64,000 bases of DNA. It comes from Narcine bancroftii (taxonomy: Eukaryota). The notes beneath the pieces are model-generated. The model ran no database searches, was not told where the DNA came from, and saw nothing but the letters and a program-made list of their open reading frames with translations. A program made the position numbers and the translations under genes. Numbering within the stretch: the first letter of the stretch is position 1; the number at the start of each line of letters is the position of its first letter. This document shows, in pieces, positions 1 to 64,000 of this stretch. The stretch is from positions 190,340,001 to 190,404,000 of the forward strand of contig NC_091473.1 in NCBI RefSeq assembly GCF_036971445.1, read 5' to 3'.

Positions 1-370
1 AAGGTTGAAAACAACTGACTTGGAAAGACTATTTGGAGCCCCGAGTGATATTGAGGGTAGAGGTGTGGAAGCAGGTGTTGTACCTCCTGTGACCACAGGG
101 GTAGGTGCTGAGGGGGAAGGGAGACACGGAGGGAGCTGTCCCTGCTCAAGATGGAGAGAAGAGAATGGGGGAACAATGTGCTTGGTGCCAGGAATGCATA
201 GTAGGTGGGTGGAAATCGTGGATTGTGTGTTGGATGCAGAGGCTAGTAGAACAAGGTGAAGACAAGGGGGTCCTGCCCTTGTTCTGTCTGGGGGCGGTGG
301 GGGCCGGGATGCAGCTGAGGGCTGAGCTGATGGTAGCGGAGGGGAACCTTGGTGCTCTCCACCACAGAGC
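1..370 (-). mobile_element. Degenerate Penelope-like element fragment (linker upstream of the GIY-YIG domain)
   Basis: Minus-strand frames give remnants like RQNKGRTPL..TSLCIQHTI..RDSSLRVSL..TYPCGHRRYNTC..GAPNSLSK, resembling the PLE 'VPLV.TYHP..RRDRSLRDSLV..TYPC.R.RC.TC' region. Frameshifted. Confidence 0.6.
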
Positions 371-512
371 CATCAAAGATGTTGTGGAGTGTGGTTGCCC
401 TTGTTCATTGTGTGGTGGAGAGTGTTCTCACCCTGCCCCACCCTGCCACGCTCCAGGATGAAGCAGGCGCCAGCTGAATCCTCTCCCTCGCCTGTCCGCA
501 GGTGCCCGGAGC

Positions 513-1143
513 ATGGAAAACAAGAGGAACATCCAGATCATTGAGTGGGAAGACTTGGACAAGAGAAAATTCTACCTCTTTGGCCTGCTAATGACCATGG
601 TCATCCGGCTCAGCATCTACCCCTTCACCTTGATCCGCACCCGACTGCAGGTGCAGAAGGGGAAGAGCCTGTACTCCGGCACATTCGACGCCTTCGGCAA
701 GATCCTGCGTTCCGAGGGCCCTGCGGGCCTTTACCGTGGCTTCCTGGTCAACACTTTCACCCTCATCTCCGGCCAGTGCTACGTCACCACCTACGAGCTC
801 ACCCGCAAGTATGTGGCGCGCTACCACAGCAGCAACGCTGTGAAGTCGGTGATCGCTGGGGGCTCTGCCTCCCTGGTGGCCCAGAGCATCACTGTGCCCA
901 TCGACGTGGTGTCCCAGCACCTCATGGTCCGTGGCCAGGCCATGGGCCGCTTCGGGGAGTGCCCCGCTGTGCCGACGTCTGGCCCTGTCGCCCGCCGCCT
1001 GTTCGTGGGGCACACCAAGGAGGTGATGGCGCAGATTTTCCGACTTGACGGACTCCGGGGCTTCTACAGGGGATACGCCGCCTCCCTCATGACCTACATC
1101 CCCAACAGCGCACTGTGGTGGCCCTTCTACCACCTCTACGCCG
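513..1143 (+). CDS. SLC25A44: SLC25A44 mitochondrial carrier, coding exon 1 (210 codons plus phase-1 G)
   Basis: MENKRNIQIIEWEDLDKRKFY...YPFTLIRTRLQVQ...VPIDVVSQHLM...LWWPFYHLYA carries carrier-signature motifs. Acceptor cag| at 499-501 precedes the ATG, so a 5'UTR exon lies upstream. Donor G|gtgggt at 1143/1144. Confidence 0.96.
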
Positions 1144-1214
1144 GTGGGTATCTCGGGTTCATTGCTGTGGGTGCCAAGCTCCACGGGCGAGCTGTCTAGC
1201 TGGTCATCGCACAC

Positions 1215-2495
1215 CTCGGACAGCCCTTCAGCCCGACTTGACCACACTGCTCCCACCTTCCCATATCCCTCAAAACCTGTCCTATCCATTGGATCCATCT
1301 GAATGTCCCACCTGCACAGGACCCACCCGTCCACATCCCTCTAAACCCGTCCTATCCATGGATCTATCCAAACATTCCACCCACACTGGTCCCACGACCC
1401 TCTAAACCCGCACTATCCATGGATCTATCCAAATGTCCCACCTGCCTGCGTTTGGCCCCATATCTTTCTAGACCCATCCTATTCATGGATCCGACCAATA
1501 TTTTTAAAAACATTGCAATAGTCTCTGCCCCATCCACCTCTTCAGCCGCCCATTCCACACACTCAACACCCTCTGTATATTAAAAAAAAGTTACTCCTCA
1601 GGTTTCCGTTGGGATGTAGAAATGAGGGAGGCAATGTACCCCCCTCGTCGTAAACCTCTGATTCCCCTACTCGGGGCAAACTCTGTGTTGGCCTGATCTA
1701 TTCCTCTCTTGATGTTGTCCACCACTGTGAGATCACCCCTCATCCTCCTGTGCCCCAAGGGATAAAGCCCTAGCTTTTCTCAACATCTTTCCTGTAGCTC
1801 AGGCCCCTGAGTCCTGGCAACGTCCTCATCAATCTTCTCCAGCTCGACAACATCTTGCCTTCAGCGCAGTGACCAAAACTGAACACAATCCTCCTAATAG
1901 GACCTCACAACTGCAATGTGACTTCCTAACACCTGTACTCAATACTCTAACAAATGAAGGCCAATGTGCAGAAAGTTTTTATGATCACCCTAACGACATG
2001 TTATTCCTCTTTTAAGGTACTGTGTGCCTGTACTCCTTGACCCCTCTGCTCCACCACCCTCCCCCAGACCCCTCTGCTCCACCACCCTCCCCCAGACCCC
2101 TCTGCTCCACCACCCTCCCCCAGACCCCTCTGCTCCACCACCCTCCCCCAGACCCCTCTGCTCCACCACCCTCCCCCAGACCCCTCTGCTCCACCACCCT
2201 CCCCCAGACCCCTCTGCTCCACCACCCTCCCCCAGACCCCTCTGCTCCACCACCCTCCCCCAGACCCCTCTGCTCCACCACCCTCCCCCAGACCCCTCTG
2301 CTCCACCACCCTCCCCCAGACCCCTCTGCTCCACCACCCTCCCCCAGACCCCTCTGCTCCACCACCCTCCCCCAGACCCCTCTGCTCCACCACCCTCCCC
2401 CAGACCTGTACCATTCACAATGTAGGACCTAAACACTTCAAATCTCCCGAAATACAACATCTCACATTTCTCTGTATTATATTCTATCCACCATT
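1215..2495 (-). mobile_element. CR1 LINE 3' fragment containing two internal tandem expansions
   Basis: Typical CR1 RT C-terminal and 3'UTR sequence (..KCEMLYFGR.., gaccaaaactgaacacaat), homologous to other CR1 copies in the window. Confidence 0.8.
2039..2404. repeat. 28-bp minisatellite GACCCCTCTGCTCCACCACCCTCCCCCA, about 13 perfect copies
   Basis: Directly visible. Confidence 0.97.
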
Positions 2496-2990
2496 CAAGA
2501 TTTAAAATTATTTTATTGTAATGTAATAGAACAGGAAATGTAATATTCCACATAATTTCCTTCAGTCGACCGTAAGGCAGACGAAGATTCACCGTCGGTG
2601 GAAATTGCCCAGCGCGCCTTACAGTCAGAAAAAGAGAAGCAAAAGTGGGGCCCCTCAGAGCTGCCGAGTGTCCAATGATTCGCCTCCAATGGTCCCGCAG
2701 CCGTACAGACTTCAGTCCAAACCCTTGGTGACCCAAGCTCCAGAGCATAAACTCCAACACAATCAGGAACAGTCTCGCATTCCAGTTCCGATACCTGGTA
2801 CCCCTTTTGGCCAGACTCCAGCCGCTTGCAGTCTGTTGCGTTCCTTGACTGCGGTCAGCCGCAGTGTTCCTCTCCTCGAGTCACCGACAGTCCACTGCCC
2901 ACCTGCCCAACCGATCGAGATCCTGCTCCAATCTTTGGTCACCGTCTTCATTATCTCAAGTACCCTCGAGTACCAGACACTTTAGTGGGA
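2495..2990. mobile_element. Unclassified dispersed repeat (related copies at about 16950-17560, and inverted at about 29510-29700)
   Basis: Shared blocks ccgtaaggcagac..ttcaccgtcgg..acagtcaga..gagtgtcc..gattcgcctcca. Confidence 0.6.
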
Positions 2991-3289
2991 CAGTGCAGGG
3001 AAACATTTTGGCGCCAAAGGGCCTGTTTCTGTGCTGTAATATTCTATGGTTCTAAGTGCACGCACATTTCTCTTGGAACACGGTCCAATAACTTACTAAC
3101 CACAGATGTTAAGGCTCCCTGCCTGCAGTTCCCAGCGTTTTCCATGCAACCCTTGAACGGCAGTACAACATTTGCCACCCTCCTAAACCTCAGTCCAGGG
3201 TACCTCCCTGAGTTCCCCGCCGTGTCCTCGCAACACGTCTGATCAGGCACTGGCGATTTCTCCACCTTTATACACATCAGGGCCTTCAT

Positions 3290-5480
3290 AGAAACCTAGA
3301 AAAATAGGTGCAGGATTCGGCCATTTGGCCCTTCAAGCCTACCCAGCCATTCAATATGATCATGGCTGACCAGTACCTGGTTCCTGCCTTCTCCTCATGC
3401 TCCCTGATGCCCTTCGTCACAAGGGCCAAATCTAACCTACTCTTAAATATTGACAAGGAACCAGCCTTGACTACTACCTGTGGCAAAGAATTCCATAGAT
3501 GCACCGCTCTCTCAGAAATTTTTCCTCATCTCAGTCCTAAAAAACTTTCCCCTTATCCTTAAACTGTGACCACCTGGTTCTGGTTTTTTCCAGCATTGGA
3601 AACAACGTTCCTGCATCTCGTCTGTCTAAACTTTTAAGAATTTTATATATTTCTATAAGATCCCCCCTTCTAAATTCCAGAGAATACAAGCCTAGTCTTC
3701 ATATGCAAGTCCTTCCATCCCTGGTATCAGTCTAATGAACCTTCTCTGCACCCCCTCCATGGTGAGGATGCCCTTCCTCAGATAAGGAGACCAAAACTGC
3801 ACGCAGTCCTCCAGATGTGGTCTCACCAAAGCCCTGTACAGCCCACCACCTTTGTACTCCTGTAAAGCCCTTCAACTGTAATACTGTAACCTCTCTTAAC
3901 TGGAATTCAAGCAACTGGCAAAAAAATAAATTCATGGAAAATAAATAGGTAAAAAATGCAGACATTTAAAATTGGCGTGCCCTGCAATTGGTTCACTTCT
4001 CCAGCAAGTACTAATCCCCAGAGGAGCCAGATACCACTGTACTGACTGTTCTCAAGATCCTGTTATTGACGGCCCTGAGATCCCCAGTCCTTGTGTCTTT
4101 CTCCAGAGTAAAAACAGAGGAGCACTCACTGGGAACATTGCCCATCTCCTGCGACTCCACACAAAGTTGACCACATTGGGGTCCGATATTTCCCCTGGTT
4201 TCGCTCTTTCTCCATTGATTGAGTCTCTTGGGATTGTCCCTAGAACCTTGCAGTAGAGAAAGCAGGCTGTTTGGCCCTTCTAGTCTGTGCCACACTATAA
4301 TTCTGCCTCGCCCCACTGACCTGCACCCAGTCCATAGCCCTCCACACCCCTCCCATCCATGTACCTGTCCAAATTCTTCTCAAATGTTAAAATTGAGCCC
4401 CGCATTCACCTCATCAGCTGGCAGCTCGTTCCACCTCTCTCTGTGTGAAGAAGTCCCCGCTAAACCTTTCCCCTTTCACCCTTAGCCTGTGTCCTCCGGT
4501 TTGTATCTCACCAACCCTCAGTGGAAAAAGCCAACCTGCATTTACGCTGTCCATCCCCCTCATAATTTTAAATACCTCTAACAAATCTCCCCTCTTTCTA
4601 CACTCTGGGAAATAAAGTCCAAACTTGCAACTCAGTTTCTGAAGTCCAGGCAACATCCTAGCAAACCTTCTCTGCACTCCTTCAATCTTATTGATATCTT
4701 TCCTGTAGTTTGGTGATCAAAACTGCACTCAGTGCTCCAAATTTGGCCTTACCAATGTCTTACACAACTTTACCAGAACATCCCAACTTCTATATTCAAG
4801 ACTTTGATTGATGGAGGCCAGTATGCCAAAAGCTCTCTTTACAACTCCGTCCACTTGTGATGCCACTTTCAGGGAATGATGTATCTGTATTCCCAGACCC
4901 CTCTGTTCTGCCGCACTCCTCAGTGATCGACTGTTTACCGTGCATGTCCTACCTTGGTTTGTCCTTCCAAAATGCAGCACCTCCCACTTGGCTGCATGAA
5001 ATTCCATCTGCCGTTTTGCAGCCCATTTTTCTTCGCTGTCCTCAACGCCTCCAATCTTAGTCTCATCAGCAAACTTGTTGATCCAATTCGCCACATTATC
5101 ATCCAGATCATTGATCTAGGCAACAAATAGCAACGCGCCCAGCACCGATCCCTGAGGCACCAGCATTAGTCACAGGCCTCCAGTCTGAGAAGAGATCGTC
5201 CACCTCTACTCCCCGGCCTCTCCCGTGATGCCAACGTCAAATCCAGTTTACTACCTCACCCTGAATACCGAGTGTCTGAACCTTCCATATGTCAAAGGCC
5301 TCACGATAGCCAAGTTAAACAACATCCACAGTCTTCCCTTCATCAACCTTCCTGGTAAACATCAAAAATCTCTAAGATTGGTTAAACACAACCTACCAAG
5401 CACAAAGCCAAATTGACTATCCGAGATCAACCCCTGCCTATCCAAATACTGGTATATCCTATTTCTTGGAGTGCCTTCCA
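3290..5480 (-). mobile_element. Cluster of CR1 LINE fragments
   Basis: Minus-strand ORFs MHLWNSLPQVVV.., MQRRFARMLPGL.., KFADETKIGG..KWEVLHFGRTNQ..LVRPNLEH. The interval may include one short + strand piece near 3970-4250. Confidence 0.85.
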
Positions 5481-5598
5481 AGAATTTAACAACCATGTTA
5501 TTAGCCAGAACTATCTCCTGCCCCCTTTCTACCCTCCTGACTTCTTTGTTTCAGCTTGTCCTGCAGTTCCTAAAATTCCTCCAGGTAAACATTAATAA

Positions 5599-5804
5599 CA
5601 CAATGCTGGAGAAACCCAACCAGTCAAACACGGTACTTTACGTAGCAAAGATAAAAATAAATAACCAACGTTTCAGGCCTGAGCCCTCCATCGAGTTTGG
5701 CCCATACCTTAACGAAGGGCTCAAGCCCGATACGTTGGTTATGTATCTTGATCTTTGCTACATAAAGTACCGTGTTTGACCTGTTGGGTTTCTCCAGCAT
5801 TGTG
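5599..5804. repeat. About 93-bp-arm inverted repeat from a Penelope-like element terminus, with degenerate hammerhead-like cores
   Basis: cacaatgctggagaaacccaac...gagccctccatc pairs with gaagggctcaagcc...gtttctccagcattgtg. Confidence 0.8.
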
Positions 5805-6129
5805 CTTTCCCCTTTAACCACAGTGTCTGCAGACTTTTGTGTTTTACCTCCAGGTATACACTTGGTTTCAGCTGCCCGTACCTGCCCCATGCTGCCTTCG
5901 TGCTGTTAGATCAGTGCTTGTACATCTGACCCTTCACTCTAACAGGATGTGCGTGTCCTGGACTTCTAAAAAAAAAACACCTTCCATTTTCCTTGTGCTC
6001 CTCTCCCGTCAAAACCACTTATTCCAATTAATTTAGTTCTTGTCTCCACCTTTCAAAATTTAGCTTTCTTCAATTCCAAATTTTAACTTGGGGGCTCTGA
6101 CTGGTATCGCTCCAGATCCACAGATCGCT

Positions 6130-6730
6130 CAAGGTTGGTTGGAGAGTTAAGAAGGCCTGTGGGATGCTGGCCTTCATTAGTCAGGGGGGATTCAGCTCTG
6201 GAGTCGTGAGGTCATGTTTGCTTCGCTATATTATTTCTGGTGAGGCCCAAACTTAGAGCATTGTGTTCTGTTCCAGTCACCTCCATACAGGAATGATGTG
6301 GAAGCTACGGAGAAGGGGCAGAGGAGATTCACCAGGATGTTACCTGGATTAGAGAAAGTGTCTATTGAGGAAGGGTTAACAGAGCTGGGAGCTTTTTTTC
6401 CCTTTGGAGCGAAGGCTGCACGGATAAGGCGACGGCCAGCGCCTCTTTCCCAGGGCGGGAGTAGCGAACATCAGATGACAACGTCCGTACAAAGTGAAGG
6501 GAGGAAGGTTTAGAGAAGACGTCAGGGGTAGATTTCTTTTACACAGAGAGCGAGCTGTGGGGGCCTGGAATGCATTGCCAGGGGTGGTGGTGGAGGCTGG
6601 AACATTAGGGGCATTTAAGGGACTCTGAGACAGGCTCATCGATGAAAGAAAAATTGAGTTTTGAGGTAGGGAGGGTTTTCTTTATCTTTAGAAGGTATAC
6701 ACACCATTGTGGGTCAAAGGGCCTGTACTG
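6130..6730 (+). mobile_element. CR1 LINE 3' fragment
   Basis: EKGQRRFTRMLPGLEKVS.. followed by the CR1 3' tail (aaagggcctgtactg). Confidence 0.85.
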
Positions 6731-7084
6731 TTATATATAAAGTTAAAATCCCCAACTATGAAAACCTTATTTGTCCTACAGATGGCAGCAATCTACTGCA
6801 AATTGACTCCTCCAATTCCCATTGACATTTGGGGCCCTGTGGAACAGGTGAAACAAGGTCCTCATACCTTCATTGTTCTCATGGACTGACACACATTGCA
6901 TGGACTGACACACATTGCAGTGTCCCCCTCTGCCTGTTGCCATGACCACTCCCCAACCAACAACACACACTCCCACTTTAATCTCCACCTCTGTCTACCC
7001 TGGAAAGTTGAAGTGCCAGTCCTAACCCTTTCCGACCGAGGATTCTGTAGCGGTGACGACCTCCCATCCACGTGTGTCCATCCA

Positions 7085-7832
7085 TCACCGTGTAATACTG
7101 GGGAACTGTACCCGTGGCGATAGGTCTGTCAGTGTGTAACACTGGAGTACAGTACTGGTGGGGATGGGTCTGAACCTGTGTAACACCGGGGTACATTACT
7201 GGTGGGGACGGGTCTGTCCCTGAGTAACACCGGGATACAGTATTGGTAGGGATGGGTCTGTCCCTGTATAACACTGGAGAACCATACTGGTGGGGACAGG
7301 TCTGTCCCTATATAATACTGGAGAACCGTTCTGGTGGGGACGGGTCTGTCCCTGTGTAACACTGGGTACAGTACTGGTGGGGATGCGTCTGTCTCTATAT
7401 AACACCGGGGTATGGTACTGGTAGTGGGGGTGGGTCTCTCCCTGTGTAACTCTGGGGTACAGTACTGGTGGGGGCGGATCTGTCACTTTATAACACTGGG
7501 GTACAGTATTGGTGGGGATGGGTCTGCCTTGTATAACACCGGGGTACAGTACTGATGGGTACGGTCTCTCACTGTAACACCGGGGTACAGTACTGGTGGG
7601 GCCAGGTTTGTCCCTGTGTAACACTGGGGTACAGGACTAGTGGGGCTGGGTCTGTCCCTGTGTAACTCTGGGGTACGGTACTGGTGGGGCCGGGTCTGTC
7701 CCTGTGTAACACTGGGGTACAATACTGGTGGGGCCGGGTCTGTCCCTGTGTAACACCTGGATACAGTAGTGGTGGGGACGGGTCTGTCCCTGTGTTACAC
7801 CGGGGTACAGTACTGGTGGGGCCGGGTCTGTA
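7085..7832. repeat. About 44-bp minisatellite (AACACTGGGGTACAGTACTGGTGGGGCCGGGTCTGTCCCTGTGT), about 17 diverged copies
   Basis: Period of 44 measured between 7681 and 7725. Confidence 0.93.
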
Positions 7833-7891
7833 CCATATCCTGTTGTACTGTATTTCACATAACCCTCTCCCCTTCTGTCCTGTGGGTACAG

Positions 7892-8019
7892 AGCAGCTCT
7901 CCTATGTTACTCCGACTGTGTGCCCCCACCTCGTGGTTCAGGCTGTTGCTGGACCTTTGGCCGCTGCCACATCTTCCACCCTCACCAACCCCATGGACGT
8001 CATCCGAGCTCGAGTACAG
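7892..8019 (+). CDS. SLC25A44: SLC25A44 coding exon 2 (128 nt)
   Basis: tacag| acceptor, then (E)QLSYVTPTVCPHLVVQAVAGPLAAATSSTLTNPMDVIRARVQ and |gtaagg donor. Phase 1 in, phase 0 out. Confidence 0.96.
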
Positions 8020-8061
8020 GTAAGGGATGACGTGCTGCAGGTTCACGGTGTCTCCATTCTA

Positions 8062-8665
8062 TCCTCGTCCCTGCCCTGGTCCTCATCCCTGCCCTGGTCC
8101 TCATCCCTGCCCTGGTCCTCATCCCTGCCCTGGTCCTCATCCCTGCCCTGGTCCTCATCCCTGCCCTGGTCCTCATCCCTGCCCTGGTCCTCATCCCTGC
8201 CCTGGTCCTCATCCCTGCCCTGGTCCTCATCCCTGCCCTGGTCCTCATCCCTGCCCTGGTCCTCATCCCTGCCCTGGTCCTCATCCCTGCCCTGGTCCTC
8301 ATCCCTGCCCTGGTCCTCATCCCTGCCCTGGTCCTCATCCCTGCCCTGGTCCTCATCCCTGCCCTGGTCCTCATCCCTGCCCTGGTCCTCATCCCTGCCC
8401 TGGTCCTCATCCCTGCCCTGGTCCTCATCCCTGCCCTGGTCCTCATCCCTGCCCAGGTCCTCATCCCTGCCCAGGTCCTCATCCCTGCCCTGGTCCTCAT
8501 CCCTGCCCTGGTCCTCATCCCTGCCCTGGTCCTCATCCCTGCCCTGGTCCTCATCCCTGCCCTGGTCCTCATCCCTGCCCTGGTCCTCATCCCTGCCCTG
8601 GTCCTCATCCCTGCCCTGGTCCTCATCCCTGCCCTGGTCCTCATCCCTGCCCTGGTCCTCATCCC
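8062..8665. repeat. 18-bp minisatellite CCCTGCCCTGGTCCTCAT, about 33 copies
   Basis: Directly visible; two adjacent units carry the same T>A variant (about 8455, 8473). Confidence 0.97.
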
Positions 8666-9265
8666 TCGCCTCGGTCCACCCTCCCTCCCTCCCCTAGCCT
8701 CGGTCCACCCTCCCTCCCTCCCCTAGCCTCGGTCCACCCTCCCTCCCTCCCCTAGACTCGGTCCACCCTCCCTCCCTCCCCTAGCCTCGGTCCACCCTCC
8801 CTCCCTCCCCTAGCCTCGGTCCACCCTCCCTCCCTCCCCTAGCCTCGGTCCACCCTCCCTCCCTCCCCTAGCCTCGGTCCACCCTCCCTCCCTCCCCTAG
8901 CCTCGGTCCACCCTCCCTCCCTCCCCTAGCCTCGGTCCACCCTCCCTCCCTCCCTCCCCTAGCCTCGGTCCACCCTCCCTCCCTCCCTCCCCTAGCCTCG
9001 GTCCACCCTCCCTCCCTCCCCTAGCCTCGGTCCACCCTCCCTCCCTCCCCTAGCCTCGGTCCACCCTCCCTCCCTCCCTCCCCTAGCCTCGGTCCACCCT
9101 CCCTCCCACCCCTAGCCTCGGTCCACCCTCCCTCCCACCCCTAGCCTCGGTCCACCCTCCCTCCCTCCCCTAGCCTCGGTCCACCCTCCCTCCCTCCCCT
9201 AGCCTCGGTCCACCCTCCCTCCCTCCCCTAGCCTCGGTCCACCCTCCTTCCCCTCGGTCCACCCT
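8666..9265. repeat. 29-bp minisatellite CCTAGCCTCGGTCCACCCTCCCTCCCTCC, about 19 copies
   Basis: Period 29, with occasional extra CCCT. Confidence 0.95.
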
Positions 9266-9269
9266 CCCT

Positions 9270-9481
9270 CCCCTCCCTCGTCGGGCCTCCCTCCCCTCCC
9301 TCGTCTGGCCTCCCTCCCCTCCCTCGTCTGGCCTCCCTCCCCTCCCTCGTCTGGCCTCCCTCCCCTCCCTCGTCTGGCCTCCCTCCCCTCCCTCGTCTGG
9401 CCTCCCTTCCCTCCCTCGTCTGGCCTCCCTCCCCTCCCTCGTCTGGACTCTCTCCCCTCCCTCGTCTGGCCTCCCTCCCCT
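9270..9481. repeat. 23-bp minisatellite CCCTCGTCTGGCCTCCCTCCCCT, about 9 copies
   Basis: Directly visible. Confidence 0.93.
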
Positions 9482-9533
9482 GCTGGTCCTGCATTGCTTC
9501 TCCATCCACCACTCGCGCACTTCCCCCATCGCG

Positions 9534-12500
9534 GTCTTCCCCCCCGTCGCAGTCTTCCCCCCGTCGCAGTCTTCCCCCCGTCGCAGTCTTCCCCCGTCGC
9601 AGTCTTCCCCCGTCGCAGTCTTCCCCCCGTCGCAGTCTTCCCCCCGTCGCAGTCTTCCCCCCGTCGCAGTCTTCCCCCGTCGCAGACTTCCCCCGTCGCA
9701 GTCTTCCCTCCGTCGCAGTCTTCCCCCCGTCGCAGTCTTCCCCGTCGCAGTCTTCCCCCGTCGCAGTCTTCCCCCGTCGCAGTCTTCCCCCCGTCGCAGT
9801 CTTCCCCCCGTCGCAGTCTTCCTCCCGTCGCAGTCTTCCCCCCGTCGCAGTCTTCCCCCCGTCGCAGTCTTCCCCCCGTCGCAGTCTTCCCCCCGTCGCA
9901 GTCTTCCCCCCGTCGCAGTCTTCCCCCGTCGCAGTCTTCCCCCCGTCGCAGTCTTCCCCCCGTCGCAGTCTTCCCCCCGTCGCAGTCTTCCCCCCGTCGC
10001 AGTCTTCCCCCCGTCGCAGTCTTCCCCCCGTCGCAGTCTTCCCCCCGTCGCAGTCTTCCCCCCGTCGCAGTCTTCCCCCCGTCGCAGTCTTCCCCCCGTC
10101 GCAGTCTTCCCCCCGTCGCAGTCTTCCCCCCGTCGCAGTCTTCCCCCCGTCGCAGTCTTCCCCCCGTCGCAGTCTTCCCCCCGTCGCAGTCTTCCCCCCG
10201 TCGCAGTCTTCCCCCCGTCGCAGTCTTCCCCCCGTCGCAGTCTTCCCCCCGTCGCAGTCTTCCCCCCGTCGCAGTCTTCCCCCGTCGCAGTCTTCCCCCC
10301 GTCGCAGTCTTCCCCCCGTCGCAGTCTTCCCCCCGTCGCAGTCTTCCCCCCGTCGCAGTCTTCCCCCCGTCGCAGTCTTCCCCCCGTCGCAGTCTTCCCC
10401 CCGTCGCAGTCTTCCCCCCGTCGCAGTCTTCCCCCCGTCGCAGTCTTCCCCCCGTCGCAGTCTTCCCCCCGTCGCAGTCTTCCCCCCGTCGCAGTCTTCC
10501 CCCCGTCGCAGTCTTCCCCCCGTCGCAGTCTTCCCCCGTCGCAGTCTTCCCCGTCGCAGTCTTCCCCCGTCGCAGTCTTCCCCCGTCGCAGTCTTCCCCC
10601 CGTCGCAGTCTTCCCCCCGTCGCAGTCTTCCCCCCGTCGCAGTCTTCCCCCGTCGCAGTCTTCCCCCCGTCGCAGTCTTCCCCCCGTCGCAGTCTTCCCC
10701 CCGTCGCAGTCTTCCCCCCGTCGCAGTCTTCCCCCCGTCGCAGTCTTCCCCCCGTCGCAGTCTTCCCCCGTCGCAGTCTTCCCCCGTCGCAGTCTTCCCC
10801 CCGTCGCAGTCTTCCCCCGTCGCAGTCTTCCCCCCGTCGCAGTCTTCCCCCCGTCGCAGTCTTCCCCCCGTCGCAGTCTTCCCCCCGTCGCAGTCTCCCC
10901 CCCGTCGCAGTCTCCCCCCCGTCGCAGTCTCCCCCCGTCGCAGTCTTCCCCCGTCGCAGTCTTCCCCCCGTCGCAGTCTTCCCCCCGTCGCAGTCTTCCC
11001 CCCGTCGCAGTCTTCCCCCCGTCGCAGTCTTCCCCCCGTCGCAGTCTTCCCCCCGTCGCAGTCTTCCCCCCGTCGCAGTCTTCCCCCCGTCGCAGTCTTC
11101 CCCCCGTCGCAGTCTTCCCCCCGTCGCAGTCTTCCCCCCGTCGCAGTCTTCCCCCCGTCGCAGTCTTCCCCCCGTCGCAGTCTTCCCCCCGTCGCAGTCT
11201 TCCCCCCGTCGCAGTCTTCCCCCCGTCGCAGTCTTCCCCCCGTCGCAGTCTTCCCCCCGTCGCAGTCTTCCCCCCGTCGCAGTCTTCCCCCCGTCGCAGT
11301 CTTCCCCCCGTCGCAGTCTTCCCCCCGTCGCAGTCTTCCCCCCGTCGCAGTCTTCCCCCCGTCGCAGTCTTCCCCCCGTCGCAGTCTTCCCCCCGTCGCA
11401 GTCTTCCCCCCGTCGCAGTCTTCCCCCCGTCGCAGTCTTCCCCCCGTCGCAGTCTTCCCCCCGTCGCAGTCTTCCCCCCGTCGCAGTCTTCCCCCCGTCG
11501 CAGTCTTCCCCCCGTCGCAGTCTTCCCCCCGTCGCAGTCTTCCCCCCGTCGCAGTCTTCCCCCCGTCGCAGTCTTCCCCCCGTCGCAGTCTTCCCCCCGT
11601 CGCAGTCTTCCCCCCGTCGCAGTCTTCCCCCCGTCGCAGTCTTCCCCCCGTCGCAGTCTTCCCCCCGTCGCAGTCTTCCCCCCGTCGCAGTCTTCCCCCC
11701 GTCGCAGTCTTCCCCCCGTCGCAGTCTTCCCCCCGTCGCAGTCTTCCCCCCGTCGCAGTCTTCCCCCCGTCGCAGTCTTCCCCCCGTCGCAGTCTTCCCC
11801 CCGTCGCAGTCTTCCCCCCGTCGCAGTCTTCCCCCCGTCGCAGTCTTCCCCCCGTCGCAGTCTTCCCCCCGTCGCAGTCTTCCCCCGTCGCAGTCTTCCC
11901 CCCGTCGCAGTCTTCCCCCCGTCGCAGTCTTCCCCCCGTCGCAGTCTTCCCCCCGTCGCAGTCTTCCCCCCGTCGCAGTCTTCCCCCCGTCGCAGTCTTC
12001 CCCCGTCGCAGTCTTCCCCCCGTCGCAGTCTTCCCCCCGTCGCAGTCTTCCCCGTCGCAGTCTTCCCCCGTCGCAGTCTTCCCCCCGTCGCAGTCTTCCC
12101 CCGTCGCAGTCTTCCCCCCGTCGCAGTCTTCCCCCCGTCGCAGTCTTCCCCCCGTCGCAGTCTTCCCCCCGTCGCAGTCTTCCCCCGTCGCAGTCTTCCC
12201 CCCGTCGCAGTCTTCCCCCGTCGCAGTCTTCCCCCCGTCGCAGTCTTCCCCCCGTCGCAGCCTTCCCCCCGTCGCAGTCTTCCCCCCGTCGCAGTCTTCC
12301 CCCCGTCGCAGTCTTCCCCCCGTCGCAGTCTTCCCCCGTCGCAGTCTTCCCCCCGTCGCAGTCTTCCCCCCGTCGCAGTCTTCCCCCGTCGCAGTCTTCC
12401 CCCGTCGCAGTCTTCCCCCGTCGCAGTCTTCCCCCCGTCGCAGTCTTCCCCCCGTCGCAGTCTTCCCCCCGTCGCAGACTTCCCCCCGTCGCAGTCTTCC

Positions 12501-14426
12501 CCCCGTCGCAGTCTTCCCCCCGTCGCAGTCTTCCCCCCGTCGCAGTCTTCCCCCCGTCGCAGTCTTCCCCCCGTCGCAGTCTTCCCCCCGTCGCAGTCTT
12601 CCCCCCGTCGCAGTCTTCCCCCCGTCGCAGTCTTCCCCCCGTCGCAGTCTTCCCCCCGTCGCAGTCTTCCCCCCGTCGCAGTCTTCCCCCCGTCGCAGTC
12701 TTCCCCCCGTCGCAGTCTTCCCCCCGTCGCAGTCTTCCCCCCGTCGCAGTCTTCCCCCCGTCGCAGTCTTCCCCCCGTCGCAGTCTTCCCCCCGTCGCAG
12801 TCTTCCCCGTCGCAGTCTTCCCCCCGTCGCAGTCTTCCCCCCGTCGCAGTCTTCCCCCCGTCGCAGTCTTCCCCCCGTCGCAGTCTTCCCCCCGTCGCAG
12901 TCTTCCCCCCGTCGCAGTCTTCCCCCCGTCGCAGTCTTCCCCCCGTCGCAGTCTTCCCCCCGTCGCAGTCTTCCCCCGTCGCAGTCTTCCCCCGTCGCAG
13001 TCTTCCCCCCGTCGCAGTCTTCCCCCCGTCGCAGTCTTCCCCCCGTCGCAGTCTTCCCCCCGTCGCAGTCTTCCCCCGTCGCAGTCTTCCCCCCGTCGCA
13101 GTCTTCCCCCGTCGCAGTCTTCCCCCCGTCGCAGTCTTCCCCCCGTCGCAGTCTTCCCCCCGTCGCAGTCTTCCCCCCGTCGCAGACTTCCCCCGTCGCA
13201 GTCTTCCCCCCGTCGCAGTCTTCCCCCCGTCGCAGTCTTCCCCGTCGCAGTCTTCCCCCGTCGCAGTCTTCCCCCCGTCGCAGTCTTCCCCCCGTCGCAG
13301 TCTTCCCCCGTCGCAGTCTTCCCCCCGTCGCAGTCTTCCCCCCGTCGCAGTCTTCCCCCGTCGCAGTCTTCCCCCCGTCGCAGTCTTCCCCCGTCGCAGT
13401 CTTCCCCCCGTCGCAGTCTTCCCCCGTCGCAGTCTTCCCCCCGTCGCAGTCTTCCCCCGTCGCAGTCTTCCCCCCGTCGCAGTCTTCCCCCCGTCGCAGT
13501 CTTCCCCCCGTCGCAGTCTTCCCCCCGTCGCAGTCTTCCCCCGTCGCAGTCTCCCCCCGTCGCAGTCTTCCCCCGTCGCAGTCTTCCCCCCGTCGCAGTC
13601 TTCCCCCCGTCGCAGTCTTCCCCCGTCGCAGTCTTCCCCCCGTCGCAGTCTTCCCCCCGTCGCAGTCTTCCCCCCGTCGCAGTCTTCCCCCCGTCGCAGT
13701 CTTCCCCCCGTCGCAGTCTTCCCCCCGTCGCAGTCTTCCCCCCGTCGCAGTCTTCCCCCCGTCGCAGTCTTCCCCCCGTCGCAGTCTTCCCCCCGTCGCA
13801 GTCTTCCCCCCGTCGCAGTCTTCCCCCCGTCGCAGTCTTCCCCCCGTCGCAGTCTTCCGCCCGTCGCAGTCTTCCCCCGTCGCAGTCTTCCCCCCGTCGC
13901 AGTCTTCCCCCCGTCGCAGTCTTCCCCCCGTCGCAGTCTTCCCCCCGTCGCAGTCTTCCCCCCGTCGCAGTCTTCCCCCCGTCGCAGTCTTCCCCCCGTC
14001 GCAGTCTTCCCCCGTCGCAGTCTTCCCCCCGTCGCAGTCTTCCCCCCGTCGCAGTCTTCCCCCCGTCGCAGTCTTCCCCCCGTCGCAGTCTTCCCCCCGT
14101 CGCAGTCTTCCCCCCGTCGCAGTCTTCCCCCGTCGCAGTCTTCCCCCCGTCGCAGTCTTCCCCCCGTCGCAGTCTTCCCCCCGTCGCAGTCTTCCCCCCG
14201 TCGCAGTCTTCCCCCCGTCGCAGTCTTCCCCCCGTCGCAGTCTTCCCCCCGTCGCAGTCTTCCCCCCGTCGCAGTCTTCCCCCGTCGCAGTCTTCCCCCC
14301 GTCGCAGTCTTCCTCCCGTCGCAGTCTTCCCCCGTCGCAGTCTTCCCCCCGTCGCAGTCTTCCCCCGTCGCAGTCTTCCCACCGTCGCAGTCTTCCCCCC
14401 GTCGCAGTCTTCCCCCCGTCGCAGTC
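9534..14426. repeat. 17-bp satellite GTCGCAGTCTTCCCCCC, about 290 copies (4.9 kb), with variable C-run length
   Basis: Directly visible; stop-free in all six frames. Confidence 0.98.
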
Positions 14427-14880
14427 TACCCCCCGCCCCGCTCTCCCCCCCCCGCCCCGCTCGCCCCCCCGCCCCGCTCGCCCCCCCGCCCCGCTCGCCC
14501 CCCGCCCCGCTCGCCCCCCGCCCCGCTCGCCCCCCGCCCCGCTCGCCCCCCGCCCCGCTCGCCCCCCCGCCCCGCTCGCCCCCCGCCCCGCTCGCCCCCC
14601 GCCCCGCTCGCCCCCCGCCCCGCTCGCCCCCCGCCCCGCTCGCCCCCCGCCCCGCTCGCCCCCCGCCCCGCTCGCCCCCCGCCCCGCTCGCCCCCCGCCC
14701 CGCTCGCCCCCCGCCCCGCTCGCCCCCCGCCCCGCTCGCCCCCCGCCCCGCTCGCCCCCCCGCCCCGCTCGCCCCTCGCCCCCCGCCCCGCTCGCCCCCC
14801 GCCCCGCTCGCCCCCCCGCCCCGCTCGCCCCCGCCCCCGCCCCCGCCCCGCTCGCCCCGCCCGCCCCGCTCGCCCCGCTC
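14427..14880. repeat. 16-bp GC-rich minisatellite CCCCCCGCCCCGCTCG
   Basis: Directly visible; each unit holds a GC box (GGGGCGGGG on the minus strand). Confidence 0.93.
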
Positions 14881-15200
14881 CCCCGCCGCCCCCCGCTCCC
14901 CCCTGCCGCCCCCCGCTCCCCCCTGCCGACCCCCGCTCCCCCCTGCCGACCCCCGCTCCCCCCTGCCGACCCCCGCTCCCCCCTGCCGACCCCCGCTCCC
15001 CCCTGCCGACCCCCGCTCCCCCCTGCCGACCCCCGCTCCTCCCTGCCGAACCCCGCTCCCCCCGCCGCCCGCCGCCCCCCGCTCCCCCCTGCCCCCCCGC
15101 TCCCCCCTGCCCCCCGCCTCCCCCCTGCCCCCCGCTCCCCCCTGCCCCCTCTCCCCCCTCCCCCCCGCTCCCCCTGCCCCCCTGCTCCCCCTGCCCCCTG
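14881..15200. repeat. 20-bp minisatellite CCCCCTGCCGACCCCCGCTC decaying into C-rich low complexity
   Basis: Directly visible. Confidence 0.88.
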
Positions 15201-15463
15201 CACTGGGACTTCCCGAGGTGCATCATAGTTCACTCTACTGCAGAATATGCTTGTCAGCCGCCATGTTCCACCCGAGCCTTTGCTCATCCTGTGAAACCCA
15301 CCCCCCTCAGCCTTCCCGAACTGATGGAGCCTTCCCTCTTCTCTGTCCCCCCTCCCCACTCCCCTTCCCCCTGAAGGTTGAGTGACCTTTGGAAACCCCC
15401 AGCCTTCCCAAACTGATGGAATTTTCTCTCTTTGCTCTCCCCCCACCCCCTCCCCCCCGGCAG

Positions 15464-15655
15464 GTTGAAGGACGCCACTCTATGCTTCAGACATTCAAGC
15501 AGCTGATAGTGGAAGAAGGTGCCTGGGGCCTGACCAAGGGTCTGTCCGCCCGCATCCTCTCCTCCACCCCTTCCGCCATCTGCATCGTGGTGGGCTACGA
15601 GACCTTGAAGAAGCTGAGCCTGCGCCCTGAGCTGGTGGACTCCCGCCACTGGTAA
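15464..15655 (+). CDS. SLC25A44: SLC25A44 terminal coding exon
   Basis: Pyrimidine tract and cag| acceptor, then VEGRHSMLQTFKQLIVEEGAWGLTKGLSARILSSTPSAICIVVGYETLKKLSLRPELVDSRHW*, the characteristic SLC25A44 C-terminus. Confidence 0.97.
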   Translation, partial: VEGRHSMLQTFKQLIVEEGAWGLTKGLSARILSSTPSAICIVVGYETLKKLSLRPELVDSRHW

Positions 15656-16952
15656 AGCCCACCCACTCTCCACGGACCCCTGTGAATAACATTGCAGCCC
15701 GCAGTGAGCCATCAACTTCTTCCCCCCCCCCCCGCTCCCAAAACCTGGTGGTGAATTCACACAGAACCCATGGTGAGGGTGGGTCCTTTGCGTCAATCCA
15801 CCCCCCCCCACTTTCCTTCTCCCTCTCCTCCTGAATGAACTTTAAAACCCCCCCCCCCTTCCCCACACCCACTGCATTCTGGACCCCATTGGGCAGGAGG
15901 GGAGTGGTCCCTGTGGTTGACCTGCCCGCCCGGAGGGCTACGGTCTCCCATTACCCTCCAATCCCCCACCTCTCAGTCTTTCAACACCCTCCATTCCCCC
16001 ACCCCTCAGTCTTTCAGCACTGAATCCTCACGCACAACCCCATCCCACTTTATGTCTCAACCCCGTCAAGTCTCTTTCCCCCCCCTCCACTTTTGACAGG
16101 AGCTTCCTACCCCACCCTGGCAGGAACAGAGGGTGGGGTCTTCACCGCTGGGGGTGGGGAAGGGGCTTTGTGGTAGTCTCAGCAGCACTGCAGGGTGTCT
16201 CTGCCAGGCGGTGGAGAGATGAGGTAGGAGTCACCGGATGGTGCCCTTGATCAGTCGTCTGCACCCATGATGGGTCTCCGGGAGGATTGAATCATCTGGG
16301 GGGAGGGGGTCCTGAGTGGGAATTCATAGGGGGGCAACAAAAGCTTGGGGATCAGATTCACCCCCCTTCCCATCTCCCCATAATCCCCTCCATCTCTCCC
16401 TCCCTCCATCTCCCCTCTCTCCTCAACCCCTTCATCTCCCCCTCCAAATCATGCAATTTCCCCCTCCCTCTCCCCATTTTTTTTCCAGTCTCTCCCTCCC
16501 ACTCTCTCCCCTCAGCCCATGACCTCCTTCTCACACCCTCCTTCCCTCCACCTGGGTGGGCCTTGCTTCAATGATTAACCCTACTCCCCTTCTCTCCCGC
16601 CTGCCCACAGCCAGGGTGCAGGGTGTGGATATTTTCACCTCCCCCTAACCCAGGCTACCTCCTTTGTCCAGGGGGACAATGCAAGGTCCACCCCCACAGG
16701 AGAAACACCTTTTCAAACATTCCTCCTTTTTCTCTCTGCTTCCCAAGTGAACTGTGCCCCAGGCCATCTCGCAAATAACCTCACCCCCAACTCTGCAAGG
16801 GGCAAAGCCTTTCCATTGTTGCCAGCTGACAACCAAGCAAGTCTCAGCTGAATGACACAAAGGGCAGGATCTGGTGAGAGTATCCAGTTATTCCCGCTTT
16901 GATCCTGGTGATTTCCCTACCCCCACCCTCCCTGAGAGATGTACTGACCATC

Positions 16953-16968
16953 AATAAAATAAAATAAA
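16953..16968 (+). promoter_or_regulatory. Candidate polyadenylation signal cluster for SLC25A44
   Basis: Overlapping AATAAA hexamers about 1.3 kb after the stop; first AATAAA I see in the 3' region. Confidence 0.45.
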
Positions 16969-17589
16969 GACAGTGTAATATATGGAACTTATTTTCATCC
17001 GCCATAAGGCGGACAGATTCGCCATCGGCAGAAACTGCTTGAAGCGCCTCTGACAGTCAGAGAAAAAGAGGCAAAACAGAGCTCTCTTCCCCCCCCCCCC
17101 CCAAGTCACTGAGTGTCCGTGGATTCGCCTCCAGTGACCCCCCAAACTCTCGAACATCCGACACCATCAGGAACCCCCAGTTCTGAATCCTGATGTCCCT
17201 TCAGCTGGTCTCCAGCGGCCCGCAGCCCAGTGGGAATCCCTTGACCGCGGTTGCCGGCGTCATTTCTCACTGGTCTGCCACCGCCAGTCACCATCCCCTT
17301 CTCAAACAGGGGGGCATCTCCCTGTGTACCCTGATTCCGCGGAGTCTGTCACCCCTATCCCTCGTGGCTGCGGGAGCCGTTGCCTTGGGCACGGCCCCTG
17401 CGGTCGCGGGGTTTTAATCAAAATCACCGTCAGCTTCTTGAACGGGCTGTTTTAAGGCCTGCCACGCTTTCAGACAGTAGTCACGCTGGGCCATTGGACC
17501 CCTCGGGAGTACTTTGTCTCCGTTCCCTCCTCTCTGCGGGCCCACGCCCATGGCGGCGCCCCCATCTTCCTAGGCAACCTGATCACTGA

Positions 17590-18050
17590 ACCTTCCTCCC
17601 ACCAGGAAGGGCCTTCAGCCCAGCTGACCTGCTCCACCATCAGTCCAATCCTTCCCTCCCTCACACGCATAACCCTTGCGTAATCCGTGAGCCTGCCTCA
17701 GGATCTTTTGAACGTCGTTGTCCCCCTCCCCTCCCCTGTTGTCCCAGCCTCCACCACCAGCCCCAGCAATACATTCCAGGCACCCACCACTCTCTGTGTT
17801 GGGGAGAGAAAAATATCTCCCCTCACCCCTTTGTACAGACGTCCTCCGGTGTTTGCTACTCCCGCCCTGGGGATAAAGGTGTTGGCTATCCACCTCATCT
17901 AAGCCTTCGTAATTTAATTTGACTCTATTTTCCCTTCTCCAAAGAGAAACTCCCTCCCCAGCTCTGTCCATCTTGGTAAATCTCCTCTGCACCCTCTCCA
18001 AAGCTTCCACATCCTTCCTGTAATGAGGTGACCAGAACTTAATGTGAATC
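17590..18050 (-). mobile_element. CR1 LINE 3' fragment
   Basis: EALERVQRRFTKM..TQRVVGAWN. Confidence 0.8.
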
Positions 18051-18559
18051 TCAAGTTCTCGTTGATTAACATCTGACTATCCGTAAACAACCAGACGGAA
18101 CAGCGTTTCTCCGCATCACGGTGCACATATGAATCAAAATAAAAGTGTATAAATGTTCTGGAATGACTTATTCATTTCACTTGTAAGAGCCCCAAGGTTA
18201 CAGGACACCGTTCATTGCTATGTGCTTTTAAGATGCAGCACCTGGGAAGCCTTCCCGAGACCCAGGCCCTAGGAGCAATTAGTGGGAGAAAAAGCTGCTT
18301 TCAGCACCTTTTAAGCTGCAGGGAGATGGACCCATTAGATTGCCAACCCAATGATTTAAAGGGGATCCAGCCCCCACGATGATGCGGTAAGTTAAGCGTC
18401 ACGCACTCGGGGGAGCTATCAGTGTCTCCCCCGACCCTTCTCCTCTCTGCGACAGCGGCCCCTCTCCTCCCCCTCCCACTTTCTCCCCCTCCCACTTTCT
18501 CCCCTCATTTTTTGGAGGTGAGAAGCCCACGGATGCCCCCCCTCCTTTGGCACCGACCC

Positions 18560-18745
18560 TGCGGTAATCGTTTATTACAACACAGCGCGGTAGCAGTCCC
18601 CTCCTGTGCTGCCAGAATACCCCAATTCATTGCCAATCCCCTGCCTGCTTTTGAAGGGTTGGTGCTCCCGGAGGAAACCCACGCAAACACGGGGGAGAAC
18701 ACGCCCTTGCAGACACTGCTGGATTTGAACCCCACTCGAACAGCG
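18560..18745 (-). mobile_element. Degenerate tRNA-derived V-SINE (HE1-like)
   Basis: Reverse complement contains B-box ggttcaaatcc and the central gtgttctccccc..gcgtgggtttcctccgggagc motif. Confidence 0.65.
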
Positions 18746-19119
18746 TGCCCCCCAGTTACCTTTGCTCTGTTGGGATGACGGGGGTGCCCCTTGAATCCTG
18801 CGGAAACCCTGAACCACTGCAGGGGAGGTGCTGAAGAGGCCTGTCATTGCCTCCGTCAGCTGAGCTGCACAGTATCCCACCAGAGGCGTTGTGCGGCCCT
18901 GCTGTTTGGCGAGTGCTCACCCTTGACAGGAGAGGACGCACAACTATTCAATGCAAATCAAGGACAGGTTGGAGTATAAAGATGACTTCACATGCAACCC
19001 TGAAATTCCTTTTCCTGTGGCCGTGGCAGAATTAACGTTTGTTGCCAATTCAAAAAAATGCTCAAATTCCACACGTAAAGAAACTGCACGTCAGTCTTAA
19101 ATGAGTCCCTGATTGAGTT

Positions 19120-19500
19120 TCTCGTTGAGCAGTTGACGGAGGGGGAGCAGCTGTTCCTGAACCCAGCAGGTGTGAGTCTTGTGGCACCGACACCCCTTTC
19201 CTGAGGGCAGCAGCGTGTGCCGAGTGGGGTGGAATCTTTGATGATCGCTGCTGCTCTCCATCGGCGGTGTTCCCCATCTATGTTCTCGACGGCAGGGGAG
19301 AGTTTTGCCTGTGATGTCCTGCTACCTTTTGCAGGCTTTGCTGCTCGGGGTGGGAGCAGTGAGTATTGATGTCCCCCGGACCAGACCAGTCAACGCACTT
19401 TCCACCACACCTCTGGAGAAATTTGCCAGGGTTCCCAGCATTGTTCCAAACACCCGAGGAAGTTGAGGCGCTGACAGGGTTTCTTTGTGACGCCACTGGA
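19120..19500 (-). mobile_element. Rex1/Babar-like LINE 3' fragment
   Basis: Remnants of the ..LQKV...LPS....LPSGRRYR..SFFP-type C-terminus; similar copy at 20400-20750. Confidence 0.6.
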
Positions 19501-19541
19501 GCGTTGGGTCCAGGAAAGTTCCTCCGAGATAGTCACTCCCC

Positions 19542-19741
19542 NNNNNNNNNNNNNNNNNNNNNNNNNNNNNNNNNNNNNNNNNNNNNNNNNNNNNNNNNNN
19601 NNNNNNNNNNNNNNNNNNNNNNNNNNNNNNNNNNNNNNNNNNNNNNNNNNNNNNNNNNNNNNNNNNNNNNNNNNNNNNNNNNNNNNNNNNNNNNNNNNNN
19701 NNNNNNNNNNNNNNNNNNNNNNNNNNNNNNNNNNNNNNNNN
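19542..19741. other. Assembly gap (200 N)
   Basis: N run. Confidence 1.
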
Positions 19742-20399
19742 TCCCTCTCTCCCTCCCTCCCTCCACTCCTCCCTCTCCTGCCTTGCTAGCCCTCATCAGA
19801 CTTCATTGTCCCCACCATTCCACCCTCCTACCCTCCCCCTCCCTGCCTATCACACACCTCCCTCTCCTCACCCTCCCTCTATCCCTCCCTCACCTTACCT
19901 CCACCCCTAACACCTCCCCCACATTCACAGCTTGCCCTCATTGTACAGGATTCTGAGTGTAAGGAGTTCACGCCTCAGCTGCATATAGTTTGACCACGGA
20001 TGGGGAGTCTTTGGAGAGAGGGCAGAAGAGACTCACCATGATGGTGCTGGGATTCAAGGGCCTGAGCTGGGGGGGAGAGGTCAGGCAAACCTGGCTGGAG
20101 CGTCGAAGGCTAAAGGGGAAACCTGATAGAGGTTTATATTAAGCCATCGATTGGGTGGTCAGTCAGAGCTTATAAAAGTGCCTCATACTGGATGATGTAG
20201 AACACTGCACAGAAAACAGACCCTTCAGCCCTTCTAGTCTGGGCTGAAATATTATTCTGCCTAGTCTCACTGACCTGCACCCAGTCCATTGGCCTCCGTG
20301 CCCCTCCCATCCACAAACCTGACCACATTCTTCTTAAATAAAAAAAATTGAGCCCATACTCACCACCTCAGCTCTGTCCACACTCCCACTGCTCTCTGC

Positions 20400-20755
20400 A
20401 CAGTTCAGAATCAGAATTTATTGCCATGAATGTCACCAAATTTGGTGTTTTGCAGTGAATCACAGGTGCAAATATTGCTATAAATTACATTTAAAAAAAT
20501 AAATAAATTAGTGCAAAAACAACAGGAAAGTGAGGCCGTGTCTGTGTTTCATAGGCCCCATGGCAGAGGGGAAGGAGCCGTCCTTGTGCCGCTGGCCGCT
20601 CGTCTTCAGGCTCCTGGACCTTCCTGATGGTAGCAGTGCAAAGTGGGCATGTCCTAGGTGGTGTTGGGGGTGGGGTGGTCCTTGAGGATCGAGGCTGCTT
20701 TCTTGAGGCACCACCTCTTGTAGATGTCCTTGATGGAGAGGAGACTGGTGCCTGA
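20400..20755 (-). mobile_element. Rex1/Babar-like LINE 3' end
   Basis: HLGHAHFALLPSGRSRSLKTSGQRHKDGSFPSAM, plus an aataaattctgattctga tail on the minus strand. Confidence 0.65.
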
Positions 20756-20759
20756 CGTG

Positions 20760-21770
20760 AATTTTAGGAAGACTTTTGACAAAGTCCCCTCCACCAGAGT
20801 CTCATCCAGAAGGTCATGAGGCAGGGGATGTGTGGATAAAAAAATTGTCTCGTAGGAAGAAAGCAGAGAGTAGTCGAGTAGCTTGGAGGTCAGTGACTAG
20901 TGGAGGGGCCGCAGGGATCTGTTCTGTGACCCCCCCCCCCCACCGCTCTTTGTGATCTTTATAAATGACCTGGATGATGAGGTCAGTAAGTTTGCGGATG
21001 ACACGAAGGTTGTCAAAGGTCACAGGAGAGTGTAGAGTGGATGCAGAGCTGTGCAGGGAAGTGGCGGATGGAGTTCAATCCAGATAAGTATGAGGTGATG
21101 CATTTTGGAAGGTCAAACCAGAAGGCTGAATACAGGGTTAATGGTCGGTTACTTAAAAGTGTGGATGAACAGAGGGACCTTGGGGTTCAAATCCATGCAT
21201 ATGGGATGCAGGGATTAATTAATAGGGGGATTGAATTCAGGAGTCTTGAGGTCATGTTGCAAGTCTACAGATCTCTGAAAAACCACACTTTGGCTACTAT
21301 GCTCAGTTTTGGTCACCTCATTACAGGAAGGATGTGGAAGCTATGGAGAGGGGGGCAGAGGAGATTTACCAGGATGTTGCCTGGATTGGGAAGCAAGTCT
21401 TATGAGGCAAGGTTAGCAGAGTTGGGACTTTTCACTTTGGAGTGTAGAAGGATGAGAGGAGACTTGATAGAGGTCTACAAGATTATGAGAGGCAGAGATA
21501 GGGTGGACGGTCAGCACCTTTATCCCAGGGCAGGATCTGCAAACAGCAGAGAACATCAGTAGAAAGTGAAGGGAGGAAAGTTTGGGGAGTCATCAGGGTA
21601 AGGTTTTCACACAGAGAGTTGTGGAGGCCTGGAATACATTGCCAGGGATAATGGTGGAGGCTGGAAACTGGGGGCATTTAGGAAACTCTTAGACAGGCAC
21701 ATGGATGAAAGAAAAATAGAAGGTTACGGAGTAGGGAGGGCTTAGTACTTTTTTTTTAAAGGAATATATG
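20760..21770 (+). mobile_element. CR1 LINE RT/3' fragment
   Basis: SKFADDTKV..WRMEFNPDKYEVMHFGRSN..QRRFTRMLPGL..RGDLIEVYKIMRG. Confidence 0.9.
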
Positions 21771-21774
21771 GGCC

Positions 21775-21985
21775 ACTCCCAGGAATTTGTTCTTGACCCT
21801 CTCTGCTGCTGAGCCCTTGACGAGGACTGGGTCGTGTTCCCCTGATCTCCTCTTCAAGTCCACAATCATCTCCTTGGTTTTGCTGACATTGAGTGCGAGA
21901 TGGTTGTTGTGACGCCGTTTGACGAGCTGATCGATCTCCCTCCCATATACCTCCTCATTGCCATCTGTGATCCGCCTTCCAGTTC
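21775..21985 (-). mobile_element. Rex1/Babar-like LINE RT fragment
   Basis: EEVYGREIDQLV..NHLALNVSKTKEMIVD..ERVKNKFLGV. Confidence 0.75.
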
Positions 21986-22272
21986 CCTCCAAAGTTCCCT
22001 TTAAACCTTTCCCCTTTCATCCTTAACCCATGTCCTCTAGTTTTTATCTTACTCAACCTCAACGGAAAAATCCGACCTACATTTACTCTGTGTGTCCCCC
22101 CCTCATCATTTTAAATACCTCTATCAAATCTCCCCTCATTCTTCTACATTCCAGGGAATAAAGTTCTAGCCTGTTTGTCCTTTCCCAGTTGCTGGAGTCC
22201 GGGCAACATCCTAGCAAATCTTCTCTGCCCTATTTCTTTCTAATTGATATCTTTCCTGTAGTTACATGACCA
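21985..22272 (-). mobile_element. CR1 fragment
   Basis: Homologous to 4460-4720. Confidence 0.75.
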
Positions 22273-22460
22273 AGACACGGTTGTTGCCCCAGCAACCAGG
22301 GTTCAAATCCCGTGCTGTCTGTAAGGAGATTGTATGTTCTCCCCATATCTGTGTGGGGTTTCCCCGGGGGTTCTGGTTTCCTCTCACCGTTCAAAATGTA
22401 CCTGGGGCATTGTAGGTTAATTGGGCAGCATGGGCATGTGGGTCAAAAGGGCCTCTCTGA
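22273..22460 (+). mobile_element. tRNA-derived V-SINE (HE1-like)
   Basis: B-box ggttcaaatccc, central tgtatgttctcccc..gggtttcccc..ggtttcctc and a CR1-like tail. Confidence 0.7.
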
Positions 22461-22787
22461 ATTTTAAAAACTGCACATGATGTTTAAGGTGAGGGAGAGG
22501 AATAGGGCAAATGTCTTACCCAGAGAGAGGCGAGGGCCTCGGGAGATGGAAGAGGTGGACAAATTCACGGTCGTGGAAGAAATTTATGCTGAGCGGGACA
22601 GCAGAGCCAAGGGACTGAATGGCCTGCCACTTCAGATTTCGCGTAGCGAAAGAGGGTCAGGAGTGGTCCACTTGCTCTCTCTCAAGAGCTTGTCAAGTGT
22701 CTACTGATCCTGGCACTGGTTCCCAGTACAAGTCCAGAGGGACTCCAGATGGATGCCGGTGGGATTGGATTTAAGAGCAGGAAGGTT

Positions 22788-23580
22788 GGGGGAGGAGTCA
22801 CGTGATGGAGTAGTGGCCGGACGGTGAACTCCAGCCCTCTCCAGAAAAGTCGGAAAAAACAAAGGAAAACACAAAGGCACAGAAATAAAAGTTAAAGAAA
22901 AGTGAGTATAAAGGTGGAAAGAAGATGGCGACAAAAAAAGAAAAATCGAAATCAACGGTAAGAAGAGAGGAAGAGAAGACAACGGAGGAAGAAGGAGAAG
23001 GCCTTACCTGTTCGAAGAGGCCCACTGTGGAGAGAGAAACCCGCTTCCTCAGGTCGGTAGAAATTGGACTACAAAAATGGCTCGCAGAGCCGAGTAAAAG
23101 TGCGCAACCGCGCATGAAAAAAAACACACCGACGGGAGGGGGGACCAGCTGGGGAGTCGATCTCCACAGCCGGCAATGACAGCTGCAGAACACCTGCAGC
23201 AAGAAGAGACCACAGAAGACAATGGAAACAAGAAAGAAGAGAAGGAAAGGGCAACAAAGAAACAACAGATGGCCAACCCAGAGGCAGAAGAAGAGGAAGA
23301 GGAAGAGTACAGTGAAATAGAAGAAGAAAAGAAAGGCAAAATAAAGGATATACTTTCTCTTATTAAAGAATACATGGAGTCATTTAAAGAATGGCAAACA
23401 CAGGAATTTAATGATTTAAGAAGAAGAATAAACAACACAGAAGAGAAAATGAATAAAATAGATATGACCTTAACAGAAATGGGAAAGAAAATGGACAAGA
23501 TGGAAGAGCGGGCAGTAGCAGCAGAAATGGAGGTAGAGGACTTAAAAAAGAAATTAGAGGAATCTAATAAAAAAGCTATA
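22788..23580 (+). mobile_element. L1-clade LINE, 5' end only (5'UTR plus about half of ORF1), with 15-bp TSD
   Basis: Highly similar to the 5' end of the full-length element at 39631-45638. AAGAGCAGGAAGGTT at 22773-22787 and 23581-23595. Inserted in a CR1 fragment. Confidence 0.92.
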
Positions 23581-23789
23581 AAGAGCAGGAAGGTTCTCCT
23601 TCAACCATACAGGAAACCAGTGGGGCCGCACCTGGAGTCCTGACCCCATGAAGGGTCTCCTGGCTTTGGAGGAGGTTCGCCGGGCGGGGGGGGACTGGGA
23701 CTGGGACTGTTGTCGTTGGAATTGGGGGGTTGGTGGGGTAGAGATTAGACTGTGAGGTTGTTTCCCCCCAGGAGGTGAGGCATGAAATC

Positions 23790-35864: not shown

Positions 35865-36082
35865 GTGGGTAGTGCGGCGGTTGATGCAGTGCTGGCAATC
35901 AGGGCTCAAATCCATGCTGTCCGTAAGGCTTGACTGTGGGGGGGTTCCCTTCGGGGTTCCAGTTTCCTCCCATCCTTCAAAACATACTGTGTTGGGGGGG
36001 AGGGGAGGGTTTGTTGGTCAATTTGGCGGCACGGGGTCATGGGCCGGAAGGGCCTGTTACTGTGCTGTATGACTAAAATTAA
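35865..36082 (+). mobile_element. tRNA-derived V-SINE (HE1-like), internally deleted
   Basis: gggctcaaatcc B-box remnant, ccagtttcctcccatcc and tail gggccggaagggcctgttactgtgctgtat. Confidence 0.65.
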
Positions 36083-36099
36083 GTCTTACGGTCTTACAG

Positions 36100-36778
36100 G
36101 ACTTGCGGCCTGGTGGTGGAGTCGGGCCTGGGCACCTCGTACACAGCGCCGGTGCTCGATGGGTATGTCCTGCCGCACGCGACCTACCGCCTCGATCTGG
36201 CCGGCAAAGAGTTGACCCGCTACTTGGGCCAGATGCTGGAGGAGAACGGCAACAGGTTCTCGGCGGACGAGACCCATGTGGTGGACGACATCAAGGTGAC
36301 CCGCTGCTACGTGGCGCAGGAGTTCGCCGAGGAGATCCTGGCCGACGAGAGCCAGTACCTCACTGACTACCGGCTGCCCGATGGCCACCTCATCAGTATC
36401 GGCAACGAGCGTTTTCGCTGCCCTGAGGCCCTCTTCCGACCTGCTGCGGTGGGACTGAGTGAAGACAGCCTCCATACCCTGGTGGCCCGCAGCCTGCAGT
36501 CCTGCCGGCCAGAGGCCCAGCCCAACCTGCTGGCCAACATTGTCCTGGCTGGCGGCTCCTCCATGTTCCCCGGCTTGGCCAGCAGGTTGCAGAGGGAGGT
36601 GGACGGGGTGGAGCAGAGAGAGGGGAAGCCTTATGTCTACGCCGCGCCCCAGCGCCAGTTTGCCACCTGGATTGGCGGCTCCATCATTGCCTGCATGAAT
36701 ACCTTCCAGTCCATGTGGCTGAGGAGGGAGGAATACCTGGAGAGGGGGCCTGGTGTGGTGCACCGCATGTGTGTCTGA
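36100..36778 (+). CDS. Actin-related protein (ACTL7/ACTL9-like), coding exon 2
   Basis: ttacag| acceptor restores G-R-T-C-GLVVESG; then RLDLAG..CYVA..YRLPDGHLISIGNERFRCPEALF..NIVLAGGSSMFPG..WIGGSIIA..FQSMW..EY.E.GP.VVHRMCV*. Confidence 0.93.
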
Positions 36779-37199
36779 GGGAGGGGAGAGCCTTCCTCAG
36801 GGTGGGGGTTGGGGGGGTTGGGAATGTAACGTAGGGTGACAAGGGTCTACGGAATAAACAGAGTCAATGTGTCAATACAGCCCCAGATGTCTCATTCGCC
36901 CAGTTCACCCCATCCCCCTCCATGTGCCCTCCTCCCCTGTTCCCCCCACCCTTCCCCATTTCCCCCATCTCCCTGCCCTGTTCCCACCCGCTCCTGTCTC
37001 CTTCCCCGATCCCCGTCACCCATCTCCTCCCCATTCCCACCCATCTCCCTCCCCCATTTCCCCACGCACTGTCTCCCCGTCCCCCCACCCACCCTCTCCC
37101 CATTCTCCCTACCCATCTCCCCTCACACCCATCTTCCCGTTTCCCCCTTGCTTCCCTCCCCACTTCACCTTCCACCTGGACACCCTCCAACCGGATGGC

Positions 37200-38310
37200 A
37201 ATACATAAGAACACAAGTAACAGGAGCAGGAGTTGGCCACTCGGCCTGTTGACCCTGATCCCCCATTCAATGAGATCACGGCTGATCTGATCATTGACTC
37301 AACTCCACCTTTCCCCCATATCCCTTAATTCCTTTTTTATGTAAAAATCTATTTCACTGAACTTTAAATATGTTTTATGAAGTCACCTCAACCATTTCCC
37401 TGGGCTGAGAATTCCACAGATCCACTACTCTCTGGAAAAAACAGTTTTCCCTCATCTCCATCTTAAATCTACCCTGAATCTTGAGCCTATGTCCCTTAGT
37501 TCTGGTCTCACCTACCAGTGAAAACAAATTTCCTGCCTCTATCTTATCTCCCTTTCATAATTTTATATGTTTCTATAAGATCTCCTCTCATTCTTCTGAA
37601 TTCAAGTGAGTATAATCCCAGACGATTAAGTCTCTCCTTGTAGGTCAACCCCCTCATCTCAGGGATCGACCTGGTGAACCTCCTTTGGACGGACTCCGAG
37701 GCCAGTCTATCCTTCCTCGAGTATGGAGACCAGAACTGCACCCAGTTAACCGGGTGCAGCCTCACCAGGACCTTGTACAGTTGCAGCACGACCTCCCTGC
37801 TCTTGAATTCGATTCCTCAGCGATGAAGGCCGACGTTCCATTTCGCTTCTTAATAGCCCGTTGGACCTGCAACCCAAGGTTTTGCAATTCATACACAAGC
37901 ATGACAGCAGGCTGATGTCTTTCACCATTTCAATAATCTGCTCTTTTTTTCCACCCAAAGTGGATGACATCGCATTTACTAATGCTGTCCTCCATCTGCC
38001 AGACCTTTACCTACTCACCTAACCTAACTATGTTCTTCTGCAGCCTTTCCACACCCTCTGCACAGTTTGCGCTTCCACTCAATTTTGTATCATCCGCAAA
38101 CCTGGCCTCACGACCCTCTGTCTCCTCTTCCAAATCATCAAGGTAAACGGTGAGTAGCTGCGGGCCTAGCACCAACCCCTGTGGCTCCCCCACTTCCCAC
38201 TTCCTGCCAATCAGAAAATCCCCCACTTATACCGACTTTCTGCCTTCTGTCAGTTAACCAATCCTCAATCCGTCCCAAGCACTTCCCCCCAACTCCATTC
38301 ATCTGTATCT
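37200..38310 (-). mobile_element. CR1 fragment, continuing at about 45950-46870 after nested insertions
   Basis: PQGLVLGPQL..RFADDTKL..LQLYKVLVRLH..VQRRFTR..RGDLIETYKIMKG. Confidence 0.88.
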
Positions 38311-38422
38311 TATTTTTTGAATATTTTATTTATTCAACATATATAATGTCAAAAATCAAGAACATTACAACATAGCTACATAATAAAAAAATAACAAATA
38401 TATGTTGAAAATCTATAAAAAC

Positions 38423-39077
38423 TGTTACGAGCCCAGAGGACCCAAAACCCAGCAGCAATAGATATTCACCAAGACAAATTGTTACTTAAAAGTTGCTTTT
38501 AATTATCTTTAAACATGAAAACAGGATCAAACTTTAACTTATCACTATTAACTTACTTTACCTAACTTAACCCCCTTCTAATTCTAAGCGCACATGTGTG
38601 TAATGTGTGTGTAAGTTCAGAAAAGTTCTTTGGTTCACAGTCCAATCTCACTTCTCATTCCTCCAAGTTCACTGGTTGCAGGCAATTCTTATACATTTAA
38701 CATAAAGTTCACCAGGCTTTGGTGCTTGAAAGGTAAATGGTTACCGCTCAGGAAGGTTCTTGTTGGTTTTCAGAGAGAGATTTGTTGTTCCAGGACATCC
38801 ACAACTGATGTACTTCCATCAGCCACTCCAGTGTCTTGCTGACAAAACTTGTCCCTTTCAGGGTTTTCCAGATGATAATCTCTTTCTTTCAGGTCACCAC
38901 AGAGTTTCCTTTTTGTTTCCCTTATTCCAAGTGAAACATTAGACAGCGAGTCCTCTCCTCTTGCATGAACCACAAGGGCTTTTATCAGGCCATCTTCCAA
39001 ATGGGGCTTTCCACGAGTTTGCCAGCTTGTCCTGTTCCATCCCAGCTGCTTCTGCTGGCTGTAACACTGTAGAAGAA

Positions 39078-39116
<39 letters not shown>

Positions 39117-39423
39117 AGAAAGCCTGTTTGACTCTTTCTCCTTGCAAAACCACATGACCCTCCTAGAACAGCAAGATCTCTTCCGGACAATCTGTTGCTC
39201 CAGCCTGCTCTCTCATCTGTTGCCTTTGGTAAACAACAATCCATTAGTGAAGTCTCTTGGGCACTCTCCAAAGCTCTTGAAAAGGCTGAGTAGCCAATAT
39301 GTCTAGCATGGGACAGAGCTTGAGTATTTCAAATAAGATCTGTTTTAAAGTGTTTTTATGTGACCTATTCTAACAAACCTTTCCCAATTTATCTCCAAAA
39401 ACATATCTATACACTCTGTCACA
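38423..39423 (-). mobile_element. Solo LTR (about 1.0 kb), probably Gypsy-type
   Basis: TGTTAC...GTCACA termini and layout similar to the LTR at 49019-49719. Flanks share only AAC, so the TSD is imperfect. Internal (CT)n at about 39080-39112. Confidence 0.7.
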
Positions 39424-39889
39424 AACATAAAGCACTGAAAAAAACTACAAACTACAAAAAAACCCTAATCCCAAAACGAATATGTAAAATATTCATTGTA
39501 AAACTATTACAAATAATTAAGTCCGATTGCATTAGTTGACCTTCAAAGACCTCAAAAACATCATAAAATAATTATATTTTTAGGGAAAACTTCAGTGATC
39601 AAGAAAAATGAATTCTAAATTCATAATTTTTTTTTTTTTTTAAATTTTTTATTTTTCACACCATAAATCACAATAGCCATGATATACACTTTTTCTTTTC
39701 CACACATTTACAGTGACTTTTTCTCCCTCCCCCCTCCCTCCTCCCAAGCCACCCCCCCATCCCCCCCCCCTCTCATCCATTTTAGTTATACAATCTAGGT
39801 TGCATTAATTCAGTTAGACAATGTTGTCATTCAACAAAAATACACCAGAAATTCTACTGAGTCCATTCTTTTCTTCTCCTTCCATCAAC

Positions 39890-42800
39890 TTAGGTAATGT
39901 TTGTTCCCGGTAGGTTTTCGCTATTGTATTTAATGTAAGGCTCCCATACTTGTTCGAATATTTCAATATTATTTCTTAAACTATATGTTATTTTTTCTAA
40001 TGGAATACATTTATTCATTTCTATATACCATTGTTGTATTTTCAAATTATCTTCCAATTTCCAGGTTGACATAATACATTTTTTTGCTACAGCTAGGGCT
40101 ATCTTAACAAATCTTTTTTGTGCATCCTCCAAGTCAATTCCAAATTCTTTATTTTTTATGTTACTTAGGAGAAAGATCTCTGGATTCTTTGGTATATTGT
40201 TTTCTGTTATTTTATTTAATATCTGATTGAGATCATCCCAAAATTTTTCTACTCTCTCACATGTCCAGATTGCATGAATTGTTGTTCCCCTTTCTTTTTT
40301 ACATCGAAAACATCTATCAGATACTGTTGGGTCCCATTTATTTAACTTTTGCGGTGTAATGTATAGTCTGTGTAACCAATTATATTGTATCATACGCAGC
40401 CTCGTATTTATTGTATTTCTCATCGTTCCAGAGCATAACTTCTCCCATGTTTCCTTTTTTATCTTTATATTTAAATCTTGTTCCCATTTTTGTTTAGTTT
40501 TACCATTTGTTTCCTCATTTTCCTTTTCTTGCAGTTTAATATACATATTTTTTATAAATCTTTTGATTAACATTGTATCTGTAATCACATATTCAAGGTT
40601 ACTTCCCTCTGGTAAACTCAAGTTGCTTCCTAATTTATCTTTCAAGTAGGATCTCAGTTGGTAATATGCCAGCGCTGTATCTCCCGTTATATTGTACTTA
40701 TCTCTCATTTGTTCAAAGGATAAGAATCTACTTCCTGAAAAACAATTTTCTATTCTTTTAATCCCTTTTTTTTCCCATTTTCTAAAGGCAAGGTTGTCTA
40801 TTGTAAAAGGGAGTAGCTTATTTTGCGTCAATATTAGTTTTGGTATTTGGTAATTTATTTTATTTCTTTCTACATGAATCTTCTTCCATATATTGAGGAG
40901 ATGGTGTAATACTGGAGAAGTTCTATGTTGTACCAATTTTTCGTCCCATTTATATAATATGTGTTCAGGTATCTTTTCCCCTATTTTATCTAATTCTAGT
41001 CTCGTCCAGTCTGGTTTTTCCCTTGTTTGATAAAAATCTGATAGGTACCTTAATTGTGCGGCTCTATAATAATTTTTGAAGTTTGGCAATTGTAAGCCTC
41101 CTTGTTTATACCATTCTGTTAATTTGTCTAGTGCTATCCTCGGTTTCCCCCCTCTCCATAAAAATCTCCTTATTATTTTCTTTAACTCTTTGAAGAATTT
41201 TTCTGTCAGTTGTATTGGCAATGCCTGAAATAAGTATAGTATCCTTGGAAAAATGTTCATTTTAATACAGTTTATCCTTCCTATCAGTGTTAGTGGTAGC
41301 TCTTTCCAATGCTCTAAATCGTCCTGTAATTTTTTCATTAGTGGATTGTAATTGAGTTTATATAATTGGCCTAGATTTTTGTTTATTTGCACACCTAGGT
41401 ATCTTATTGCCTGCGTTTGCCATCTGAATGGGGATTCCTCCTTAAATTTTGAGAAATCCGCGTTATTCATAGGCATTGCTTCACTTTTATTTACGTTTAT
41501 CTTGTATCCCGACACTTCTCCATATTCCTTCAATTTCTTATATAGTTCTTTTATTGATAGTTCTGGTTCTGTTAAGTACACTATCACATCATCCGCAAAC
41601 AGACTGATTTTATATTCCCTGTCTTTTATTTTTATTCCTTTTATATTATTATCTCTTCTTATCGATTCTGCTAGTGGTTCTATAGCTAGCGCAAACAATA
41701 ATGGTGATAGTGGGCATCCCTGCCGCGTTGACCTGCTTAAGTTAAATTGCTTTGATACATGTCCATTTACTGTCACTTTCGCTAACGGTCCCTTATATAA
41801 TGCTTTAATCCAATTAATATACTTCTCCGGTAAACTGAATTTTTGCAATACTTTGAACAAGTAATTCCATTCTACTCTGTCGAAGGCCTTCTCTGCGTCT
41901 AAAGCAACTGCTACTGCCGGTGCTTTATTTCCTTCTACTGCATGAATTAAGTTAATAAATTTACAAATATTGTCTGTTGTGCGTCTTTTTTTGATAAATC
42001 CAGTTTGGTCTAAATTTACCATTTTCGGTACCTGTTCTGCTAATCTGTTCGCTAATAGTTTAGCTATTATCTTATAATCTGTGTTTAGCAAAGATATTGG
42101 TCTATATGACGCTGGTGAGAGTGGATCTTTCCCTTGTTTTAGTATCACTGTAATTATTGCTGTTTTACATGAATCTGGTAAGTTTTGTGTCTCATCAATC
42201 TGGTTGATTACATCCAGGAGGGGCGGTATTATTAGGTCTTTAAATGTTTTGTAGAATTCTATTGGGAGTCCATCCTCTCCTGGTGTCTTATTATTTGGTA
42301 AATTTTTTATTATCTCTTGTATTTCTACTGTTCCAAATGGTTCTGTTAATTTATTTTGTTCCTCTATTTGTAGTTTTGGTAGTTCAATTTTAGTCAAAAA
42401 TTCATCTATTTTCCCTTCTTTCCCTTCGTTTTCGGTTCGGTATAATTGTTCATAGAATTCTCTGAAGTTTTCCTTAATTTCTTTTGGATTATATGTAATT
42501 TGTTTGTCTTTTTTCCTTGTTGCCAATACCATTTTCTTAGTTTGCTCTGTCTTAAGCTGCCATGCTAGGATTTTGTGTGTTTTTTCCCCTAGTTCATAAT
42601 ATTTCTGTTTTGTCTTCATTATATTCTTCTCCACCTTATATGTTTGTAATGTTTCATATTTTATTTTTTTATCCGCCAATTCTCTTCTTTTGGTTGTATC
42701 TTCCTTTATTGCTAATTTTTTTTCTATGTTTATTATTTCCCTTTCCAACTGCTCTGTTTCCTGATTATAGTCCTTCTTCATCTTGGTTGCATAACTTATT

Positions 42801-43687
42801 ATTTGCCCTCTAATGAATGCTTTCATTGCGTCCCATAGTATAAACTTATCTTCCACTGATTCCGTATTTACTTCAAAGTACATTTTTAATTGTTTTTCAA
42901 TAAATTCTCTAAAATCCTGTCTTTTAAGTAGCATGGGGTTTAATCTCCATCTATACATTCTTGGAGGGATGTCTTCTAGCTCTATTGCCAATAACAGGGG
43001 TGAGTGGTCCGATAATAGTCTAGCTTTATATTCCGTTTTCCTAACTCTCCCTTGTATGTGGGCTGATAACAGGAATAGGTCTATCCTTGAGTATGTTTTA
43101 TGTCTAGTCGAGTAGTATGAGTATTCCTTTTCTTTTGGGTTTTGTTTCCTCCATATGTCCACAAGTTTCATTTCTTGCATTGATTTAATTATAAATTTGG
43201 TTACTTTGTTCTTCCTGTTAATTTTTTTCCCCGTTTTATCCATATTTGGATCCAAATTCAGATTGAAATCCCCTCCTATTAGTATGTTCCCTTGCGTATT
43301 AGCTACCTTCAAAAAGATATCTTGCATAAACTTTTGATCTTCTTCGTTAGGTGAATATATATTAAGTAGATTCCAAAGCTCTGAATATATCTGACATTTT
43401 ATCGTAACATATCTCCCTGCTGGATCTATTATTTCCTCTTCTATTTTGAATGGCACATTTTTGCTAATTAATATAGCCACTCCTCTTGCTTTTGAATTAT
43501 ACGATGCTGCTGTTACATGTCCTACCCAATCTCTCTTTAATTTCTTGTGCTCCAATTCAGTTAAGTGTGTTTCTTGGACAAATGCTATATCTATTTTTTC
43601 CTTTTTCAGTAAATTTAGTAGTTTCTTCCTTTTAATTTGGTTATGTATTCCATTAATATTTAGAGTCATATAGTTCAGCGTAGCCAT
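39890..43687 (-). CDS. L1 ORF2: APE endonuclease, reverse transcriptase and C-terminal cysteine-rich domain (1265 aa)
   Basis: TLNING..QETH..GGDFN..SRID..SDHSP; PGEDG..YRPISLLNTDYKII..DAEKAFDRV..TRQGCPLSP..LFADD..YLG; CFRC..H..WTC. Confidence 0.96.
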   Translation of the reverse strand: MATLNYMTLNINGIHNQIKRKKLLNLLKKEKIDIAFVQETHLTELEHKKLKRDWVGHVTAASYNSKARGVAILISKNVPFKIEEEIIDPAGRYVTIKCQIYSELWNLLNIYSPNEEDQKFMQDIFLKVANTQGNILIGGDFNLNLDPNMDKTGKKINRKNKVTKFIIKSMQEMKLVDIWRKQNPKEKEYSYYSTRHKTYSRIDLFLLSAHIQGRVRKTEYKARLLSDHSPLLLAIELEDIPPRMYRWRLNPMLLKRQDFREFIEKQLKMYFEVNTESVEDKFILWDAMKAFIRGQIISYATKMKKDYNQETEQLEREIINIEKKLAIKEDTTKRRELADKKIKYETLQTYKVEKNIMKTKQKYYELGEKTHKILAWQLKTEQTKKMVLATRKKDKQITYNPKEIKENFREFYEQLYRTENEGKEGKIDEFLTKIELPKLQIEEQNKLTEPFGTVEIQEIIKNLPNNKTPGEDGLPIEFYKTFKDLIIPPLLDVINQIDETQNLPDSCKTAIITVILKQGKDPLSPASYRPISLLNTDYKIIAKLLANRLAEQVPKMVNLDQTGFIKKRRTTDNICKFINLIHAVEGNKAPAVAVALDAEKAFDRVEWNYLFKVLQKFSLPEKYINWIKALYKGPLAKVTVNGHVSKQFNLSRSTRQGCPLSPLLFALAIEPLAESIRRDNNIKGIKIKDREYKISLFADDVIVYLTEPELSIKELYKKLKEYGEVSGYKINVNKSEAMPMNNADFSKFKEESPFRWQTQAIRYLGVQINKNLGQLYKLNYNPLMKKLQDDLEHWKELPLTLIGRINCIKMNIFPRILYLFQALPIQLTEKFFKELKKIIRRFLWRGGKPRIALDKLTEWYKQGGLQLPNFKNYYRAAQLRYLSDFYQTREKPDWTRLELDKIGEKIPEHILYKWDEKLVQHRTSPVLHHLLNIWKKIHVERNKINYQIPKLILTQNKLLPFTIDNLAFRKWEKKGIKRIENCFSGSRFLSFEQMRDKYNITGDTALAYYQLRSYLKDKLGSNLSLPEGSNLEYVITDTMLIKRFIKNMYIKLQEKENEETNGKTKQKWEQDLNIKIKKETWEKLCSGTMRNTINTRLRMIQYNWLHRLYITPQKLNKWDPTVSDRCFRCKKERGTTIHAIWTCERVEKFWDDLNQILNKITENNIPKNPEIFLLSNIKNKEFGIDLEDAQKRFVKIALAVAKKCIMSTWKLEDNLKIQQWYIEMNKCIPLEKITYSLRNNIEIFEQVWEPYIKYNSENLPGTNIT

Positions 43688-44286
43688 TTTATATTTTGTT
43701 TATCTTCTCTTTCCGTTTTTCCATCATTACCTTTCCTCCTTTTCCATTTCTGTTTTCTTATTTTCAACTCTTTACCAGACAACATTCCTACAACATCCAA
43801 CATTTTCCTTATTCTCCTATTTCTATCTTCTTTATCCCCAATCTCCCCTTCCCCTCCTGAGTTGCCCTTTATCCCTTGTCGGACAACCACATCTCCCCTC
43901 TCCATTTGGATTTGCGAATCCACTCGCAAGCGTCAACTGATTTTGCAGTGACCGCTCTTTTCCCCCACCCAGCCCCCCCCAGAAAAGATTTCGTTTTTTA
44001 TATGTCACAAAGGTCACTCTTTTAGTTCCCTCCTTATTCTCTCTATTCCATTACCTTCCCTTATTAATTCTTGTCTATACTCTCTATGTTTTCCTCTAAT
44101 TACAGATACTTTCACATATGCCCATTGTCTCTATTCACTCTTATACCTCTTTACCCGCATACATATCAATCGTGGTCATTTTTACCCTCCTTACCCGTCT
44201 TCATCCCTCAGTCTATTTTTGTCTTTACCCACATATATATCAATCGTGATAATTTTTGCTCTCATTACCCGTCTTCATCCCTCAGT

Positions 44287-45504
44287 CTATTTTTGTAATT
44301 GTTCTGCAAATTTTCGTGCTTCTTCTGGATCCGAGAATAGTCTGTTTTGTTGTCCTGGAATAAATATTTTCAATACCGCAGGATGCTTCAGTGTAAATTT
44401 ATATCCTTTCTTCCATAAAATCGCTTTTGCTGCATTGAACTCTTTTCTCTTCTTTAGGAGTTCAAAGCTTATATCTGGATAAATGAAGATTTTTTGCCCT
44501 TTATACTCCAGTGGTTTGTTGCCCTCTCTTACTTTTTCCATTGTCTTCTCCAGTACCTTTTCTCTTGTAGTATATCTTAGGAATTTTACTACAATAGATC
44601 TTGGTTTTTGTTGTGGTTGTGGTTTAGGGGCCAATGCTCTATGTGCCCTTTCTATTTCCATTTCTTGCTGTAGTTCTGGACATCCTAGGGCCTTAGGGAT
44701 CCATTCTTTTATAAACTCCCTCATATTCTTGCCTTCTACATCTTCCTTAAGGCCCACTATCTTTATGTTATTTCTTCTGTTATAATTTTCCATTATATCT
44801 ATTTTTTGGGCTAGTAATTCTTGTGTCTCTTTAGTTTTTTTATTAGATTCCTCCAATTTCTTTTTTAAGTCTTCTACCTCCATTTCTGCTGCTATTGCCC
44901 GTTCTTCCATCTTGTCCATTTTTTTCCCCATTTCTGTTAAGGTCATATCCATTTTATTTATTTTCTTTTCTGTGTTGTTTATTCTTCTTCTTAAATCATT
45001 GAATTCCTGTGTTTGCCATTCTTTAAATGACTCCATGTATCCTCTAACAAGAGCAAGTACCTCCTTTACCTTGCCTTTCTTTTCTTCTTCTATTTCCCTG
45101 TACTCTTCTTCTTCCTCTAGGTTGACCGTCTGTTGTTTCTTTGCTGCCCTTTCCTCCTCTTCTTTCTTGTTTCCATTGTCTTCTGTGGTCTCTTCTTGCT
45201 GCAGGTGTTCTGCAGCTGTCGTTGCCGGCTGTGGAGATCGACTCCCCAGCTGGTCCCCCCTCCCGTCGGTGTGTTTTTTTTCATGCGCATCGCGCATGCG
45301 CGACTCCTCGCGCATGCGCGGTTGCGCACTTTTACTCGGCTCTGTGAGCCATTGTTGTAGTTCTCTTTCTACCGACCTGAGGTAGTGGGGTCTTCTCTCC
45401 ACAGCGGGCCTCTTCGGACAGGTAAGGCCTTCACCTTTTTCCTCCGTTGTCTTCTCTTCCTCTCTTCTTTCCGTTGATTTTGATTTTTCTCCTTTTGTCT
45501 CCAT
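44287..45504 (-). CDS. L1 ORF1 (coiled coil plus RRM/CTD; 405 aa)
   Basis: Coiled coil, then ENYNRRNNIKIVGLKE..EIERAHR..PRSIVVKF..IFIYPDIS..HPAVLKI. Confidence 0.93.
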   Translation of the reverse strand: METKGEKSKSTERREEEKTTEEKGEGLTCPKRPAVERRPHYLRSVERELQQWLTEPSKSAQPRMREESRMRDAHEKKHTDGRGDQLGSRSPQPATTAAEHLQQEETTEDNGNKKEEEERAAKKQQTVNLEEEEEYREIEEEKKGKVKEVLALVRGYMESFKEWQTQEFNDLRRRINNTEKKINKMDMTLTEMGKKMDKMEERAIAAEMEVEDLKKKLEESNKKTKETQELLAQKIDIMENYNRRNNIKIVGLKEDVEGKNMREFIKEWIPKALGCPELQQEMEIERAHRALAPKPQPQQKPRSIVVKFLRYTTREKVLEKTMEKVREGNKPLEYKGQKIFIYPDISFELLKKRKEFNAAKAILWKKGYKFTLKHPAVLKIFIPGQQNRLFSDPEEARKFAEQLQK

Positions 45505-46550
45505 CTTCTTTCCACCTTTATACTCATTTTTCTTTAACTTGTATTTCTGTGCCTTTGTATTTTCTCTTGTTTTTCCCGACTTTTCTGGAGAGGGCTGGAG
45601 TTCACCGTCCGGCCACTACTCCATCACGTGACTCCCCCCTAAATTCATAATTTTAACTTTATTATTTTTGCATACGAACCCCAAATTTGCAAAAATATAA
45701 AATATTTATCCCTTAAATTATACGTAATTCTTTTCTAATGGAAGAGAGCTTTGAATTTGAATTTGAATGTCCTATCTCTCTAATCTCAGATTTCCGTGCT
45801 TAAGCCTCACATTTTCTTGCTATTACCAAAACCAACTTGAGTTTTAATTGGGAATCTGACAACAAATATTTTGGAGTAACACTTTCAAAATTTCGCAACA
45901 AAAGCAATTCAGGGTTTAAAGGAAAATTCACTCCTGTTATCCATCGTAGAAATCATCTAGATATTACTGATAATTCTCTTGTGCAGCTCCTTATCAAATA
46001 CCTTCTGGAAATCCAAATATACATTAATCCGTTCCCCTCCATCTACCGCACCCATTATCCCCTCAAAGAACTCCAGCAAGTTTGTCCAACAAGACCTGCC
46101 CCTTTCTGGATCCCCGCTGCCTCTGCCTGATGGAACCCATTCGTTCTAAATGTCTCGCTATTTCATCCTTAATGACGTTAAGCCAACTGGCCGATAGTTA
46201 CCCATTTTCTGCCTTCATCTGTTTTTAAAAAGAGGCGTGACGTTTGCTGGCCAGGACCTGCCCACAATCGAGAGAAGTTTGGTAAACGACGACCAACGCA
46301 TCGACTGTAAATCCCGCCGTTTCTCTCAGTACCCCGGGACGCATCCCATCAGGACCGGGGGATTTGTCCGCCTTCAGTCCCATCGGCTGGCTCCTCGGTA
46401 TCTCTTCTGTCCCAATTATTGAGTCCCTCCCCTCCCTTCGCATCCCTCTCACCATTCTCCACCATAAAGACTGACCCACAATATCTCTTCAATGCCTTGG
46501 CCATTTCCTCATTACTCAACATCTTCCAAAGGACCCAATGTTGACGCTAG

Positions 46551-46837
46551 TCTTTCTTTGGCTTGGCTTCGCGGACGAAGATTTATGGAGGGGGTAAAAA
46601 GTCCACGTCAGCTGCAGGCTCGTTTGTGGCTGACAAGTCCGATGCGGGACAGGCAGACACGATTGCAGCGGTTGCAAGGGAAAATTGGTTGGTTGGGGTT
46701 GGGTGTTGGGTTTTTCCTCCTTTGCCTTTTGTCAGTGAGGTGGGCTCTGCGGTCTTCTTCAAAGGAGGTTGCTGCCCGCCAAACTGTGAGGCGCCAAGAT
46801 GCACGGTTTGAGGCGAGAGTTTGAGGCGAGAGTGACT
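46551..46837 (-). mobile_element. Short 5'-truncated RTE LINE (3' end)
   Basis: Near-identical to 50755-51020, with a (GAAA)-type tail. Confidence 0.92.
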
Positions 46838-46910
46838 CTAGTCACTCTCTTCCGTTTTACATCTCTGGCTTCAGTTAAACCATGCACCCCTTCTTCCCCC
46901 ATCACCTTTC

Positions 46911-47060
46911 NNNNNNNNNNNNNNNNNNNNNNNNNNNNNNNNNNNNNNNNNNNNNNNNNNNNNNNNNNNNNNNNNNNNNNNNNNNNNNNNNNNNNNNNNN
47001 NNNNNNNNNNNNNNNNNNNNNNNNNNNNNNNNNNNNNNNNNNNNNNNNNNNNNNNNNNNN
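46911..47060. other. Assembly gap (150 N)
   Basis: N run. Confidence 1.
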
Positions 47061-48177
47061 TCCCAAAATCAATTCTCACCTCTCATTATGTCCAACTAAT
47101 GCCTTTTGTGGGTCTGGACCCCTCCCCCTGCCAGTCTTCAGTGGACATCTTCCTGTTCTCTGTTTCTACTTCAGACCCAAAACATCGGGGATGTGTCTTT
47201 ATCTCTGAAAGACTCTGCGAGATGGGCTGAGTTCCTCCAGCATTCACTGTAACTTTTTACCCAATTATGGTTCAACCTTTCCCATCCCAGGGGGTGGGTC
47301 ACGTGATGGAGTAGCGGTGGGTCGGGAAAAATAGCCCTCCACTGTTGGGAAAAAGGTAGAAAAACATTAAAAAAAGGTCACAAGATAAAAAGGATAAGAA
47401 GAACCTGAAGACGACTCCAAAGAAGGAAAAGTCCACAACGGCAAGTAGAGATAAAGAAATCACTGGAGGAGAAAAATAAAGAAGGCCTTACCAGAGTCCA
47501 GGAGCAGGGAGCTCTCCCCAAAACGATGGCCCGAGCAGTGAACCCCCGGGGAGGTCCTGCAGCATTGGTTTGCGGAGCCAGGAAAAAGGAATGCCAGTAG
47601 GCATGCACGACTCCCCAGTGTGCATTGACAAGGGGACAAGGGCAAAACACTGAATCGGCAGTGGGAGAGGCCGCGAAGAAAACACTGAGAGGAGTGGGAA
47701 CCACACGGAGCCAAGAAATAGAACAAGAAGATCAAGAGGATAAAGACTTACAGGGAAAAAAAAATACAAGGTAAATAACAGACACAGATGGTAGATGAGG
47801 AATAAATTGACGGTCAAATAAAGATTCTAATGGACACAATAATGGCTGAGCTCAGTACTATAAAAAAAACCCCATGACAGAAGTAAAAATGCAGAGAATG
47901 GAGAAGGCTATGGCAGACATGAGGAAACAAAGACGGAGGGATTGGAGTGGAAATGGAGGCAAATGAGTTTGGAGAAACATCAGAAGATAGGGATGAGTTT
48001 AAGAAGACACGTGATTTATGGGCTCAGAGAACGGGCATTTTAGACCCTTTCAGCAGACGTAAAAATATAAAAATAATGGGCCTGAAAGAAGGCGAAGAAG
48101 GGGTGGACGTAAAAGGATTTATAAAAAGACGGATTCCACAGATCTTTGGAGTGGCAGAATTCCAAGAAGTAGAAATT

Positions 48178-49719
48178 GCCTCTGGAACTAGTTCATAAGA
48201 TCGGAGTATAGCCTGCTTTACAAATTCATAATCAGCTGCTTGTTGTACAGTGAGACACGAGTACACCTGTTGGGCTTTCCCTTTAAGAACACTTTGTAGC
48301 AGGTGTGACCACTGGTCTGGTGGCTATTTTAAATTTACAGCTACTTTCTCAAAAAGCTGAAAATACTGGTCTATTTCAACTTCCTCAAATGGAGGAACTA
48401 ACCTCACTTCTCTACTGACCAGAAACCTCTCTTCCTGACCAGCACATGGGTTTTGGGCTTCTCGCTCTCCTTGGGTTAGGTTCTGCCTCAATTTAGCTCA
48501 TTCTAGCTCATGCTCCCATTCTTTCTCTCTCTGCAGCTGCCCTTTCCTCCATTTCTGCCTGCCTTACTGCTTCCCATTCGGCTTTCCTTTCTGCCTCTCT
48601 TTTTTCCTCTAACTCTAGTTTTCTCAAAGCCAACTTTACTTCCTCTGAAGTTTTCTTCTTTGGAAACTGTTCTAATGCAGCTTCTTCAAATACCCCCTTT
48701 CCTACATAGTGTTTAACAATCTTTCGGGTAATTTCCTTTTTTGCCACCTCAGTTCATAGTGTAAGAAGTTTGAACTTGCCAACTCTAACCATCAGTTCTG
48801 ACTTATTAGCCATTTTTAAATTAACCACTGAAGGGTTCGATATGAACTGGTCAATATTCATAGTTGCTGGTTTTTCTGCTGGTGATTTATACACTCACCG
48901 TTTATTTTTAATTTCAAGCTGGAGCTTGAGTCAAACTCAGACGACTGATAACTAAGCACAAGTCAATCGGCCATAAAGCTTGCAAATTGGTTTGATCCCA
49001 GATGATGCCCCCAAATTATGTTACAAGATCAAACCAGCAACCACAAAGAAGGCAAATCACACAGGGGTAAAGATGAACAATTACTTTATTAACAAAAATT
49101 CACCTTCAAACTTTAATTCAAAATCCCCCCTTTTATAACAATGCCCACTGGTTACTATGCAAATCTCTATAATGATGTAAAACTAATAAATTCCCCAGCC
49201 TAAATATAGCATATATAATTAAAGTCTAAGTTATATTTCCAATCAGCCCACAGAAAAACTTAGACACAAAACAAACAAGATTCACAAAACTTCGATCTCA
49301 ACCTAAGTAAAGATCATAAACAAAATTCAGTTTATTCGGTAAACTGAAGCCAAAAGATCTTTGAGAGAGAGAGAGCACAAAATTCAAAGTTGCCTTCTTG
49401 TGTTGCTGCAGAGAGAGAGGAACCACTGGCCTGGTCCGGATCCTTCTGGCTGCCTTCGGAAAGTTCATCTCTTATTGGAATCCCAACATTCTAAACTGTC
49501 CTCCAGACCATGACTCATGCTCTGGGCTTCCTTCCACTCCACAGCACCACCCAGTGGTGGTTTATCGTCCAAGTCCAGACATTTTGAGATCATTTTCTGC
49601 ACATGCTCAGTCCATCTCGCACTCTCTCAGCAGTCTACCTTCACCTTGGCTCTCTAAGGCAAACTGTCACTTTTTAACATAAACCACACAATACATAGGC
49701 CAATACAGAACACTTTGTT
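48178..49719 (-). mobile_element. Gmr1-like Gypsy LTR retrotransposon 5' fragment: LTR (49019-49719), tRNA-Pro-like PBS and decayed gag
   Basis: Minus strand ..GTAACA then TGGGGGCATCATCTGGGAT (48995-49013). gag from the ATG at 48861 includes LVPPFEEVEIDQYFQLFEKVA..W..LLQSVLKGKAQ..DYEFVKQAILRSYELVPEA. Confidence 0.82.
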
Positions 49720-50746
49720 ATTGACAATCGAGTTAGAGGATATTCCACCAAAAACATATAGATGGAGGTTAAACCCCATATTGTTAAAGAGGCAAGACTT
49801 TTGGGAATACATAGAACAACAAATTAAAATATATTTTGAGACAAATTCAAATTCTGTAACAAATTTATATTATGGGACGCAATGAAGGAGTTTATTAGGG
49901 GACAAATAATTAGTTATACGACCAAGACTAAAAAAGAATATGATTGGGAAATAGAGCAGATGGAAAAAGAGATAGTAACTGTAGAGAAAGGTTTAATGAG
50001 AAGGGAAGGTATAGAGAAAAATAGAAAATTGACAGAGAAAAAATTAAAATGTTATACGTTGCAAACATAAAAAGTGGAGAAAATATTATGAAAACTAAGC
50101 AAAGATTTAGGAGAGAAAACCCAACTTGGAAACTAAAAACAGAACAAGCAACAAAAACTATCATTGCTACAAGGAAGGTGGATAAACAATCTCATTTCAC
50201 CTATTAGACATTTATGGAAATTTTTTAAAAATTCGATAAGCAATTGCATCAAACCAAAAACCCAGGGAAGATGACAAAATCGATGAGTTTTTGTCAAACA
50301 TTTGATTACCTCAATTACAATTGGAAGATCAAAATAAATGACTAAAGCCCCTGACAATTATATAATAAATGATACACTAATGACATTACCCAATGATAAA
50401 GTGTCAGGTGAAGATGGATTCCCTACAGAGGTTTATAAGGTATTCAATAATCTATTAATTCCATCCCTTTTAGAGGAAATGAAACAGGTGGAAGAGATCC
50501 ATAATTTGCCTGACTCGTGTAAAATGGCAATAATTACAGTAATTCCAAAAACAGGTAAAGAGCCGCTGTCACCAGCTTCATAGAGACAAATATCTTTACT
50601 AAATACAGACTACAAATTAATTGCAAATTTACTAGTGAATAGATTAACAGAATTGTGTACCAATATTAGTGACACTAGATCAGACAGGATTTGATAAAAA
50701 TAGAAGAGTGGCAGATTATATCTGTAAATTTATTAATTTAATCTAT

Positions 50747-53132
50747 CTTTCTTTTCTTTTCTTTGGCTTGGCTTCGCGGACGAAGATTTATGGAGGGGGT
50801 AAAAAGTCCACGTCAGCTGCAGGCTCGTTTGTGGCTGACAAGTCCGATGCGGGACAGGCAGACACGATTGCAGCGGTTGCAGGGGAAAATTGGTGGGTTG
50901 GGGTTGGGTGTTGGGTTTTTCCTCCTTTGCCTTTTGTCAGTGAGGTAGGCTCTGCGGTCTTCTTCAAAGGAGGTTGCTGCCCGCCAAACTGTGAGGCGCC
51001 AAGATGCACGGTTTGAGGCGATATCAGCCCACTGGCGGTGGTCAATGTGGCAGGCACCAAGAGATTTCTTTAGGCAGTCCTTGTACCTTTTCTTTGGTGC
51101 ACTTCTGTCACGGTGGCCAGTGGAGAGCTCGCCATATAACACGATCTTGGGAAGGCGATGGTCCTCCATTCTGGAGACGTGACCCATCCAGCACAGCTGG
51201 ATCTTCAGCAGCGTGGACTCGATGCTGTCGACCTCTGCCATCTCGAGTACTTCGACGTTAGGGATGTAAGCGCTCCAATGGATGTTGAGGATGGAGTGGA
51301 GACAACGCTGGTGGAAGCGTTCTAGGAGCCGTAGGTGGTGCCGGTAGAGGACCCATGATTTGGAGCCGAACAGGAGTGTGGGTATGACAACGGCTCTGTA
51401 TACGCTTATCTTTGTGAGGTTTTTCAGTTGGTTGTTTTTCCAGACTCTTTTGTGTAGTCTCCCAAAGGCGCTGTTTGCCTTGGCGAGTCTGTTGTCTATC
51501 TCATTGTCGATCCTTGCATCTGATGAAATGATGCAGCCGAGATAGGTAAACTGGTTGACCGTTTTGAGTTTTGTGTGCCCGATGGAGATGTGGGGGGGCT
51601 GGTAATCATGGTGGGGAGCTGGCTGATGGAGGACCTCAGTTTTCTTCAGGCTGACTTCCAGGCCATACATTTTGGCAGTTTCCGCAAAGCAGGACGTCAA
51701 GCGCTGAAGAGCTGGCTCTGAATGGGCAACTAAAGCGGCATCGTCTGCAAAGAGTAGTTCACGGACAAGTTTCTCTTGTGTCTTGGTGTGAGCTTGCAGG
51801 CGCCTCAGATTGAAGAGACTGCCATCCGTGCGGTACCGGATGTAAACAGCGTCTTCATTGTTGGGGTCTTTCATGGCTTGGTTCAGCATCATGCTGAAGA
51901 AGATTGAAAAGAGGGTTGGTGCGAGAACACAGCCTTGCTTCACGCCATTGTTAATGGAGAAGGGTTCAGAGAGCTCATTGCTGTATCTGACCCGACCTTG
52001 TTGGTTTTCGTGCAGTTGGATAATCATGTTGAGGAACTTTGGGGGACATCCGATGCGCTCTAGTATTTGCCAAAGCCCTTTCCTGCTCACGGTGTCGAAG
52101 GCTTTGGTGAGGTCAACAAAGGTGATGTAGAGTCCTTTGTTTTGTTCTCTGCATTTTTCTTGGAGCTGTCTGAGGGCAAAGACCATGTCAGTAGTTCCTC
52201 TGTTTGCGCGAAAGCCGCACTGTGATTCTGGGAGAATATTCTCGGCGACACTAGGTATTATTCTATTTAGTAGAATCCTAGCGAAGATTTTGCCTGCAAT
52301 GGAGAGCATCGTGATTCCCCTGTAGTTTGAGTAGTCTGAATTCTCGCCTTTGTTTTTGTACAGGGTGATGATGGTGGCATCACGAAGATCCTGAGGCAGT
52401 TTACCTTGGTCCCAACAAAGCTTGAAAAACTCATGCAGTTTGGCATGCAGAGTTTTGCCGCCAGCCTTCCAGACTTCTGGGGGGATTCCATCCATACCTG
52501 CTGCTTTGCAAACCTCAAAGCAAAGCTCGACGATGCAATCCGCCTCACGGACCCGTCCCCTGAAACCCTCTGGGATCAGTTGAAGACTACCATACTGCAA
52601 TCCACTGAAGAGGTACTGGGCTTCTCCTCCAGGAAAAACAAGGACTGGTTTGACGAAAACAGCCAGGAAATCCAGGAGCTGCTGGCAAAGAAGCGAGCTG
52701 CCCACCAGGCTCACCTTACAAAGCCGTCCTGTCCAGAGAAGAAACAAGCCTTCCGTCGCGCATGCAGCCATCTTCAGCGCAAACTCCGGGAGATCCAAAA
52801 TGAGTGGTGGACTAGCCTCGCCAAACGAACCCAGCTCAGCGCGGACATTGGCGACTTCAGGGGTTTCTACGAGGCTCTAAAGCCTGTGTACGGCCCCTCA
52901 CCCCAAGTCCAAAGCCCGCTGCGCAGCTCAGACGGCAAAGTCCTCCTCAGCGACAAGATCTCCATCCTCAACCGATGGTCAGAACACTTCCAATCTCTTT
53001 TCAGTGCCAACCGCTCAGTCCAAGATTCCGCCCTGCTCCAGCTCCCTCAACAGCCCCTAAGGCTAGAGCTGGATGAGGTTCCCACCCTGGATGAGACATA
53101 TAAGGCAATCGAACAACTGAAAAGTGGCAAAA
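50747..53132 (-). mobile_element. RTE-clade LINE, 5'-truncated with 5' inversion
   Basis: Minus strand 50747-52509 holds RT (YRGITMLSIAGK..DLTKAFD..GVKQGCVLAP..LFADD) and a C-terminal CxxC-H. Plus strand 52508-53132 holds the upstream linker ending ..LKSGK. The 12-bp TSD AATTTAATCTAT is at 50735-50746 and 53133-53144. Confidence 0.95.
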
Positions 53133-55749
53133 AATTTAATCTATACACCACAAATAAATAAAACACCAACTGTGGCAGTAGCTCTTGATGCAGATAAGGT
53201 TTTTGATAGAGTGGAATGGACTTTAAAAAGTACTACAGAAATTCAAATTACCAGAAAAATGTATTAATTGGATTAGAGCACTGTATAATGATCATTTGGC
53301 AAAAGTGGTAACAAATGGATATGTTTCAGACCACTTTAAATTGAGTAGGTCAACTAGGCAGGGATGCCCATTATTGCCTTCTCTGTTTGCTTTGGCTATA
53401 GAACCATAAGAAAAGAACCTACGATAAGGGGAATAAAAATAAAAGAGGAAAAATTTAAAATGAGCTTATACTATAGTATATTTAACGGACCCAGATAAAT
53501 CAATAAAAAGGTTTTATACAAAATTGAAAGAATATGGGGCGATATCAGGATACAAGGTTAATATTGATAAAAGTGAGGTGATACCAATGAACTAAGTCGA
53601 GTATACAAAATGTAAAAGTGAATCCCCTTTTAAATGGCCATCACAGGCCATACGTTACCTTGGTATTAGGATAGATAATTTAAATCATTTGTATAAATTA
53701 AATTACCAACCATTGATAAAAGTAAATGCAGGAAGATTTAAAGAAATGAAAAGATTTACCATTAACTTTAATAGGGAGAGTAAATTACATCGAGATGAAG
53801 GTATTTCCACGGCTACAATATCTGTTCCAAATGCTACCGATTCCCCTGACAGGGGAATTTTCTATGAAACTAAGTAAATTGATAAAGTTTTTATGGAAAG
53901 GTAAAAAAAAAATCAAGAGTGTCTTTGGAAAATTAACATGGGCGTATAAACAAGGAGGACTGCAGCTACCAAATTTCAAAAACTATTACAGGACAGCACA
54001 GTTAAGATATTTATCAGATGGGAGAAAAACCAGATTGGCTCAAGATTCAGTTATATAAATTAGGAGAAAAGCTCCCTGAACATTTACTGGATAAATGGGA
54101 TGAGAAACTGGTGCAACTCAACAATCTACCAATAGTACATCATATATTAAAAACATGGACAAGAATACATCTGGAACGAGAGATGATAAATTATCAAATA
54201 CCAAAAATGTTACTAACGCAAAAACCCTTTTACAATAGACAATCTATTTTTTTAATGGGCAAGAAAAGGAATTAAAAGAATAAAAGATTGTTTTTTGGGA
54301 AATAATTTATTGACATTTGAACTGTTAAAAAATAAATACGGAATATCACATGGGACAATATTTTTATACGATCAGTTGATAACTTATTTAAAAGAAAAGT
54401 TGGGAACTAGCCTAAGATTACCTGAGAGTAGCTGCTATGAATACTTAATTACAGACAGTGGGATAGTAAAAAAAAATCTTATCACAAACATGTTCAGCAA
54501 ATTGCATTACAAGGAAAATGATGAAACAATAGATAAACCCAAAGAAGGTTGGGAAAAAGATTTAAATATACGAATAAAGAACGAAACAATAAATACTCGG
54601 TTTCATATAATACAATACAATTGGCTACATGGATTATATGTTACACCTCAAAAGTCAAAATTCCAACAATATCAGACAGACACTTTCACTGTAAACAAGA
54701 AATTGGAACAACATTACACCCAATTTGGACATGTACAAAAGTGAAAACCTTTTGGGAGGATTTAAACCTAACATTAAATAGAATTATAAAAAATAGGATA
54801 CCGAAAGACCCAAAAATCTTCCTGTTAAACAACATAAAAGGCAAAAAATTAGACAGGGCTCAAAAAAGATTTATGATTGCGCTTGGCAGCAGGATAAAAG
54901 TGCATCATGATAACGTGGAAAACGGAGAGAACCTTTAAAATACAACAATGGTCCATAAAAATGAACAAGTGGATTCCATTAGAAAAAAATACCTACAATC
55001 TAAAAGACAAATATACTTTATCTGAACAAATTTGGGAACCTTACATAGAATATATTAGAAACCGCTGATTTCAAACCTCCATCTCTAAATGTGATAAAAT
55101 ACAAGTATGAAAATAATTAAATATGAAACAATTGAATATGAAATAATAAAATATGAAAATTAGATACAAAATTAATAACAAGGTATGAAATGTGAAATAA
55201 TTAAATATGAAATTTTGGATGACACGATTTTCTCTTTTTTAGTTTCTTTTATTTCTTTATTTCTTCCTTTTTTTCTTTCATTTCTTATTTTAAGTTATAG
55301 GATGTGGGGGAAGGGGGAAAAAGAGGAAAATGTCATTGTGTAGTGTTTAATGCTGAATATTTGTACATATTGTCACTGACGTGGTTCATGGTGAAGTATT
55401 AAATAAAAAAGTATTTTACAAAAACCGTTCACATCCTCAAAACAACAGTTGAGTGCCGCCTCCTGCTTACCCGTCGTGCTGACACGCTCTGTTCCTGCAC
55501 AGATTCGCATGGAAACAGGCCCTTTCGGCTCAATGTGCCCATGCTGACCCCAATGTCCCACCCACAATCACCCCAGCTTTGTTCCGGACCCCTTTAAACC
55601 CATCCTATCTAAGCGTAATCCAAGGTTATGTGGAGAAAGGTGGGGTGTGGGACTGACTGGGAGAATGGATCAGCTCATGATAGAATGATGGGGTGGATAG
55701 AATGATGGGGTGGACTGGATGGGCTGAACAGCCTACTTCTGCTCCTCTA

Positions 55750-56330
55750 TTTTTCTCCCCCAAAATAGACTTAATTCAAATAAATTATTTGCAAAGGAGA
55801 AAAGTGTTTGAATTCTTTACACACCCATGGTGTCACTACCTGTGCATTCCCATCAATCTACATGGTTACATTTGTTCTACAAGTACCCCATTACCACCCC
55901 TGAGGCACCTTGTCATTTCTCCCCACACTCCCCCCCCCCTGTTGTTTGAAGCCCCTCAGTGCCCGGTGACGGCGCCTTCCCCACAGCGCCCTTGCTTTGG
56001 CTGCTCCGGGCCCCAGCCCATCCCTTAGCGGGTACTTCTGTGGCCCGGAATGTGGCTGTTGGCAGTGTCCCCCTCACTGACGGCGGGTTTCAGGCTGGCC
56101 AAAGGGCACCTTCTCACCAAGGTAGGCAGTCTTCCAGCCGTTCTGGATGTTGGACCCTGTGGGTGTCCCCAGGAGCGGCCCGTGGATCAGAGAGTCCTCT
56201 GTGTGCTGCTGCTGGGGTTGAACCATGACACAGACCCCTTGCGTCCTTCCTTGCACTCTCTTGGTGAATCCACATTCAGCAACGAGGTGGGCGACTTTCT
56301 CCACCCAACCGCAGTCAGCTGGAGGACAAC
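55750..56330 (-). mobile_element. Tx1-like LINE 3' fragment
   Basis: EKVAHLVAECGFTKRV..TEDSLIHG..HSGPQKYPLRDGLGPGAAKARALWG. Confidence 0.65.
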
Positions 56331-56334
56331 GAAT

Positions 56335-56880
56335 GTGGTCGGTGATGTTCCAGGTGTACAGGAAGGTACTCCTCGATCTTATGGTTGTATGGATCCATCC
56401 AGATGTTTCCCAAACATTGCAATAGCACCTGCCTCAACCACGTCCTCTGGCAGCCCATCCGTGCAAAATAAAAGTTATCCTTCACGTCCAATCTATCGTG
56501 GACACTCAACACCTCCTCATTTGTCAGGGGGGCGCAACGACGACTGGACTTCCTGAATTGGGCAAGGCTACCAGCCGCCATTATGTCAACCTTCTGTAGG
56601 AGCTCCATCGGGAGCATCACCGCGCGGGTAGTCACTGCAGTGAAATGGGTCGGAGGTCGAACCTCAGGGAGTGGCAGAGAGGATCACTCGAATCTACCTC
56701 CTCCCCCCGCCCCCATTGATGTGATCGACCGGGATCATTGACTGAAATCGTCGAGGGCCCCACCTGCGGCATCTTCCAGCTGCTCCCGTTGGGGGGAGTG
56801 GGGGGAGAGATTGAGAGGATCTTTCCCACGGGCAGCGAGAACGCTGAAAGACCCTAAGGAGCTACTCGTCCTCACCAGAA
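56335..56880. mobile_element. CR1 (-) and Rex1-like (+) remnants
   Basis: CR1 3' motifs at 56335-56520. At 56540-56880, remnants such as LDFLNWARLPAAIMSTFCRSSIGSI and FQLLPLG. Confidence 0.55.
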
Positions 56881-57239
56881 GTGTAAACGCGCAACCCCAC
56901 ATCAGCCCTCCCTCCCTTCCTGCCCCCCCGCCCCCTCACCAACTGCCGGGGCCCAATGACCACAACATCTGCCTGCAGGATTAAAAACAGCATTGATTTG
57001 TGTAGTGGCAGCTAAATAAAGACTCGGACAACATCGCCATGGTCCCCGGAGGGAGATGACGAGAACCACACCTTGCAGCTGTCTGGTCGAACTATCATCT
57101 GGCCAGGCCTGAGGGCAAGGGAACAAGTCCTAGAGATATCAAGGCTTTTGGCGGACATCACCCAGCCCATCTCATATGGGCAACCGAGTGGGCAGAGACC
57201 ATTCAGTCATCGAGACCCACCACTGATTCTCTCCTGAAG

Positions 57240-57860
57240 AGACAGGTGCGGGAGTCGGCCATTTGGCCCGTCAAGCCTGCTCCCCCATTCAATGAGATCA
57301 TGGCTGATCTGATCATCAGCTCACCTCCACCCACCTGCCTTTTCCCTCATATCCCTTAATTCCCCTTCTATGTAAAAATCTACCCAACCTTGTCTTAGAT
57401 ATATTTACCGAGGTCGCCTCCATGCTTCAACGGGCAGAAAATTCCACAGATTCCCCACCCTCTGGGGAAAACCAGTTCCTCCTCATCTCTGTCCTAAATC
57501 TACTCCCCTGGATCTTGAGGCTACGTCCCCTCATTCTCCTCTCACCCACCAATTTACCGACCTCTGTCTTATTGATGCCTTTCATAATTTTATACATTTC
57601 TATAAGATCCCCTCCCATTCTTCTAAATTCCAGCGAGTGCAGTCCCAGACGACTTGATCTCTCCTCATAGGCCGACCCACTCATCCCCGGAATCAATCTG
57701 GTGAACCGTCTCCAAAGTCAGCCCATCCTTCCTCCATAAGGAGACCAGAACTGCCCACAGTTCTCCAGATGCGGCCTCATCTGGGGCCTGATACAATGGC
57801 AGCACGACCTCCCTGCTCTTACATTCAATCCCTCTAGCAATGAAGGGCAACGTTCCAGTC
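57240..57860 (-). mobile_element. CR1 3' fragment
   Basis: ARGIECKSREVVLPLY..RPHLENCGQFWSP..GDLIEMYKIMKG. Confidence 0.85.
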
Positions 57861-58044
57861 CCTGCAAGGAAAACACGGCTGGAAACGCGAGTGTTGATTC
57901 CCTTTCCCTAATTATCCGCAAGTTGTTAAAAAGCCATCTTAGGAATTGCAAAATAAATAAATGAAGTGTTGCTGGAAGGACTCAGCCGGCCAAGTAGCAT
58001 TGGTGGAGCGAAACCCATCAGAATCAGGATTTATTGTCATGAAC

Positions 58045-58710
58045 ATATGCCAATGAGAGTCAAAGAAGTGACTGTGAGGGTAAAAAACCAGAATAAAACA
58101 GTAAGGGACATCGCCCAAACCTTAGGATGACCAAAATCAACTGTTTGGAACATCAGTGAGAAGAAAGGGGGTCCTGGTGATCTCAGTCATCGCAATGGGA
58201 CTGGTTGACCAAGGAAAATCTCCACTGTTGATGACAGAAGGAATCTCAGCAGAATGAAGAAAAATCCCCAAACGCCTGTCGGACAGATCAGAAACACTCT
58301 TCAGGAGGCAGGTGTGGATACGTCATTGGCGACTGTCCACAGGAGACTAAGGTTTGGGCGATGTCTCTCACGGTTTTATTCTGGTTTTCCAGCCTCATCA
58401 TGGATTCTTTCACTTTCATTGGCTCAACTCTGGTCCTCATGTAGAAAGATGGCAACCACAGACTCCAAACGCTGAGAGCAAGCCTCGTTCACTTCTACCT
58501 GCACCAATGAAGCAATTAAACACACCTGAGTTCTCACAAACACCTGCGCAGCCAAATGTCCTAAATGTTATGGTGCCCCGAAATGGGGGAAAAAAGGTGT
58601 ACCTTGAATAAAATCTGGCATCTGCACTTTAATCACATGTGAATTGTTTGATTACAAATTGAAAACTGTGAAAGTAGAAGAAATAAAGCACCTTTGTCCT
58701 AAATATCTCA
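58045..58710. mobile_element. Tc1 transposon derivative (two left-end pieces in inverted orientation)
   Basis: + strand KTVRDIAQTLG*PKSTVWNI..G*PRKISTVDDRR..IRNTL..VSLATVHRRL-like HTH. 58347-58422 is an inverted copy of 58050-58125. Confidence 0.75.
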
Positions 58711-58711
58711 A

Positions 58712-59325
58712 ACTCTGGTAGAGCGGAGGGATCTGGGAACGCAGATACATCATTCCCTGAAAGTGGAGTCACAGGTGGGCAGGGGCGGAAAGAGAGCTTT
58801 TGGCATCTTGGCCTTCATCATTCAAAGTATTGAGTGCAGGAGTTGGGATGTTCTGGTCAAGTTGTGGAAGACATTGGTGAAGCCAGATTTGGAGCGTGGC
58901 GGACAGTTTGAAAGAGGGAAGAGTAGATTTCCTAGAATACGGCTAGGACTTCACGAAATGAGTTACAGGAAAAGGTTAAAAACAGGTGAGGACTTGATTC
59001 CCTGGAGTGTAGAAGAGTGAGGGTGAGATTTGATCGAGGTGTTTAAAACTGATGAGGGGGACGGACAAGAGTCAATGTGGGTGGGATTTTTCCACTGAGG
59101 GTGGGGGAGACAGGTTAAGGGTGAAGGGGAAAAGTTTAGGGGGATTTTCTTCACACAGAGAGGGGTGGGCCGAGCTGAGGTGGTGAATATTAACACTTAA
59201 GAAGAATTTGGGCGGGTGCATGGATGGGAGGGGTATGAACTGGGGGAAGATCAGTGGGTCCAGGCAGAAAGAGGGATTGACACCGACGAGAAGGGCCAAA
59301 GGGTCCTATTTCTGTGCTGTAAGTG
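58712..59325 (+). mobile_element. CR1 3' fragment
   Basis: KRAFGILAFIIQSIECRSWDVLVKLWKTLVKPDLE. Confidence 0.85.
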
Positions 59326-59589
59326 GAGGGCATAGTATGTGTACCCACAATTAGCGGTGATTCTGCTTGGCCTGCATGTATGTGACCTGAGAACCAGTCT
59401 GTTCAAAACCAGATTGGGGGCGAGTTTCCACCCCACGACCCTTCTCCTGACCCCACCCCTTCTTAAACAGAGCCGCTTTGCAGACAGGAGAACTGGAGCG
59501 GGTTCGGGAGTTCGAGGAACCCAATCGCACTGCTTTGTCTTCACCTGTCCGGAGCGATTGTCTCTGTGCCGCGTCTCCTGTGGTCTCTG

Positions 59590-60072
59590 ATGGTCTGGAT
59601 TCCAGGTGAGGTCGGGGGGGGGGCTATTCCCCATTTTTTATAACCCCTTCCCCTCTAACTGAGCCGGGTTGGACCTTTTCGCGCCTTGTTTTCCCTCGTT
59701 CAGTGGTTTTTATTGTGTCATTGAATGTGTTCTGCCATTGGTTGAACTCGATCAGACCCCAATGTCAGACCCCCTCTCTACGGGACAGAGCGCCTGCTTG
59801 GAGTGTCGAATGCAGGGCACGAGCATTGGAAAATACCACATTTGCTGGTACCGACAGTGACCCGGAGCCAGTCCAGAGTGGGTATTGGTCCACCAGCCAG
59901 ATAATACAATCTACCGAGGCAGGGGGTTCACCAGATGATTCGACCCATCCAGAGACCCCTCGGCCACCTTGATCATTTGCAGCCTGGAAGCGGGAGACTC
60001 CGCCGTCTACTACTGCAGGGATATGGACCGGTGCATGGGTGTTCGGGCCTGGAACCATGTTGGTCGTAACAA
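59590..60072 (+). pseudogene. Germline-joined (VJ) immunoglobulin light-chain pseudogene, sigma-cart/type I (NS5)-like
   Basis: V: LDQTPMSDPLSTGQSACLEC..CWYRQ*PG..WVLVH..YRGRGFTR*FDPSRD..DSAVYYC. J: WVFGPGTMLVVT follows directly (+1 frame), then phase-1 donor A|gtgagt at 60072/60073. No RSS. Probable decayed leader exon at 59590-59605 with intron to 59703 (low confidence). Confidence 0.88.
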
Positions 60073-60224
60073 GTGAGTGAACTCAAGTAACTTTTCAGGA
60101 CTTTTATCTCGAGATTTGAGAATCTTTATCAATTCATTTTGTCCTTGAGCACAGAAGATGTCAGTAAACTGTTGGGACCCCGCGCTGGAGAGACATTCTG
60201 AAGGTTCCCCCTCAGCCAGGTGTG

Positions 60225-60780
60225 GTTTTACCTTGGCTGACCCCCCCCCCCCTCAGATTGGTGTGTGCGCGCCCCCAGCGGCGGCGACTCAGCCCACCTC
60301 TTGGCTGAATGTAGATTGGTGAAGAGTGCGTGGGCGGGGTCCTCGACCCGGATCATCCTCCAGTAGCAGCTCTGACCCGGGGACACGCAGACACCCAGGA
60401 CGGCTTGGGTGACCGTCAGCTCCGGAGAAGGGGGCACTTTGGCCGGCCTGAAACCCTGTCGGTCTCCCAGCGCACGGAGATGTGGGTGAGGGAAGGCTGC
60501 CGATTGGCACATTCCAGGCTGCAGGAGTCCATGCTGAGGGGCGTGTGGGGTGCAGTCAACGTGAGGGCACTCCAGGGAAGGACCGCAGCCTAGAGACCTC
60601 CAATTACTGGCCATAGAGGGGCTGAGACCAAGGGGAAGCCCCTCAAACAATGGAGGGGATGGGAGAACCAACAGGGGGCATCAGGGGTGGTAATGGTGTA
60701 AATGGAATCGAACATAACAATATACAATGACCGGGAATGTGGGGATATTTAAGTACGGGTGGGAACAAATTCTCAACGGG
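60225..60780 (+). mobile_element. Tx1-like LINE 3' fragment
   Basis: AHLLAEC..RLAHSRLQESMLRGVWGAVNVRALQGRTAA*; homologous to 55750-56330. Confidence 0.6.
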
Positions 60781-61009
60781 GTTTCTTTTTGCAAACAATA
60801 CAGTCTGTTTTTGGTTTTTATAATGTCCCATCGAGCCCCACCATGGCTGGTCTGATTGTAACCCCAACTGCGCCATCCCCTACCCGAGTTTATCACGAAG
60901 CCCCAACACCGTCACTCGAGGACAAGTCCGTTAGGCTCTGCGATGACACCTCCCCTGGCTTATCTCCAGTGGGATCTGTCTGCTGGGTCTCCCACAAGCG
61001 ACACTGAGC

Positions 61010-61805
61010 ATGGGAACAGGCCAAATTTGGAGCATTATGTGCAGTTTTGGTCACTGAACTACAGGAAAGAGATCAATAAGATAGAAAGAGCACAGAGAAG
61101 ATTTACTAGGATGTTGCCAGGACTTCAGGAACTCCGTTACAGGGAAAGGTTAAACAGGTTCAGACTTTATTCCCTGGAGCGTAGAAGAATGAGGGGCAAT
61201 TTGATGGAGGAATTTAAAATTATGAGGGGGATTGACAGAGTCAATGTAGGTCGGCTTTTTTCCAGAGGGTGGGTGAGATACAAACCAGAGGATGTGGGTT
61301 AAGGGTGAAAGGGGAAAAGTTTAGAGGGAACATTAGGGGGAAGTTCTTCACACAGCGAGTGGTGGGAGTGTGGAACGAGCTTCCAGCTGAAGTGGTGAAT
61401 GTGGGCTCAATTTTAATTAAAAAAAATTGCAGCTGGCCAATTCCGCCCTACGGGTGCGTGCCGCCAAAACTACATCCCATTAACCTGCACCCCGGAAAGT
61501 TTTTGAAGGGTGTGAGGAAACGGAAGCCCCTGGAGGAAACCCCATGCAGGCACGGGGAGAATGTACAAACTCCTTACAGACAGCACAGGATTTGTACCCA
61601 GATCCAGTCCCGATCGCTGGTGCCGTAGAGCACAGTGCTGACCATTTTGCCAACATTTAAAAAGAATTTTTACAGGTACATGGATGGGAGCGGTATGGAG
61701 GGCGATGGACAGGGTGCACGTCAGTGGGGCGAGGCAGAATAATAGTTTGGCACAGGCTAGAAGGGCCTGTTTCTGTGCTGTAAGGTTTTATGGCTCTAAT
61801 GTTTA
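61010..61805 (+). mobile_element. CR1 3' fragment with a minus-strand V-SINE inserted at about 61415-61650
   Basis: RPNLEHYVQFWS..AQRRFTRMLPGL..FFTQRVVGVWNELP; SINE motif ggggagaatgtacaaactccttacagac. Confidence 0.85.
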
Positions 61806-62007
61806 TTATTTTTTTCTACCAAGAACATCAAGGGAAATCTCTGCCCCTCTCTCTGAAGCTCGGCGACAACTTTTCCCTTGCACAATACTTCATATAGGGC
61901 CTCACCAATGTCTTACACAATAGTAACATGACCTCCCAACTCCGGGACAACAGTCTGACCGCTGAAGGCCAATGTGTCAATGGCCTTTTTTTTTTTTAAA
62001 CACCCTA

Positions 62008-64000
62008 TTTTTTTTTTGAAGACTTTATTTAAAATTTTATAACATGAATACAATAGAGAATTACATTTAAAGAAATTTTTTTTTAAAATTAAAATGGTAT
62101 GATTACAATATTACATCAGAAAACTACACAAAATAACCCCCCCCGTTAATTGTAACACAATATTAATAGTCTAACTTAAAATTAGTCCAACCCTCCCCCC
62201 CCTCAAATAAAGAGTGAAGAGTTAATAAAATTAACAATATTATATATGGAAAAAAATACCCACGTACAAAAAAAGAGTTAAAACTTAACCTAAAAAAAAT
62301 TCTAATAACAAAAATAATTGTCAATACTAAAATATCACACTTAAACATATTTTTAAATCAAACTTAAATGCATATAATTAGCAAACGGAGTCCACTTTAA
62401 CTTATAAAAAGACATCTTATCCTGAATTGAAAAAGATATCCTTTCCATAGTCAAACAAAATTTCATTTCCAAATACCACTTATCTAAAGTTAGTATATTT
62501 ATATCTTTCCAAGTAAGTGCTATGCATTTCTTAGCCACGACTAAAGCTAAATAGATAAATGAAATCTGATAATCCTCTAAACCTAAATCAATTAATGATT
62601 GGATGTTCCCTAATAAAAATATATCGGGATCTAATACGATGGATATTATATAAACTGTTAAAAATAGATTGAATACCTTTCCAAAACTGTTGCAATCGAT
62701 CACAAAGCCAAACAGTATGCAAAAAAGTATTGGCCATCTGATCACATCGAAAACAAGAATCCAACTTACTAAGACCAAATTTTTTAAATTTCTCCGGCGT
62801 TAAATATAGCTGATGAATAAAATTATAATTAATCATCGCTAGTCTAGCATTAATTAATTTCCGAATACTATTCTGACAAATTTCCATCCAAGCTTCTTCA
62901 GCTATTGTAAAACCTAAATCTTTTTCCATTGCAACTTATCTTTATCCCAGTCTTTTTTACTATCAATTTCTTGTAAAATACAATACAAATCAGATATATA
63001 TCCCTTTTTTGGTAATGAAAGTACATATTCTTCAAAACTAGATTCAGGCAATAAAATCATATGTCGACCACATAACTGTTTTACAAAAGATCTTAATTGA
63101 TAATATACAAATATAGAATTTGCACTAATACCATATTTCCTTTGTAATTCGTCAAAGGAACAAAAACAACCCTCAGAAAAACAATCAGATAAAATTTTTA
63201 TTCCTTTCTTTTCCCATTGTTTCAAAGTGGCATTGGAGACCGTAAAAGGAACAAGTTGATTATTATATAATGGCAATCTTCCAGAATATATATTTTTAAG
63301 TCCCAATTTTTAAAGTTTACTTGTCCATAAATTCAATAAATGTTTCAATATTGGTACATCATAAGTTCGTAATAAATTTTTATTTCATCGAAACAAAAAC
63401 TCATGAGGAAATTTTTCTAAAATAACCGCCATTTCTATCTTTACCCAACTAGGTGGGTCGTCCATATTCATTAATGCACTAAGAAATTTGAATTGAGCTG
63501 CTTCATAATAATGCTGAAAATTCGGTAATCTTAAACCTCCAAATTGAAAATCCCACATCAATTTTCTCATTGCTACTCTCAGAAATTTTCCCTTCCGTAA
63601 GAATTCTCTAATCGCTTTATATAAGTCTTTAAAAATCTTTTTTTTTTAAATAAGGAATTGATTGAAACAAATATTGTATTCTAGGAAAAATATTCATTTT
63701 TATGGTATTAATCCTCCCTAGTAAACCCAAAGGTAGATCCCTCCACCTAATCAAATCTAATTTAATCCTTTTTATTAAAGGAAAATAATTAATCGAATAT
63801 AATTCTTGAAATTCCGTATTAACATTAATTCCTAAATATTTAATTTGTGTAGTCCACTTCAAATTTGTAATATTTTTATATACTGAATAATCATTTTCAC
63901 AAATTGGCAAAATTTCACTTTTAGCCCAATTTACTTTGTAACCAGATAATTGGCCATAAATTTCTAAACATTCTTGAATTGCAGGTAAAGAAGTATCCAA
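62008..64000 (-). mobile_element. L1-clade LINE 3' part (different subfamily, frameshifted), running off the window
   Basis: SGYKVNWAKSE..IKYLGI..GRINTIKMNIFPR..GGLRLPNF..YLTP..CFRC..H.VWLC, with a poly(A) (T-run) at about 62008-62017. Confidence 0.92.

What the first reader, a model, noticed from the sequence alone, without database searches (positions are those of the whole stretch)
59590..60080. Germline-joined Ig light-chain VJ pseudogene in a non-Ig neighbourhood
Seen: V and J are fused with 25 nt between the Cys (60014-60016) and Phe (60042-60044) codons and no heptamer or nonamer. The J splice donor and a probable leader intron are retained, so this is a DNA-level join and not a retrocopy. 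Lesions are two TGA stops at expected Arg positions (59858, 59936; CGA>TGA type), a short FR3 deletion and a +1 shift. Established: cartilaginous fishes carry germline-joined IgL clusters attributed to RAG activity in germ cells. Inference: the extra base lies in the presumably V-encoded CxxW (aggg run), so the join was probably in frame (8-aa CDR3, xIWTGAWV) and once functional. No C exon is visible in the following 3.9 kb. Human SLC25A44 is on 1q22 in an MHC-paralogous region, so the linkage may bear on antigen-receptor locus origins, though three assembly gaps separate the two genes.
Basis: partly seen in the sequence, partly recalled or inferred. Interest (0 to 1): 0.7.

Follow-up and report, generated by a model that had tools for sequence, protein, structure and literature searches.

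The report
Dead pre-joined ray antibody gene
This is a broken copy of a ray antibody light-chain gene (sigma-2 class) whose V and J pieces are already fused in the genome, as is known for this class in skates; the fusion likely happened in a germ cell, and its place among housekeeping genes likely marks an old home of this gene family rather than a random insertion.

Summary
Real, mostly ordinary. The fused V-J, both TGA stops and the 25-nt Cys-Phe gap are as described. It is a sigma-2 (sigma-cart, type I) light-chain pseudogene of an electric ray, and a whole leader-VJ-C minicluster: the C exon lies 2.6 kb past the window end. All 11 other sigma-2 V copies found in this genome are also joined (33-nt CDR3; four intact). 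This copy has +1 before the conserved Trp and 9 nt fewer after it, plus lost start codon, lost V acceptor and a frameshifted C end. Joined sigma-2 is published for skates, gar and turtles. Two additions: (1) four V-less J relics on contig C12, two with a 23-bp-spacer RSS, show a split ancestor in this lineage; whether this copy's 8-aa join is a separate event is unresolved. (2) It sits gap-free 18 kb from RBM8A in a human-1q21-23-like block, and sigma-2 shares a contig with SLC25A44 in 4 of 6 other elasmobranchs. No PBX gene is near, so the 'MHC paralogon' reading is weak. The scan earlier noted joined sigma (not sigma-2) genes in this genome.

The parts
59190..59556 (+). promoter/5' region homologous to intact sigma-2 clusters on contig C12
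   Evidence: 75% over 59190-60280 to C12:1147855-1149033
59557..59605 (+). leader exon; start codon reads ATT where the intact copies have ATG; donor GT at 59606
   Evidence: paralog transcripts skip 59606-59726
59606..59726 (+). leader intron; acceptor reads AT instead of AG
59727..60016 (+). sigma-2 V exon to the second Cys; TGA at 59858 and 59936; 9-nt FR3 deletion near 59966
60017..60041 (+). CDR3/junction, 25 nt: +1 before the conserved Trp, 9 nt shorter after it than 11 of 11 paralogs; no RSS
60035..60072 (+). J segment (WVFGPGTMLVVT frame), donor GT at 60073
60073..64000 (+). J-C intron, cut by the window end; homologous to the C12 intron at 60073-60280 and 61659-61989, with LINE-like insertions between. 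It runs on 2,636 bases past the window to the sigma-2 C exon (G000:C11 from 190406637; locus L017 from 2637), which is open for 97 codons and frameshifted at its end. An RBM8A exon follows at G000:C11:190424501-190424992 (minus strand) with no N between.
513..15652 (+). neighbour: SLC25A44, three coding exons, the only copy found in this genome
32990..36778 (+). neighbour: two-exon divergent actin-like gene (start approximate)

Best explanation
It is a dead, complete leader-VJ-C minicluster of the Ig light-chain sigma-2 class in an electric ray, with V and J fused in the genome, likely by RAG-type recombination in the germ line of an ancestor, and likely left in place as an old duplicate near the family's home locus. 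Steps: (1, shown) a split sigma-2 cluster existed in this lineage: V-less J relics with a 23-bp-spacer RSS remain on contig C12. (2, inferred from the relics and from Lee et al. 2000) germ-cell V-J joining removed the RSS pair and the joined gene was fixed. (3, shown) clusters were duplicated as DNA with both introns and the C exon. (4, inferred) this copy worked for a time as a fixed-CDR3 light chain, then decayed through CpG stops, indels and loss of start and splice sites; it is predicted to make no protein now.
For: V groups with horn shark type I and the sawfish protein that PMC12227049 labels IgLS2 (92/98), C likewise (99/99), and C pairs with the intact C12 copies (99/94); V identity 48-68% to sigma-2 rows against 24-42% to the other rows. 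12 of 12 sigma-2 V copies found are joined. Collinear homology with a C12 cluster from window 56875 to about 5.3 kb past the window end, C exon included. Relic J units: leader exon, no V, heptamer 6/7 + 23-nt spacer + nonamer 6/9 in 2 of 4 (shuffle P about 0.0007), heptamer partly deleted in the other 2. Short-read contigs of 875 nt span the junction without a difference at depth 5.0 against 4.3-4.5 for unique flanks (these runs may be the assembly's source). Decay: V dN/dS 0.93, frameworks 0.79; 14 derived residues here against 4 in the intact copy; 6 of 19 CpG decayed here against 0 of 13.
Against: No P or N nucleotides can be read from so eroded a junction, so RAG is inferred, not shown. 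No second individual covers the junction (run X5 covers only 60147-60345 of this copy), and the tissue of the DNA runs is not on record. C12 could not be placed on C11 by sequence. Pseudogene C copies on C12 give similar dN/dS (0.42-0.45), so 0.35 is modest evidence of past function.
Confidence: 0.82

Rival explanations
1. The copy records a separate germ-line join: an 8-aa in-frame CDR3 made independently of the 11-aa join carried by all other sigma-2 copies, so electric rays joined sigma-2 at least twice.
For: It is the most divergent joined copy (V 16-24%, J+intron 16-24%). In promoter/leader DNA the split relics are closer to the intact joined genes (12-13%) than this copy is (18%). In the unrooted J+intron tree it falls with the relics against the other joined copies (bootstrap 88). 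It keeps ancestral V residues that the intact copy has changed (4). The shortfall is exactly 9 nt and abuts the J start seen in the relics. 18 of 21 stingray, manta and sawfish sigma-2 models have 8-aa CDR3 (14 by pattern, 4 read by eye), so that length is viable.
Against: No outgroup DNA, so the trees cannot be rooted; midpoint rooting of the J+intron tree puts the relics outside all joined copies, which needs one join only. This copy also carries a 9-nt FR3 deletion, so in-frame deletions do occur in it. The A before the J Trp codon is also in 1 of 11 paralogs. A pseudogene branch can be long through faster decay; the C-exon tree is unresolved (45).
Confidence: 0.42
2. The copy is an orphan dispersed from a sigma-2 locus elsewhere (for example the IgH/TCR complex), and its place beside SLC25A44 is incidental.
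For: Published sigma-2 loci lie at the IgH/TCR complex in great white shark (Table S1 of PMC12227049), gar and bowfin. That complex is on the same contig 15-25 Mb away (TCR-like V array 205.1-206.9 Mb, multi-C1 clusters 207.5-208.2 and 215.6 Mb, PSMB5 212.6 Mb), so C12 could belong there. The sawfish data disagree with linkage.
Against: Two independent pseudo-clusters lie inside the 1q21-23-like block, 2.4 Mb apart. In the stingray the IgH/TCR complex is on chromosome 26 and the search of Table S1 shows no row named IgL there, while in a related stingray sigma-2, SLC25A44 and the actin-like gene share one contig length. A bamboo shark agrees.
Confidence: 0.3
3. The join is somatic: DNA from a B-cell clone was assembled.
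For: The tissue of the sequenced DNA is not on record; no second individual covers the junction.
Against: A single contig spans the join at the depth of the unique flanks, no split form shows among the listed joints or loose ends, all paralogs are joined, no V with an RSS was found, and the gene has 16-24% divergence and many lesions on both sides of the join.
Confidence: 0.02
4. It is a primordial never-split VJ gene (UrIg- or NCR3-like) or a retrocopy.
For: Single-exon VJ without RSS, outside the IgH/TCR complex.
Against: Both domains nest inside sigma-2 with a ray-specific sister; one C1 exon, not three or more; both introns kept at paralog positions; split relatives with RSS exist.
Confidence: 0.01

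Closest known systems
Skate (Raja erinacea) type I = sigma-2 light-chain clusters, all germline-joined (PMC2192082, abstract)
   Same: Same isotype, batoid host, V-J-C miniclusters, every V found joined, paralogs differing mostly in CDRs
   Different: Electric ray; about a dozen copies rather than 89 or more; this copy is dead; unjoined J relics with RSS persist in the genome
Nurse shark NS4 (kappa) joined and split genes, with pseudogenes (PMC2193156) and NS5 (sigma-2) joined gene and pseudogene (PMC5192425 passage)
   Same: Joined and split members in one family; joined pseudogenes; germ-line RAG-like joining as the proposed origin
   Different: There the split genes are intact and junctions can be traced; here the split relics lack V and the junction is too eroded
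Sigma-2 loci of great white shark, gar and bowfin at the IgH/TCR complex (PMC12227049 Table S1; PMC5985310; PMC8423624)
   Same: Same isotype; joined in gar, coelacanth and turtle
   Different: This copy lies in a human-1q21-23-like block 15 Mb from that complex
UrIg / UrIg2 non-rearranging VJ genes (PMC12227049)
   Same: Single VJ exon, split leader
   Different: Those have three or more C1 domains and form their own clade; this is an ordinary light chain derived from a rearranging family

Membership tests
Ig light chain sigma-2 (sigma-cart, type I, NS5) | V domain groups with named sigma-2 sequences | tested here: met
   clade support 92/98 with horn shark CAA33375 and sawfish XP_051901911; no named nurse-shark sigma, kappa or lambda rows in the tree, the genome's own other light chains served instead
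Ig light chain sigma-2 (sigma-cart, type I, NS5) | single C1 domain of sigma-2 type | tested here: met
   99/99; 59-81% identity to sigma-2 rows, 38-44% to others
Ig light chain sigma-2 (sigma-cart, type I, NS5) | split leader and V-J-C minicluster | tested here: met
Ig light chain sigma-2 (sigma-cart, type I, NS5) | 23-bp-spacer RSS at J in unjoined members (12/23 order; recalled for this class) | tested here: met
   2 of 4 relic J units; no V with a 12-bp RSS found to test the other half
Germline-joined Ig gene | V and J fused, RSS and spacer absent, introns kept | tested here: met
Germline-joined Ig gene | join present in non-lymphoid or germ-cell DNA of several animals | tested here: inconclusive
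   single-copy depth in runs X1 and X2 of one sample, tissue unknown; X5 does not cover the join
Germline-joined Ig gene | RAG-type coding joint (trimming, P or N bases) | tested here: inconclusive
   junction eroded; germline V end not available
Processed (retro) pseudogene | introns lost, J fused to C | tested here: not met
   leader intron and 6.6-kb J-C intron present
UrIg/UrIg2-type non-rearranging VJ gene | VJ outside the light-chain clades, three or more C1 exons | tested here: not met
   nested in sigma-2; one C1 hit at this locus
MHC paralogon core | hallmark genes such as PBX nearby (hallmark list recalled) | tested here: not met
   four PBX loci; nearest on this contig at 64 Mb; NOTCH and RXR not tested
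Human 1q21-23-like block | orthologs of 1q21-23 genes around the locus (human positions recalled) | tested here: met
   PSMB4 186.8, SLC25A44 190.34, RBM8A 190.42, SSR2 191.3, GLMP 191.4 Mb, weak PMF1-like hit 195.2 Mb

The most novel reading that the evidence does not exclude
This fossil marks an ancestral elasmobranch home of sigma-2 in the human-1q21-23-like block, separate from the IgH/TCR complex and shared by sharks and rays, and it preserves a germ-line RAG join made independently of both its living paralogs and the skate/stingray genes, so that batoid sigma-2 became all-joined through repeated germ-cell recombination rather than one ancient event.
Probability: 0.25. Interest if true: 0.58.

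Novelty: new member of a known kind. Interest (0 to 1): 0.33.

Why it matters
Joined sigma-2 genes in batoids have been in print since the 1990s, so the pseudogene itself adds little. What could matter: the RSS-bearing J relics make the old question of when and how often batoid type I genes were joined (timing left 'probable, but not conclusive' in PMC2193156) testable with a few more electric-ray genomes; and a conserved sigma-2 locus among 1q21-23 genes would add a light-chain address not found in the papers held here, which place light chains at the IgH/TCR complex and the human-chromosome-9 paralogon.

Tried and rejected
Expression: no RNA holder listed; in RNA-type runs 0 of 251 (X6) and 0 of 20 (X8) laid contigs were 99% alike or better and those shown carried paralog letters; contigs drop rare forms, so this is not used as evidence. 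Placing C12: its start holds the 3' half of a V-ATPase a-subunit gene, whose 5' half was not found anywhere; its satellite pattern occurs only on C12 (67 of 67 hits); a repeat query was uninformative. Pfam scans covered only the longest or best-scoring frames (147 of 744, 148 of 456, 127 further), so other genes can be missed. The SLC25A44 tree had unsettled bootstrap and does not by itself fix orthology to the human gene; synteny does. The idea that the electric-ray J was taken from the sigma class: J ends look alike, but the J-intron search listed no hit at the sigma locus on C8 among 40 scored. PDB searches listed no shark light chain among the best 60. My first reading, a late random dispersal with a deleted CDR3, was weakened by the synteny and tree results. 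Ohta et al. 2019 and Criscitiello and Flajnik 2007 were not held; they, the supplement PDF of PMC12227049 and the supplements of PMC10751288 were not seen and may already state the linkage.

Full report
Observation. The window is G000:C11:190340001-190404000 of a 3.3-Gb genome. The V frame reads from about 59741 to the Cys at 60014-60016 with TGA at 59858 and 59936, and the J frame (WVFGPGTMLVVT) is offset, with 25 nt between Cys and Phe and a GT donor at 60073. No heptamer-nonamer pair scoring 13 of 16 or better lies between leader and C exon.

A whole cluster. The C exon starts 2,637 bases past the window end, 83% identical to the C exon of an intact paralog, and homology to an intact cluster is collinear from 56875 to about 5.3 kb past the window end, with repeat insertions between. 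So this is a DNA duplicate of a leader-VJ-C minicluster, not a retrocopy or a lone VJ. Further lesions: ATT for the start codon, AT for the V acceptor, a 9-nt FR3 deletion, and 2-nt plus 3-nt deletions at the end of C.

Isotype and host. An intact paralog (P0002) finds 39 longer proteins; the best are elasmobranch light chains, among them horn shark CAA33375 and sawfish XP_051901911, which the methods of PMC12227049 label IgLS2. Trees place the window V in that group at 92/98 and the C at 99/99, with C sister to the intact copies of this genome at 99/94. PMC5985310 and PMC5192425 equate sigma-2, sigma-cart, type I and NS5. The nearest named proteins carry an electric-ray source label.

The family here. 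DNA and protein searches give 12 sigma-2 V copies: this one, one at C11:192.83 Mb and ten on the 1.9-Mb contig C12; 12 of 12 are joined and 4 are intact. Search counts are lower bounds. The 11 others all have 33 nt from Cys to Phe, 6 nt before the conserved Trp and 24 after; this copy has 7 and 15.

A split ancestor. Four J-only matches on C12 are units of promoter, leader exon, no V, spacer and J (two read in full). Two carry a heptamer (6 of 7), a 23-nt spacer and a nonamer (6 of 9) directly before J (shuffle P 0.00065 and 0.0008); in the other two a short deletion has damaged the heptamer. Their J and intron are 17-27% from the joined copies, and the spacer-RSS part was found only at these four places among 40 scored. 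This shows that the family descends from RSS-bearing segments. That RAG made the join in a germ cell follows from PMC2193156 and is inferred here.

One join or two. This copy is the most divergent joined member and keeps 4 ancestral V residues that the intact copy has changed. In promoter and leader DNA the split relics are nearer to the intact genes (12-13%) than this copy is (18%), which would mean two joins. In J and intron the distances are 17-19% and 16%, and midpoint rooting needs one join followed by a 9-nt loss. The C tree is unresolved. I leave it at about 0.4 for a separate join. Stingray, manta and sawfish gene models mostly show 8-aa CDR3 (18 of 21) with a different J end; their genomic state was not checked.

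Germline. In two DNA runs of one sample a single 875-nt contig spans the junction without a difference, at depth 5.0 against 4.3-4.5 for unique flanks in the run where both were seen. The sample may be the assembly's source and its tissue is not on record. A run of another study holds 198 nt of this copy's intron but not the join. Together with the age of the lesions, a somatic join is very unlikely.

Decay. Against an intact paralog dN/dS is 0.93 over V and 0.79 in frameworks, 0.35 in C (other pseudogene C copies 0.42-0.45). Fourteen V residues are derived here against four in the intact copy, and 6 of 19 CpG have decayed against 0 of 13 (in C the counts are 7 of 17 against 6 of 14, no asymmetry). 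Past function is plausible, present function is not.

Neighbourhood. SLC25A44 is single-copy and in the window. An RBM8A exon lies 18 kb past the C exon with no N between, which removes the worry about gaps. PSMB4, SSR2 and GLMP lie at 186.8, 191.3 and 191.4 Mb, a weak PMF1-like hit at 195.2 Mb, and V domains that I read as brevican- and nectin-like at 192.4 and 182-183 Mb (names recalled). Their human positions at 1q21-23 are recalled. No PBX gene is near. The IgH/TCR/PSMB5 complex described in PMC12227049 is 15-25 Mb further on.

Is the linkage old? The actin-like neighbour agrees in Hemitrygon and disagrees in sawfish. This is chromosome-level, not gene-order, evidence, and three of the four are close kin. 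A second pseudo-cluster 2.4 Mb away and the listing of C12 right after C11 fit a nearby source, but C12 could not be placed. Published sigma-2 loci of great white shark, gar and bowfin lie at the IgH/TCR complex, so the class may have two old addresses or may have moved. Searches found no paper in the held library that links sigma-2 to this block; two key papers were not held.

Papers seen. PMC2192082: abstract and references. PMC2193156: first part, passages, section 21. PMC12227049: parts 1-2 of 8, passages, section 15, Table S1 part 1 and a search of it. PMC10751288: passages and section 12. PMC5985310, PMC5192425, PMC8423624: passages. Others: search listings only.

Verdict. A real, dead, germline-joined sigma-2 light-chain cluster: a new member of a long-known kind. 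The RSS-bearing relics and the possible conserved address are modest, testable additions; the link to antigen-receptor origins is not supported by what I could test. Interest 0.33.

Noticed in passing
G000:C12 437.3, 640.5, 1138.7, 1337.5 kb (L013-L016, L048, L050): Four V-less units: promoter, leader exon, no V, spacer, degenerate 23-RSS, J and 200 nt of intron (two read in full), each about 10 kb upstream of an intact joined gene. A loose end in run X6 fits the leader spliced to an acceptor just upstream of this J, which would give a sterile transcript.
   Followed up: partly
G000:C11:192.775-192.827 Mb (L006, L047): Second sigma-2 pseudo-cluster; 33-nt CDR3; its C exon lies 51 kb upstream and inverted, beside a long GC-rich tandem-repeat array.
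   Followed up: partly
G000:C12 430-740 kb and 1130-1400 kb: The sigma-2 region occurs twice, about 700 kb apart, between satellite arrays; some copies are identical, so part may be an assembly duplicate.
   Followed up: no
G000:C8:289.1-289.2 Mb and C9:203.5-204.6 Mb (L111-L117): All 7 other light-chain V genes inspected are also joined (3 sigma-like, 4 on C9). No split light-chain V was seen, but kappa was not searched for; this ray may have no rearranging light chain.
   Followed up: partly
G000:C9:203.53-203.60 Mb versus 204.57-204.62 Mb: Two distinct joined light-chain types on C9 with different C domains. One could be a lambda-2-like class, which PMC5985310 did not find in cartilaginous fish; untested.
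   Followed up: no
G000:C11:205-216 Mb: TCR-like V array, IgH-like multi-C1 clusters and PSMB5: the antigen-receptor complex, on the same contig as the 1q21-23-like block.
   Followed up: partly
G000:C9:2.91-2.93 Mb (L121): A joined VJ domain with a very short CDR3 that groups with sigma-2 V; may be the receptor family of note e1-9862081.
   Followed up: no
G000:C12:4.8-14.9 kb: 3' half of a fifth V-ATPase a-subunit gene; 5' half missing from the assembly search.
   Followed up: partly
G000:C11:190.414-190.45 Mb (L018, L020, L021): Broken retroviral-type pol pieces (RT, RNase H, integrase) downstream of the C exon.
   Followed up: no
window 32990-36778: Two-exon divergent actin-like gene conserved across cartilaginous fishes (55-63% to other species) and on the same contig as SLC25A44 in three of them.
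   Followed up: partly
L007-L012 (C12 pseudogenes): Six pseudogene V copies are 36 nt longer than the intact ones; the three aligned show the insertion in CDR2.
   Followed up: no
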